Source of the DNA: an uncultured delta proteobacterium
Lineage (GTDB): Bacteria; Desulfobacterota; Desulfobacteria; Desulfobacterales; JAHEIW01
Assembly (NCBI GenBank): GCA_963706575.1
Contig: CAVPNL010000006.1
Location: 736,001-800,000 of the forward strand
Length of the DNA stretch: 64,000 nt
Direction: 5' to 3'
The notes beneath the pieces were generated by a model. That model made no database searches, had not been told where the DNA came from, and saw only the letters and a program-made list of their open reading frames with translations. The position numbers and the translations under genes are program-made. Shown here piece after piece: positions 1-64,000 of the stretch; the stretch's first letter is position 1; each line of letters starts with the position of its first letter.

Positions 1-960
1 CAGCGGATTGATTAAAGAATGTCGATAAGCGGAAAATCATAATCGAGGTTGAGCCGTGAAGGATGCGGGAAAAATATCAGGCTGATATAATAAATGACCA
101 CTCGGAACTGGGTCATAAGCCTTTCAGAAAGGGTAAATTCCTTGTTGGCAAAAGTCTTGAATTGACGATAATCTTTTCTAGGGATCCAGGCCCAAATATA
201 AAAGGGCGATCACACCGAAAACAAAAACAACCAAACATGACAGATATTTCAGATTTCGCTTCAACCAGTCGACGCTAAGATCCTGGAAAGAAATACCACT
301 CGTAAAGAAAAACAAAAAACGGCAAGGTGGCAGCGTTTTGTTTGCTCCCCAGTGCGAAATATCCATGCCAGTGCAGCGCCGCCGAACCAGCCCCATTTTT
401 TGCCCGGTTGCGCCGCAAGGCGTCCTTTCACATAGAGCCAAAAAGCAAGAATATAAAACAGGGCTGCCATACTGTTCATTCGCTGCACAATATAGGTAAC
501 CGATTGGGTTTGGATCGGATGAACCAACCAAAGCAAAGCCGCAAAAAAGGCAACCATGAAAGGTGTGATCAACTTCAGTTTTAAGTGAAGGAAGATTTAA
601 GGTGGTTTGGATAAAAATGAAGAGGAATATACCGGCTAAAATGTGTATAACGATATTAACAAGATGGTAGCCTTCGACGTTGTACTGGTGAAGTAATAAT
701 TTAAAGCAAACGTAACATTGCCAACTGGCTCGTGTCTTTGCAGATTGTTTGCCAAATGCGGCCTCAATCAGGTTTTCCGCGCTAAGCTCAGTTACTCGAA
801 TGCTCTGATTTTCCTCAATTCTGAGTATATCATCAAAGATAAATGGACTTTCGAAGGTTTTGGAATATAGCAAAAAGCCCGAAACCGAAAAAACAGAAAG
901 CACCGCCAATATCATTAAAATAGAACGATTTCTGCTTAACTCGTTTGTTTGCTGCATCAT
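1..960 (-). CDS. Multi-TM GT-C-like (TMTC/protein O-mannosyltransferase-like) membrane protein; frameshifted, runs off the left edge
   Basis: ORF pieces 178..960 and 261..572 give FIFDD..I..N, GYHLVNIVIH and LWLVHPIQTQSVTYIVQR motifs typical of the bacterial TMTC-like TPR protein family. Confidence 0.7.
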
Positions 961-1011
961 AGCTCTGCGTTTTGGATTGATCGCATCTCGGACTTCTTTT
1001 ATTCAAAAAGT

Positions 1012-1948
1012 TCAAGAATTCCCCCCACAAAAGCAATGATCAGCATCTGGGAGAAAAATAGAGATTCCAATTAGAACACCTTTTTCGGGGGGCAAATTAA
1101 AAAAAGTAAACAAATAGGCATAAGCGCCTTCTCTTAATCCAATTCCCGCAAAAGAAATTGGAATCGTTTGCAGTAACAGCACCAATGAGCCGATCCACAT
1201 GATATCCATAAAGCCCAAAGGAACCGATGCGGCCTTAATGAGAACCAACAGCCTGCAGATAAAAAATATTTGCCAGAGAAGACTCAGTCCGAGAATAGAA
1301 GTAAACGTGTTGCCGTTTATTTTTTTGAGATTATGGTTTTCAAAATAGGCATCAACATTTAATTTTGGTCGTATTCGTTGCAGCGTTGAATTGTGTCATT
1401 GATTTAATCAGATCACGTATCGGCGAAAAAATATAAAATAAAATAAATACCGACACAAAACATATCCCGATGGCAGCGATTGGCAAAAGGCGCATCCTTA
1501 GAATCTCGATCTCGGGATTTGATTTATAGAAAAATAGCGGAATCATCCCGCAGAAAAGAAGCACCAAAAGAAAGGTTAACCGTTCGAATACGATAGACGC
1601 TAAAAATTGAGCCTTGCCATTTTTATTGCGGGTGACTTTAATCCATCGGACAACTTCCCTTCCAATGGCTGACGGCAGGAAAAGTGCATAAAATCTGGCA
1701 ATGAAATTTATTTTTACTAATGAAGCCAACGAATGATTAATAGCGCTTCCTTTTATGAGGAAATAATATTTTCCGGCGACGATGATCCCCGAAGATACCG
1801 CCAGAAGGGTAGAGATCACGTAAAGGCTTACATCGATGCTGCCCATCGTAGCGGCCAGTCTAGAAACATCGACCTTAAAAAAAAGATATCCGATAAAAAG
1901 GCAGGATATAACAATTTTTAAGATTATTTTTAGATACCGTTTATCCAT
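1012..1948 (-). CDS. Lysylphosphatidylglycerol synthase TM-domain (YbhN/UPF0104) flippase-like membrane protein; frameshifted
   Basis: Pieces 1352..1948 (LFLPSAIGREVVR, SIVFERL) and 1012..1248 (IPISFAGIGLREG) carry the family motifs. Confidence 0.75.
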
Positions 1949-1999
1949 TCTTCTGTCTCGGCATAACCGAACTTTTTGAGCTGCGGAATTAGAATAGGG

Positions 2000-2886
2000 C
2001 TAATTTTCTTTTAAATCCTCTTTTGAGAATTCTGTTTTCCATTTGTTATAGTTATCCGCCGTTAATTTAGGGAGTGGTTCGAAAAACGCTTTGCTGGCAT
2101 CTAAGCCTAAAAAGCCTAATATCTCTGTAATTTTTTGACAGGGCGTTTGGATGAGATCTTCATAGCGAACGATGAGGCGGTAGTTTTTTTGAATTAATTT
2201 CCAATGCGTTTCGATGCGTTTTACGCAATGTAACCATTGGTAGGCATTGAATTGCAGTAGTGACGATTGATCATAAATTCGCTCCCAGTGTTTAAACCTG
2301 GGGCCCCAACCGATGTCACCTCTCCAACGCAACCGATTTAAGTGTTTCTTTTTGTTTGTGAAATGTCCGTGCCTTTCAAATGACAATGCCTTAATTTATC
2401 ATTTAAGAAAGGCTGACGACCCAAAAACTTATGGATTACCTGATATGCCGCCCCATAATTAAAGCGACCTTTAGAGAGCGGATTTTTTATGATATTTTGC
2501 CTGCGCAACCATTCTTTGTTTATCGAAAGTGTGACATCTCTCCCATCGCGCAATAGATGTATAAACTTCGCTTGAGGAAATATTTTTAAAATAAAAGGTA
2601 TCTTGAGACTATTTCTAGGAGATTTATCGATCAGAACCACACATTTTTTCTTCGTTTTATATTTGGAAAAATTGCGGTAGATCCATTTTTTGACCTGCGG
2701 TGATGCATCTGCTTCTGTTCTTTCATCGTCAGGTGCCGTCCGGAAAAATCGGTCCCATACGAAATAGGGCTCATACCACTGGCTGATGTGATGATGTTTG
2801 TCCAGCAATTCTCCCAGTATTGTCGTACCTGATCTTGGTGAACCGACGATAAAAACAAACGCATCTCCCATTGTCTTTTCAGCCAT
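2000..2886 (-). CDS. PAPS-dependent sulfotransferase; frameshifted near 2380
   Basis: FIVGSPRSGTT (5'-PSB loop), DKSPRN, FIHLLRDGRDVTLS (3'-PB) and VRYEDL in the second piece. Confidence 0.85.
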
Positions 2887-2908
2887 AATTTACCCTGAAG
2901 AAAAGATC

Positions 2909-3952
2909 TTATCGCCACCATGTCTTGATGATGATGCGGGCGAAATGAATGCCATAGATTAGATCTTTTCCCTTTTTGCTTTTCCCGTATTTGCGTCTCA
3001 AAATGGTTATGGGTACTTCGCCGATGCGCAGACCCTGTTTGACGGCTTCAATTATAAGTTCACTGGTATGATATTGATCTTCGTGCAGCCGGATGGAGTT
3101 GACGGCATCCATGCGAAAAGCTCTGAAACCGCTGGAAGGATCGGTTATCTTTTTGCCCAAAAGTGTGGTGACAATTCGGCCGAAAACATAAACTCCGGCA
3201 ATTCTTAAACGGCTGGAGGCTTCTCTATTGCCAAGAATACGTGATCCGATCACACAATCATATTGTCCTTCAATAATGGGCAATATGAGATATGGGATAT
3301 CTTCCGGCCGATGCTGACCATCGGCATCCATTGTTATGCAATAGCGAACGCCCGCTTTTTGTAAAATATCGTATCCCAGTCTCAGTGCAGCCCCGCCGCC
3401 CCTGTTGATCAGATTTTTAACTGCGCAAGCACCACTGCTTTCCGCTACAGAAAAGGTTTCATCATCACTGCCATCGTCGACCACTAGGACTCCAACATCG
3501 ATGCCTTCGATTTGTTTCGGGATCTTTGGCAGCAAAGCCGCTAAATTTTCTGCCTCATTATAAGCAGGGATGAGGATCATAATCGGCTTGATTTTCCGGG
3601 CAAGGTCAGCGCTTTTTTCGATTTCTCTTGTTCCCAATGAGCGGACCAACCGGTCGAACTGAAAATGAATATTATCGACCTTTAGTTTTGTAAACAAAAT
3701 GTAGAACAGTAAGAAAATATTTGAAACAATCAACAGGGCAATTATTCTACCCCGGTAAGCCGTTTGTAAAGATAGGGCATCTCGTAATGCATTTAGAATG
3801 TTGGGATTAATGGTTACGGCAATCAGGCTGAAATTCAACAGCATAAAAAAGATAAAATTGAGCCGGTTCCAGCGAGCGCCGCGGTAGACATAAAACGTGG
3901 CAACCAATCCTAAAAAGCCGACCAGGCAGCCCAATATTCTTAATGTTGACAT
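2909..3952 (-). CDS. GT2 glycosyltransferase (polyprenol-phosphate glycosyltransferase-like) with N-terminal membrane (DUF2304-like) domain
   Basis: IPAYNEA, VVDDGSDD, NRGGGAA, MDADGQH, GSR and DPSSGFRAF motifs; three N-terminal hydrophobic helices. Confidence 0.85.
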   Translation of the reverse strand: MSTLRILGCLVGFLGLVATFYVYRGARWNRLNFIFFMLLNFSLIAVTINPNILNALRDALSLQTAYRGRIIALLIVSNIFLLFYILFTKLKVDNIHFQFDRLVRSLGTREIEKSADLARKIKPIMILIPAYNEAENLAALLPKIPKQIEGIDVGVLVVDDGSDDETFSVAESSGACAVKNLINRGGGAALRLGYDILQKAGVRYCITMDADGQHRPEDIPYLILPIIEGQYDCVIGSRILGNREASSRLRIAGVYVFGRIVTTLLGKKITDPSSGFRAFRMDAVNSIRLHEDQYHTSELIIEAVKQGLRIGEVPITILRRKYGKSKKGKDLIYGIHFARIIIKTWWR

Positions 3953-4039
3953 TTTCTTATTCCTAGATGGTAAAAAGCAGCACTTCTATAGTTGATTTGA
4001 GCGTACTTTGAAGTAGATCTCTTTCGTTTTGATTTTTTT

Positions 4040-5179
<1,140 letters not shown>

Positions 5180-5189
5180 AAATAACCCC

Positions 5190-6223
5190 AATATTCCGCG
5201 ATTCGAGATTCAAGGAGATTGTTTTTTTAGAAATGAAGCCAGCTGGGATTTCGAAAGGGGATTTCATTGCCGAATGATAGGTCGGGTGACTTCTTTGAAC
5301 GGATATCCGGGTATTCAAAGCGACGTTGCGATAAATTTCCGTAAGGCCGGCAAAATCACGAAATATCGTTCCAATTCCCATGATCTTCTGGTCTCTTCGG
5401 TGTTCATCAATTCTTCGTACATTTTTTCCCCGGTTGTTCCCCGATGATCTTTATGTCGATATCTTCAGGCCGGTGGCCGTAGACAGGCGCCAGTTCCTCG
5501 ATCATGACTTCGGCCAGATCCTGAATGCGAATGGCCGGCATTTTGGTGACGAAGACTTCTCCGCCGCGCACAGGAGGGCGGAGTCGATGACCAGCTGGAC
5601 GGCGTCTTCAATGCTCATGATAAAGCGGGTCATGTCCGGATCCGTCACGGTGACGGGTCCGCCCCGACGAATCTGTTCGCGAAAAATGGGGATTACCGAG
5701 CCACGGGAGCCCAGCACATTGCCAAAACGCGTGGAGGTGAAAACGGTCCGTCGTTCGAAGGTTGCTGTTGGCGGCCGTCATCAGCCGCTCGCCCATCAGT
5801 TTTGAGGTGCCCATAACATTGGTCGGGTTAACCGCCTTGTCCGAGCTGGTGAAAATAACCCGTTCGACCTTGTTTTCAATGGCGGCATAGATGATGTTTT
5901 GGACACCGAGGATGTTGGTTTGTACCGCTTCAAAAGGGGACCGCTCGCAGAGGACGACGTGCTTGAAGGCGGCCGTGTGGAAGACCACATCGATGCCTTT
6001 CATTTTGTCCTTTAGCCGGTCTCTGTCACGCACATCGGCCAAAAAGAAATTTGCGGGTGGCCGTATTTGGCATATTTCTGTTCGATGGAAAAAAGCTCAC
6101 TTTCATTGTTGTCAAGACCGATAAGCTCTTTCGCCTGGTACTGTTCCAAAAGCTGACGGATCAATTCTCTTCCGACGGTGCCGCAGGCGCCGGTGACCAG
6201 GATGCGTTTTTGTTAACGTCCAA
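5190..6223 (-). CDS. UDP-GlcNAc 4,6-dehydratase-type polysaccharide biosynthesis protein (CapD/PseB family); frameshifted, ends approximate
   Basis: [12 protein letters not shown] near 6200, [33 protein letters not shown] and TDPDMTRF. Confidence 0.85.
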
Positions 6224-6376
6224 TTGGTTTTCTCTTTCTTTTCTTTGGGTTATCGGTCCGCAAAAAATAATGTTCCCTGGCTTTTAAGGTGCTGAAACTT
6301 ATCATTTAAGTGCATATCAAGCAAATGAAATTTATGAATACCGCAATTTTAGGGCAACGCATACGGTTAAATGCCG

Positions 6377-6532
6377 TGTCCGGGTCGGAAATTTTCGATG
6401 AAATTAAGCAAAAGATTGCTTCGTCGCTTACGCTCCTCGCAATGACAGTGCGAGACATTTGCGGGTCATTGCGAGCGAAGCGAAGCAATCTTAACGCTCG
6501 GGCATCTCACCGAGAATTGCCATACCCGGGCA
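6377..6532. repeat. MITE-like shell with ~25 bp imperfect terminal inverted repeats enclosing a REP-type hairpin pair
   Basis: tgtccgggtcggaaattttcgatga ... tcaccgagaattgccatacccgggca; inner gattgcttcg...gcaatgac and gtcattgcgagcgaagcgaagcaatc (~6414-6490). Confidence 0.7.
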
Positions 6533-6577
6533 AAGCATCTTGACTTGGTCTGCAAAAGTCTTTATCTATCACGCAAT

Positions 6578-8243
6578 ATGAAACAGAAAATACGTGATCT
6601 AATTCTCAGTGCGGCTAAAAGCGCCTATGAAAAAAGGAGATTTGCCGTCAGCTGACATTTCCGAGGTTGAGGTTGAAGAGCCCGGGCTGATGCCCACGGA
6701 GATTTTTCTAGCAATATTGCCATGGTGATGGCATCGGCTCAAAAAATGGCGCCGCGTAAAATTGCGGAAGCCATCATTGCTCACATTCAAGATCCGCAGG
6801 AATTGATTGAAAAGACTGAAATCGCCGGTCCGGATTCATTAATTTTTTTGTCAAACCAGTCGGCCTGGCACCCGGTTTTGCGTGAGATTCACGAAGCCGA
6901 TACCGCCTACGGTGCAACCGATATCGGTAAAGGTCAAAAATTTCAGGTCGAATATGTCAGCTCCAACCCCACCGGACCGCTGCATGTCGGTCACGGCCGC
7001 GGTGCGGCCGTGGGTGACGCGGTGGCCAATATTCTTTCCTTTTGCGGCTATGATGTCCAAAAGGAATATTACATCAACGATTCGGGCCGGCAGATCCGGA
7101 CCCTGGGGCAATCGGTTTTTCTGCGCTATCAGGAGCTGTGGGGCCAAAAAGTCAAATTCCCGGATGAATGCTATCAGGGGGATTATATTCGTGATCTGGC
7201 TGCCGACATCAAAACCCGCAAAGGCGCTGGCCTTTTAAGCGAGCCGGAACAAGACGCCATTATGGAATGCGCGCGCTTTGCCGCCGGGAACATACTGGAC
7301 GGCATTCGGGACGATTTAAAATTATTCGGGGTCGAATTTGACTGCTGGTTCAGTGAACAGAGCTTATATGATTCCGGCCGCGTGGTTGAGATTCTTGATA
7401 ATTTTCGCAAACAGCAGATTATTTACGAAAAAGACGGGGCCCTGTGGTTTAAAACCAGCGATTTCGGTGATGAAAAGGATCGGGTGGTGGTTAAAGCCAA
7501 CGGCGAAACGACCTATTTCTGCATCCGACATCGCCTACCACCAGGACAAGTATGACCGTGGGTTTGAATGGGTGGTCGACGTCTGGGGAGCGGATCATCA
7601 TGGTTACATTCCCCGGATGAAAGCCGCCGTTGAAGCCTCCGGGCATCGGCGGGATCAGTTTGATGTCATTTTGGTGCAGCTGGTGAATTTGCTCAGAGCC
7701 GGGCAACCGGTTGCCATGTCGACACGGGCCGGCAAATTCGAGACCCTGCGCGAGGTTATCAACGAAGTGGGCCGGGACGCCGCGCGCTTCATCTTTTTGA
7801 CCCGCCATTATGAAAGCGCCCTTGATTTTGATCTGGAAGTCGCCAAGCAAAAAACCAATGATAATCCGGTTTATTATGTTCAATATGTGCATGCCCGCAT
7901 CTCGAGCATCGTGCGCAAGGGAAACGAACGGGGGACCTGCGAGGTTTCCTGGGATGACAAGGCCGTGGCTCGCCTGGAGGCACCTGAGGAAATTGATTTG
8001 ATTAAAGCCCTGGCGCGCTATCCGGATGTCCTGGCAGGCAGCGCCAGAAGCATGGAGCCGCATCGTGTGACCTATTATTTGATGGACCTTGCATCGGCCT
8101 TTCACACTTACTACAATAAGCACCGGGTTTTAGTCGATGATTCGTTGTTGCGCTGCGGTCGGCTCAATCTTGTTTTAGCGGTTCAAAAAGTAATCCGAAA
8201 CGGCCTGACGCTGCTGGGCGTTTCTGCCCCGGACAGTATGTAA
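6578..8243 (+). CDS. argS: Arginyl-tRNA synthetase; split by indels near 6690, 6835 and 7520
   Basis: ATG at 6578; [20 protein letters not shown] (HIGH motif), [27 protein letters not shown] and C-terminal [10 protein letters not shown]. Confidence 0.95.
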
Positions 8244-8307
8244 AACCGGACTTTAAATTTCCATCTTTACCCGCAAGTCCGTCGGATGGCGTCAGCAATG
8301 ACTGTTT

Positions 8308-8369
8308 TCGCGGCAGGATGCCGCTCACACCGCTTGTTGATGGTTTGTGGAGTGGCTTCCCAGCCACGA
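8308..8369. repeat. REP-like inverted pair (GTGGGAGCGGC...GCCGCGA type)
   Basis: tcgcggcaggatgccgctcacac followed by tgtggagtggcttcccagccacga, an imperfect reverse complement. Confidence 0.55.
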
Positions 8370-8392
8370 GACCCAAAGCATAAAATTCAACA

Positions 8393-9172
8393 ATGAGAAA
8401 AAAGAATAAACGCAAAGAGCCGGAATTTAAAAAACCCTTTATTGTCCTGTCGCGCCGCAAAATTGCGGGGTGGATTTTTTTAATTTTTTTTCTGTGTGCC
8501 TGGATGTTCATACTGGGGATATTGGTCGGCAGAGGTACGGCCCCGGTCAAATTTGATATTGCTGCCCTTGAAAAAAAATTAGAAGCCTCGAAAGAGGGTG
8601 ACGGCGGCGATCAAAAAAAAGCGCCGGCACCGAAAAGGCCGGTTACCGTAAAGGATAAAACCAAGCTCGAGTTTTATGAAGCGCTTAAAGAAAACAAAGT
8701 AGATCCGGACGTTCCGGCGCTTCAAAAGCCGGAGGTTGTAAAAGATAAGATTGAAAAACCGGCCGAAAAAACCGTTCCCCAGGAGCCAATAAAGGAAACC
8801 GTTCCAAAAGCGGCATCTGAAAAATCGGCTTCTCAAAAAACAGGGACGCAAAAACCGGAACCTGCAGCAAGTTCTCAAATCAAAAAGCCGGCCAAGAAAA
8901 AGGGAAAAGTTCCTGCCGTTACTCCGACAAATGCTGCAGGCCCTGTATACACCATCCAGGCAGCTTCCGTTAAAGATCCAAAAGATGCGGATCGGCTGGT
9001 CCAGAAATTAAAAAAAAGTGGATATCCGGCCTATCGGGCGATCGGCAAGATACCCGGAAAAGGAATCTGGTATCGGGTCAGAATCGGAGAGTATCAGCGC
9101 AAATCTGAAGCGCTGAGCGTGATGAATAAATTGAAAAAAGAAGGTTTGAAACCGATCCTGGTAATGAAATGA
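8393..9172 (+). CDS. SPOR-domain cell-division protein (FtsN/DedD-like)
   Basis: N-terminal TM helix, Lys/Pro-rich linker, C-terminal YTIQAASV...WYRVRIGEY SPOR domain; common position downstream of argS. Confidence 0.85.
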   Translation: MRKKNKRKEPEFKKPFIVLSRRKIAGWIFLIFFLCAWMFILGILVGRGTAPVKFDIAALEKKLEASKEGDGGDQKKAPAPKRPVTVKDKTKLEFYEALKENKVDPDVPALQKPEVVKDKIEKPAEKTVPQEPIKETVPKAASEKSASQKTGTQKPEPAASSQIKKPAKKKGKVPAVTPTNAAGPVYTIQAASVKDPKDADRLVQKLKKSGYPAYRAIGKIPGKGIWYRVRIGEYQRKSEALSVMNKLKKEGLKPILVMK

Positions 9173-9223
9173 CCTTCGTTACCTTCACTATGTCATATAG
9201 GTCCGAAAGCAGTCTTTTTACCA

Positions 9224-9321
9224 GTGTGTTTAGTATTTGGTGTTTAGTGTTTAGTAATCTAACATGCAGATATAGGATCATATATTTCATGCCAAACACC
9301 AAACACGAAACACAAAACACT
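9224..9321. repeat. Inverted heptamer array element, copy 1 (GTGTTTA)n-spacer A-(CCAAACA)n
   Basis: gtgtgtttagtatttggtgtttagtgtttagt / aatctaacatgcagatataggatcatatatttcatg / ccaaacaccaaacacgaaacacaaaacact; followed by gactttttacga. Confidence 0.9.
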
Positions 9322-9393
9322 TGTTGAATTCGACTTTTTACGAACACTAAAGCAAGATATTAGAGGGCGAATGACAAAAGGCGGTTTAAGGAC

Positions 9394-9681
9394 ATGAAAA
9401 TAACCAAAGAAGAAGTGCTGTACGTTGCCCACCTCGCACGCCTGGATTTGGATGAGGAATCCATCGAGAAGTTCGCCGGCCAAATTGACGAAATCCTGGG
9501 ATACATTGAAAAATTGAACCGGGTCGATACCAAAGGCATAAAAGCGACTTCGCACGCCATTTCTCTGACCAATGCGTTTCGCGACGACGAGGAAAAGGAA
9601 CACATCGATCGTGAGCTGGCACTGGAAAATGCGCCTGAAAAAGAAGATGGTAGTTTTGTGGTTCCCAAGGTCGTCGGATGA
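9394..9681 (+). CDS. gatC: Asp/Glu-tRNA amidotransferase subunit C
   Basis: MKITKEEVLYVAHLARL...NAP...FVVPKVV; directly upstream of gatA. Confidence 0.95.
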   Translation: MKITKEEVLYVAHLARLDLDEESIEKFAGQIDEILGYIEKLNRVDTKGIKATSHAISLTNAFRDDEEKEHIDRELALENAPEKEDGSFVVPKVVG

Positions 9682-9823
9682 TGCATTTGAAAAAGGCCCC
9701 CTTTTGCCCAATTTCTGTGTCAAGCTCCGGTTTTAATCCTCGACATACAACCAAGTATGCCTGTGGTTAAAATCCTCGCTTTCCTTGAAATTGAACAAAA
9801 TTGAACCTTTTTCAAACGCATCA
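9679..9823. repeat. ~145 bp palindromic element with CATAC-n-GTATG core
   Basis: Terminal IR tgatgcatttgaaaaagg ... cctttttcaaacgcatca; core aatcctcgacatac-aaccaa-gtatgcctgtggtt. Confidence 0.75.
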
Positions 9824-9861
9824 TACAAAATATTGTTAAAAGAAAAAAACGAAAAGGTATT

Positions 9862-11322
9862 ATGGAATTATTTGAGTTAACAATAGAAAAGGCTCACCGG
9901 TTATTAAAAACCAAAGAAATATCTTCGGTGGAGTTAACCCGCGCGGTATTGGATCGCATTGACACAGTGGAAGGAAAAGTTGATGCGTTTATTACGGTCT
10001 CGGAAAAAACTGCAATGGAACAGGCGAAAGAAGCAGATCAAAAGATTGCCAGCGGTCATTGTGAGTCGTTGACCGGAATTCCGCTTGCCATCAAAGATGT
10101 CATCTGCACCCGGGGCGTGCCAACGACATGCGGCTCTAAAATTCTTGAAAATTTTGTGCCGCCCTATAATGCCACGGTAATCGGCAAACTCAACAAAGCG
10201 GGGGCGGTAATTGCCGGTAAAGCAAACATGGATGAATTTGCCATGGGCTCGTCCACCGAAAACTCGGGTTACAAAATTACCCGCAACCCCTGGGATCTGG
10301 CCTATGTGCCGGGCGGATCCAGCGGTGGCTCGGCAGCTGCGGTTGCCGCCGATATGTGCCTGGGCGCTTTAGGCTCGGATACGGGAGGGTCCATCCGGCA
10401 GCCGGCGTCATATTGCAGCACGGTGGGCATGAAACCGACCTACGGACGGGTATCCCGATACGGACTGGTGGCGTTTGCATCCTCTCTGGATCAAATCGGG
10501 CCTCTGGCAAAGAATGTCTCGGATTGCGCCATAATGCTCAAGGCGATCGCCGGTTATGATTCTGCAGATTCTACGTCCGTTTCCCGGGAGGTGCCTGATT
10601 ATACCGCTGCTTTACAAAAGGGATTAAACGGCGTCCGGGTGGGTATCCCCAGAGAGTACAACGCCACTGAGGGAATCGATTCCGAAGTGTCGGCGGCAGT
10701 CGATAGCGCTGTCAAGGTGATCGAGGATCTGGGTGCTGAAAAAATGGAGGTGTCCCTGCCGCATACCGAATATGCTGTGGCCGTATACTATGTGATTGCG
10801 CCCTCAGAGGCAAGCTCAAATCTGGCGCGCTACGATGGCGTTAAATACGGCATGCGGGACAAAAATCAAACCGACATGATTAAAATGTACCGCAGCACGC
10901 GCTCTCATGGTTTCGGTCCCGAAGTTCAGCGGCGCATCGTTATCGGGACCTACTGCCTTTCGGCCGGCTATTACGATGCTTATTACGGCAAAGCCTCCCA
11001 GGTGCGGACTTTGATCATGGAGGATTTTGCCAAAGCGTTTGAAAAATGCGATGTGCTGTTATGCCCGGTGGCCCCGACACCGGCATTTAAAATCGGTGAG
11101 AAGGTTGATGACCCGCTGACAATGTACCTGTCGGACATTTTCACCATTTCGGCAAACCTGGCCGGGATCCCCGGTATGTCGATCCCCTGTGGATTTTCAA
11201 AACAGGGCCTTCCCATCGGGCTGCAATTAATGGGCAAGCATTTTAACGAAGAGATGCTTTTTAAAGTGGCCTATAATTTCGAACAGGCTACGGATTTTCA
11301 CAAAAAAAAACCCGACCTGTAG
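9862..11322 (+). CDS. gatA: Asp/Glu-tRNA amidotransferase subunit A
   Basis: Amidase signature [24 protein letters not shown] and SSNLARYDG. Confidence 0.97.
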
Positions 11323-11417
11323 CAAAGCGCAAAGCGCATGAAACAAAGCGGCATAGCGTTTCTATTTGCCTATTTTTCTTTTTTTAACTCTTTGCGCTCT
11401 GCGCCATGCGCTATGCT
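11321..11417. repeat. Inverted heptamer array (GCAAAGC / GCTATGC family)
   Basis: agcaaagcgcaaagcgcat ... ctttgcgctctgcgccatgcgctatgct. Confidence 0.7.
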
Positions 11418-11460
11418 TTTATGTTCGGCCAATTGACCACTGACGAAGGAGACTGCCGTT

Positions 11461-11643
11461 ATGACCACCGTACAACCGGAAGGTGAAGATTTAAGAAGAG
11501 CCGTCAAATGGATTTCTGAAGAACGCAAATTTAATCCGGAGGCCCAAACATCCAAGCTTATCGAGGAAGCCTGTCTGAAATTCGATCTGTCGCCGATGGA
11601 TGCGGAGTATCTTTTAAAGTTGTTGAAGAAAGATCGTGTTTAG
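11461..11643 (+). CDS. Small hypothetical protein (60 aa)
   Basis: GAAGGAG RBS upstream; helical protein MTTVQPEGEDLRRAVKWISE...FDLSPMDAEYL; stop codon lies within the first heptamer unit. Confidence 0.75.
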   Translation: MTTVQPEGEDLRRAVKWISEERKFNPEAQTSKLIEEACLKFDLSPMDAEYLLKLLKKDRV

Positions 11644-12088
11644 TGTTTTGTGTTTAGTGTTTAGGGAGGATAAAAAATGGCTTTTGTGCGATTTGAAGAT
11701 CTCAGAGTTTTCAAACTGGCTGAAAAATTATGTGATGATATTTGGGGTATCGCAATATCCTGGAAGTATTTTGAGAAAAACACAGTTGGTATGCAACTCG
11801 TAAAGGCTGCGGATAGCATCGGTGCTAATATTGCAGAAGGCGCCGGCAGAGGAACACCCAAAGATAACAAGCGATTTGTCAGAATTTCTAGAGGGTCTTT
11901 GAATGAAACAAAATATTGGCTTCGAAGGTGCATAAGGCGGGGTTTGATTAACGATAAGCAAAGCGATTTTTTGCGGGAAATGATCGACGAATTAGGTCCA
12001 AGCCTTAACGCATATTTGAAATCCATTGGAAGAGATAAGTAGATCCAAACACCAAACACCAAACACGAAACACCAAACACCAAACACT
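11636..12088. mobile_element. Gene-carrying copy of the inverted heptamer element (copy 2): arms 11636-11664 and 12045-12088 bracket a four-helix-bundle gene
   Basis: gtgtttagtgttttgtgtttagtgtttag + RBS + ORF + ccaaacaccaaacaccaaacacgaaacaccaaacaccaaacact; mobility is inferred, not shown. Confidence 0.6.
11677..12042 (+). CDS. Four helix bundle protein (23S rRNA IVS protein / Avd-like family)
   Basis: FEDLRVFKLA, QLVKAADSIGANIAEGAGR, RFVRISRGSLNETKYWL; GGAGG RBS; more AT-rich than its neighbours. Confidence 0.92.
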   Translation: MAFVRFEDLRVFKLAEKLCDDIWGIAISWKYFEKNTVGMQLVKAADSIGANIAEGAGRGTPKDNKRFVRISRGSLNETKYWLRRCIRRGLINDKQSDFLREMIDELGPSLNAYLKSIGRDK

Positions 12089-12092
12089 ATCC

Positions 12093-13847
12093 ATGCCCAA
12101 AATACAAATACTCCCCGAAACGTTATCCAACAAAATTGCGGCCGGTGAGGTGGTTGAACGGCCGGCTTCAGTGGTCAAAGAATTGCTGGAAAATGCGCTG
12201 GATGCCGAAAGCACCCGCATTATCGTAGAAGTCGAAAAAGGCGGCCAGTCCCTGATTCAGGTCTCCGACAATGGCGTCGGCATGAATCACGCGGATGCGC
12301 TTTTAGCCATCGAGCGTTACGCCACCAGCAAAATATCCAGCGATGATGATTTGTTTGCCATCCGCACCCTGGGCTTCAGGGGTGAAGCCCTGCCCAGTAT
12401 TGCCTCGGTATCGCGCTTTCTACTGATTACCCGCGATAAGTCATCAGATGCCGGCACGGAGATCATTGTTGACGGCGGCAAAACAAAAAGTGTCTCTGAG
12501 GTCGGGGCCCCGGTGGGAACCATGATTTCGGTCAAGCAGCTATTTTTTAATACACCGGCCCGCAAAAAATTTTTGAAAACGGTCGGCACCGAGATGAGCC
12601 ACATTGCCGATACCGTTGCCCGCATGGCCCTGGGCCGTCCCGGGGTGCAGTTTCGCCTGAGCCACAACAATAAAACCGTTAAAAGCTGGCCGGCGGTTTC
12701 ACAGCATCTCGACCGGGTGGCGGATGTGCTTGGCAAAGATTCCCGGCCGGATCTGCATGCCATCGAATTTAACCGCAACGGCCTTTCGATATCCGGCTGG
12801 ATCTGTTCTCCGCGGGTGACGCGCCGCACCTCCCGGGGGCTCTATATCTTTGTCAACGGCAGGTTCGTACGCGACCGGACGATCCAGCACGGTATCTTTA
12901 AGGGATTTGCGCAGCGCCTGGTCAAGGGGCAATTCCCCATCGCCGTTGTTTTTATCAAAATTCCCTTTGATCAGGTGGATGTCAACGTGCATCCGACCAA
13001 AAATGAAGTTCGCTTTGTAAACCCGCACGCGGTGCATGAAGCCGTAAAAAGCGCCATCGCCCAGAGGCTGTATGAAGTCGATCGCCTACAATGGGGCCGA
13101 TCAAATTATCCGGCGGCCAATACGACACCCAAATTCGGACAGGTTTCAGAGGCGGTCAAAGGCGATTTCGGATTTCGGATTTCGGATTTCGGAATTAAAA
13201 ACAGAGGACCGAGAACAGCAGCCAGCAGCCAGAGGAACCAGGAGCCGATCTTTGACACCAAAGGCTTTAGCGCTTTAAGGGTGGTCGGCCAGCTGCACAA
13301 CACCTATATTGTGTGTGAATCCGATGCCGGTCTGGTGCTCATCGACCACCACGCCGCCCATGAGCGCATTCTCTATGAACAGCTCCGGCGGCGTGCCGCC
13401 GATCAGCCTTCTGCCGCCCAGAAGCTTGTGGTGCCCGAAACCCTTGAGTTAAATTTCAGCGAAGCCGAGATCCTGGGACAGATGATGTCGGATTTAAAGA
13501 CCCTGGGATTGGAGATTGAACCGTTTGGCAAAAATACCTTTGTCGTCAAGGCGGTACCGCTATTGCTTGCCGGGCGGGACGTCAGACCCCTGATTTATGA
13601 AATCGTTGAGAAAACCGCGGCGGCGGGCGGTTCAGCGGGTTTGAAGGAGGTTCTGGATGAGTGCCGCAGGGTGATGGCCTGCCATGGGGCCATGCGGGCC
13701 AATCAGACGCTTGACGGCCAACAGATCCGGAAGCTGCTTGAGCAGTTGGATGACTGTGAAAACCCGTCCCATTGCCCCCACGGACGGCCCACCTGGGTCC
13801 GCTGGGACCTGGACACCCTGGAAAAATCGTTTAAGCGTGTTGTTTAA
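12093..13847 (+). CDS. mutL: DNA mismatch repair endonuclease MutL
   Basis: IAAGEVVERPASVVKELLENALDA, GFRGEAL, VDVNVHPTKNEVRF, DHHAAHER, ACH and CPHGRP. Confidence 0.97.
   Translation: MPKIQILPETLSNKIAAGEVVERPASVVKELLENALDAESTRIIVEVEKGGQSLIQVSDNGVGMNHADALLAIERYATSKISSDDDLFAIRTLGFRGEALPSIASVSRFLLITRDKSSDAGTEIIVDGGKTKSVSEVGAPVGTMISVKQLFFNTPARKKFLKTVGTEMSHIADTVARMALGRPGVQFRLSHNNKTVKSWPAVSQHLDRVADVLGKDSRPDLHAIEFNRNGLSISGWICSPRVTRRTSRGLYIFVNGRFVRDRTIQHGIFKGFAQRLVKGQFPIAVVFIKIPFDQVDVNVHPTKNEVRFVNPHAVHEAVKSAIAQRLYEVDRLQWGRSNYPAANTTPKFGQVSEAVKGDFGFRISDFGIKNRGPRTAASSQRNQEPIFDTKGFSALRVVGQLHNTYIVCESDAGLVLIDHHAAHERILYEQLRRRAADQPSAAQKLVVPETLELNFSEAEILGQMMSDLKTLGLEIEPFGKNTFVVKAVPLLLAGRDVRPLIYEIVEKTAAAGGSAGLKEVLDECRRVMACHGAMRANQTLDGQQIRKLLEQLDDCENPSHCPHGRPTWVRWDLDTLEKSFKRVV
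13164..13191 (+). repeat. Perfect (GATTTCG)4 heptamer tandem repeat inside the mutL linker
   Basis: ggc-gatttcg-gatttcg-gatttcg-gatttcg-gaatt, translated DFGFRISDFG. Confidence 0.9.
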
Positions 13848-14126
13848 ATCAAGGAGCTTGCATGGTTGTCGATGCTTTAAAATAAATTGTGGCAATAGGG
13901 TGCCGAACGTTAAAAGCGGTAAAAAAATTATCACGAAAGCACGAAATTTTGTTTTTTTCGTGTTTTAATTCTTTCGTGCTTAAAGATCACTTTTTATCGC
14001 CATATTTTATTCCAGCGGGACTTCACTTCGAAGGGATAATGCGCCGCTATCAGAGATTTTTATTTTGATGTTCATGATAAGTGGATTTTCAATAATTTAA
14101 AAGGCTTAAATAAATCGCAAAAAAGC

Positions 14127-14155
14127 TTGACAACGCCCCTGTATCATTCTATGAT
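14127..14155 (+). promoter_or_regulatory. Sigma-70-type promoter of the porin gene
   Basis: TTGACA (14127-14132), 17 bp spacer, TATGAT (14150-14155); AT-rich upstream. Confidence 0.8.
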
Positions 14156-14379
14156 TTATGGAATTTCCATGTTCGGCATCAGTATATCGTCAGGCTGCAA
14201 GGGGACCTATGGAAAACGGTTCATATAATCCCTCTGATGCCGGCCAAATATCGCGCGGGAAGGAGGTGAAACCGCACCGATTCAGCATTCAGCGCAGCAC
14301 AGGAAATTATTAGGCAATGTGATTTAATTATTAGGCAAAAGCGTTAAACTTTAATTATCCGTTAAGGAGGAAAATTAAG

Positions 14380-15519
14380 ATGAAGAAACTTATTTTGGCT
14401 ATTGCTGCATTGGCCCTGATTGCTTCACCGGCCATGGCATTGGAGTGGGACTTTTACGGCAGCGCCCGTGTTCAGACATCGTATCATACGTGGGACTCAA
14501 AAGATGCGACCGACAACACATTTCAAGATGGTGCCTGGAGAAGCCAGACTGGTACATCATGAACCAGATTTCAGTCAAGACGATGATGACTACGGGCTGT
14601 ACTGGGATATTGCTGGGAACCTCCCGTGTTGGCGCGAGAGTCAAGGGTGATCCCGTCCAGGGACGCTTCGAGTTCAACAACGGCGTCGGCACCCGGCTGC
14701 TCTGGGGCCAGTGGAAGATTAACTCGGGCCTCAGGCTGCGCGTCGGTCAGAGACTGGCGTCCGCTGAACTATTTTTACAGTGGTCAACAGGTTAACGATG
14801 CCGGCATGGCCGGTCCGGAAGGTGCGGGCGGTGTCATTTCCCACCGCGATGCGCAGCTCAAGCTGATCATCGGCGAGGGCCAAAACCTGCATATCGCCTT
14901 CGTTGAGCCTCAACTCAATGCAGATATTGGCAATGCAGACAGTCGATTACTACATGCCCATCATCGAGGCCAATTATCACTTTGCAGCCGATGCGTTCTT
15001 CTTCGATGTCGGCGGTGCTTTTGCGAGCTATGACATGGAAGGTGATGGAACTACCGCTTCACCCGACGACAAGCTTAACGCCTGGATAGTCACCGCCGGC
15101 GGCGGATTCAATATGGGTCCGGCATATATCAAAGCCAACGTCGGTTACGGTCTTAATATTAACGATCTGGGTATGGTTACCAACAGGGCTGAATGATAGG
15201 AACACCGGCGAAGGCCAATGCTGATGGCGAATGGGATGATAACGATACCCTACTTCTGTTAGGTGTTGTCGGCATGCGTTTTACCGATCAGCTGGCTGTC
15301 GAGGGCGGTGTCGGCTATGAAAACACCGAGGATGATGTCAAGGGCCCGTGGTAATAAAGACGACGAAACCATGGCTGTTTATGCGCACCTGAACTAGACC
15401 GCTGCACCGGGTGTCTCCATCATTCCGGAAATCGGCTATATCGATCTGATGGACAATGCCAACGGTACTGAGGAAGGTGATCGACCTATTTCAGTGTCAA
15501 ATGGCAGATCGACTTCTAA
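14380..15519 (+). CDS. Outer-membrane beta-barrel porin; split by several indels
   Basis: AAGGAGG RBS; signal peptide MKKLILAIAALALIASPAMA then EWDFYGSARV; alternating beta-strand pieces; ends KWQIDF with C-terminal Phe, TAA at 15517-15519. Confidence 0.8.
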
Positions 15520-15562
15520 AAAGCGTCTTTAGTTTCAGCGCTGTTTAGAAGGCAATGAGCAC

Positions 15563-15596
15563 AAAGCCCGGGGTATTTTTACCCCGGGCTTTTTTT
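15563..15596 (+). terminator. Rho-independent terminator after the porin
   Basis: aaagcccggggta-ttt-taccccgggc-ttttttt. Confidence 0.9.
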
Positions 15597-15708
15597 GTGT
15601 ATTGTGTACGCTTGGCAGGGTGCCAGCATCCGTTTTTCTGTTAAGCCTTTTTGGTTTCCTCACGCCCCCGCTGACCCGGAACTCTGCAACATGAAAAAGG
15701 AAGATTTA

Positions 15709-15874
15709 CTAGTTTTGTGTCCTACAAATAGGTTACAAAATGATTGTCACTCCCGCGCAGGCGGGAGTCCAGTTCAAAGAAGTCTGGATTCCCGCCTGCG
15801 CGGGAATGACGGGCGGATAGCAAGCCTCAGTATTTAACAATATTTTAGACAATATTTCTGGGACACAATCCTAG
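15709..15874. mobile_element. CTAG-bounded MITE-like shell containing an empty REP pair
   Basis: ctagttttgtgtcc ... ggacacaatcctag; inner gtcactcccgcgcaggcgggagtcca / tggattcccgcctgcgcgggaatgac (15746-15810). Confidence 0.7.
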
Positions 15875-15904
15875 AATTTTTATCCGGCGCACACTTGAGC
15901 GGTG

Positions 15905-17569
15905 TTAATCCGGCAGGCCGTAGGCGATGATACGGCTTTTCGCGTCGGTCAGGACGGTGGTTCCCTCACTCATGACCAGGGCCGCGATCAGTACCGGCTG
16001 CCCGTTGTTGTTAAAATCACCGACGGCGAAATCTCGGATGAATCCTGAAATTTGATGCGTCTTCCAGATCGGTCTCAGACCGAACCCATCCCAGGCCCAT
16101 GATTGGATGTGCGTTTTTGTGAATTTGCGGAACTTCTCCAGTTTTGCTGAAAGCAATATCATGATTTTTAACGGCAATGACCTCGCTGTCGTTTCCGGTC
16201 TTGTTTTTGCGGACAACGATCCGCATGGGATAATATTTCGGGTTGGTGATGCCTCCCAGATTGTCTCGCGGGAGCTGATAGTAAAGCGTGCTGCCCCCGA
16301 AACGCTCGGCTACCTTCCAGAGCACTTTGCCGCCGGATCGATAATCTGAAGATAGTCGGATTCGTTGTAAGCAACGGCTGTTTCCTCGCCGTCATTGGTG
16401 ACGTCACCGAGCGCAAGCCCCAGCACATTGACGGCGGCACGGACCTTTATCGTGTCCGAGGGAACGTATTCATGGCCCTGCCAGATCATTTCGTAAATGT
16501 CATCGGAAAACGCATTGTCGTATTTGTGTTTCTGCCCAAGCAAAATTTTGCCTCTCGACGACGGATCGGCTACGCGAAAATACCAGCGGGCATTCTCGAC
16601 GATTTTATCGAAACCCTTGCCGCTATATTCCAGCACAAAGGAAGTGAGCGTGTTTCGCTGAAGGTTGAGGCTGGTTACAAAAATCTCAGCAGGCCCGTTT
16701 CCATTGATGTCGGCGACATCCACCCCGATATGATAGTTACCCTTGTCTTCGTCGGCTTCATGGACCTTAAAAAATTTTCCGTCTTCGAAGCGGTAAACCA
16801 TCACCGAATGGGGCGTCACCACCACGGTTTCTGTTTTGCCGTCGCCGTCCACATCTCCCATGGCAAGGCCGTTGATGAGGTACTTAAAACTGGCGCTGCG
16901 CCAGAATCCTCGAGACTCTTTTTCCTCGCCCATCATGATAATGGGACCCCCTTCGCCTTCTGCGCCGCGCCCTTTCAAAAGCTTTTCAGGGTGAGCATGG
17001 GTATCATCTTTTGGAGTCGATTCAGATACTTTAGCCGGCGGTGCTGTTTTTGAGGCCGCTTCTGCCTGCCGGCCGAAAACATTGGCATTGATCTCTACCG
17101 CGATCTGGTTGATTTTGGTAATGACCCCGCCCAGGTCCTGGCTTTGTTCAAAAAAGCTCGTGGTGGGCGTATTTCCGGAAACATCCACCATTTTGCTATC
17201 AATGCTGATGCTGTCGCCAAAAACGGTTAAACTGCCAAACAGGGTGTAATCCGCATTTAATTGCGAACCGATTTTGCGGGCCAGAAGCTCATCAACGGCA
17301 GCGGGGCCACCCAGCGCCTCGACCGCGCTTTCGGCCTCCTGCCGGCCGATCACGACCACCTCGCCCTCTTTTGACAGGCGTGATGTGAGCATGTCAAAGA
17401 TGCCGTTTTGCAAAAATGTCATATCCTTTTCGGCATTGATCTTAAACGGCAGCAGGGCGATGCGTTTGGGTTCGGCGGCATCCGAAAAGCTGATGGTTAA
17501 CGTTGTTAATGCGATAAAACCGATTAACATAAAATAAATGATTTTAAATTTTTGTGACTCGCGTAGCAT
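15905..17569 (-). CDS. Exported FG-GAP/VCBS-repeat protein with N-terminal TolB-like domain; two frameshifts
   Basis: Signal peptide, RIALLPFKINA; repeats GDVDGDGKTE, ADINGNGPAEI, GDVTNDGEE and GDFNNNG across ORF pieces. Confidence 0.8.
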
Positions 17570-17634
17570 ATTGCCTCTTAAGTTTTTGGGCTATTCGGTT
17601 GTCGTTTTAAATAGTTGCCGGCTGGCGTAATCGG

Positions 17635-17808
17635 GTCATTCCCGCGAAAGACTGTGTCATAATTCGAAAAGTATTCAATTGTTGTCATGCCGGGCTTGAT
17701 CCGGCATCCAGGACTGACCCTGAATCAATGGATTCCGGGTCAAGTCCGGAATGACAAAATAGAATATGATGTTTCATCAATTGGACACAGTCGGAAAGCG
17801 GGAATCCA
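17635..17808. repeat. REP hairpin interrupted in its loop by a GACTGTGTC...GACACAGTC element that carries another REP pair
   Basis: gtcattcccgcgaaa | gactgtgtcataatt...gtcatgccgggcttgatccggcatcca...tggattccgggtcaagtccggaatgac...aattggacacagtc | ggaaagcgggaatcca. Confidence 0.8.
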
Positions 17809-17810
17809 GC

Positions 17811-18104
17811 TTATTGGCAAATTTCTTCAAATAAATCATTCCATTGAGGATTCATTTTTTCTATTAACTGTAATTTCCAAGCTCTTCGCCATTTTTTTAT
17901 TCGTTTTTCTCTGGCAATTGCACTTTCAACGTTGTCGTGGACTTCATAATATAAGAGCGTTTTTACATTCTATTTTTGAGTGAAGCCTTCGATTATATTG
18001 TTCTTATGCTGCCATACGCTTTGGATCAGATTGGAAGTTATCCCCGTGTATAATGTGCCATTGCGCTTGCTCGCCAATATATACACGTAAAATTGTTTAT
18101 TCAC
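17811..18104 (-). pseudogene. GIY-YIG nuclease (UPF0213/YhbQ-like) pseudogene, absent from the ORF track
   Basis: Manual translation: VNKQFYVYILASKRNGTLYTGITSNLIQSVWQHKNNIIEGFTQK*NVKTLLYYEVHDNVESAIAREKRIKKWRRAWKLQLIEKMNPQWNDLFEEICQ; in-frame TAG at 17970-17972. Confidence 0.9.
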
Positions 18105-18121
18105 GCTTATCTTGTTCTTTC

Positions 18122-18147
18122 TGGATTCCCGCCTTCGCGGGAATGAC
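18122..18147. repeat. REP hairpin, inverted partner of the 17635-17808 REP
   Basis: tggattcccgccttcgcgggaatgac. Confidence 0.85.
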
Positions 18148-18246
18148 AGAGTTTTTTATTATGGCTCACGAAAGCGTTTTGTTGATCTCGGTATATAATT
18201 TTCACCTCATCCTTCACAATTCTATAAAAGCAGCCGGCAGCGGCGA

Positions 18247-19677
18247 TTACGTCTCAAGCTTCTTTTTCAATATGTCATTCACCAATTTCGGGTTCGCTTT
18301 GCCGCGGGTTTCTTTCATCACCTGCCCGACGAAAAATCCCAGTAATTTTGTTTTGCCGTTGCGGTAGGCCTCGACTTCCTTTGAGCAGCCGGCAAGGACC
18401 TTCAAGATAATATCTTCGATGGCGCTTGAATCGGATATCTGTACCAGCCCTTTTTCTTCAACGATCTGCTGCGGCGGTTTACCCGATTCGGCCATTTCAT
18501 CAAACACGGTCTTGGCGATTTTACCACTGATGGTCCCATCGTCAATGAGCTTAAGGAGCCCGGCCAGGTCCGGGGCGGATATGGGCGATTGATCGATGGA
18601 TTTTCCGTTGGCATTTAGCAGGCCCAGCAATGATCCCATGATCCAGTTGCTGACCGGTTTGGGCTGATTAAAGCCCTGTAAACACTTCTCGAAATATTCC
18701 CCCAATTCCCGGTCAGAAGTTAAGATTTCGGCGTCATATGACGGCAGGCTGTATTCGATCATAAAGCGTTTCTTTTTTTCGGCCGGCATTTCGGGCAGAT
18801 TCTTTGCGACCGTTTCGATCCAACCCTTATCGATCACCAGCGGCAGAAGATCCGGATCCGGAAAGTATCGATAATCATGGGCTTCCTCTTTGCCGCGCAT
18901 AGAATCGGTTCGGCTTCTGTCGGGATCCCACAGACGTGTTTCCTGGACGACCGTGCCGCCGTCAACCACGATTTCCTTCTGGCGGTTGATTTCATACTGC
19001 AGCGCTTTTTCCACATGCTTAAAAGAGTTGAGGTTTTTTATTTCGGACCGCGTGCCGAAGGTTTCCGAGCCCTGCGGCCGAATGGACACATTGGCATCGC
19101 AGCGGAAACTGCCCTCCTCCAGGTTGCCGTCACAGATACCGAGATAACGGACGATGGATCGCAGCTGTCGCAGATAAGCCCCTGCCGCTTCCGGGGATCG
19201 AATATCGGGCTCACTGACGATTTCGATCAGCGGCACACCGGTGCGGTTAAAATCCACCATGCTGACGGGCCGGCCGGTGTCATGATCCAATTTGCCGGCA
19301 TCTTCCTCCATGTGGATGCGGGTAATGCCGATTCGGTGATGGCCTCCGTCGACCTCAATATCTACATATCCGTGCCGGGCAATGGGAAGTTCATATTGTG
19401 AGATCTGGTAGCCTTTCGGCAAATCCGGGTAAAAATAATTTTTGCGGGCAAAGCGACTTTCAGATTCTATTTTACACCCCGTGGCAAGGGCCATTCGCAT
19501 CGTATACTCCACCACTTTTTTGTTCAACACCGGCAACACACCCGGCATTCCCAGACACACCGGGCAGGTATGAGTATTGGGCGGGGCGCCAAATGCGGTC
19601 GAGCAGGAACAAAAAATCTTGCTTTTTGTTTTTAGCTGGGCATGGACTTCAAGCCCGATAACCGCTTCAAATTCCAT
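18247..19677 (-). CDS. gatB: Asp/Glu-tRNA amidotransferase subunit B
   Basis: [47 protein letters not shown] and GFFVGQVMK. Confidence 0.97.
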
Positions 19678-19747
19678 TGGCCGTCCCTGGTTAAGATTAT
19701 TCGCAATAACACACAGCCGCTAAATCTGTATGATTAGACCCTAATAG

Positions 19748-20710
19748 TCAAGCGATTTCCGCCGGAGAAAAAAACTTAAAAAAATGCTGCATGATAAATT
19801 TTACGGTCTGCTTATTGACGTGAAAATTCTGACGACCCTCGGAAAAATACGTCAGTCCGCTGAGGGGCTGGTAAATGGTAGCCATTTCAAAAGCCGGGAA
19901 ATAAAAAACATTTTCATGACGTACGGTAAATTCGTCGGCCACCGCCCGCAGGGTCGCTTTGGAATTGCAGCTGGCGCTGATAACATCGATGTCCTGGCGG
20001 AAAGTTGCCCAGAGGTTTACCGGCGATACGGTTATCAAAATTTTGCAATCCGGGTTTCTGGCGGCCATAATTTCATGGATGCGTTCCAGATTCTTGAGGT
20101 TATCCTCGTACCGGCTGACGCGGAAGCGGTAGCGGCTCATGTCTCCGCCTTCTTTTACATATGGTCCGGCCGGCAGACAAATCACCGCGCCGTCGATGGT
20201 GTCCTGCCAGATTTCGGTCAGACCCAGCGTTAAAATTAAAACTTCGGCTTTTTCAAGGGCCCTTCGAGAATGGATTCGATGTTGTTCAAAATCTTCTTCG
20301 GCTGCCCTGAGATTGTCGTACAATATGACCCTGCGGTAAGGGTCCTGGATTTTCTTTGATTCCGGGGCGAGCCACCATCTCAGATCCGGATTCCAGTGCT
20401 CAAAGGTGTACTCAAAAATTTGGCGCATGCAATGCGTGCTGTAAACCCGCTCCCAGGCTGCACTGGCGTGGAGGGATGCCGGATGATAGGTTTCTTCCGT
20501 GATGTAGTTGTAGTCGCGCTGAATGAGGCGGCGCTTGATTTCGCGCGCAAAACAGGAACCCATGGATGCGATGGGCGTTGACGGTGAAATCGTAAACCGG
20601 CCCGCTTCGGGTGCGGGGAAATTGCCGTCCACCGGTGGATTTTCAAAAGAGCCCGGCCAGACCTGCCACTTTTCAAACCGATGTCCGGGATGTGCATCTG
20701 AACGTGCCAT
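19748..20710 (-). CDS. GSCFA-domain protein (SGNH-like)
   Basis: SMGSCFA, ILTLGLTEIW, ITVSPV, SKATLRA and YFPAFE motifs. Confidence 0.9.
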   Translation of the reverse strand: MARSDAHPGHRFEKWQVWPGSFENPPVDGNFPAPEAGRFTISPSTPIASMGSCFAREIKRRLIQRDYNYITEETYHPASLHASAAWERVYSTHCMRQIFEYTFEHWNPDLRWWLAPESKKIQDPYRRVILYDNLRAAEEDFEQHRIHSRRALEKAEVLILTLGLTEIWQDTIDGAVICLPAGPYVKEGGDMSRYRFRVSRYEDNLKNLERIHEIMAARNPDCKILITVSPVNLWATFRQDIDVISASCNSKATLRAVADEFTVRHENVFYFPAFEMATIYQPLSGLTYFSEGRQNFHVNKQTVKFIMQHFFKFFSPAEIA

Positions 20711-20789
20711 TATTTTTTCCTTAATCTGGATATAATTGAGGTCAAAAGCGATAATCTAATAATAAGTCAGAAAGCAGTCTTTTGCGAGA

Positions 20790-20900
20790 GTGTGTTTCGT
20801 ATTTAGTGTTTGGTGTTTAGTATTCCAACATGCCGATATAGCATCACCTATTTCATACCATAAACCAAACACCAAAAACCAAACACGAAACACCAATCAC
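20790..20900. repeat. Inverted heptamer array element, copy 3 (spacer A)
   Basis: gtgtgtttcgtatttagtgtttggtgtttagt / attccaacatgccgatatagcatcacctatttcata / ccataaaccaaacaccaaaaaccaaacacgaaacacc; preceded by aagtcagaaagcagtctttt like copies 1 and 4. Confidence 0.88.
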
Positions 20901-21118
20901 TTTATAACAAATTGATGGCATATATGAAAGCCCCCGGGGATCAGACTGGAGAAGGTGCCTTGCATCTTTAAGCGCCTTGAACCGGTATATTGAAATAAAT
21001 GTTGTAATTTCAGATTATTACATAATTTCCTGCCATTTTTACAAAATTATTCATCATCTCTTGCCGCGGTAAGGTTTCAAAATAATTTTGCGTTTTATGG
21101 TTCCCATCCAGCCATTTC

Positions 21119-21148
21119 TTGACAAGATCCACCGGGTTCTTTTATATT
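21119..21148 (+). promoter_or_regulatory. Putative sigma-70 promoter
   Basis: TTGACA, 18 bp spacer, TATATT upstream of the acyltransferase. Confidence 0.45.
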
Positions 21149-21185
21149 TATACATTTATATGCTACCGTCTGGCGGGATAATTTT

Positions 21186-21734
21186 ATGGGACTTGAAAAC
21201 CATACGACAATGACAGCGGCCCAGCTGGAGGCGGGTATTGCCGAAGCCAGAAGATATCCGCATGCCCATGTGCATAAAGGTGATTTAATCATCTCCCCCG
21301 AGGCCTTTGAGTCACCGGGAAGAGAAACCAATTTGATTATCAGCCGATTTGCCATTATCGATTGTACCGGGTCTGTCCGTATCGGCCCCTGGTGCAATAT
21401 ATCGGCGCGTACCCGGGTTTATACCCATGACCACATTCATATGGGCAGAACACCGCTTTTCGAAACAGAGGCCAGGTACGGGGTTTTGTGGCAGGACAAA
21501 ACCATCGGTGCCGATGTCTGGTTGCATGACGGCTCGATCGTGCTTTATCAGGTAACCCATATACCGGACGGGGTCGTTTTAGGCGCAGGGTCTGTATTAA
21601 CCAAAAATCCGGGACCTTATGAAATTTGGGCCGGGGCACCGGCTAAAAAAATCGGTGTGAGAAATGACGTGGCCTCCGAAGCCATCGAAAACCTGCTTGA
21701 ACAAAACAGTCGCAGGTTGCCGGAGCAGCGTTAA
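21186..21734 (+). CDS. Hexapeptide-repeat (LbH) acyltransferase
   Basis: IIDCTGSVRIG, VYTHDH, IGADVWL, VVLGAGSVLTK and IWAGAPAKKIG. Confidence 0.85.
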   Translation: MGLENHTTMTAAQLEAGIAEARRYPHAHVHKGDLIISPEAFESPGRETNLIISRFAIIDCTGSVRIGPWCNISARTRVYTHDHIHMGRTPLFETEARYGVLWQDKTIGADVWLHDGSIVLYQVTHIPDGVVLGAGSVLTKNPGPYEIWAGAPAKKIGVRNDVASEAIENLLEQNSRRLPEQR

Positions 21735-21786
21735 TGCAGGCATATTCAGTATGTTTCACGACGAAGGGCAAAAAGTTCACAAAGTT

Positions 21787-21934
21787 TTAGAAGTGGTTTC
21801 AAAACCCCATCTAATGTCTGATAGCTGCGTTGCAGACCTCTTTAAAATGCTCACATACTATACGTATGCTGCGCTTTTTCATCGGTCTGCGCCTTGCTCT
21901 CAAACATGATCTGAGGTTTTGAAACCACTTCTAA
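21787..21934. repeat. 148 bp palindromic element with a perfect 20 bp terminal IR and CATAC-n-GTATG core
   Basis: ttagaagtggtttcaaaacc ... ggttttgaaaccacttctaa; core aatgctcacatac-tatac-gtatgctgcgctttt; flanked by cacgacgaag/cttcgtgg 9-mer-type arms. Confidence 0.85.
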
Positions 21935-22048
21935 TAATATTGATTTATTGCTTTCTTCGCGTTCTTCGTGGTTTTATATTTATTTCGTACAGGGTTAAAG
22001 ACGACTTCGGGTTGGAATTTTAGACAACACTTTTGATTGGAAGCGTGG

Positions 22049-23245
22049 ATGGGTCGCAATTCGACATATAACATTATGATGTATTCCCACGATACTTACG
22101 GCCTCGGTCACATTCGCCGAACAATGGCGATTGCCGCACATCTCCTGGGACCCCGCATCAATATACTCATCCTGACCGGATCCCCCATCGCCGGCCGCTT
22201 TTCGTTTCCCGAGCAGATCGATTTTGTGCGAATCCCGGGAATGATTAAAAAAACCAATGATGAGTATCTCCCGCTTTCGATTAAAATTAATGCCAGGCAC
22301 GCGCTGGATATCCGCAAAAATATCATCACCGCCACCGCTAAAACCTTTCAGCCGCAGCTTTTCATCGTGGATAAAGAACCCCTCGGATTGCGCAAAGAGG
22401 TGCTGCCGACCCTCAAGTGGCTGCAGCGTTCCCGCCCCGGTACCCGGGCTATTTTAGGGCTCAGGGACATCATGGATGATGCCGCCACGGTTAAACAGGA
22501 TTGGCGCGAAAAAGGCGTGTATGAAATTTTGCAAAACCTGTACGCTGAGATATGGGTGTACGGCAACCGGGAGTTTTATAATCCGATTGAAGAATATGAT
22601 ATCGCGGAGTCGATCAGTCAAAAAATGTACTTTACGGGATATATCCCGCGCAAGACTCCCGGCCCGGAGGCGGTGCGAAATATCCGCAAAGAACTCGGCG
22701 TCAAGCCTGACGAAAAGCTCGTGGTGGTGACCACCGGCGGCGGTGGCGATGGATATGCCGTCATGCGCACTTATGTTTCCATGCTTGAATCTGCTGCAAA
22801 ACCGCTGCCGTTTAAAAGCGTATTGATCACCGGACCGTTTATGCCCAAAAACAAACGCCGCAAGATCTTTAAACGTGCCAGAAAGCAGGGTGTTCGTGGC
22901 TACCATTTCTACCGGCAAATGGAAAAAATCTTTGCAGCCGCCGATCTGGTCGTCTGCATGGGAGGATACAATTCGCTCTGTGAAATTTTGAGTCAGGGGA
23001 CTCCGAGCCTGGTAATCCCCCGTGAAACACCGCGCAAAGAGCAGCTGATCCGGGCCCAGACATTCAAACGCCACAACCTGGTGGATTACATCCCGTGGGC
23101 CGAATTAGGACCGGCCATTCTGCAGCAAAAAATTCTGTCCTTCCTGGAAGCTCCGGAACCCTATTTGAAGGCCATTTCACAATTTCGTTTTACCGGAATC
23201 GAAACCATGCAGCAGCGCCTTCGCGACTTCAGGCTTAAAAAGTGA
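22049..23245 (+). CDS. GT-B glycosyltransferase (GT28 C-terminal/COG4671-like), paralogue 1
   Basis: YSHDTYGLGHIRR, LGLRDIMD, TTGGGGDG, MGGYNS and PRKEQ. Confidence 0.85.
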   Translation: MGRNSTYNIMMYSHDTYGLGHIRRTMAIAAHLLGPRINILILTGSPIAGRFSFPEQIDFVRIPGMIKKTNDEYLPLSIKINARHALDIRKNIITATAKTFQPQLFIVDKEPLGLRKEVLPTLKWLQRSRPGTRAILGLRDIMDDAATVKQDWREKGVYEILQNLYAEIWVYGNREFYNPIEEYDIAESISQKMYFTGYIPRKTPGPEAVRNIRKELGVKPDEKLVVVTTGGGGDGYAVMRTYVSMLESAAKPLPFKSVLITGPFMPKNKRRKIFKRARKQGVRGYHFYRQMEKIFAAADLVVCMGGYNSLCEILSQGTPSLVIPRETPRKEQLIRAQTFKRHNLVDYIPWAELGPAILQQKILSFLEAPEPYLKAISQFRFTGIETMQQRLRDFRLKK

Positions 23246-24513
23246 TGAATCCCCTTCGCCGGCCTTTCCTGGGAATGATCCTGAAGGGATATCCCCGAAT
23301 TTCTGAAACATTTATCTCCAATGAAATCCTTTTGCTCGAAAAACTGGGTTTTCCCATCCACCTGTTTTCCATGCGCCGGCCCCGGGAAAACTTCACCCAC
23401 CAAAGTGTTAACCGGATTCAGGCAGCCGTCGATTACTTACCTGAAACTCTGTTGAAACCGCTGCCGCGCTTGATGTACCATAATTGCCTGCTGGCGGCTC
23501 AGCGGCCACGAGTCTATACCCGCGCTTTAAAAATGGCATTTCAACGCTTTTTAAGGACGCGCAAATCGGCCACGCTCAAGCATCTTTTTCAGGCGGGCTA
23601 TCTGGTGCAGCGTTTGATGCCCGGGCGGCGGATCATCCATCTGCATGCCCATTTTGCCCATTCTCCGGCATCGGTGGCCATGTTTGCGAGCATATTAAGC
23701 GGGCTGCCGTTCAGCTTTACCGCCCATGCCAAAGATATTTATACCTCGGATCCCCGGCAGCTGAGGGAAAAAGCCGCGCTGGCAAAATTTGTGGTCACCT
23801 GCACCGAATACAACCGGCGGCATCTATTGGCGCTTTGTGACGGTGAGCCGGGTGCGATTCATCGGGTTTACCACGGCATTGACACCCGGCTTTTTTCCCT
23901 GAGCCAGGATGGGATTTCGAAAGCTGAAAAGCCTTATCGGATTCTGACTGTCGCCCGCCTGATCGCCAAAAAAGGATTGCCCACCGTTTATCAGGCCCTG
24001 AAGGTCTTGCAGGATAAGGGGATTGCGTTCACGCATACGCTTATCGGTGATGGCGAAGATCGCCAAAAAATTCTAGCGCTGATAAAAGATCTGAATCTGG
24101 CCGATAACACCCGCTGGCTGGGCACTCAGCCCCATGAAGTGGTTCTGGATTATTACAAACGGGCGCATCTGTTTGTGCTGGGCTGTGAGGTGGCGCCCAA
24201 CGGTGACCGGGATGGAATTCCCAATGTTTTATTCGAAAGTATGGCCATGGGTGTCCCGGTGGTGGTAACCCGCTTATCGGCCATCCCCGAGCTGGTGGAA
24301 ACTGAAAAAACCGGATTGCTGGCGGCCCCCGGCCAACCGCGGCAACTGGCCGAAGCCATGCTGAAAATGCTGACAGATGAAGCGCTGAGAGCCCGTGTCA
24401 TAGCGGCTGCCCGGCAGCGCGTGATGCAGGACTTCGACAATAAGGTGCTCATTCGCAAATTGGCCACAATCTATCGGAAAGAAATAGCAGCATTTAAGGA
24501 TTTGGAAATTTAA
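23242..24513 (+). CDS. GT4 glycosyltransferase (WcaL-like)
   Basis: YPRISETFISNEI, HLHAHFA, TAHAKDIY, VARLIAKKG and DGIPNVLFESMA. Confidence 0.9.
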   Translation: MMNPLRRPFLGMILKGYPRISETFISNEILLLEKLGFPIHLFSMRRPRENFTHQSVNRIQAAVDYLPETLLKPLPRLMYHNCLLAAQRPRVYTRALKMAFQRFLRTRKSATLKHLFQAGYLVQRLMPGRRIIHLHAHFAHSPASVAMFASILSGLPFSFTAHAKDIYTSDPRQLREKAALAKFVVTCTEYNRRHLLALCDGEPGAIHRVYHGIDTRLFSLSQDGISKAEKPYRILTVARLIAKKGLPTVYQALKVLQDKGIAFTHTLIGDGEDRQKILALIKDLNLADNTRWLGTQPHEVVLDYYKRAHLFVLGCEVAPNGDRDGIPNVLFESMAMGVPVVVTRLSAIPELVETEKTGLLAAPGQPRQLAEAMLKMLTDEALRARVIAAARQRVMQDFDNKVLIRKLATIYRKEIAAFKDLEI

Positions 24514-24573
24514 AAATTGATGGGTCATTTTTTTCCTGGTTAAATCCGCAATCTGCAATCTAAAATCTAAAAT

Positions 24574-25686
24574 ATGAAGATTTTATTCTACGCACCTTTT
24601 AAACCGCTGGGCCATGACCATCCCTCCGGCGATCTGGTGACGGCGACTGAAATCGTCAGCTATTTGGTCAAGCAGGGCCATGAGGTCATTCAGGCCAGCA
24701 CCCTGCGTTGCCGCTGGATTTACTGGAAACCGTGGCTGTGGCCGAAGCTGCTGGTTGAAAAAAGGCGCACGGTCCGCCGATTTTTTAAAAAAAATGTCGA
24801 CCTGTGGTTTACCTACCACACGTATTATAAGGCACCGGATTTGCTGGGGCCCTATGCATCGCGAAAATTGAACATACCCTATGTTATTTTTCAGGGCATG
24901 TATTCAACCAAGCACCGGCGCAAGCTCAAAACATGGCTCGGTTTTCATTTAAACAAAGGCGCCCTGTGCGCTGCCCGGCATGTTTTTGTCAATAAAACCG
25001 TTGATTGGATCAATCTCAAACGGCTTATACCGGCTGAACGTATCAGCTATATATCGCCCGGAATCCATCCTGCTGCTTTTTATTTTGAGGATGATGCCCG
25101 TCAAGCACTTCGCGGTCAATGGAATGTTGCTGATGAACCGGTGGTGTTTTCGGCGGCGATGTTCCGGGCGGACGTGAAAACCGAAGGATTGATCTGGGTG
25201 ATTCGCGCCTGCGCTGAATTGTTGCGCCGCGGCAGTCTTCTGCGGCTGGTAATTGCCGGCGATGGGAAACAGCGGGAGCGGCTCAAACGGCTGGCTGGCG
25301 AGCAACTGGGGGAGCGCGTGGTTTTTGTCGGGAAAGTCCCCAGAGATAACATGTACCGCTATTACAGCGCATGTGACCTGTTTGTTTTCCCGGGTATTCG
25401 GGAATCCCTCGGGATGGTATTTCTTGAAGCGCAGGCTTGCGGCCTGCCGGTGGTTGCTTTTGATAATGCCGGCGTGCCGGAAGCCGTTCAGGACGGCCGG
25501 ACAGGGTTTTTGGTGCCGATGTATGCGGCTAAACTTTTTGCGGATGCCATCGAACGGCTTCTGAAAAATAATGATCTACGTCAGCAAATGAGCCGGGCGG
25601 CTCAATCTTATGTTCGGCAGCAGCATGACCTGAATCACAACTATCAGAAAATGGAAGACATGCTTCAGGGAATTGTTAATAAATAA
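24574..25686 (+). CDS. GT4 glycosyltransferase
   Basis: PSGD, YHTYYKAPD and ESLGMVFLEAQACGLPVV (EX7E motif). Confidence 0.9.
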   Translation: MKILFYAPFKPLGHDHPSGDLVTATEIVSYLVKQGHEVIQASTLRCRWIYWKPWLWPKLLVEKRRTVRRFFKKNVDLWFTYHTYYKAPDLLGPYASRKLNIPYVIFQGMYSTKHRRKLKTWLGFHLNKGALCAARHVFVNKTVDWINLKRLIPAERISYISPGIHPAAFYFEDDARQALRGQWNVADEPVVFSAAMFRADVKTEGLIWVIRACAELLRRGSLLRLVIAGDGKQRERLKRLAGEQLGERVVFVGKVPRDNMYRYYSACDLFVFPGIRESLGMVFLEAQACGLPVVAFDNAGVPEAVQDGRTGFLVPMYAAKLFADAIERLLKNNDLRQQMSRAAQSYVRQQHDLNHNYQKMEDMLQGIVNK

Positions 25687-25693
25687 TAAAATC

Positions 25694-25846
25694 TCGTAAA
25701 AAGTCAGAAAAGCGTCCTTTTTACGAGTGTGTTTTGTATTTGGTGTTTAGTGTTTAGTATTCTAACATGCAGATATAGTATCATATATTTCATACCAAAC
25801 ACCAAACACGAAACACCAAACACTAGATGAATTCGACTTTTTGCGA
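25694..25846. repeat. Inverted heptamer array element, copy 4 (spacer A), inside a TCGTAAAAAGTC...GACTTTTTGCGA shell
   Basis: Arms 25727-25759 and 25795-25824; near-identical to copy 1; 12 bp outer IR at 25694-25705 and 25835-25846. Confidence 0.9.
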
Positions 25847-25943
25847 AATTATCAATCTTTTCCTTGACCATAGTTACAAATTCGGAATTAATCCCGATCT
25901 GGTATAATTTTTTAGAGTTTGTTCCGCAAATGAGGTGAAAGAA

Positions 25944-26564
25944 ATGCCTTCTGGAGAAACCATCACCCGCTTCGGCCTCATGCGACACGCCGAAACCTTA
26001 TGGAATCGGGAAAGCAGAATTCAGGGGCATCATGATTCTTCCCTGACGAACAGCGGGAAAAAGGATGCCGATGGCTGGGGCCGCCGTTTAAAACGGATTG
26101 CCTGGGATCGCATCTTTGGCAGTGATCTGGGGCGTGCGGTTGATACCGCCGCTATCATCAATCATCATTTGCAGGTTCCGTTTGAGACCGATCCACGGCT
26201 CAGAGAGCAGGACTGGGGCGAATGGACCGCTGAATTGATCGCCAAAATTGAATCGGAAGCGCTGCCCAAGCTGGATGAAACCAAAAGGACCGGCTGGCAA
26301 TTTTGCCCTCCGGGAGGAGAAGATCGCATCAGTGTGTGGCAAAGAAGCCATTGTGCGCTGGTGGCTGCCGCTAAACGATGGCCCGGTGAGACGATTTTAA
26401 TTGTCACCCACGAAGGGGTTATCAGAAGCCTGATTTACAGACTTTGTAACCGGAGATATTTACCGCAGGAACCGGCTTTGCTCAAATCCCGGCATCTGCA
26501 TTGGTTGATTTGCGACTCCGACAGGCTTCAGCTTAAACGTATAAATGCGGTGATGCTCGGATAA
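25944..26564 (+). CDS. Histidine phosphatase (phosphoglycerate mutase family)
   Basis: LMRHAET, SDLGRA, LREQDWGEW and IVTHEG. Confidence 0.9.
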   Translation: MPSGETITRFGLMRHAETLWNRESRIQGHHDSSLTNSGKKDADGWGRRLKRIAWDRIFGSDLGRAVDTAAIINHHLQVPFETDPRLREQDWGEWTAELIAKIESEALPKLDETKRTGWQFCPPGGEDRISVWQRSHCALVAAAKRWPGETILIVTHEGVIRSLIYRLCNRRYLPQEPALLKSRHLHWLICDSDRLQLKRINAVMLG

Positions 26565-26648
26565 AATGACAGCCTTTCAATTGTGTAAATCTAAAATGCC
26601 GGCATTTTCAAATGCAACAATTCAGTATGGGGGGATGGTCCTTTCAGG

Positions 26649-27827
26649 ATGAAAATCGTCGTGTATTGTCAACATGTGCTTGGAGTCGGTCACCTGTTTC
26701 GAACTATCGAAATCTGCAAGGCAATGGCTGGACATGAAGTGATTCTGGCAATCGGCGGGCCCCGGATCGAAACAAAATTACCCGACCATGTCAGCATCGT
26801 TCAGTTGCCGTATTTGCAGATGGATGCGGAGTTTAAGGGACTGTTTGGTTCGGATAAAACCGCATCGCTGGATCAAATCAAAAAAGAACGGAAAAAAAAA
26901 CTGCTCGCCCTTATTAAAAAAGAAAGGCCGCACATATTTCTTCTTGAGCTGTATCCATTCGGGCGAAAGGCATTTCGATTCGAGCTCGATCCGGTGATTG
27001 AAGAGATCCGCAGCAGGCCATCACCGCGCTGCGGGGTGATCAGCAGCGTGCGTGACATCCTCGTTGAAAAGGATAACCAGCAAAAACACGAAGGGCGCGT
27101 GCTGGAAACGCTGAATCATTATTTTGACGCGGTGGTGATCCATTCGGATCCCAAGGTGATTACGTTCAATGAAACGTTTTTACGATTTGCCGAAATTAAT
27201 ATTCCTGTTGTGTATACAGGCTATATTGCCCCAAAGCCGCCTGATCGTATCAGGGGCAGCATTCGTAACCAGCTGGGGATCAAGGAAGAAGAAACACTGA
27301 TTGTGGCCAGTGCCGGCGGCGGTAGTGTGGGCAAACCACTTCTGGAGGCGGTGATCCAGGCTTTCAGCCTTTTAAAAATCAAAACAGGAGCCCATCTCCG
27401 TGTTTACACCGGGCCGTTTATTTCAGGAAACGATTTTGCGGCTCTAGAGCGTATGAAAAATATAGCTCGGAGCGTTCATATAGAAAAATTTACGGCCGAT
27501 TTTTTATCCTTTCTGGCAGCGGCAGACCTATCGATCAGCATGGGCGGGTACAATACGACCATGAACATTTTAACCTCCGGAGTGTCTGCTTTGGTGTGGC
27601 CCTTTGCGCAGAATCGCGAGCAGCGGTTGCGTGCCAAGCGACTTGCGGATTTAGGTGCCTTGAAACTTATCAACGACCAGGATCTTATTCCCGAGAATCT
27701 TGCCCGACTCATGCACAAAACTCTGGCAAACGCAGGGTTAAAGAAAATCGAAATTGATCTAAACGGAGCCGCCAATACCGTTAGGTGGCTGGAAAACTGG
27801 CTAAAAAGGAAATCTAAGCGTTGGTAA
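26649..27827 (+). CDS. GT-B glycosyltransferase (GT28-like), paralogue 2
   Basis: YCQHVLGVGHLFR, ELYPFGR, SVRDIL, ASAGGG, MGGYNT and REQ. Confidence 0.85.
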   Translation: MKIVVYCQHVLGVGHLFRTIEICKAMAGHEVILAIGGPRIETKLPDHVSIVQLPYLQMDAEFKGLFGSDKTASLDQIKKERKKKLLALIKKERPHIFLLELYPFGRKAFRFELDPVIEEIRSRPSPRCGVISSVRDILVEKDNQQKHEGRVLETLNHYFDAVVIHSDPKVITFNETFLRFAEINIPVVYTGYIAPKPPDRIRGSIRNQLGIKEEETLIVASAGGGSVGKPLLEAVIQAFSLLKIKTGAHLRVYTGPFISGNDFAALERMKNIARSVHIEKFTADFLSFLAAADLSISMGGYNTTMNILTSGVSALVWPFAQNREQRLRAKRLADLGALKLINDQDLIPENLARLMHKTLANAGLKKIEIDLNGAANTVRWLENWLKRKSKRW

Positions 27828-28625
27828 AGCCCGACATCTCCTTCATATCGCTTCAGGCACCAGCAGATATTATTGCCCGAATTGAAAGTTGCATAAACAC
27901 TGCCTGTGACCGTTTAACCGCCGCAGAGACCGTGCTTATTTACTTTCGAGCAGATGATATCGCGGCGCCGGGAGCGAAATTTTTCCGGATGATGGAATTA
28001 TTTTCAAACTATCGGATTCCGTTATCCCTTGCCGTTGTGCCGGCCTGGCTTACTGCTCAGAGATGGGATGACCTTGCGAAGTCCGGGGAAAGGGTTTTCG
28101 TCGCTGTGGTGTTGGCATCAGCATGGGTGGCGCCATATCAACCATGAATACGCCGGCCGCAGCCAGGAGTTCGGTCCTGCACGGCTTCAAGCAGACATCA
28201 AAGACGACCTGTTAAAAGGCAAGTGCCGACTGGAAAATATTATAGGAGACAATTTCTATCCGGTGTTCACGCCACCATGGAACCGCTGTAATCTCAAAAC
28301 CCTCAAGTTGGTCAAGGACTGCGGATTTTTCGCAGTATCCCGAAACTGTGGGGCATTGCCACCGGCGCCGCATACCCTGCCCGATTTTTGTGTTGATGTT
28401 GATCTGCACACTCGCAGAGTGATTGACCCAGCAACAGAATGGAGCCGTCTTTTTGCAGAGTTAACAGAATATCTGTCCTCGGGCCGATGCGGAATTATGA
28501 TTCATCACCGTAAGATGAATACGGCGGCTTTTGATTTTCTTGAAATACTCTTGAAGATTTTAAAAAGACACAAACGCATCCGGCTCCTCAATTTTAAAAA
28601 TTTGGCTGAAACTCAAGGTGCTTAG
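27821..28625 (+). CDS. Polysaccharide deacetylase (NodB/CE4-like); frameshift near 28090
   Basis: YFRADDI, LAVVP, HQHGWRH, FTPPWN and GIMIHH. Confidence 0.8.
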
Positions 28626-28635
28626 CTGAATACTG

Positions 28636-29808
28636 ATGAAAATAATATTTTATTGCCAGTATGTTTGGGGAATGGGGCACTTATTTCGAAGTCTTGAACT
28701 GGTGCGAGCCCTTGCCGATCACGACGTTGTTCTGATTGCCGGGGGGCGCGAGGTTGATGTCAGGCTGCCCGATCATGTTACCCTTGTGCGCCTGCCCGGA
28801 CTGTACATGGATGAACAATTTACCACCTTAATACCGGAAGATGCCGCCAAAACGGTTGACGATATTCAGCGTGAACGCAAAGATATTTTATTTTCTTTAT
28901 TGGAAAAGCACCAGCCGGATGTTTTTATGATCGAACTCTATCCCTTCGGCCGCACCATTTTTGGCTTTGAGCTTCAACCGCTGCTGGACGGGATCCGGCA
29001 GGGCCGATTTGGTGAAATGAAGGTGGTGTGCAGCCTGCGAGATATTCTGGTTGAAAAAAAGGACCCGCCGGCCTATGAAGAGCGGGTTCTAAACATACTC
29101 AATACCTATTTTGATCTGTTGTTGATTCATTCGGATGAACACCTGCTGGCTCTTGATGAAACCTTCAGCCGGATGGATGATATTCGGATTCCGGCGGTTT
29201 ACACCGGCTTTGTCTCTCCAAAAGCCAACCCGGAAGCAGGCCGTAGATTGAGGTGTGAGCTGGGTGTCGGTTCGGAAGAAAAACTCATTGTGGCGAGCGC
29301 CGGCGGCGGGCGATCCGGCTATGCCCTTTTAACCGGTATTCTGGATGCATATCATTTGTTGGGAAATTCGGGCCGGATCCGAATAGAAATGTTTACCGGT
29401 CCATTTCGGGATCCTGCCGAATTTAAAAATCTGACGGCTAAATCGGTTGACGGTGTCCGCATACGGTATTTTACCAATCGGTTTCTGGACTATTTATCAG
29501 CCGCCGATCTTTCCGTTAGCCTGGCCGGGTACAATACCTGTATGAACCTTTTGGCGGCGCGGGTTCCTTCACTGGTTTTTCCTTATTCAAAACAACGTGA
29601 GCAACCGATTCGGGTCGAAAAAATTAAAAATTTTATACCGATGAAAATACTTCGGGACAAAGATATTGAACCCGAGCTGCTAAGCCGTTATATCCAAAAA
29701 ATGTTGCTTGAATCCCGGCCTTCCGGCGCCGTGCCGATTAATCTGAATGGCGCTGAAAATTCGGCGATGTATCTTGAAAACTGGATAGGCAGCCGAAAGG
29801 AATTCTAA
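28636..29808 (+). CDS. GT-B glycosyltransferase (GT28-like), paralogue 3
   Basis: YCQYVWGMGHLFR, ELYPFGR, SLRDIL, ASAGGG, LAGYNT and REQ. Confidence 0.85.
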   Translation: MKIIFYCQYVWGMGHLFRSLELVRALADHDVVLIAGGREVDVRLPDHVTLVRLPGLYMDEQFTTLIPEDAAKTVDDIQRERKDILFSLLEKHQPDVFMIELYPFGRTIFGFELQPLLDGIRQGRFGEMKVVCSLRDILVEKKDPPAYEERVLNILNTYFDLLLIHSDEHLLALDETFSRMDDIRIPAVYTGFVSPKANPEAGRRLRCELGVGSEEKLIVASAGGGRSGYALLTGILDAYHLLGNSGRIRIEMFTGPFRDPAEFKNLTAKSVDGVRIRYFTNRFLDYLSAADLSVSLAGYNTCMNLLAARVPSLVFPYSKQREQPIRVEKIKNFIPMKILRDKDIEPELLSRYIQKMLLESRPSGAVPINLNGAENSAMYLENWIGSRKEF

Positions 29809-29826
29809 ATCAAAAGGAAAATTCGC

Positions 29827-30471
29827 GTGCAAAAAAACCCGGATCTTATTATCGAAAATTATATTGCGGAACATACCGATGACGTTTCTCCGCTTTTGCA
29901 GGATCTTCTAAAAGAAACTGAAGCAATTACCAAACGCTCACGCTGGAGTATCGGGCAAGTTGAAGGCAAATTGATGCAATTTCTGATCAAAATATCGGGT
30001 ACCCGCAATGCCGTTGAAATCGGAACATTTACCGGTTTCTCGGCTTTAATGATCGCCGAAGCTTTACCGGATGACGGCCTGCTGGTCACCTGCGAATCCC
30101 GTAAAAAATATGCTGAAATCGCTAATCGCTACATTAAAAAAAGTCCGCATGGCAGGAAAATTCGGCTGGAATTGAAGCCGGCTATGCAAACCTTGAAAGA
30201 GATTGCGGAAAACAGTGTTGATTTTGTTTTTATTGATGCCGACAAACCTTCTTACAGCCGTTACTTTGACGAAGCCCTGCGAATATTGCGTGCCGGCGGT
30301 TTCATTTTCGTGGATAACGTCTTCTGGCGAAATAAGATATTCAAACACAAAATGACCAATGAAAATGCGACTGCCATCGCCGCTTTTAACGCGAAGGTCA
30401 AGGCGGAAGACCGTGTTGAAAAGGTGATGTTGAGCGTGCGCGATGGTATTTATCTGATTCGTAAAATTTAG
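29827..30471 (+). CDS. SAM-dependent O-methyltransferase (caffeoyl-CoA OMT family)
   Basis: EIGTFTGFSAL, FIDADK, VDNVFW and VRDG. Confidence 0.9.
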   Translation: MQKNPDLIIENYIAEHTDDVSPLLQDLLKETEAITKRSRWSIGQVEGKLMQFLIKISGTRNAVEIGTFTGFSALMIAEALPDDGLLVTCESRKKYAEIANRYIKKSPHGRKIRLELKPAMQTLKEIAENSVDFVFIDADKPSYSRYFDEALRILRAGGFIFVDNVFWRNKIFKHKMTNENATAIAAFNAKVKAEDRVEKVMLSVRDGIYLIRKI

Positions 30472-30785
30472 ATGCATCCTGATCCTATTCCATTATTCCT
30501 TGAATAATTTGGGGACACATGCCTAAAAAGCACCCCGTCTTTTCATTCGAGGGGCAGAAGACTTTAAGTTTTAATAGGAACCGTTACTATTTACTATTTA
30601 AAATGATATGTGATACAGCTACACACCGTTAATTGTGGCGATAGAACGATTATACCTTCACTGAAAAATTAACCATTGCCAATTTACCGGCAAGGGGTTA
30701 AATGTGGTCATCAGCGTTTCATTGGTTTGAAATAGGTTCAAGCGATCATGTGCAGCGTGCTTTCCGGATAATAAGGATCCCAAAC

Positions 30786-31484
30786 ATGGCTGATCAACAA
30801 ATCCCGCCGACGAATCAAGTAGAATCTGCACATGTTAACCGCCAGATCGTCCTTCCGTTTGCGAAATCGGTTGAAATTGCACTTAAAAGCATAAAAGTCC
30901 GTTTTTTTCGCTCTTTGATTACGACCATGAGCCTGGTTCTGGCAGTGTCTTTTTTAAGTTTTGTCAGGGTCAGTAATGATATGGCCAATGGGTTGCTGGC
31001 AACTCAGGATCGTCATTTGCGTCAGGCCGTCATTCGATCAGGATATGATGTCGGACCCGAAGACACCAATGTGGGGGCCAATCCCAAACAGCGCTGGATC
31101 ATTATCCTATCGCTTTTAGTTTGTGTGGTGGGGATCGTCAATGCTCAGCTCATGGCGGTAACAGAGCGCTTTCGCGAAATTGGCACCATGAAATGTTTAG
31201 GCGCGCTGGATCGGTTCATCCTGAGGCTTTTTATTCTCGAATCCGGCATGCAGGGGCTGGCGGGCGCCGGGGCGGGTGCGCTGGCAGGCGCCGTATTCGC
31301 TCTGGTAGGTGCATTGTTGCGTTACGGATTCGTATCGATGACGACGGTTTCATGGGGCGCTGTGATCGCCTCGGTGGGTATTGCGATTGCGGTGGGGTGT
31401 CTCTTGAGTTTGATCGGTGTCCTGTATCCGGCCATTGTGGCTGCCAGAATGCAGCCCGTCGAGGCCATGCGGGTGGAGCAGTAA
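30786..31484 (+). CDS. Small FtsX/MacB-like ABC permease
   Basis: GIVNAQLMAVTERFREIGTMKCLGA and YPAIVAARMQPVEAMR. Confidence 0.9.
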   Translation: MADQQIPPTNQVESAHVNRQIVLPFAKSVEIALKSIKVRFFRSLITTMSLVLAVSFLSFVRVSNDMANGLLATQDRHLRQAVIRSGYDVGPEDTNVGANPKQRWIIILSLLVCVVGIVNAQLMAVTERFREIGTMKCLGALDRFILRLFILESGMQGLAGAGAGALAGAVFALVGALLRYGFVSMTTVSWGAVIASVGIAIAVGCLLSLIGVLYPAIVAARMQPVEAMRVEQ

Positions 31485-31526
31485 TTAGCAACAACCCTTA
31501 CGGGTTTTGCGATCGGCTCTTCGAGC

Positions 31527-31632
31527 CTTGAGGAGCGTTCCTTCGGAACTTTAGGTTGGAGGCGAGAAAAAACTCGAGCGAAGCGCTCCTCAAGCGAAGC
31601 GAAATTAATTTGCTGAGCGATCCTCAAGCCTC
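31527..31632. repeat. Palindromic repeat related to 61471-61549
   Basis: cttgaggagcg...tttaggttggaggc is the reverse complement of gcctccaacctaaa...cgctcctcaag near 61518-61549. Confidence 0.65.
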
Positions 31633-31689
31633 TCGCCGATACGGCGTGAGGCGGTCCTAAAACAACGCGCAGCGTTATCGGAGTTTACC

Positions 31690-32427
31690 ATGGCAGAATC
31701 CACTAATATTGTTCGTGTCAGCGAAGTTTACAAGACATTTCAACTCGGCAAGGTTGAGGTCGAGGCGCTCAAGGGGGTAAACCTCGCGATTGCCCGTGGC
31801 AATTATATTTCCATTATGGGACCCTCCGGCTCCGGCAAAAGTACGCTGTTTAATATGATCGGCGGCCTGGATAAGCCCAGTTCGGGGAAGGTGTTCATTG
31901 ATGAGGTTGACATCGCCCAGCTGGACGCCTATGAATTGGCCTGGCTGCGCTGCCGCAAGATTGGTTATATATTTCAAACGTTTAACATTATTCAGGTCAT
32001 GACGGCCCTTGAAAACATTACGCTTCCGATGATTTTCGCCGGGCTGAATAATGATGCTGCCGTCGAAAAAGGACTGCAGCTGCTTGAACTGGTCGGCCTG
32101 GGTGACCGCTATAGCCATAAACCCTTTGAGCTTTCGGGCGGGCAGCAGCAGCGGGTGGCGATTGCCAGGGCCCTGGCCAATGACCCCGCCATTATCCTGG
32201 CCGACGAACCGACGGGCAACCTCGACCTGACCACCGGTGAGGAAATAATTTCCTTACTCAAACGCTTGAGCGAGGAACGCAATGTCACGGTAATATCGGC
32301 AACCCATGATTTTAAAATGCTGAACGTCTCCGATCAGGTGGTCTGGATTCGGGATGGAGCTGTTGACAAAATCGAAGACCGTGAAGAGCTGTCCATCTCG
32401 ATCGGCAAAATCGATACGCGAGAATAG
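31690..32427 (+). CDS. ABC ATP-binding protein (LolD/MacB type)
   Basis: GPSGSGKST, LSGGQQQRVAIARAL and LADEPTGNLD. Confidence 0.95.
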   Translation: MAESTNIVRVSEVYKTFQLGKVEVEALKGVNLAIARGNYISIMGPSGSGKSTLFNMIGGLDKPSSGKVFIDEVDIAQLDAYELAWLRCRKIGYIFQTFNIIQVMTALENITLPMIFAGLNNDAAVEKGLQLLELVGLGDRYSHKPFELSGGQQQRVAIARALANDPAIILADEPTGNLDLTTGEEIISLLKRLSEERNVTVISATHDFKMLNVSDQVVWIRDGAVDKIEDREELSISIGKIDTRE

Positions 32428-32614
32428 TCGATACCCTTATTTTTTTCGGATGATTTGGAACCAAACAGAAATTAATCCACGAAGGACACGAAGTTCACAA
32501 AGGTTAAAAAGGAATTCATAAAGTTTTTTCTTCGAGTTTTTCGTGATCTTCGTGGTGAACAGTGTTTTCGCAATGCACACAACTTTAATTTATAAGGTAC
32601 CTTTTCCATTGATC

Positions 32615-35600
32615 ATGAAAACACGATCCACTCTTATTCTTCTGCCATCGAAAATCTGCAAGACGTTGAAAATAAACATATGGTTTTTTTTAGTTCTGCT
32701 GGGTTGCCTGTTGTGGGTTCCTGCAGCAGCAGAAGCGGTTACCGTAAAAGATCTGCCGGATGCGTTTACCGATGTCATCCACAAGCTCTCATCCTTAGGA
32801 GACCGTAGCACCGGCACCGCCGGCAACCAGGAATCCGCTCTTTATATCAAAGAAAAATTTGAAAAACTCGGCTATGAAAACCTGGGATCTTACCGGTTTT
32901 CGACACCGGTTATGCGGCATGTAAAAAGTACGCTTACCCTGTCAAAGCGCAATAAACCAATTGAACTGCGCCCGATTAGCGGCAATGCGGTAACACCGCA
33001 AACCGTAGGGCCTCCCGGAATCTCGGCACCATTGATTTATGCCGGCCGGGGCGAGCTGCGGGATTTGAATGGCAAGCAGGTTGCAAATTCAATCCTTTTA
33101 ATGGAGATGGATTCCGGCAAAAATTGGCTGCAGGCCGCCAATCTGGGTGCGCGGGCGGTCATTTATATTGACCGGGGGGAATCGCCCAAACAATTTTTTA
33201 AAGAAAAATTCGAACTTTCACCGCTTCAGTTCCCGCGGTTCTGGATGTCACTGGCCGAAGCCGAAAAAGCTTTTGGCGATTTTGAAAATGCCCCGGATGG
33301 TGTGGTTGACGACGAAACGCAGTTGTTTTCTCAGATCAGATGGCAGGTTGCCAGTTCAGAAAATATCTACTGCTTTGTAGACGGCACGGATCCAGAGCTC
33401 AAAGAAAGACTTATCATGGTGGAGGCCTTTTACGATAGCACCGCCACTGTGGCCGGGCTCTCTCCGGGGGCTGATGAAGCGGTCAGCATCGCCACCCTTC
33501 TGGAGCTGGCCCGCTTTCTCAAGGAAAATCCCCCCCAGCGATCGGTGCTGCTGATTGCCAGCAGCGGTCACGCTCAGACGCTTGCGGGCATGCGGGAAAT
33601 GATCTGGAGTATTTCTGCGCGATCCAAAGATATGCGTAATTTAATAAAGTCATTTAAAGCGCTGGTTAAAGAAAAGCGCAAGACCATCAAGCTGTTAAAA
33701 AACATGCCTTTTGATTCGGCCGGCGCGGGGGATCCGGCAGATGAGGAAACCACCCGCCTGCTCAAAGCAGCCATTGACGAACGCTTGAAGACAGAATCGG
33801 ACCGGGTATCCCGGCGCCTGATGCAGCTTCGTTTGGAAAAAAGGGATAAGGCCAATACCGAAAAAATTCAGAAGCTGGCCGATGAAAGGCTGTTGCTCAA
33901 ACGCCTGATGTTCAGCAGCGATTTTACGGATCTTTCGGCTGAAGACCGCCAGGCGCTTTCACATTTGATTCCCAAGACGATTGAAGATCAAAAGGCCATT
34001 CTGACAGATGCCGCCAGACATTCCAGAGAGATCGGCGATGCCCGCAGTTTCAGGAGCCAGCTGAAGGCCTATGATCTGGATGTTGCCGTATCGCTGCATT
34101 TATCCAGCCATGGTGACGGATTCGGCGCCTTCAATTACGGCTGGATGTTTCCGTTCAGGCCCCGCATCAATCGTACCGCTATTTACAGCACGCTGGATGA
34201 GGTCCTGCGGCAGGGGGCAGACCGGATTGAAAAAGCCCTGGGGCATTCCGGCATGTATAAAGACAGCCTGCGGCCCAGTCGGAAACGGTCCTGGCAAAGC
34301 TATTTTCTCGATCAGCCGCCCCTTGGCGGGGAGTTGACCGCGCTGGCCGGCGTTCACGGGCTGACGTTTGCCACCACCCATGACGCCAGAGCGCGCTGGG
34401 GCACACCCTATGATAAGCCTGAATACGTTGATGCCGCCTTTGCGCTCAAACAAAGCGCGGTGGTCTGCAGGCTGATTGAACATCTGGCACGCACCCCCAG
34501 GCTGCATGACGATTTTTTTCCCCGAATCGGCTATTCGGCTGTCGTCGGAAGGGCCAAATTTCTGCGGCACGGTGAGCTGTTTGCCGATCAGCCGGCACCC
34601 GGAACCGTGCTTCTTTGCTATCAAGGTCCGGCCCGCTTTTACGTCATGGTCGATCACCTGGGCATGTTTTACCTCAGGGGTGTGGCGGACAAAAAACACA
34701 GTTATCATAAGATCATTTTTGAAGGCTATAAATTTGATCCTGAAAGCGGCAAGGTTATCTGGACCATCGATAAAAAGAAGACCGGAAAAGCCGCCTACCG
34801 CACCAAAATGTACCGGCGGTTAATGGAAACCGATATGGTGATGTTTGCCAGTGATGGGACGACCCTGTTCAATCTGCTGGAGCCGCGGACTTTCCGACAT
34901 CTGAGCAAAGCCAAGATTATTGATGGCCGACGGGAATCCGATCCGTTGCGCTGGTTTATGAGCAGGCTTGACACCTGGATTTCAGATTATTCCAACGCAT
35001 CGATTATCACGACCATCTTTTTAGAGCCCGGCACGCCGTTAAAATTAACCCTGTCTGATACAGTGCTGCGAAATAAAGCGGTATTGCTCAATGCCAGCGA
35101 TGAGAAATCCACCGGTACCGGATACATTGTGGGCAAAACACCCTTTTTACACCGCACCGAATATCATGTGGCCAAAGACATGTGGACGTTGCTGGAGCCG
35201 CGGATTTCCAATCTTGAAAAACGCGGGATTTTCAACGAACGCATCCGCAGCCTTCAAAAGGAGGGATTGGCTGCTTTAAGAGACGCACAGCAGGCCTATG
35301 AGAATAAGAAGTACGATCAATTTTCCGAGGCCAGTGTCCGGTCGTGGGCCCTGGCCACCCGCGTTTATGATGATGTGGAGAAAACTCAAAAAGACGTGCT
35401 TTACGGGGTCTTATTCTACGTTGCCCTTTTTGTTCCCTTCGCCTTTTGTATGGAACGTCTTTTGTTCTCCTATGCCAATATCTATAAACGCATCATCGCC
35501 TTCTCCATGATTCTCATTTTGCTGATCGCTTTAATCTATAATGTGCACCCGGCATTTCGCCTGGCATACAGCCCCATGGTGGTTATTCTGGCTTTTTTCA

Positions 35601-37531
35601 TTATGGGGCTTTCCTTTATGGTGACGCTGATTATCTTTTTCCGTTTTGAAGGGGAAATGACGCTGCTTCAAACCAGGGCGAAAATGGTTCAGGCCGAAGA
35701 ACTCGGGCGCTGGAAAGCATTTGCCGCGGCCTTCATGCTGGGGGTCAGCAATTTAAGACGCCGGCGCCTGCGGACCGCTTTGACCTGTGCCACATTGATC
35801 ATTTTAACGTTCACCATCATGAGCTTTACGGCGGTCAAGTCCATGCGGCACCATGCCAGGCTGCTGTACGAACCGACGGCGCCTTATAACGGATTTCTTT
35901 TAAAAAATGTCAACTGGCACGATTTGCCGCCCCAGGCGCTGGGATTTATCACCAACAATTTCGCTCAAAAAGGAATCAGTGTCCCGCGCGTCTGGATGGA
36001 GGATGAGGACAGAACCCGCACAACGCGCATTCCGGTTTATCATAACGGCCGATCATTTGAAGCCCAGGGCCTGGTCGGTCTTTCGCATCTGGAACCCCGT
36101 GTTTCGAGACTTGATGAGATCCTGATCGGCGGACGCTGGCTGGCGGAAAATGAGCTGAATACGATTTTGTTGCCCGAGCGCATGGCGAAGAATTTGGGGA
36201 TCAACCCCCAGAAGCCTCAAGGAGCGATCGTGTCCATGTGGGGTATGCCTTTTGAGGTGGTGGGAGTTTTTTCGGGCGAAAAATTGCAGCAGCGGCACGA
36301 CCTGGACGGAGAGCCGCTAACGCCGGCGACCTTTCCGCGTGAGGTTTCCACCGAAATGTCGGAAGAAGAGGTCGATGCCATGGACTCCGGTGATGATGTG
36401 CGCGAATTTCAGAGCCGCTATGAGCATATCCCCGGTGATTTGACCATGATCATTCCCTATCGCAGCCTGCTGGCGGCCGGCGGTCATCTGAAAGCTGTGG
36501 CCATCGTACCGCAGACCAAAATATCCATTCAGCAAGAAGCCCAGCACCTGGTGGACCGCTTTGGGCTGTCGCTGTTCAGCGGAGAGCCGGACGGGACCTA
36601 TCTTTATCATGCCAGCGATACCATGAGTTACAGCGGAGTGCCCAACATTATTATTCCCATTATCATTTCGGTGTTTATTGTTTTAAACACGATGATCGGC
36701 AGTGTTTATGAACGCAAGCGTGAAATCGCGATATACACCTCGGTGGGGCTGGCACCATCGCATGTGTCTTTTTTATTTATCGCCGAGGCCATGGCCCTGG
36801 CAGTCATCAGTGTGGTCCTGGGGTATCTGCTGGCCCAGACATCGGCCAAACTGTTTGCCGAAACAGCTCTCTGGTCGGGAATCACCGTTAATTATTCTTC
36901 CTGGTCCGGGGTAGCGGCCATGGTCCTGGTGATCATTGTCGTGCTGGTCTCCGTTCTCTACCCGTCAAAAGTGGCCGGTGAAATCGCCATCCCCGATGTC
37001 AATCGGGCATGGACGCTTCCCAAGGCAGACGGAAATGTCCTGGAGGTTGCTCTACCATTTTACATGAGCTATACGGAACATCGCAGCATCGGCGGGTTTT
37101 TGCTGGAATATTTCCAGGGCCACCAGGATGTATCGCACGGATTGTTTTCAACCGGTGATATCGATTTTGGCTTCAGCTGCCAGACGGCTCCCGGTCTTTC
37201 CGATGACGCTGACGACTGCCCGCAGGAAGCCTGTGAATATGATGCCTGCCTTCAGGTGCAGTCCAGCGTTTGGCTGGCACCCTTTGATTTTGGAATCAAT
37301 CAGAAAGTGGATCTGCAGTTTTGTCCGGCCGCAGATGAGCCCGGGTTTCTCGAGATCAAGATTCGTCTGATTCGTGAATCGGGCGAAGCCAATGCCTGGC
37401 GGCGGATCAACAAAGGATTTTTACACAGCATTCGCAAGCAGTTGTTGCTGTGGCGCTCTTTTGATTTTCCCACCAAGCAGCACTATGAACAGTTGTTGGC
37501 AGAAGCCGAAAAGAAAAAGGGAATCGGATGA
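32615..37531 (+). CDS. ~1640 aa fusion: signal peptide, PA + M28-peptidase-like ectodomain, TM helices, MacB-like periplasmic region and FtsX permease; start uncertain (32543-32615)
   Basis: DRSTGTAGN, APLIYAGRG (PA), AFYDS...PGADE...LLELAR (M28 fold), SNLRRRRLRTALT, VLNTMIGSVYERKREIAIYTSVGL (FtsX). Confidence 0.85.
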   Translation: MKTRSTLILLPSKICKTLKINIWFFLVLLGCLLWVPAAAEAVTVKDLPDAFTDVIHKLSSLGDRSTGTAGNQESALYIKEKFEKLGYENLGSYRFSTPVMRHVKSTLTLSKRNKPIELRPISGNAVTPQTVGPPGISAPLIYAGRGELRDLNGKQVANSILLMEMDSGKNWLQAANLGARAVIYIDRGESPKQFFKEKFELSPLQFPRFWMSLAEAEKAFGDFENAPDGVVDDETQLFSQIRWQVASSENIYCFVDGTDPELKERLIMVEAFYDSTATVAGLSPGADEAVSIATLLELARFLKENPPQRSVLLIASSGHAQTLAGMREMIWSISARSKDMRNLIKSFKALVKEKRKTIKLLKNMPFDSAGAGDPADEETTRLLKAAIDERLKTESDRVSRRLMQLRLEKRDKANTEKIQKLADERLLLKRLMFSSDFTDLSAEDRQALSHLIPKTIEDQKAILTDAARHSREIGDARSFRSQLKAYDLDVAVSLHLSSHGDGFGAFNYGWMFPFRPRINRTAIYSTLDEVLRQGADRIEKALGHSGMYKDSLRPSRKRSWQSYFLDQPPLGGELTALAGVHGLTFATTHDARARWGTPYDKPEYVDAAFALKQSAVVCRLIEHLARTPRLHDDFFPRIGYSAVVGRAKFLRHGELFADQPAPGTVLLCYQGPARFYVMVDHLGMFYLRGVADKKHSYHKIIFEGYKFDPESGKVIWTIDKKKTGKAAYRTKMYRRLMETDMVMFASDGTTLFNLLEPRTFRHLSKAKIIDGRRESDPLRWFMSRLDTWISDYSNASIITTIFLEPGTPLKLTLSDTVLRNKAVLLNASDEKSTGTGYIVGKTPFLHRTEYHVAKDMWTLLEPRISNLEKRGIFNERIRSLQKEGLAALRDAQQAYENKKYDQFSEASVRSWALATRVYDDVEKTQKDVLYGVLFYVALFVPFAFCMERLLFSYANIYKRIIAFSMILILLIALIYNVHPAFRLAYSPMVVILAFFIMGLSFMVTLIIFFRFEGEMTLLQTRAKMVQAEELGRWKAFAAAFMLGVSNLRRRRLRTALTCATLIILTFTIMSFTAVKSMRHHARLLYEPTAPYNGFLLKNVNWHDLPPQALGFITNNFAQKGISVPRVWMEDEDRTRTTRIPVYHNGRSFEAQGLVGLSHLEPRVSRLDEILIGGRWLAENELNTILLPERMAKNLGINPQKPQGAIVSMWGMPFEVVGVFSGEKLQQRHDLDGEPLTPATFPREVSTEMSEEEVDAMDSGDDVREFQSRYEHIPGDLTMIIPYRSLLAAGGHLKAVAIVPQTKISIQQEAQHLVDRFGLSLFSGEPDGTYLYHASDTMSYSGVPNIIIPIIISVFIVLNTMIGSVYERKREIAIYTSVGLAPSHVSFLFIAEAMALAVISVVLGYLLAQTSAKLFAETALWSGITVNYSSWSGVAAMVLVIIVVLVSVLYPSKVAGEIAIPDVNRAWTLPKADGNVLEVALPFYMSYTEHRSIGGFLLEYFQGHQDVSHGLFSTGDIDFGFSCQTAPGLSDDADDCPQEACEYDACLQVQSSVWLAPFDFGINQKVDLQFCPAADEPGFLEIKIRLIRESGEANAWRRINKGFLHSIRKQLLLWRSFDFPTKQHYEQLLAEAEKKKGIG

Positions 37532-39567
37532 CAGAGAATCAGCAACCGGCGACAAATGAAGAATCGCTGACAACCTACGGGGAAAAAAAATCCGGTCAAA
37601 AGATCCGGTTGCGGGCCATTGTGCTGGGATCGCTTTTTGCGCTGGCGATCTGTCTGATCACACCGTTTAACAATGCATACCGCCAGGCAACGCCGCTGGG
37701 CGGCGGCCATTTCCCGCTGGCGCCTTTTTATGTTCTGGTGTGGTTGATGATCTTAACGGCTTTTGCCCGCATGCTATTTAAAGGCCGCAAGCTCATTACC
37801 GGAAAAGAACTCCTGGTGTCCTGGGCATTGATGGTGCTGTTATCCGGAGTTGCCTGGACCGGATTGGCGCGCACCTTTTTTATCAATTTGACCGCACCGT
37901 TTCATTTTGCCACGGTTGAAAACCGCTGGTCGGAGGTGCTGCATCCCCTTCTTCCCAGCAGCTGGTATCCCCAGAGTAAAGACGCCATTGTCAGCGTATA
38001 CAACGGCCTTACCGATGGCCGGCAACTGGGGTGGTTCGACATTCTCACCCAGATTCAATGGGATGCCTGGCTCCCCCCGCTGCTGACCTGGACGATTTTT
38101 ATTCTGCTCTGCTATTTTGTCATGGTCTGTATCGTTAATCTTTTAAGCAAGCAGCCCTTGTACAATGAACGCATGAACTTTCCCCTGTTGCGGGTACCCT
38201 TCGTTATGCAAGAGGCGCTGGATGAGACAGGGCTGGGCCGGTTTTTTGCCAACCGCTTTCTCATCGCGGGGCTGGCGGTTCCAATTTGCCTGCACCTGCT
38301 CAACGGGCTGGGCTTTTATAATCCATCCATACCCCAGATTCCCACGCTGATTCTGGCGGGTAAGTATTTCCCGAAAGTCGGCCTTCTTTCCGGATTTTTT
38401 AAACTAAAAATCTACCTTTACCCGGCCTTTATCGGGTTTGCATTTTTGACATCCAAACAGATTTCCTTTTCTTTCTGGTTCTTTTTTATATTGGGGACTT
38501 TACTGTTCGGATTGCTCAGCGTGCTGGGTTTAAATATTCCGGCAGCCGCACTGGGCGTCACCTTCGGTCCGACAATTTCGCGTCCTGAAGAGACCCAGAT
38601 GATCGGCGCCTACATTGTTTTTTTTCTGTTTCTTGCCTGGTTGGCCCGATTTCATTTCATTAATATTGCCCGTTTAGGATTCGGTTTTAAAAAGGAAGAC
38701 AATTTGGAGTCCGAATGGCTGTCCACGCGCTTTGCATTCTGGGGGTTTATTGCCGGAAGCCTGGCCATTGTCATCTGGTGTCATTCTTTCGGTATTCCGT
38801 TGTTATTTTCAATTCTGGTGGTTTTTGCCTTTTTTATGTTTACCCTGGTCGCCATGCGCGTTATCTGCCAGGGGGGAATTGCTTATTTTACCCTGACCGC
38901 CGCTCCCATGGACGGGCTGATGGCCTTTTTCGGCGCCAAACCTTTCACCAGTCTCGGAATCCTGGTAGCCGCCGTCATTCAAAAGGTACTGTTTGTCGAT
39001 TTGCGGGAATCGCTGATGCCGTCATTGTTGCATGCTCGTAAAATAACGGACGAGGCACGCAACAATCGCTTCATATTTTTTGCTATTGCGCTCACCTTAA
39101 TTGCCGGTGTCGTGATTTCATTTCTGGCCATGCTGGCGCTTTGTTACAAATTCGGTATGCGTGAATTGCAGCTGGACTGGGCCACCCGGACGACCATCAC
39201 CGTTTACGATAATGTTTACAGCCTGGTTGAATCACCGCTAAAGCCCGGAGACTGGGTGCTGATCTTTTCCATTACCGGCGCCGTCGTCATGCTGGTGTTA
39301 GTTATTTGTTATCATCGGTTTTACTGGTGGCCGATTCATCCGATTGGCTACCTGACGGCTTACAGCTCCGCCATGCGGATCCTGTGGTTCAGTTTTTTCG
39401 TCGGATGGGCCTGCAACGCCCTGGCTATGCGTTACGGGGGTGTGAGACTGTTTAAAAAACTGCGTTACTTTTTTATCGGGCTGATTATCGGTGATTTTTT
39501 CATGGCCGGCACCTGGGCCATTATCGGAATCTTTAGCCATTCCAGCTATCTGGTGTTGCCCAATTAA
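37528..39567 (+). CDS. Polytopic membrane protein, DUF6785/DUF6784-like
   Basis: Many TM helices; WLPPLLTW, ERMNFPL, WWPIHPIGY, RYGG and FFIGLIIGD motifs; ATGA overlap with the upstream gene. Confidence 0.75.
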   Translation: MTENQQPATNEESLTTYGEKKSGQKIRLRAIVLGSLFALAICLITPFNNAYRQATPLGGGHFPLAPFYVLVWLMILTAFARMLFKGRKLITGKELLVSWALMVLLSGVAWTGLARTFFINLTAPFHFATVENRWSEVLHPLLPSSWYPQSKDAIVSVYNGLTDGRQLGWFDILTQIQWDAWLPPLLTWTIFILLCYFVMVCIVNLLSKQPLYNERMNFPLLRVPFVMQEALDETGLGRFFANRFLIAGLAVPICLHLLNGLGFYNPSIPQIPTLILAGKYFPKVGLLSGFFKLKIYLYPAFIGFAFLTSKQISFSFWFFFILGTLLFGLLSVLGLNIPAAALGVTFGPTISRPEETQMIGAYIVFFLFLAWLARFHFINIARLGFGFKKEDNLESEWLSTRFAFWGFIAGSLAIVIWCHSFGIPLLFSILVVFAFFMFTLVAMRVICQGGIAYFTLTAAPMDGLMAFFGAKPFTSLGILVAAVIQKVLFVDLRESLMPSLLHARKITDEARNNRFIFFAIALTLIAGVVISFLAMLALCYKFGMRELQLDWATRTTITVYDNVYSLVESPLKPGDWVLIFSITGAVVMLVLVICYHRFYWWPIHPIGYLTAYSSAMRILWFSFFVGWACNALAMRYGGVRLFKKLRYFFIGLIIGDFFMAGTWAIIGIFSHSSYLVLPN

Positions 39568-39709
39568 TGGCATGCGCGTACATGGCGCATTTGGCATTGG
39601 TTATTGGTAGGCATCTAGATTTGACATGATAAGAATTTTTTTGAACATGACCGGAATCACACCTGTATACACCAATTAATCGGTACAGTAACTAGGCGAT
39701 TGGATTATC

Positions 39710-41669
39710 ATGTACGAAGACAAGGAACTGCAAGAGTATCGGGACCTGTTGGAGACCCCGAATCATTTTGAGGAAGGCTTTGACTGGAAAACCGTTGTCG
39801 GTGCAATATTTATCGGGTTTCTCATGATGCCCGGCAGCATGTATCTGCAGCTGGTTATCGGCACCGGTATCGGGCCGGCGGCCCGCTGGGTAACGATCAT
39901 CCTGTTTGCCGAACTGGCCAAGCGGTCATACAGCGAATTAAGGCAGCAGGAAATATTTCTGCTTTACTATATGGCCGGAGCGGCCTTGTCGACACCCTTT
40001 CAGGGTTTATTATGGAACCAGTACCTGGTCCAGTCAGATGCCGCGCGCATGCTGGGTGTCACCGAGTTCATCCCCGCCTGGGTGGCACCGTCACCGGAGT
40101 CCGACTCGCTGGTGGAGCGTACCTTTTTCCACCGGGACTGGCTGATCCCTATTCTGTTGCTGGTCGGCACCCAGATCATTCAGCGTATCGATCAGTTCGG
40201 TTTGGGATATGCGCTTTTCCGGATTACCTCGGATGTCGAAAAGCTGCCTTTTCCCATGGCACCGGTGGCGGCCTTAGGAACCATGGCCCTGGCTGAATCA
40301 ACCGAGGACAAGAAAAAAAGCTGGAAATGGCGGGTCTTTTCCATCGGCGGTGTCATCGGGCTGGCCTTTGGCGCGATTTACGTATTGTTGCCCACCGTGT
40401 CGGGCCTCATCCTTATGGAGCCGATCCGTTTGATTCCGATTCCCTGGGTCGAGCTGACCGGCCATACCGAAGGGGTGCTGCCGGCCGTTGCTACCGGGAT
40501 TCAACTGGACCTGGGCCTGGTTTTTATCGGTATGGTGCTGCCCTTCTGGGCCGTCATCGGCGGGCTGGTGGGAATTACTCATTACGGTGATTGCCAATCC
40601 GATTCTTTATCATAACGGTATCCTGACCCGCTGGCACCCGGGCATGGAAACCGTCGATACCATGTTTGCCAATAATTTCGATTTTTACATGAGTTTCAGC
40701 ATCGGTTTGGGTCTGGCCATTGCTTTTGTGGGCATCTGGCATGTGGTGCGCTCCTTTGGAAAGAGCGAGGGGAATAGAGGCAGCTTGCGGGATCTATTTC
40801 GCCCACCACCCGGCCGGGGGGATTTCAATTTCTGGATTTCCATCGGCATATATGTTTTTTCCACAATTTCTTATGTGTTGCTTTGCCTGTGGCTGGTTCC
40901 CAATTTTCCCTGGCCCTTTTTTATTGCTTACGGCTTTATTTACACACCGATCGTTTCTTATATTACGGCCCGGATGGAAGGTATTGCCGGGCAGTTTGTC
41001 AGCTTGCCGCTGGTCCGAGAGATTAGCTTTATTGCCGGTGCCAAATATTTCGGCTATCAGGGCATCGAGATCTGGTATGCGCCGATTCCGATTCACAATT
41101 ATGGTGAGGCCACCGTTAATTTTCGGCAAATTGAGCTTACCGGCACCAGCATCCGCGGGATTATCAAGTCGGAAATCGTGGTATTTCCGATTGTCATGGT
41201 CGCCAGCCTGCTTTTTTCACAATTTATCTGGCGCCTGGCCCCCATACCCTCCAGCGCCTACCCCTTTGCCCAGGAAATCTGGCATCTGCAGGCGTTAAAT
41301 ACCCTGTTGATGCAAAGCTCGACCCTGGAAGGCAATGCTGCTTTCTATCAGGCGCTGAATTTTGTCTATGTGATTGCCGGTGTTGGATTGGGCGTGGTTA
41401 CCTATGCGATATTGACCACGTTTGGTTTGCCGATTATGCTGGTGTATGGTATGGTGCGCGGTTTGGGCCAGACCCTGCCGCACGCCATTATTCCGGAGGT
41501 GGTCGGGGCTCTGTTGGGCCGCTTCTTTTTTTTAAAACGTTACGGCGCGATGTGGCGCCAGTATGCGCCGGTACTGCTGGCCGGATTTTCCTGCGGTATG
41601 GGGCTGACCGGAATGTTTGCCATGGGCGTTACACTGATATTGAAGTCCTTGGGTCGACTGGCTTACTAG
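39710..41669 (+). CDS. OPT-like (oligopeptide transporter superfamily) membrane protein; frameshift near 40575
   Basis: FEEGFDWKTVVG, AARWVTIILFAE, TSDVEKLPFPMAP; highly hydrophobic over ~650 aa. Confidence 0.7.
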
Positions 41670-41921
41670 GGTCGTGTCCCGCAAAAATGTTATAAAAATC
41701 GTTTGGTAAATTTTAATTCAGTTAAATTTTTTAAACAACACAATGTCTTTGGTTTCAGGTGTCAGAAAAAGATGACAGAATGCGAATTCCGATAATTTTT
41801 AACGTCATCAGGCTCCTTACCCTGACACCTGAAACCCGACACCTGAAACCTGTATTGTTGAAAGAGAAGATTGATAAGCTCAATCCGTATTTTATAAATT
41901 ACTTGTTGGACACAACACTAG
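41666..41921. mobile_element. CTAG-bounded MITE-like shell (same family as 15709-15874, opposite orientation) containing an inverted heptamer array
   Basis: ctagggtcgtgtcc ... ggacacaacactag; inner ggtttcaggtgtcag ... ctgacacctgaaacccgacacctgaaacc (41751-41850). Confidence 0.7.
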
Positions 41922-42213
41922 AACCCATCTCAAAAATGTCTTTTGGCCCAATCCGCCAGAGGCGGATAAATCTCTTTGTTGGTGACTCGTTTCAAATCCT
42001 CGACATACATAAGTATGCCTGCGGTTTTCGACCCACAAGGATTATAAGATCAGGCGGGAAGCCCCGCTCAGCGGGCGACGCCCCTTAAAATAATAAAATC
42101 GATGCGGGATCCAGCTGAGCTGGAAAAACTCGGCCCCGCCGCGCGTGTCCCGGCGAAGCCTTTAGGCGAAGACAGAATCTTGAACCAAAAGCCTATTTTT
42201 GAGATGGGTTTTA
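41919..42213. repeat. Palindromic element with CATAC-n-GTATG core, expanded by small hairpin insertions
   Basis: tagaacccatctcaaaaat ... atttttgagatgggtttta (18/19 IR); core aatcctcgacatac-ataa-gtatgcctgcggtt. Confidence 0.75.
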
Positions 42214-42233
42214 ATGCCCATCGTCTTCAGCCT

Positions 42234-42344
42234 TATAATGGTTGTTAAAAAAACGTTGCAGTATTCAAATATTTTTTCTACAACCGTCCATGCCTTTATG
42301 CCGCAATTTCGTATCTGGGAACATTATGATGGAAAGCGGTATAG
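42234..42344 (+). repeat. ~110 bp repeat, inverted copy of 44119-44230
   Basis: ttgttaaaaaaacg...acaaccgt...ccgcaatt...gaacattatgatggaaagcggtatag. Confidence 0.85.
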
Positions 42345-42442
42345 ACCAAAAGAAACCTTGATTCTCTTGGATAAACACTTAATTTAATATTTTGAAAGCA
42401 TATTCGGCTTTTGCCGACCTTTTTTTTATTTAGGACCCAAAA

Positions 42443-43945
42443 ATGCTGCAACCCTCATCCACTCAACCGATCACTGTCGTTTTGGTTGCTTTGTATAAGT
42501 ATCAAAACTTTTCTATCCGGACGATGCACACCGTGTTGGAAAATATTGAAGGTGTTCATCCGCATACCATTTTTTTTAAGAATCATTATACCAATGACAT
42601 CAGATATCCCACCGCGAAAGAGGAAGAGCTGTTTGCTGAAAAAATCAGGGAGATCAACCCGCACATTGTGGGTTTGAGTGTCCTCTCACCCTATGTTTCT
42701 ATTGCAAAACGGCTGAGCCAGATCATCAAAAACCACTCAGCGGCTTCTGTCATCTGGGGCGGCATCCATCCAACCTTATCGCCTGAAACCAGCATCGAAG
42801 AAGCAGACATGATATGCTTGGGTGAAGGCGAGGGCCCTCTGACAGATCTGGTGCAATTATTGAAAGACGGCAAAGACTATCAACATATTGAAAATCTATG
42901 GTCAAAGAATAACGGGCGCATCACAAAGAATCCGATGCGGCCTTTAAACCAGGAGTTGGATTCCATTCCGTTCCCGGCATACGTCAGAGATTCGTTCTAC
43001 TTCATCGGGTCCAATCAGATTATTCAAAATGATCCTACGATCCTGGAGCCTATTTTGGCAATCATGCCGGCGCGAGGGTGTCCGTTCAGGTGTAGCTATT
43101 GTGTGAATAGCTTACTGCGACCTATGTATAAAAATATGGGGCACTTCAATCGCCGACGGTCGGTTCCCAATGTGATCGCCGAATTGAAGGAAAGTTTGGC
43201 AATTCCAGGAAACCGGAAAGAAATTGTTGAGTTCCATGATGAAAATTTTGGGATAGATGAATCCTGGTTGAGTGAGTTTGAATCGCTCTACCCCAAAGAG
43301 ATCGGATTGCCCTTTAAGGTTCAGTATAACCCAACCCTGGTAAAATCGTCGACGATTGGCCGATTGGTAAATTGCGGCCTTCACCGGGCCAAATTCGGCA
43401 TCGAAGCCGGGACGGATCAGATCAGAAATCAGATATTCAAGCGGCCGGGCAAAAACAGCGAAATCATCAAACTCGCCCATGAAATCGCCAATTACGACAT
43501 TAAAATCCGTTATGATTTAATTTTGGATATTCCTTATGACACGGAAGACACCCTGAAAGAGACCATTGGTCTTCTGCTGGAATTACCAAAGCCATTGCAT
43601 TTTAATTTGTATTCTCTTCAATATTTTCCGTATTATCCTTTAACCCAAAAGGCATTAACGGACGGACACATTAAGGAAGAGGAGGCAAGCGTTGACACGC
43701 TGGCGCAGCGATTATTTCGAACCTGGGGGTTTGCACCCAAGTTGTTTCCGTTAACCAAAAGACAGATGCTGCAAAATATTATCTGGTTAATTGCTTTTGG
43801 ACACACCAGCGATGGGATTGTTAAAGATGCCGTCTTTGCGGACTCTCTGGTTGCTAAAATTAAGTTTGTCTATTTAAATTTGAAATCGGTGTTTTGGGGC
43901 AAAATACGCGAGATTAAAAGAGTGATGAACAAAAAGATAGCTTAA
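42443..43945 (+). CDS. Cobalamin-binding radical SAM enzyme (class B type)
   Basis: VIWGGIHPT and GEGE (B12-binding domain); RGCPFRCSYC (CxxxCxxC); DENF and GIEAG. Confidence 0.92.
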   Translation: MLQPSSTQPITVVLVALYKYQNFSIRTMHTVLENIEGVHPHTIFFKNHYTNDIRYPTAKEEELFAEKIREINPHIVGLSVLSPYVSIAKRLSQIIKNHSAASVIWGGIHPTLSPETSIEEADMICLGEGEGPLTDLVQLLKDGKDYQHIENLWSKNNGRITKNPMRPLNQELDSIPFPAYVRDSFYFIGSNQIIQNDPTILEPILAIMPARGCPFRCSYCVNSLLRPMYKNMGHFNRRRSVPNVIAELKESLAIPGNRKEIVEFHDENFGIDESWLSEFESLYPKEIGLPFKVQYNPTLVKSSTIGRLVNCGLHRAKFGIEAGTDQIRNQIFKRPGKNSEIIKLAHEIANYDIKIRYDLILDIPYDTEDTLKETIGLLLELPKPLHFNLYSLQYFPYYPLTQKALTDGHIKEEEASVDTLAQRLFRTWGFAPKLFPLTKRQMLQNIIWLIAFGHTSDGIVKDAVFADSLVAKIKFVYLNLKSVFWGKIREIKRVMNKKIA

Positions 43946-44118
43946 CTGGAACCCCTGATCTCAAGGACCCATCATCCTCCTTAACATTACCGCGGATCAA
44001 ATTGAGGCGAGAAGTAAAATCCCGGTGCTTGCCAATCAACGCATTATTCGGTATAAAAACAGAAGCGCTTTTTTCTATCCGCGCCTGCAAGTTGTGTCGG
44101 TGATAAGCATTTAGGGTA

Positions 44119-44230
44119 CTATACCGCTTTTCATCATAATGTTCCGAAATGCGGAATTGCGGTATAAACGGGTGTACGGTTGTAAAAAAAATGTTTAAAT
44201 ACCGCTTCGTTTTTTTTAACAATCACTACA
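44119..44230 (-). repeat. ~110 bp repeat, inverted copy of 42234-42344
   Basis: ctataccgcttttcatcataatgttc...aattgcgg...acggttgt...cgttttttttaacaa. Confidence 0.85.
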
Positions 44231-44279
44231 AAACCGACTCATGTCTGGTATGAACACTTCAAAGAAAAGAGAGGTTGCC

Positions 44280-44902
44280 ATGAAAACAAAGGTGATCATC
44301 GCTATGGCTGTGCTTCTTTTATTGGCCCCCGGTTTGACTCTGGCGGAAGCCCCCAGTCAGGTTGGCGGCTTTGTGCTCAACCAAAATATTAAAAAGTTTG
44401 AAGACCGGGTGATCATGGATACCGCTCTTCCGGTTCGCTATGCGGAAAATATTGAAGAAGTCGAAATCAAGTTTACCCAGGGCTTTAAAAGCGGATTGAT
44501 TTCCTATGGAACCTGCGCCAGATCGGGCAATATTTTCAGGATTAAGCTCAAATACGCGGATTCGAGCAAAAAGTTTTATAAAGATTTGCTCAAACGATTT
44601 AAAAAGCAATTTGGTGAACCCGCTGAGTACCGGGGAGATCCCTTTCAAATCGTGGATTGCCTGGAAATGGTCTTTTGTCGACCAGCAGAACCACCGTATC
44701 AGCCTCATCCTGCAGCACAACTCAAAGGATGAGGAGGAAAAAATGGGCAATTCGGTTAAAATTACCAGATACGACCCTGATTGAAGAAGATCTTTTGTGT
44801 TATAAAAACAGGAAACTCGACTATCGGGAAAGACTTCGACAGCGAGAATGGAAAGCCGTCAAGCCCGAAACGAGCGGCTGGGAGCTTTTCGTACCGCGCT
44901 AG
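44280..44902 (+). CDS. Exported hypothetical protein; two frameshifts
   Basis: GAGG RBS; signal peptide MKTKVIIAMAVLLLLAPGLTLA; the reading frame continues through pieces 44506..44784 and 44657..44902. Confidence 0.65.
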
Positions 44903-44909
44903 CGGATTA

Positions 44910-45797
44910 ATGATGTCGCGGAATCAATGGAAAGAAATCGCCTGGTACGGCGTTCGCTTCAAAATTCCGGCAGATTGGCAGCTGGGTCAGATTGGCACCC
45001 GCCACCTTTTAATCGAGGACCAATTCGGTCCGACAATGGAGATCAAATGGACCCCGGTTAAAGGCAAATTTTCCCATCAGGCCCATCTCAAACGATTGGC
45101 ATCTCTTCAAAAAAAGCAGGTTGGAAAATCGTTTAAAGCTGAACCGGTTTCTGCTGAATGGGAAACGGCTTTGAGCCATTTCGAAGCCAGTGAATTTTCC
45201 TGGAAATCGGATTCAACCCATGGTAGAGGCGTAATCTTGTTTTGCCCGACCTGCCACAATGCCAGTCTGATTCAATTTTTTCATAAATCCCCCCGCAAAA
45301 TCGACTTGGTCACATCGAATATTTTAAATTCGTTTCGTGATCACCGCAGCGACGACCAGATTCTGTGGTCTGCTTATGACATCCGGGCCCTGGTGCCCGA
45401 GACCTTTGAATTGAAGCACCACCGATTTGAAGCCGGCCGATATGAGCTTGATTTTGCGGACCGCGGCCAGCATATTATTTTGTATCGTTGGGCACCCGCT
45501 TCCGTTTTGCTGAGCAAGCAGGACCTGGTGCAGTTTACCAGATCCGTTGCCAATTTCAGTAAAACAGAACCGGTTGCCGGAAAAATGAATGGATGTGATA
45601 CGGTGGAATGGAGTGTTTCCCCGGCAAGCGACTGGGGGCGGTGGATGAGCCGTTTCTTAGGAAAAGCCTCATATTATTGGCTGGGAATCTGGCATCTGGA
45701 AGGCAAGAACCGTATCCTGGGAGTCCGTGCTGAAGGCAAAAAACCCCTCGACACCGAATTGCTGGACCGTATTTGTAACCATTATGAGAGTATTTAA
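44910..45797 (+). CDS. Trp-rich hypothetical protein with an apparent internal duplication, coupled to the PqqD-like gene
   Basis: IAWYGVRFKIPADWQL and LWSAYDIRALVPETFEL resemble each other; overlaps the start of the next gene. Confidence 0.65.
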   Translation: MMSRNQWKEIAWYGVRFKIPADWQLGQIGTRHLLIEDQFGPTMEIKWTPVKGKFSHQAHLKRLASLQKKQVGKSFKAEPVSAEWETALSHFEASEFSWKSDSTHGRGVILFCPTCHNASLIQFFHKSPRKIDLVTSNILNSFRDHRSDDQILWSAYDIRALVPETFELKHHRFEAGRYELDFADRGQHIILYRWAPASVLLSKQDLVQFTRSVANFSKTEPVAGKMNGCDTVEWSVSPASDWGRWMSRFLGKASYYWLGIWHLEGKNRILGVRAEGKKPLDTELLDRICNHYESI

Positions 45798-46167
45798 GAA
45801 AAAGCCGAAGGGCCCGTCAGTCAGCCGGGCGGAAGCATTGGACCGCATTCCGGTTAAAAACCGCCAAATTTCCGAAAACCAATTGGAAACCGGAGAGATC
45901 GTTATTAGCTATCCGGTAACTGTGCGGCCCTTTTTTGCAGGCCTGGCTAAGCGTTTCGGCGGCCAGGAAGCCCAGACACAGATGAAAAAGCTTGAGCTTG
46001 ACGAGTTGGGGACTTCGGTGTGGAATCTGATGGATGGAAACCGTTCTGTGCGACAACTGGTTAAAATGTTTGCCGAAACGCATCAGCTGGAAACCAGGGA
46101 GGCTGAGGTGTCGGTAACTCAATTTATACGGGAGCTTGGCAAGCGCGGCTTGATCGCAATGAGGTAA
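45784..46167 (+). CDS. PqqD-family / RRE-like winged-helix protein
   Basis: LELDELGTSVWNLMDGNRSVRQLV...SVTQFIRELGKRGLI. Confidence 0.8.
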   Translation: MRVFKKKPKGPSVSRAEALDRIPVKNRQISENQLETGEIVISYPVTVRPFFAGLAKRFGGQEAQTQMKKLELDELGTSVWNLMDGNRSVRQLVKMFAETHQLETREAEVSVTQFIRELGKRGLIAMR

Positions 46168-46222
46168 ATCTACCCGGCTTGCGTATCGGGCCGCAGGATG
46201 TTAACAGACAGGAGGTAGGATC

Positions 46223-46555
46223 TTAAAACGCCTGTAAGGCGTCATCCTTGGTGCCGACGATCGGCAGGAAAGAATCAAATCCGGCGATTTCAAAAACTTC
46301 CTTTACATAATCCTGCATATCGCACAACATCATCTTGCCTTCTTCGCGTTTGAGCGCTTTGGTTGCTTTGAGAATAACCCGCAAACCGGCGCTTGAAATA
46401 TAATCAAGATCTTTAAAATCAATAATCATACTTTTAGAACCGTCGTCGATTGCTTGAAAAATTTTCTTCTCGAACCCCTGGGATGTGTTGGAATCGAGGC
46501 GGCCGTTGAGTTTAAAAATGTTGATTCCGCTCTTGATTTCTTCAATGATTTCCAT
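46223..46555 (-). CDS. STAS-domain anti-anti-sigma factor (RsbV/SpoIIAA-like)
   Basis: GRLD, LDYISSAGLRV and VFEIAGF. Confidence 0.92.
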   Translation of the reverse strand: MEIIEEIKSGINIFKLNGRLDSNTSQGFEKKIFQAIDDGSKSMIIDFKDLDYISSAGLRVILKATKALKREEGKMMLCDMQDYVKEVFEIAGFDSFLPIVGTKDDALQAF

Positions 46556-46614
46556 TTACTCTCCTCCCTGCTAACTAATCCTAAAATGAGTGTTTCAAAT
46601 TTTGAAAAATGGGG

Positions 46615-47067
46615 TCAGCCTTTCGCCCGCTCTTTAGCAGGTTCAGCTTCCTTGATATTTTTTTTAAGCGTTAAAATATTTTTTTTCTTGCACCGCTGAT
46701 AACAAACTTCATCCATCAGGTTTTTGGCCAGATGGATCCCCAGGCCGCCAATTTTGCATTCTTCAATGGTACATTCCAGATCCGGTGTGTCAACTTCAGT
46801 GGGATTGAAAGGCAGGCCGTCATCTTCAATATGGAAAATCAGTTTGTTATTCTTATGTGAAATCGTAATTTCAATGGTGTGTTCTTTATTATCTTTGAAT
46901 CCGTAAGAAATGATGTTCGTAAACAGCTCGTCAAGGGCCAGGTTGGCTTCAAATATGCATTTTTTGGACAGTCCGAGGGATTGCCCGAACCGTTCCAGGT
47001 GCTGGCACAGGGTATCTAGCTCGGATAACTTACTTTTGAGTTTAAATGAAACTTTGTTTTTTGCCAT
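46615..47067 (-). CDS. RsbW-like anti-sigma factor / serine kinase (HATPase)
   Basis: LDELFTNIISYG, EDDGLPFNP and GGLGIHL. Confidence 0.9.
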   Translation of the reverse strand: MAKNKVSFKLKSKLSELDTLCQHLERFGQSLGLSKKCIFEANLALDELFTNIISYGFKDNKEHTIEITISHKNNKLIFHIEDDGLPFNPTEVDTPDLECTIEECKIGGLGIHLAKNLMDEVCYQRCKKKNILTLKKNIKEAEPAKERAKG

Positions 47068-47155
47068 GACGGTATAACCTATGGGTCCTCCTTGCGGAGC
47101 GTCCCTCATTGTAGCGCAAAAGAACCGATCTTGAAAACAATTTTTTTCTTGCGGG

Positions 47156-47680
47156 TCAAATCAGGCTGACACCGAGGTTTGCCATACATTCTCCGCACAT
47201 GTCGGCACGGTCGGCTAAAAAACGCTCCTCCCAGGAATCGATATTTTTGGCCACCGCTTTGAAGATCAGGGGCATGATGTTTGGAAACTGTTCGATGGCT
47301 TTTGTGAATCTTTCCCGCTCCAGTATCAGGCAGACCGTGTCCTCCACCGCCCTCAGAGAAAAAAGGCGGCGCACCTCGCCCAGTAGCGTCAGGCCGCCGA
47401 TAAACTCACCGATATGGCAGTCTCTAATTTCTTTGGTGCTTTCGTTATCCTCGCGCTCCAGTGTGGCTTTTCCATTGATGATGTAAAACGCCCGTCCATC
47501 TTCTTCATGCTGCTTAAAGATATACTCATCCTTTTTAAATTTTTCTCTGGTGCAAAGATAAGCAAAAACTTTCAGCGTTTCAAGGGGCAGCCCGGAGAAA
47601 AAGTAGGTTTGCCTCAAGATCTCCAGGTTCTCTTCCAATTCGCTGGACGGGTTGGCATCATTTCTTTCCGACGAGTTCAT
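47156..47680 (-). CDS. Stand-alone cyclic-nucleotide-binding protein
   Basis: FFSGL, YIFKQHE, FYIINGK and GEFIGGLTLL...RLFSLRA. Confidence 0.85.
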   Translation of the reverse strand: MNSSERNDANPSSELEENLEILRQTYFFSGLPLETLKVFAYLCTREKFKKDEYIFKQHEEDGRAFYIINGKATLEREDNESTKEIRDCHIGEFIGGLTLLGEVRRLFSLRAVEDTVCLILERERFTKAIEQFPNIMPLIFKAVAKNIDSWEERFLADRADMCGECMANLGVSLI

Positions 47681-50168
47681 ATAACATTCCTTTCCGGGCT
47701 ATCAGTTCGTCATAAGTACCGATTTCAACGATTTTACCGGCTTTCATTACGGCCACGCGATCATAATTTTTGATGGTATCCAGGCGGTGCGCAACGGATA
47801 TGACGGTGCTTTTATCCTTCCAGCGCGTTTCGAGCAGGTTCTGTATGCGCGTCTGGGAATGGTTGTCCAGGGCCGATGTGGCCTCATCCATAATCAAAAG
47901 TCTGGGATGCTTCAAAAATATCCGCGCTATGGCCAGTTTTTGCTGCTGGCCGCCGGATAACCTGTCCCCTTTGGTGCCCACCTCGTAATGCATGCCGATT
48001 TCGATGATGGTCTCCAGCAGATCCTCTTCTATCAGCAACTGAATGATGCTCTGGTTGATCTTCTCCTGGGCCTGGGGGTTGACGGTTGTGGTTTTGCCGA
48101 AAAAGATATTGTTTAAGATGGTCTGAGAATAAATGTATTCCGATACATCGTAGAATGTAATCGCCTCCGGGGAATCAGTTGAGATCTTTTGGCGGAACAT
48201 GGCGCGGCCCTCTAGAATTAAATTTTCCAATATGGCCGGCAGGGCTACCATTTTGTGGATTCCCGGCACAAACCGCATGGCCAGTTGAAGCAGTTTTTCA
48301 TGATTTTCAGCTGAAAGCTCATGCAACTTCTTGCGCTTCAAGCGTTCCACTAATATTTTAAATTCGTCCAGTTCCTCCGGGCTGATGGGACTCTGTTCGA
48401 AAAATACGGCATCCGGCGGGAGATTGCCGATGATATCTACCGTTTGCCGGGCCAATTCAGAACCCAGGCTAAGCAGGGGGCGGGTGAGGTCCGCCTGTTT
48501 TAAAAAGTCAAGAAAATATTGATTATTACATAGATTGGCATCCATAAAATCATTTTTGTTGGGGGCGCCGAAAATCAAATTTTCGGCGACACTGGAGTAA
48601 AATAAATACTGATTTTCATCGAAAAATTCAACGTAATCGGACAGATCTTCTCCAAAATCCCGCTGAAAATTTTCGCGAATCTTTATAATAATGTTGACCA
48701 GTTCTTTGTGTTGGTCATGGACCAGTATGGTGTTCAGGCCAAATCGCAACACATCCACAAATATACCGGTCTGATGAAGCACTGCTATAACATCGTCGAG
48801 GGAAGGCTGCCCATCGGTTCCCTGATCGGTTCCATCGGATCTGGCCCGACAGGCGTAAAGCAGGTTTTCTTCAATGGTGCCTTCAAAGATAAACGGACGC
48901 TGGGCGACAAAGCCCATATTGCGGACCATGTCTTTTTTGGTCAGGTCGGAAACTTCCTTATCTCCGATTAAAACGTGCCCGCCGGTATACTTATAGAGCT
49001 GCCCGATACACAAAGCCAGGGTGCTTTTGCCGCTGCCGGAAAACCCGACGAGTGCGAGAAGCTCTCCCGGATTGAGGGATAGGCTGATGCCATCCAACAA
49101 ACGGATGCCGCTGTCGGTGACAAAAGACAGGTCCTTTACATCGAGGCTGGGCTCCAGATCGTAGGGTGCGCGGTCTTAAGGCTCGATGACATGATCCGGT
49201 TCCAAATCAAAAAATTCCATCGTACGTCTATAGGTCACCGAACCGTCCTGGTAAACCTGATAAAATTCGATCAGTTCTTTCCAGGGGTCATAAAGTTTTT
49301 CCTGGGCCGATAAAAAGGCCACCAGCGCACCCAGTTCCAGCTGGCCCTTTATGGTCAGATAACCGCCGAGGATGAAAACGATAAAGGGCCCCAGGCTGAC
49401 AAAAAGGCCGTTGGATGTTTTGACGGCGAAGCGGTACAGACTCCATACAACCCTGATTTTCTCTAACCGGTTTACCAGGCGGTCGTATTTTTTATTTTCG
49501 ATCCGGTAGGCGCCGTTACCGTGGATCTCGTGAATACCGGTAATGGACTCGGCGATACGGCTGGATAATATTCGAGCACCATCGACGCGCTTTTTGTTGG
49601 CACGGTTCACTCCTTTTTGAAGCATCGGCACCAGGAAAGCGACAAAGGGGTAAATGCTAAGGGACACTGCTGCCAGCAGGGGATTTAACCAGAACAGATA
49701 GACGGCAAAAGCCAGCAGTGTCAGCACATTGGTTACCGGAGCAGAAACCGCCATGCCGATGAAATTCCCCGGCATGGACAGCTCGCTGACGAGGGAGTTG
49801 ACCACCGAACCGGGTTGCGTATTTCTGAAAAAGCCCAGCGGCAGGGTCAGAATATGATGATAAAGTTCTTTGCGCATTTTACCTGTGGCGCGCTGGGCAA
49901 GAATGGTTTGAATGATGTTGGTCAGGTATTTGAGTATGCTGAAAAAAACAACAGAGGCCAGATAAATACCGCAGTATCGTAACAGTAAGTCTATATTTCT
50001 TAAATTGATGGCCTCATTGACAATGCGCTTTTGCATTTCCAGCGGCACCACTCTGGCAAAAACCATTATGGCAATGACCAATAAGAGCGAAAGCTGCAGT
50101 TTAGCATTGCCGGCAAATACCCAGGAAAAAAGCGATCGTTTGACCACGGGTATATCAGCTTTTTTCAT
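47658..50168 (-). CDS. ABC exporter (TMD-NBD fusion) with a large insertion in the NBD; frameshift near 49176
   Basis: Membrane domain 49176..50168; GFSGSGKST, LSGGQQQK, IMDEATSALD and VAHRL in 47658..49100. Confidence 0.9.
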
Positions 50169-50447
50169 ATCAAAGCTCCTTTAAACCAGGTTTAAGGATA
50201 GTATTCGTACAATAATATTGAATTTTTCGCGGATTGGAACGCTGCAAATTATTACTATTAAACCCGGCCCTTTGACAAGCAGAAATTCTTGAAAGGCGCC
50301 TCACGGGTTCTAACGGCTTAAATTTTGTGTGTTTACAGCTTCTGATTTGTTTTGACAAAATAGACCGCAACGGACTATATAAATAAGTTTAATTCGATAA
50401 TAGAGCGATATAAATCTTATGCGGGGAGGATTGGGACTTAAAAGCCA

Positions 50448-50633
50448 ATGGAATTTTTTTTATGTGTGATCGGAATGGTAATGATTGTTGAGGGGCTGCC
50501 GTATTTTGCTTTTCCCAATAAGATGAAAACCTGGGTGGGAAAAATTATCGTATCTCCGGATAGCTCTTTAAGAAGATTTGGACTGGTGCTGATGGTGCTG
50601 GGTTTGTCCTTGGTTTATCTTGGACGGATGTAA
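50448..50633 (+). CDS. DUF2065 (YjeT-like) small membrane protein
   Basis: IGMVMIVEGLPYFAFP...LRRFGL. Confidence 0.85.
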   Translation: MEFFLCVIGMVMIVEGLPYFAFPNKMKTWVGKIIVSPDSSLRRFGLVLMVLGLSLVYLGRM

Positions 50634-50675
50634 GGCGGTACATTTGATTTTAGATCTTTTAGCAGAAATCAAATC

Positions 50676-50768
50676 GTTTCATTGGTTTAATTGGTTCGAT
50701 TGGTTTGATTGGTTGAAGGCTATTTCGAAACCAATTGAACCAATTAAACAAATCCAACCAATCAAACA
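50676..50768. repeat. Inverted 9-mer tandem array (ATTGGTTTA / TAAACCAAT type)
   Basis: cattggtttaattggttcgattggtttgattggtt ... aaccaattgaaccaattaaacaaatccaaccaatcaaac. Confidence 0.85.
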
Positions 50769-50774
50769 AAAAAT

Positions 50775-51839
50775 ATGTTCTCTTTATCCGATTATAATTA
50801 CGAGCTTCCAGAGGAGCTGATCGCTCAGAAACCGGTTGACCGCAGGGATCAATCCAACCTTCTGATAATGGACCGCCAGGCCGGAGAACTGTCTCATCAT
50901 CGGTTCGATATGCTGGATGATTTCCTGAGGCCGGGAGACGTTCTGGTTATCAACAACACAGCCGTCATTCCGGGGCGGCTGGTGGGCAGAAAAGACAGCG
51001 GTGGTAAAGTCGAAGTTCTGATATGTAATTTTAGCGGCAACGGAAATCTAAAAACCCTACACACCCACCGGGTTTTCGAATGTCTGGTTAAAACGGCCAA
51101 ACCGTTAAAGCCGGGGCGAACACTTTATTTCGATGAAGGACTGGGTGCCGAAGTGATCGAGCGCCGCAATGGGACTTACATCATCCGGTTTTATGCCGAG
51201 GGGGATTTTGAAGCCTTACTTGACCGCATCGGGCAAGTACCCCTTCCGCCTTATATCCGGCGCAGCCCCAAGCTTGATCCGCCGTGCGATGATCGGGCCG
51301 CTTACCAGACCGTTTATGCAACCGAAAAAGGTGCCGTTGCCGCGCCCACCGCCGGGTTGCACTTTACTCCCGAACTTCTTGAAAAACTGAAAGCCAGAGG
51401 AATTGCAATCGTTTCGCTGACATTGCATGTAGGCTATGGAACGTTTTTGCCGGTGCGGGCGAAAGATATTCGCTCTCATCACATGCATGCGGAATCATAT
51501 TCGATTCCCGTACAAGCAGCGGATCAGGTTAATTCAGCCCGCAACGCCGGCCACCGAGTCGTAGCGGTCGGAACCACCTGTGTGCGCACCCTGGAATATG
51601 TTTGCGATTCCGCTGGATATGTGAGGGCCGAAAACGGCTGCTGTGACCTGTTTATCTATCCGGGATATCGGTTTAAGGCTATTGATGCCATGATTACCAA
51701 TTTTCATCTTCCCGAATCCACGCTGCTAATGCTGGTTTCAGCTTTTGCCGGACGTGAAAAAATCATGCACGCCTATCAAGAAGCCATTAAACGAAAGTAC
51801 CGGTTCTACAGCTACGGAGATGCGATGCTCATTCTGTAA
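50775..51839 (+). CDS. queA: S-adenosylmethionine:tRNA ribosyltransferase-isomerase
   Basis: LPEELIAQ, PLPPYI, YQTVYA, AVAAPTAGLHF, TNFHLP and YRFYSYGDAM. Confidence 0.97.
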   Translation: MFSLSDYNYELPEELIAQKPVDRRDQSNLLIMDRQAGELSHHRFDMLDDFLRPGDVLVINNTAVIPGRLVGRKDSGGKVEVLICNFSGNGNLKTLHTHRVFECLVKTAKPLKPGRTLYFDEGLGAEVIERRNGTYIIRFYAEGDFEALLDRIGQVPLPPYIRRSPKLDPPCDDRAAYQTVYATEKGAVAAPTAGLHFTPELLEKLKARGIAIVSLTLHVGYGTFLPVRAKDIRSHHMHAESYSIPVQAADQVNSARNAGHRVVAVGTTCVRTLEYVCDSAGYVRAENGCCDLFIYPGYRFKAIDAMITNFHLPESTLLMLVSAFAGREKIMHAYQEAIKRKYRFYSYGDAMLIL

Positions 51840-51843
51840 GGTT

Positions 51844-51924
51844 GGTTGTCCGTTGTCAGTGGTCCCTGGCCACCAAAACCGCCGTGTCAGAAAGCAAGCA
51901 ACTACGGACCACGGACGACTGACT
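51844..51924. repeat. Inverted heptamer array (GTTGTCC / GGACAAC type)
   Basis: ggttgtccgttgtcagtggtccctggc ... gcaactacggaccacggacgactgac. Confidence 0.65.
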
Positions 51925-51954
51925 GATGATGACCGCTACAAAAAGTTTAACTGA

Positions 51955-53088
<1,134 letters not shown>

Positions 53089-53186
53089 TTTTATTTTGTA
53101 CTAATTTCTGCAAAGAAATTGCTTTGTATCGGAATGGGTGTGATACAAAATAAGAAATATAAAATCTACAAAAAGGAGATTTTATC

Positions 53187-53408
53187 ATGAGACAAAAAGT
53201 TGAGGAAGCCATCAATAAAATCAGGCCCATGCTACAGGCCGATGGCGGGGATGTGGAACTTGTCGACGTTCAGGACGGTGTTGTTACCGTCCGATTACAG
53301 GGGGCCTGCGCGGGCTGTCCCATGTCGCAAATGACGCTGAAAAACGGGATTGAGAAAATACTGAAAAAGGAAATTCCGGAAGTCGTTTCGGTCGAATCGG
53401 CACCCTAA
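53187..53408 (+). CDS. NifU-like (Nfu domain) Fe-S carrier
   Basis: IRPMLQADGGDVELV...GACAGCP. Confidence 0.92.
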   Translation: MRQKVEEAINKIRPMLQADGGDVELVDVQDGVVTVRLQGACAGCPMSQMTLKNGIEKILKKEIPEVVSVESAP

Positions 53409-53532
53409 AAAACGCATGGGGCATAGAGTAAAGCGCAAAGGAGCGTTAGAAAATTTTGCAGCTTACCGCTGTTCGCCACTGCTAAAGAAAAAGTTGATAT
53501 TGTAACCTATCCTGCATGTTAAGGAGATTTAG

Positions 53533-53937
53533 ATGAAGATTCTAAAAATTGATCACCTGGGAATTGCCGTAAAAAGCATTGACGAGGGGAAAAACTTTTG
53601 GACGGATGCGCTGGGCCTTGAGTTCGAAGGATCTGAAACCGTGGCCGAACAAAAAGTGACCACTGCCTTTTTTCCGGTGGGTGAAAGTGAAGTCGAGCTT
53701 TTGGAATCCACCGCGCCTGATGGGCCGATTGCCAAATACCTTGAGAAAAAAGGTGAGGGCATTCAACACGTTGCGTTTCGGGTGGCGAACATCGAAGCGG
53801 CTTTAAGTGAATTGAAAGAAAAAGGCATCCGCCTAATTGACGAACAGCCGCGCATCGGTGCCGGTGGCGCCAAAATTGCCTTTCTGCATCCTAAAGCCAC
53901 CAATGGGGTGCTTGTTGAGCTTTGTCAAAGAGATTAG
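53533..53937 (+). CDS. mce: Methylmalonyl-CoA epimerase
   Basis: IDHLGIAV, ELLE, GEGIQHVAF and FLHPKATNGVLVEL. Confidence 0.95.
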   Translation: MKILKIDHLGIAVKSIDEGKNFWTDALGLEFEGSETVAEQKVTTAFFPVGESEVELLESTAPDGPIAKYLEKKGEGIQHVAFRVANIEAALSELKEKGIRLIDEQPRIGAGGAKIAFLHPKATNGVLVELCQRD

Positions 53938-53963
53938 CCCGGCTGCCGGTTGTAACTATCATT

Positions 53964-54094
53964 AGGTTCAGGTTTCAGGTTTCAGGTGTCAGGTGTCAGC
54001 AAACAGATGACAGAGAACAGAAAACAGAAGCCAGATAGGATGTGACGACCTCCCGGTTTTATCACCTGACTTCTGATCTCTGACACCTGAAACC
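53964..54094. repeat. Compound inverted heptamer array (GGTTTCA/GGTGTCA/CAGAnnn)
   Basis: ggtttcaggtttcaggtgtcaggtgtcag...cagatgacagagaacagaaaacagaagccaga ... ctgacttctgatctctgacacctgaaacc; same unit as 41751-41850. Confidence 0.85.
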
Positions 54095-54161
54095 ATGGTT
54101 ATAACGACTAATTTAGAATTATCCATTTTGTGGGTAAATGAGAAAAGGGGAGCAAACGATC

Positions 54162-56291
54162 ATGGCGAAACAATCGGACATTAAAAAATGGAAGGACCTT
54201 GCAACTAAAGAACTAAGAGGAAAGCCATTGGAATCCCTGGATTGGAATACGCCCGAAGGCATAGCCGTCAAACCCTTATATACGGCTGAAGATCTCAAGA
54301 AAATGGAGCACCTCAACTCCATGCCGGGTTTCGAACCCTACTTGCGGGGCCCCAGAGCAACCATGTATGCGGGAAGGCCGTGGACCATCCGGCAATATGC
54401 CGGCTTCTCCACTGCCAAAGAGTCCAACGCATTTTACCGCAGATGTCTGGCCGCCGGCCAAAAAGGGCTGTCGGTGGCATTTGATCTGGCGACGCACAGA
54501 GGATACGACTCCGACCATCCACGTGTCGCCGGTGACATCGGCAAGGCCGGTGTCGCCGTGGACTCGGTCGAAGATATGAAAATTCTTTTTGATCAGATTC
54601 CGCTGGATCAGATGACGGTTTCCATGACCATGAATGGTGCGGTCTTGCCGATTTTAGCCGGGTATATTGTTGCTGCCGAAGAACAGGGTGTCAGCCAGGA
54701 CAAACTTGCCGGAACGATCCAGAATGATATTTTAAAGGAATATCTGACCCGCAACACGTATATTTACCCGCCGGAGCCTTCCATGCGGATTGTCTCCGAT
54801 ATTATCGGGTATTGTTCAACCCATATGCCCCGCTACAATACCATCAGTATCAGCGGATATCATATGATGGAGGCCGGAGCCGACTCTGTGCTGCAGGCGG
54901 CCTTTACTCTGGCTGACGGACTGGAATATGTCCGGGCGGCCCTTGCTGCCGGACTGGATATCGACACCTTTGCGCCGCGGTTGTCGTTTTTTTTCGGGAT
55001 CGGCATGAACTTTTTAATGGAAATTGCCATGCTGCGGGCGGCGCGGTTCCTGTGGCATAAAATTATCAGCCAGTTCAACCCCAAGGATCCGCGATCAACC
55101 ATGCTGCGCACGCATTGCCAGACTTCGGGCTGGAGCCTGACGGCCCAGGACCCCTATAACAATATTATCCGAACCACCCTGGAATGCCTGTCGGCAGCTC
55201 TGGGCGGCACCCAGTCGCTGCATACCAATTCTTTTGACGAAGCCGTCGGCCTGCCCACTGATTTTTCGGCCCGGATTGCGCGCAACACCCAGCTAATTGT
55301 TCAGGAGGAATCCCAGATTTGCCATGTCACTGACCCGCTGGCGGGATCATACTACGTCGAGTCTTTAACCGACGGCATTATTCGTGAGGCCGGTAAAATT
55401 ATCGATGAAGTCGAAGAAATGGGCGGCATGGCCAAAGCGATTGAAACCGGCAGGCCCAAAATGAGAATTGAAGAGGCGGCTGCCCGCCGGCAGGCGCGCA
55501 TCGATCAGGGCAAGGATGTCATTGTGGGTGTTAACAAGTATCAGATCGAAGAAGATGTGGATCTGGAGATCCTTGAAGTTCCGGCCAGCGTTCGGGACGA
55601 ACAGGTCACCCGATTAAAGGAACTCAAAGCGCGCCGGGATGCAAAGGCCGTAGAGCAGGCGCTGCAGGCGATCGTCAAGGCCGCGGAATCCGGCGGCAAT
55701 TTGCTGGAAGCATGTATTCCGGCTGTACGAGCCCGAGCCACAGTTGGTGAGATCTCGGATGCCCTGGAGAACTTATTTGGACGTTATGTGGCGACGACCC
55801 AGTGTATATCCGGTGTGTATGCTTCCGAATACGGTGATAGCGAGATCATTGACGCGCTCCGCAAGCGGACCGCAGAATTTGAGGAAAAAGAAGGCCGGCG
55901 TCCCCGGATTTTGGTCACCAAGATGGGTCAGGACGGTCACGATCGGGGGATTAAAGTCATTGCAACTGCCTTTGCCGATCTTGGGTTTGATGTGGATATC
56001 AGTCCGATGTTTCAAACGCCTGAAGAGGCGGCGCGCATGGCGGTGGAAAATGATGTCCATCTGGTGGGGGTATCCAGCCTGGCCGCCGGCCATAAAACCC
56101 TGGTACCGGAGCTGATAGCGGCGCTCAATAAAGAAGACGGTGGGGACATTCTGGTGGTTGCCGGTGGAATTATTCCGCCCGCGGATTATGAGGTGCTTTA
56201 TAGTGCCGGTGTGGTCGGTATTTATGGACCGGGTACACCCGTGACCGAATCCGCCGATCAGGTGCTTAATGCATTGGAACAGCGGAAATGA
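54162..56291 (+). CDS. scpA: Methylmalonyl-CoA mutase (B12-dependent, single chain)
   Basis: [30 protein letters not shown] and [10 protein letters not shown] (DxHxxG). Confidence 0.95.
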
Positions 56292-57280
56292 ATCCAGCTG
56301 ATCCTAAAATATTGATCAAGGGTGTACGGGAACAGGACCGCAGGCTCCTTTCTAAAACCATCACCCTGATCGAAAGCTCACGCCGCGACCATCAGCAACA
56401 AGCGCGCAAGATCGTCGATCAGCTGCTGCCGCATACCGGAAAAGCGGTTCGTCTCGGCATTACCGGCGTACCCGGAGTTGGCAAAAGCACTTTTATTGAG
56501 AGTCTTGGAATATCGCTTGTGGACGCCGGTCATCGGGTGGCGGTTCTGGCGGTGGATCCCAGCAGCTCCAGAAGCGGTGGCAGTGTGATGGCCGATAAGA
56601 CCCGCATGGAAAAGCTTTCAGTCGAAGCAAAGGCGTTTATTCGTCCATCACCTTCCGGAGGTACTCTGGGAGGGGTGGCTCGCAAAACCAGAGAAACCAT
56701 GCTGGTTTGTGAAGCAGCCGGTTTTGATGTGATCATCGTCGAGACGGTCGGTGTCGGACAGTCGGAGACCACCGTGGCATCAATGGTTGATTTTTTTCTG
56801 GTTCTGATGCTCGCCGGTGCCGGCGACGAGCTGCAGGGGATAAAAAGAGGCGTATTGGAGCTGGCCGATGCGCTGGCCATTAACAAAGCGGATGGCGACA
56901 ACATTGCAAATGCGAAAAAGGCTGCGCAAGTATATGCAAGCGCCTTGCAGATGTTGCAACCCCCCTCGCCCAACTGGAAACCGCCGGTGTTGACCTGTAG
57001 TGCGTTGGAGATGACGGGCATTGCTGAAATCTGGCAAATGGTAATGAAATTCCATCAAAAGTTCAGTGACAGCGGTGAGCTGGCCGATAAACGCCAAAAA
57101 CAGGCCCTGGATTGGTTGTGGTCCCTGGTTGAAGATGGGCTGAAGGAACGTTTTTATACCCATCCTGATATTAAGAAGAGACTCGATCAAATCACCCGTG
57201 CGGTGGCAAAAGGGGAAACCGCTCCGACACTTGCCGCGGATAAATTACTTTTTTTTCTTGACAATCGTCGTTCGGTCTAG
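56288..57280 (+). CDS. meaB: Methylmalonyl-CoA mutase chaperone GTPase
   Basis: [37 protein letters not shown] and NKAD. Confidence 0.95.
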
Positions 57281-57458
57281 AAAATTGACCCTTTTGTCCC
57301 AAGTATTTAGCTTAAGTTGAAATGGGTGTGAATTGCGCTGGAATTTACCCCGTAATTTGTGGCTTTTGAGATAAAAAAGGGATCGGCGACTCGGCTGCCA
57401 AAATGGGCCATGGCCTAAAGCGATCCGGCACGTATTTTCAAATGAAAGGATACATATA

Positions 57459-59012
57459 ATGGGTGTTGTCGAAGATAAAATGGAAGAACTTAAATCACGT
57501 GAAGCCAAAACCCTTGAAATGGGCGGCGAAAAAGCGGTCGCCAAGCAGCATGAAAAAAACAAGCTCACCGCCCGTGAACGGTTGAATCGATTATTTGATG
57601 CGGGGACCTTTCGCGAGATCGATATGTTTGTCAATCATCGTTGCGTGAATTTTGGCATGGAAACGGTCGATATCCCGGCAGATGGGGTCGTCACCGGCCA
57701 CGGCCTGGTCGACGGCCGGCCGCTGTTTGCTTTTTCCCAGGATTTTACGGCTCGAGCCGGCAGCCTGGGGGAGATGCATTCTAAAAAAATCTGCAAAGTG
57801 ATGGATCTGGCCATGAAGGCCGGGGTGCCGTTTGTCGGCATAAACGACTCGGGTGGTGCCCGGATTCAGGAAGGCGTCGATGCTCTTTCCGGGTACGGCC
57901 AGATATTTTTTCGCAATTCTGCGGCTTCCGGTGTCATCCCCCAGATTTCCGCGATTATGGGACCCACGGCCGGCGGAGCGGTCTATTCACCGGCCATGAC
58001 CGACTGGGTATTTATGGTAAAAGGCAGCAGCTATATGTTTATTACCGGACCCGAGGTCATCAAATCGGTTACCGGTGAGGAAATTACGTTTGAGGAGCTG
58101 GGCGGCGCCAAAACCCATAATGAAAAAAGCGGTGTGGCCCACTTTGCCTGTGATAGCGACGAAGATGCCATCGATCGGATCAAACGACTGCTGTCCTATC
58201 TGCCGTCAAATAATATGGAAGATCCGCCTGTCGTTGATACGGGGGATGATCCCAAACGCACCGAATCGGCTTTAAATTCGATTATTCCGGATAGCCCCAA
58301 TAAATCCTACGATATGAAAGCGGTCATTCGGGCAATTGTCGATAACGGCGAGATTTTTGAACCCCATCAGTATTACGCAGGCAATATGGTGGTGTGCTTT
58401 GCGCGTTTGAATGGCAGAAGCATCGGGATTATTGCCAACCAGCCGAAAGTGCTGGCCGGCTGCCTGGACATCAACGCTTCGGACAAAGCCACACGCTTTA
58501 TTCGATTTTGCGACTCATTCAACATACCGATGTTAACCATCGCTGATGTGCCGGGATACCTGCCCGGCAGCCAGCAGGAATGGGGCGGCATCATCCGGCA
58601 TGGCGCCAAGCTTCTGTGGTGTTATTCGGAGGCCACGGTGCCCAAGCTGCTGCTGGTTACCCGCAAGGATTACGGGGGCGCATATCTGGCGATGTGCTCC
58701 AAAGATCTGGGTGCGGATATGGCATTTGCCTGGCCCACGGCGGAAATTGCCGTGATGGGTGCGGCCGGAGCGGCCAATATTATCCATCGCAAGGAAATTA
58801 CCGGGGCCGAGGATCCGGCAGCCAAGCGCCAGGAAAAGATCAAGGAATATGAGGACCTGTTTTCCAATCCTTATCAGGCAGCCAACCGGGGCTATATTGA
58901 TGCGGTTATCGAACCTAGCGAGACCCGGCCGCGCCTGATCGACGCCCTGGAAGTGATGTGCACCAAACGGGAGACCCGGCCGCCGAAAAAACACGGCAAT
59001 ATTCCCATGTAA
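57459..59012 (+). CDS. Acyl-CoA carboxyltransferase (PccB / transcarboxylase 12S-like)
   Basis: DSGGARIQEG, GGAVYSPAMTD, DVPGYLPG, IIRHGAKLL and KKHGNIPM. Confidence 0.93.
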   Translation: MGVVEDKMEELKSREAKTLEMGGEKAVAKQHEKNKLTARERLNRLFDAGTFREIDMFVNHRCVNFGMETVDIPADGVVTGHGLVDGRPLFAFSQDFTARAGSLGEMHSKKICKVMDLAMKAGVPFVGINDSGGARIQEGVDALSGYGQIFFRNSAASGVIPQISAIMGPTAGGAVYSPAMTDWVFMVKGSSYMFITGPEVIKSVTGEEITFEELGGAKTHNEKSGVAHFACDSDEDAIDRIKRLLSYLPSNNMEDPPVVDTGDDPKRTESALNSIIPDSPNKSYDMKAVIRAIVDNGEIFEPHQYYAGNMVVCFARLNGRSIGIIANQPKVLAGCLDINASDKATRFIRFCDSFNIPMLTIADVPGYLPGSQQEWGGIIRHGAKLLWCYSEATVPKLLLVTRKDYGGAYLAMCSKDLGADMAFAWPTAEIAVMGAAGAANIIHRKEITGAEDPAAKRQEKIKEYEDLFSNPYQAANRGYIDAVIEPSETRPRLIDALEVMCTKRETRPPKKHGNIPM

Positions 59013-59069
59013 AGTGCCTAAAGTGATCTAAAGTGATCTAAAATGCCTAAAGTTAAAAAAGGAAATCAA

Positions 59070-59297
59070 ATGGAACATGCTCAAAAAACTGCTGCAGCGA
59101 TCGCAGCGGTGATCCAATATATCAAAACCGAAGAAGAAGCCATTGCGATGCAAAACGCCATGCAGGCGGCTGCGTCTCAGATGCCGCGGTCTGCTCAACC
59201 ACCGGCCCCGGCAGTCAAACCCTGGGGTGTCAGCGGCCGACAGGCGCAAATGCAGATGCGCAATTTGATGCAACTCAGAACCTTTCGTAAGCTATAG
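59070..59297 (+). CDS. Small Ala/Gln/Pro-rich accessory protein (carboxylase epsilon-like)
   Basis: AAGGA RBS; AAAIAAV...WGVSGR pattern; lies between the two carboxyltransferase genes. Confidence 0.65.
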   Translation: MEHAQKTAAAIAAVIQYIKTEEEAIAMQNAMQAAASQMPRSAQPPAPAVKPWGVSGRQAQMQMRNLMQLRTFRKL

Positions 59298-59300
59298 GGA

Positions 59301-59397
59301 GTGTTTAGTGTTTAGTATTTAGTGTTTAGCATGTTTTCCCCGATTGCGCCTTACCAAATACTAAACACAAAACACTAAACACGAAATACCAAACACC
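59301..59397. repeat. Inverted heptamer array element, copy 5 (spacer B)
   Basis: gtgtttagtgtttagtatttagtgtttag / catgttttccccgattgcgcctta / ccaaatactaaacacaaaacactaaacacgaaataccaaacacc. Confidence 0.9.
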
Positions 59398-59430
59398 AGG
59401 CTTATAAAGCCTATAAAGGAGTTTCAAAAC

Positions 59431-61452
59431 ATGAGTGATGACAATCAAGTAAAAATGACGACAATGAGCTATGACAAAGATCGGCCGAAGGCGGAGAACC
59501 CTGTCAAGGTAGAGGACTTGAGCCTTCGCGACGGCCATCAATCCCTGTTTGCCACACGGGGTCGCACCGAAGATATGATTCCGGTGGCCGAGATGATGGA
59601 CGACGTCGGCTACTGGGCCATGGAAGTATGGGGTGGGGCGACTTTTGACACCATGCACCGGTTTTTAAATGAAGACCCCTGGGAACGCATTCGCACCTTG
59701 AAGCGTTACATTAAAAAGACGCCGTTTTCGATGCTGCTGCGGGCCCAGAACCTGGTCGGGTATCGCAACTATGCCGATGATGTCGCCAAGGCCTTTGTCG
59801 AAAGAACCTGTGAAAATGGGATGGACATATTCAGAACATTTGATGCCCTCAATGATTACCGTAACTTTGAAACCGTGGTTCCGGTAATTAAAGAGTACGG
59901 CAAACATTTCCAGGGCTGCATGTGCTACACCCTGACCGAGCCGCGGCTGGGCGGAAAGGTTTACAACATCGACTATTTCGTCAACAAGGCCAAAGCTCTT
60001 GAAAAGATGGGAGCGGACAGCATCTGCGTCAAAGACATGGCCGGGCTGCTGGCGCCTTATGATGCTTATAATCTGATCAAAGCGCTGAAGGCGGCCGTAA
60101 AGCCGCCGATTCACCTGCACAGCCATTTTACATCAGGCATGTCGCCGATGACCCACCTGAAGGCCATCGAGGCTGGTGTGGATATCATTGACACCTGCAT
60201 GTCACCATACGCTTATCGCACCGCTCATGCCGCCATTGAGCCGCTGGTCATGACCCTGCTGGGAACCAACCGCGATACCGGCTTTGATATTCGACTGCTG
60301 GCCAAAATCAACGAGGTTTTCGAAAAAGAGATTCTACCAAAATACAGGCACTTACTGGATGATACGAAGATGTCCATCATCGATATCAACGTGCTGCTCC
60401 ACCAGACTCCGGGCGGGATGCTGTCCAACCTGGTCAATCAGTTAAGAGAAATGGATGCTTTGGATAAGATCGATCAGGTTTATGCCGAACTGCCGCGGGT
60501 CAGAAAAGAGCTGGGCCAAATCCCACTGGTAACGCCCACCAGCCAGATTGTGGGCACCCAGACCGTTAATAACGTTCTTTTTGACGACGAAAATGAACGC
60601 TACAAAATGATCACCGGCCAGGTAAAGGATCTGTGCTACGGACTGTACGGCAAAACCGCGGTTCCGATTGACAAGGAGGTGCAGAAAAAGGCACTGAAAG
60701 GGTATGAGCGCGGAGAAAAGCCGATTGAATGCCGGCCGGCGGAGGTTCTGGAACCCGAGCTGGACAAGGCAAAAGAAGAAATCGGAGATCTGGCCGTTGA
60801 TCTGGATGATGCGTTGATCTATGCCCTTTACCCGGTTACCGGGAAACGCTTTTTGAAATGGAAATACGGCAAGGAACAGCCCCCGGCAGATGTGAAACCC
60901 AGAACGCTGCAGGATGCCGCCGCCGAACAGGAGTTGATTAAAAAGGCGAAAGCCGGCCTTCTTGTTGAAAAAACGGATAAGGAAATTCCGGATAAAAGCG
61001 AAAATGCCCGAACATTTAATGTCTTTGTGGATGATGATTATTTTGAGGTTGACGTGGATGAAGTCGGCGGCTCGCCGGTGGTCAGCTATGTCCAGCCGAT
61101 GGCCACGGGAATGCAAATGCCGTTAGCGGCGCCTCCAGCGGCACCGGTTGCCGCACCTGCCGCTAAAAAGCAGCCGGCAGCTCAAGCCAAAGAAGCCAAG
61201 CCCGAGGCCCCGGCGGCTGCCCCTGCTGAGGCGGTGGAAGGCACCCCGCTTACCGCGCCCATGCCCGGTATGATTGTCAAGTATGAGAAAGAAGTCGGCG
61301 ACGCCATCAGCCAGGGCGAAACCGTAGTGGTTCTGGAGGCCATGAAAATGGAAAATGCCCTGCCGGCGCCGGCCAGCGGTACCATCAAGAGCGTTAATTT
61401 CAGCAGCGGCGATTCGGTCGCCAAGGGGGATGTGCTTGCGGTGATTGGCTAA
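59431..61452 (+). CDS. Pyruvate/oxaloacetate carboxyltransferase fused to a biotin carrier (PycB / transcarboxylase 5S+1.3S-like)
   Basis: LRDGHQSL, WGGATFD, KDMAG, HLHSH, PLVTPTSQIVG, Ala/Pro linker and EAMKMEN biotinyl motif. Confidence 0.92.
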   Translation: MSDDNQVKMTTMSYDKDRPKAENPVKVEDLSLRDGHQSLFATRGRTEDMIPVAEMMDDVGYWAMEVWGGATFDTMHRFLNEDPWERIRTLKRYIKKTPFSMLLRAQNLVGYRNYADDVAKAFVERTCENGMDIFRTFDALNDYRNFETVVPVIKEYGKHFQGCMCYTLTEPRLGGKVYNIDYFVNKAKALEKMGADSICVKDMAGLLAPYDAYNLIKALKAAVKPPIHLHSHFTSGMSPMTHLKAIEAGVDIIDTCMSPYAYRTAHAAIEPLVMTLLGTNRDTGFDIRLLAKINEVFEKEILPKYRHLLDDTKMSIIDINVLLHQTPGGMLSNLVNQLREMDALDKIDQVYAELPRVRKELGQIPLVTPTSQIVGTQTVNNVLFDDENERYKMITGQVKDLCYGLYGKTAVPIDKEVQKKALKGYERGEKPIECRPAEVLEPELDKAKEEIGDLAVDLDDALIYALYPVTGKRFLKWKYGKEQPPADVKPRTLQDAAAEQELIKKAKAGLLVEKTDKEIPDKSENARTFNVFVDDDYFEVDVDEVGGSPVVSYVQPMATGMQMPLAAPPAAPVAAPAAKKQPAAQAKEAKPEAPAAAPAEAVEGTPLTAPMPGMIVKYEKEVGDAISQGETVVVLEAMKMENALPAPASGTIKSVNFSSGDSVAKGDVLAVIG

Positions 61453-61470
61453 AAGCTTGGGTCTGCAACC

Positions 61471-61549
61471 GTTTGAGGCTTGAGGTTTGAGGCTGGAGGC
61501 AAACGGCCGTCTTTGCATGCCTCCAACCTAAAGCGAAGCGCTCCTCAAG
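61471..61549. repeat. Inverted heptamer array (TTGAGGC / GCCTCAA type)
   Basis: gtttgaggcttgaggtttgaggctggaggc ... gcctccaacctaaagcgaagcgctcctcaag. Confidence 0.7.
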
Positions 61550-61657
61550 TTTCCGGCCCTGCCGGGAACGATCCTCCAACTGTGTGTATCTATTAAGCAG
61601 CTGGTTGTGCGTTAAATTTGGATTTTGTCCTCTAACTTTGTTTGGAGTTTTACGACC

Positions 61658-62818
61658 ATGAAGATCCACGAATATCAGGCCAAAGAATTGTTAAAAAAAT
61701 ACAGCGTTCCCGTGCCGCAAGGCGGGGCTGCTTTTAATGCGGATGAGGCCGTTGCGATCGCCAAAAAATTGGCAGGCTATCCGGTGGTTGTTAAGGCCCA
61801 GATTCATGCCGGAGGCCGCGGCAAAGGCGGCGGCGTTAAATTGGCCCAGTCGGCTGATGAAGTCCAAAGCGTGGCCCGGGAAATTATCGGCATGAACCTG
61901 GTGACCCATCAGACCGGTAAGGAAGGTCGGATGGTTAAGAAAGTTCTGGTGGAACAGGGTTTAAACATCGAAAAAGAACTTTATTTGAGCATTATTCCTG
62001 ACCGAGCATCGGCCCAGATTGTGGTCATGGCCAGTGAAGCCGGCGGTATGGACATTGAAGCGGTCGCAGCAAAAACACCGGAACGAATTATTAAAGTCTT
62101 CATTAATCCACTGCTGGGAATGCAGCCTTATCATTGCCGCGCAGTGGCTTTTGGTTTGAATTTGAGCCCGGCTGTCATGAAGCCGTTTGTGGCCATGTTA
62201 AAGAATCTTTACCGGCTTTTTGTGGACTATGATTGTTCGCTGGCCGAAATCAATCCGCTGGTCATTACGGCTGAGGAAGCCGTGATAGCGCTCGATGCCA
62301 AAATGAATTTCGATGATAACGCGCTTTTCAGACATCCGGACATTCAGGAATACCGGGATTTTGATGAGGAAGATCCGCTCGAGGTTGAAGCCTCCAAATT
62401 CAACCTGAACTACATCAATCTGGACGGCAATGTGGGCAATATGGTCAATGGGGCCGGACTGGCGATGGCCACCATGGATATTATCAAGCAGGCCGGAGCG
62501 GAACCCGCCAATTTTTTAGATGTGGGCGGCGGCGCCGATGCCGAAATGGTCGAAAACGGGTTTCGAATCATTTTAAGTGATAAAAATGTCAAAGGTATTT
62601 TGATCAATATATTTGGCGGGATTTTACGCTGTGACGTTCTGGCCAACGGGGTGGTCGAAGCTGCTAAAAAGACCGGCATCAAAGTTCCGGTGGTGGTGCG
62701 AATGGAAGGCACCAATGTGGAAGCAGGGCGAAAAATTCTGGCCGAGTCCGGTCTGAACCTGATCACAGCAGTCGATTTAAAAGATGCCGCCCAAAAGATT
62801 GCACAAGTTGTTCAATAG
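61658..62818 (+). CDS. sucC: Succinyl-CoA synthetase beta subunit
   Basis: [39 protein letters not shown] and [10 protein letters not shown]. Confidence 0.97.
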
Positions 62819-62845
62819 AGCTGACAGCTGTTTGATTGATACAGC

Positions 62846-62913
62846 TCACCGCAGAGACGTAGAGACCGCAGAGAAAAAAAATTAACTTTGCGATCTCTGC
62901 GCCTCTGCGGTGA
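62846..62913. repeat. Inverted 9-mer array (CGCAGAGAC type)
   Basis: tcaccgcagagacgtagagaccgcagag ... ctttgcgatctctgcgcctctgcggtga. Confidence 0.8.
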
Positions 62914-62936
62914 AAAATCAAATCAGGAGAAAAATT

Positions 62937-63809
62937 GTGAGCATTTTTGCAGATAAAAATTCCCGGGTTGTGGTTCAGGGAATAACCGGCAGGGAAGGGC
63001 AATTTCACGCACGGCATTGCATCGATTACGGCACAAAGATTGTTGCCGGAGTGACGCCCGGCAAGGCCGGGCAAAAAATGGATGAGGTTCCGGTATTTAA
63101 TACCGTGCGAGACGCCGTCGAGGATACCGCTGCCAATTGCAGCCTGATCTTTGTTCCCCCGGCTTTTGCCGCCGATGCGATTATGGAGGCCGCCGATGCG
63201 GGACTGGATCTGGTGGTCGTGATTACCGAGGGGATTCCCGTGCTGGATATGATGAAGGTCAAAAATTATCTGCAGGGCAAATCCACCCGCATGATCGGCC
63301 CCAATTGCCCGGGAATCATAACACCCGGCGAGGCCAAAATTGGCATTATGCCGGGGCCCATTCACAAACCCGGCGGCCCCATCGGTGTGGTGTCAAGGTC
63401 AGGGACCCTGACCTACGAAGTGGTTCATCAGCTGACCCTGCAGGGCATCGGGCAGACGACCTGCATTGGCATCGGGGGCGATCCCGTCAACGGCACGAGC
63501 TTTATTGACTGTCTGGAAGCCTTTGAGCAGGATGCCGCCACCAAAGGTGTGGTGATGGTGGGTGAAATCGGCGGGACGTCGGAAGAAGACGCTTCAGATT
63601 TTATCGGCCGCAATATGTCCATACCGGTTGTCGGCTTCATTTCCGGTCTAACGGCACCCCCCGGCAGACGGATGGGGCATGCCGGCGCCATTATTTCCGG
63701 CAGCAGCGGAACGGCCCAGGCCAAAATTGAAGCTATGAAAGCCAATGGCGTCCATGTGTGCGAGGATCTGGGCACTCTAGGAGAACTTTGTTCCAAAGTT
63801 TTTAACTAG
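62937..63809 (+). CDS. sucD: Succinyl-CoA synthetase alpha subunit
   Basis: GTG start after [30 protein letters not shown] and RMGHAGA. Confidence 0.97.
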
Positions 63810-63891
63810 TGTTTAGTGTTTGGTATTTAGTGTTTAGCGTCTTTTCCCCAATCGCGCATTACCAAACACCAAACACGAAACACCAAACACC
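63807..63891. repeat. Inverted heptamer array element, copy 6 (spacer B)
   Basis: tagtgtttagtgtttggtatttagtgtttag / cgtcttttccccaatcgcgcatta / ccaaacaccaaacacgaaacaccaaacacc; overlaps the sucD stop codon. Confidence 0.9.
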
Positions 63892-63919
63892 AATTTACAA
63901 ACGAAGTTTGGAAATTGCG

Positions 63920-64000
63920 ATGCACGAAATGGGTATCGCCCTGCAGATCGTCGAAATTGCCACCGCCTCCCTACCGGCGGATTTGGGCGAGGTCCGGGTT
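63920..64000 (+). CDS. hypA: Hydrogenase maturation nickel metallochaperone, 5' end (truncated by the window)
   Basis: MHEMGIALQIVEIA...; MHE Ni-binding N-terminus. Confidence 0.8.
   Translation, partial: MHEMGIALQIVEIATASLPADLGEVRV

Follow-up and report, generated by a model that had tools for sequence, protein, structure and literature searches.

RESULTS

An FHB gene between inverted heptamer arms

The window, i.e., the complete stretch of 64,000 nucleotides that was analyzed, belongs to contig C6 of the genome of an uncultured deltaproteobacterium (G000; other G numbers denote related genomes, and L numbers denote the loci compared). Downstream of gatC and gatA, and with all features of the locus on the forward strand, it contains a conserved open reading frame for a protein of 60 aa, orf60 (11461 to 11643), whose product has no match in Pfam or NCBIfam, and mutL (12093 to 13847), which was recognized by its profile match. 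The two host genes form the left and the right border of a slot that is filled by a cassette of 450 bp, wedged behind the stop codon of orf60 and consisting of two arms and a gene. The left arm comprises four GTRTTTN units (11636 to 11664; GTGTTTA x4.1 in Tandem Repeats Finder), the first of which supplies the orf60 stop codon TAG (11641 to 11643). It is followed by a Shine-Dalgarno-like GGAGG (11665 to 11669), by a gene of the TIGR02436/PF05635 family for a four-helix-bundle (FHB) protein of 121 aa (11677 to 12042), and by a right arm of six units of the inverse repeat (12045 to 12087; CCAAACA x6.1 in Tandem Repeats Finder) that ends 5 nt ahead of the mutL start codon. The repeat and ORF coordinates bear out a first-pass annotation of this DNA, which had placed the gene and its ribosome-binding site exactly between two inverted heptamer arms. 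The cassette lies between orf60 and mutL and thus outside any 16S or 23S rRNA gene, and Rfam gave no match in the window.

Regarding the host genes, orf60 is conserved between gatA and mutL across deltaproteobacteria, and the last ten residues of its product vary with the occupant of the junction. Heptamer arrays are also present in the mutL reading frame (13164 to 13232), where GATTTCG x4.3 is followed by CAGCAGC between the two matched domains of MutL; the mutL gene of locus L004 has a related array at the same place.

The FHB protein

The cassette protein scored 90.8 bits on TIGR02436 (cutoff, 24) and 97.3 bits on PF05635 (cutoff, 33.8), and its structure model (pLDDT 92.4) consists of four helices. 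Its fold matches that of XCC0516 (2GSC; TM 0.88, rmsd 1.2, Z 19.7), BT_0352 (2RLD) matches as well, and the match to the DGR protein Avd (4DWL) reached a TM of 0.73 and a Z of 13.7 to 14.2 at a sequence identity of 13 to 16%. Residues N51, E54, R58, R72, S74, and E77 in helices 2 and 3 are invariant. The fold matches agree with the initial description of the protein as an Avd-like fold with no known transposase activity. Profile and fold searches found no transposase in the cassette, the protein has no match to Y1_Tnp or REP_Tyr_transpos (the RAYT that occupies the same junction elsewhere scored 138 bits), and no nuclease-type fold stood out among the 50 matches listed in a wide structure search. 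We know of no catalytic motif in the FHB family. The PDB entries 2GSC and 2RLD, both relatives at the sequence level, have five chains each, and Avd is a charged pentamer that binds an RNA site of about 27 nt, according to the available part of PMC6182149. Because of the five-chain entries and of PMC4990558, the cassette protein, with 23 basic and 16 acidic residues, is predicted to form a basic ring pentamer like XCC0516 and Avd.

The FHB gene is AT-rich (GC3 of 0.38 versus 0.57 to 0.64). Its dN/dS values of 0.11 and 0.15, determined against G006 and G004, respectively, are similar to those of mutL and place the gene under purifying selection, and its dS of 0.57 to 0.69 is near the 0.69 to 0.92 of mutL; the mutL comparison with C20 was out of frame and was left out. 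At least 4,187 homologues of the protein were found. Within the order, 47 of 61 genomes gave 1 to 22 FHB matches each, and no family member was found in the other 14. In one FHB paralogue of G000 (C6:495644-496045), a downstream array of 6-base units is translated as an acidic tail.

Arms and gene as one unit across genomes

The survey of flanking repeats covered 109 loci, 30 from the order and 79 from many phyla, with 105 FHB ORFs, of which 100 had full flanks. An inverted-repeat score of at least 14 was found around 68 of these 100 genes and around 12 of 253 neighboring genes; at the same score, 55 of 500 non-cognate (mismatched) pairings passed, as did 11 of 100 when the direct orientation was scored, and 32 FHB genes stayed below the cutoff. 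In G000, the flank test was passed by five of eight FHB copies, two of which represent the window locus on two contigs, compared to 47 of 4,571 ORFs. Both comparisons bear out the expectation, formulated at the outset, that inverted arrays are more frequent around FHB genes than around others, and the excess is large. The FHB genes of L063, L074, and L084 have arrays in direct orientation, possibly as a result of local inversions or misassembly.

Each FHB paralogue of G000 has a different repeat unit. Among 123 cassettes with a 7-mer unit, the heptamers differed by at most one base in all 90 protein pairs with an identity of at least 80%, and such a close agreement was seen in 0 to 2% of the protein pairs below 50% identity. 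In a quick tree, for which the careful search was incomplete and which came with long-branch warnings and very long branches for some G000 rows, a clade of 75 rows spanning several phyla has GTnnnTn units in most labeled rows, and 4 of 4 labeled rows of the deltaproteobacterial subclade that includes the window gene have GTGTTTN. Judged from these sequence comparisons, the repeat unit tracks the clade of the protein, even beyond phylum boundaries. Since unit and gene are physically linked, this covariation shows a cassette and not recognition.

The modal arm length is four units, a value that depends in part on the detection threshold. The left arm begins -16 to +10 nt from an upstream stop codon in 63 of 88 cassettes, and the immediate neighbors of the 100 FHB genes (195 proteins) fall into 127 clusters. 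No target-site duplication of at least 6 bp was detected in 101 cassettes; flanking duplications of at least 4 bp, scored with fuzzy ends, occurred in 25% of the cassettes versus 16% after shuffling. Inverted short-repeat arms around FHB genes outside rRNA were not described in the literature that was searched, which did not include most subscription journals and bioRxiv supplements.

A parallel cassette family is represented by GxxExxY (TIGR04256) genes in inverted arrays of 8- to 9-base units (L444:1869-2339, L451, L437, and G000 C6:266156-266542); at the same junction, other genomes have remnants that arose by internal deletion.

Heptamer arrays throughout the genome

Contig C6 contains 74 heptamer arrays, whereas a locally shuffled copy contains none. 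The whole G000 genome has 339 7-mer, 110 8-mer, 263 9-mer, and 42 10-mer arrays, compared to 0 to 2 per class in a shuffled megabase, i.e., the arrays are far beyond chance. The GTRTTTN family accounts for 33 inverted pairs, two of them with the gene, and for 11 unpaired arms; the strict doublet pattern of this family gave 14 matches and none when read backwards. Short doublets sit between co-oriented genes in 77 of 90 cases. For doublet families without a gene in G000, the cognate genes are present in relatives (L389 and L397). Strict GTRTTTN doublets are present in G034 and G058, where the search found no cognate gene, and they are absent from G070 despite the cognate gene there. The comparison of strict doublets with the cognate gene resulted in 2/3 versus 3/58 (Fisher P = 0.016), two of the positives being congeneric. 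Further arrays or inverted pairs of 7-, 9-, and 10-base units are located in the window at 11322 to 11416, 50676 to 50767, 53967 to 54029, 41819 to 41852, 59010 to 59053, and 61471 to 61500; the inverted pair at 11322 fills the gatA-orf60 slot, where relatives have other elements instead.

Gene-less arm pairs and their origin

As had been noticed on first inspection, the same two arms recur at five further sites of the window and enclose short spacers of two types, and the repeat coordinates confirm this. Type A pairs lie at 9226 to 9320, in a decayed MITE copy at the SPOR-gene/gatC junction, at 20792 to 20900, with one MITE end retained, and at 25729 to 25823, within a 167-bp MITE that has both terminal inverted repeats (25687 to 25853). 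Type B pairs are located at 59300 to 59398, inherited in most of the genus, and at 63807 to 63893, starting at the sucD stop codon. The spacers of the gene-less pairs measure about 23 to 42 bp, and the five window pairs fold with z values of -4.4 to -6.6.

The first-pass annotation regarded these pairs as empty derivatives of the full cassette, an idea of which one part stood. A deletion-derived empty copy is present at C6:463547 of G000, where the two arms are left together with the ribosome site and the final codons of a gene that is whole in G019 (L212), and the remnants in G040, G025, and G012 (see below) belong to the same pattern. FHB cassettes hence do decay by internal deletion to gene-less arm pairs. 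For the pairs of the window itself, such an origin was not supported: their spacers resembled the cassette interior no more than shuffled sequences did, and at the three sites compared, the FHB gene was found at none of 30 (59301), 30 (63807), and 20 (9224) orthologous loci. Gene remnants were also sought in 31 spacers of gene-less pairs, and 5 of them exceeded the 95th percentile of 40 shuffles, each by only one point; for the window copies, this origin was rejected. At 59301, 13 of 15 resolved genus-level junctions keep the arms around a drifting spacer, and other units are present in three other families; the arms at 63807 are retained in ten loci, and others have different units or REPs. 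The type B pairs of the window are, on the basis of these comparisons, old, inherited hairpins.

Type A pairs, in turn, ride in an element of 160 to 167 bp that has its own terminal inverted repeat, no coding capacity, and a target duplication, i.e., the features of a MITE. At least one MITE end accompanies 10 of the 33 GTRTTTN pairs of G000, and both ends accompany 6 (160 to 167 bp). A flanking duplication with 5/6 or 6/6 agreement was seen in five of the six two-ended copies; the copy at 25687 to 25853 has both ends and a decayed duplication, and the copy at 9224 passed neither end test, with a right end that is recognizable by eye. The terminal repeat of this MITE also delimits 64 short elements in metagenomes, a number to which some elements contributed with both of their ends; a perfect 6-bp target duplication is present in 35 of the 64, and GTRTTTN arms are present in none. 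An autonomous partner was found neither in G000 nor in the 80 of 123 metagenome loci analyzed. The family as a whole, with elements of 100 to 290 bp, a terminal inverted repeat of about 19 bp, and a 6-bp AT-rich target duplication, is common in metagenomes (L264 to L343), and in G000, it also occurs at C1:391363, C6:562026, C9:143181, C12:176932, C18:37708, C21:7071, and C25:3199. Because the type A pairs reside in this element and its metagenome copies are armless, the MITE has captured one doublet and copied it. Overall, the gene-less pairs are of mixed origin: some were left behind by deletions, some are hairpins that have been kept for long, and some were amplified by an unrelated MITE. 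Many empties were spread by the MITE, and counting them therefore overstates the activity of the cassette itself.

The capture and spread of the type A pair would be in line with a purely passive role, in which the arms are generic hairpins that are moved in trans by RAYT-type or DDE transposases, or by slippage and recombination, and the FHB gene is a frequent passenger. RAYT genes are present in G000, doublets occur without the cognate gene, and nuclease-like GxxExxY genes share the design, three of their four G000 copies passing the flank test. However, the cargo is nonrandom, since only 47 of 4,571 ORFs are bracketed and 8 of the 14 small ones belong to or overlap with the FHB family (five) or are GxxExxY genes (three). 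The dependence of the unit on the protein clade across phyla and the absence of such arms from the MITE elsewhere (0/64) also stand against a passive role, which we regard as rather unlikely.

The orf60-mutL junction as a slot

From 22 sequences of the orf60-mutL junction that were examined, 19 could be resolved. The whole cassette is present in four of them (G000 C6, G000 C20, G004, and G006), and arms with gene fragments are present in three: G040 retains the first 33 and about the last 8 codons of the FHB gene, G025 retains the last codons, and G012 retains the first 11 codons followed by REPs. Two junctions have right-arm traces only. Five are occupied by a RAYT with REPs, i.e., palindromes of roughly 20 bp (one RAYT is truncated, and the family was confirmed for G015), two by REPs only, and three by neither cassette nor RAYT/REP. 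Synteny of the gene in relatives that lack the arms had been named as evidence that would speak against a mobile element; the gene is not fixed in this way, with 4 of 19 resolved junctions holding it whole and 5 of 19 holding remnants. A clean pre-insertion allele was not found at this junction in close relatives. Cassettes of the GTGTTTN clade also occupy orf60-mutL in distant deltaproteobacteria (L085 to L087 and L089) and are located at other sites in L081 to L083 and L091; in L067, the orf60-mutL junction is filled by a different FHB clade with a different unit. Since the dS of the gene is near that of mutL and the same junction is occupied in distant deltaproteobacteria, the cassette is regarded as old and mostly inherited.

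Neighboring junctions are variable as well. In relatives, the gatA-orf60 junction is occupied by GxxExxY-like genes, by an FHB gene, or by doublets of various units, and the SPOR-gene/gatC junction contains GxxExxY cassettes, their deletion remnants, other repeats, or the type A element. The gatA-orf60 slot of L015 (G040) contains a small ORF whose product presumably resembles a HicB-type antitoxin.

The G000 bin, with a contamination of 6.4%, includes two further copies of the region on contigs C19 and C20. Compared with positions 1 to 18000 of the window, the three versions form a mosaic with 75 to 100% identity, and their occupants differ at three successive junctions. C19 is 98 to 100% identical in most intervals over about 4 kb upstream, yet it has a RAYT at orf60-mutL; the two sequences part about 30 nt inside orf60 and become alike again about 30 nt inside mutL, and C19 carries a GxxExxY gene at the site corresponding to 9224. 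C20 has the identical FHB gene, a right arm that is one unit shorter, and another doublet at gatA-orf60. We infer that the differences between C6, C19, and C20 reflect junction alleles swapped by homologous recombination; chimeric assembly is a possible alternative.

Family-level comparison extended to 89 FHB loci, 55 of which were mapped to 25 junctions of G000. Four of these junctions hold the gene in G000, and the other 21 hold a same-unit array (4), an other-unit array (9), or none (8) at a loose threshold with a background of 920/4,228. At a strict threshold, arrays were present at 8 of the 21 junctions versus a background of 15% (P = 0.009, with kin that are not independent). Junctions turn over among the FHB cassette, other FHB clades, GxxExxY cassettes, and RAYT/REP elements.

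This turnover bears on the possibility that the protein is a domesticated regulator, i.e., a ring that would bind the repeats in RNA, autoregulate its own expression via the arms, and tune translation or decay at those operon junctions that carry gene-less pairs. Purifying selection on the FHB gene and the arms kept around a drifting spacer in 13 of 15 junctions at 59301 would suit such a function, and TAACTGA arrays upstream of start codons have been proposed as regulator sites in the accessible part of PMC4679880. Nevertheless, close relatives have different units, REPs, or nothing at the same junctions, most of the genus has lost the gene at orf60-mutL or has a broken copy there, the search gave no family member for 14 of 61 genomes of the order, and the strand bias considered in the following section is absent. 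A regulatory role thus appears quite improbable.

RNA folding and strand bias

In the predicted fold of the cassette RNA, the arms pair with each other (z = -2.78, a value that none of 100 shuffles reached), and the predicted stem is interrupted about every 7 nt. The first-pass annotation had compared the cassette to an mRNA-borne intervening sequence (IVS). According to this reading, the arms would form an RNA stem that is cut by RNase III, thereby freeing the gene from the gatCA-mutL transcript as in 23S IVSs. The paired arms in the folds of the cassette and of the five gene-less pairs and the location of 77 of 90 short doublets between co-oriented genes are compatible with it, and the Coxiella 23S IVS, which carries a member of the same family, has tandem heptamers and a 28-bp stem that was cut by RNase III in vitro, as far as reported in the available part of PMC4990558. 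Selection on an mRNA stem should favor G-U pairs on the coding strand. Wobble pairs showed no such bias, neither in 123 cassettes (131 versus 150; P = 0.28) nor in 77 doublets (84 versus 84), in a test limited by the register ambiguity of tandem arrays; the mRNA/RNase III reading is therefore weakened. Moreover, the stem is broken about every 7 nt, an insert between genes would have no need of excision, and excision would leave the spread of the cassette and its clade-specific units unexplained. Excision from mRNA is consequently considered unlikely.

Eleven RNA runs contained 4 to 12% of the words, and four of them were compared (all contigs, mostly from other organisms). A candidate gene-skipping joint in these contigs had 35 other letters between the arms and was rejected as a splice product; it represents a gene-less doublet.

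DISCUSSION

The current study describes a member of the TIGR02436/PF05635 family in a cassette that resembles an ORF-bearing IVS in its build and RAYT/REPIN in its behavior. S23p genes of 23S rRNA IVSs, e.g., in Coxiella burnetii and Leptospira, are likewise PF05635 genes that are looped out by complementary arms, with tandem heptamers in an arm, a copy number that varies between strains, and a sporadic distribution, as described in the accessible part of PMC4990558. The terminal complementary stem that encloses an S23p ORF is common to both. The cassette differs in its position between protein-coding genes behind a stop codon, in its many sites and units, and in its gene-less relatives throughout the genome. 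RAYT/REP/REPIN systems, for their part, have a small single-copy gene per repeat family that is flanked by its own inverted repeats, many intergenic doublets that lack a gene and vary in their spacers, several pairs of gene and repeat in a genome, and a mostly vertical inheritance, according to the part of PMC3337134 at hand. Their elements even alternate with the cassette at the same orf60-mutL junction. In contrast to the HUH/Y1 transposase of RAYTs, the cassette protein is an all-helical four-helix bundle, and the cassette ends consist of tandem 7- to 10-mers.

With the Avd protein of DGRs (4DWL and 8UB7), the cassette protein shares the fold and the basic character, and the Avd pentamer binds a specific stretch of RNA (PMC6182149, available part). 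Unlike in DGRs, no reverse transcriptase adjoins the cassette, as judged from the window proteins scanned, and none was linked in a crude motif scan of loci L051 to L263. The single RVT_1 match of G000 (C4:301693-302349; L457), in a frame of 437 aa, is unlinked to any FHB gene. The unit varies only at positions 3 and 7, and the A-run of its inverse is left untouched, which is unlike adenine mutagenesis. MITEs and insertion sequences have inverted ends and shorter gene-less derivatives as well, and the type A pairs do reside in a true MITE, but the gene-bearing cassette lacks both a transposase and a target-site duplication. Taken together, the cassette is not an rRNA IVS (location), a RAYT (no HUH), an insertion sequence or MITE, or a DGR (no linked reverse transcriptase).

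Heptamer arrays are over-represented in bacteria and were called unexplained in PMC4692102, as far as its accessible text goes. Intergenic arrays that often form close inverted pairs were reported for GGGAATC in Xanthomonas (PMC4692102) and TAACTGA in Beggiatoaceae (PMC4679880), and in the parts of both articles that could be accessed, no link of the heptamers to an FHB gene was found. Supplement file 2 of PMC4692102 (row 27) lists a 4-unit array of the GGGAATC family at the start codon of XCC0516, which is annotated only as "conserved"; the supplement lists no inverted partner, and the accessible main text does not mention the gene. The array at XCC0516, a member of the FHB family with a solved structure, provides independent support for the association of gene and arms.

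The reading that we favor, and to which we assign roughly even chances, is that the cassette is a transposase-free selfish element that works like a RAYT gene with its REPIN repeats. A basic ring pentamer would bind the repeats of its own cassette with one unit per subunit, and an arm of four to five units would therefore represent one binding site, which fits the modal arm length of four units. Ring proteins that read short RNA repeats are exemplified by TRAP and Hfq. The arms may act in DNA or on either single strand and not only in mRNA. The bound protein might mark or pair the ends, and host enzymes would perform the chemistry of rare insertions behind stop codons. Among close populations, the cassette would ordinarily spread when homologous recombination in the flanking genes exchanges junction alleles as a whole. 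Against a selfish element stand the age of the cassette at its site, the failure to find a clean pre-insertion allele in close relatives, and the strict doublets of G034 and G058, two genomes in which the search gave no cognate gene.

A broader generalization, for which we claim only tentative confidence, would treat FHB genes as an undescribed class of transposase-free mobile elements, in which an Avd-like ring reads its own tandem repeat one unit per subunit and drives arm-bounded insertion behind stop codons. The 23S IVSs would then be stray insertions and the GxxExxY cassettes a nuclease-bearing counterpart, gene-less doublets would explain the excess of 7- to 10-base repeats, and operon junctions would be contested with RAYT/REP elements.

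These observations tie together the function of the very large S23p/FHB family, the spread of ORF-bearing rRNA IVSs, and the over-representation of heptamers in bacteria. The orf60-mutL junction exhibits whole, half-deleted, and replaced states side by side, including the alternation with RAYT/REP elements at the same spot. Since each protein clade has a defined repeat, a simple binding test of cognate versus non-cognate units is possible. If binding proves true, the family would represent a natural set of repeat-reading ring proteins and offer a lead on the origin of the DGR protein Avd. The cassette is likely insertable and transposase-free, and it may explain the puzzling 7-base repeats of bacteria.
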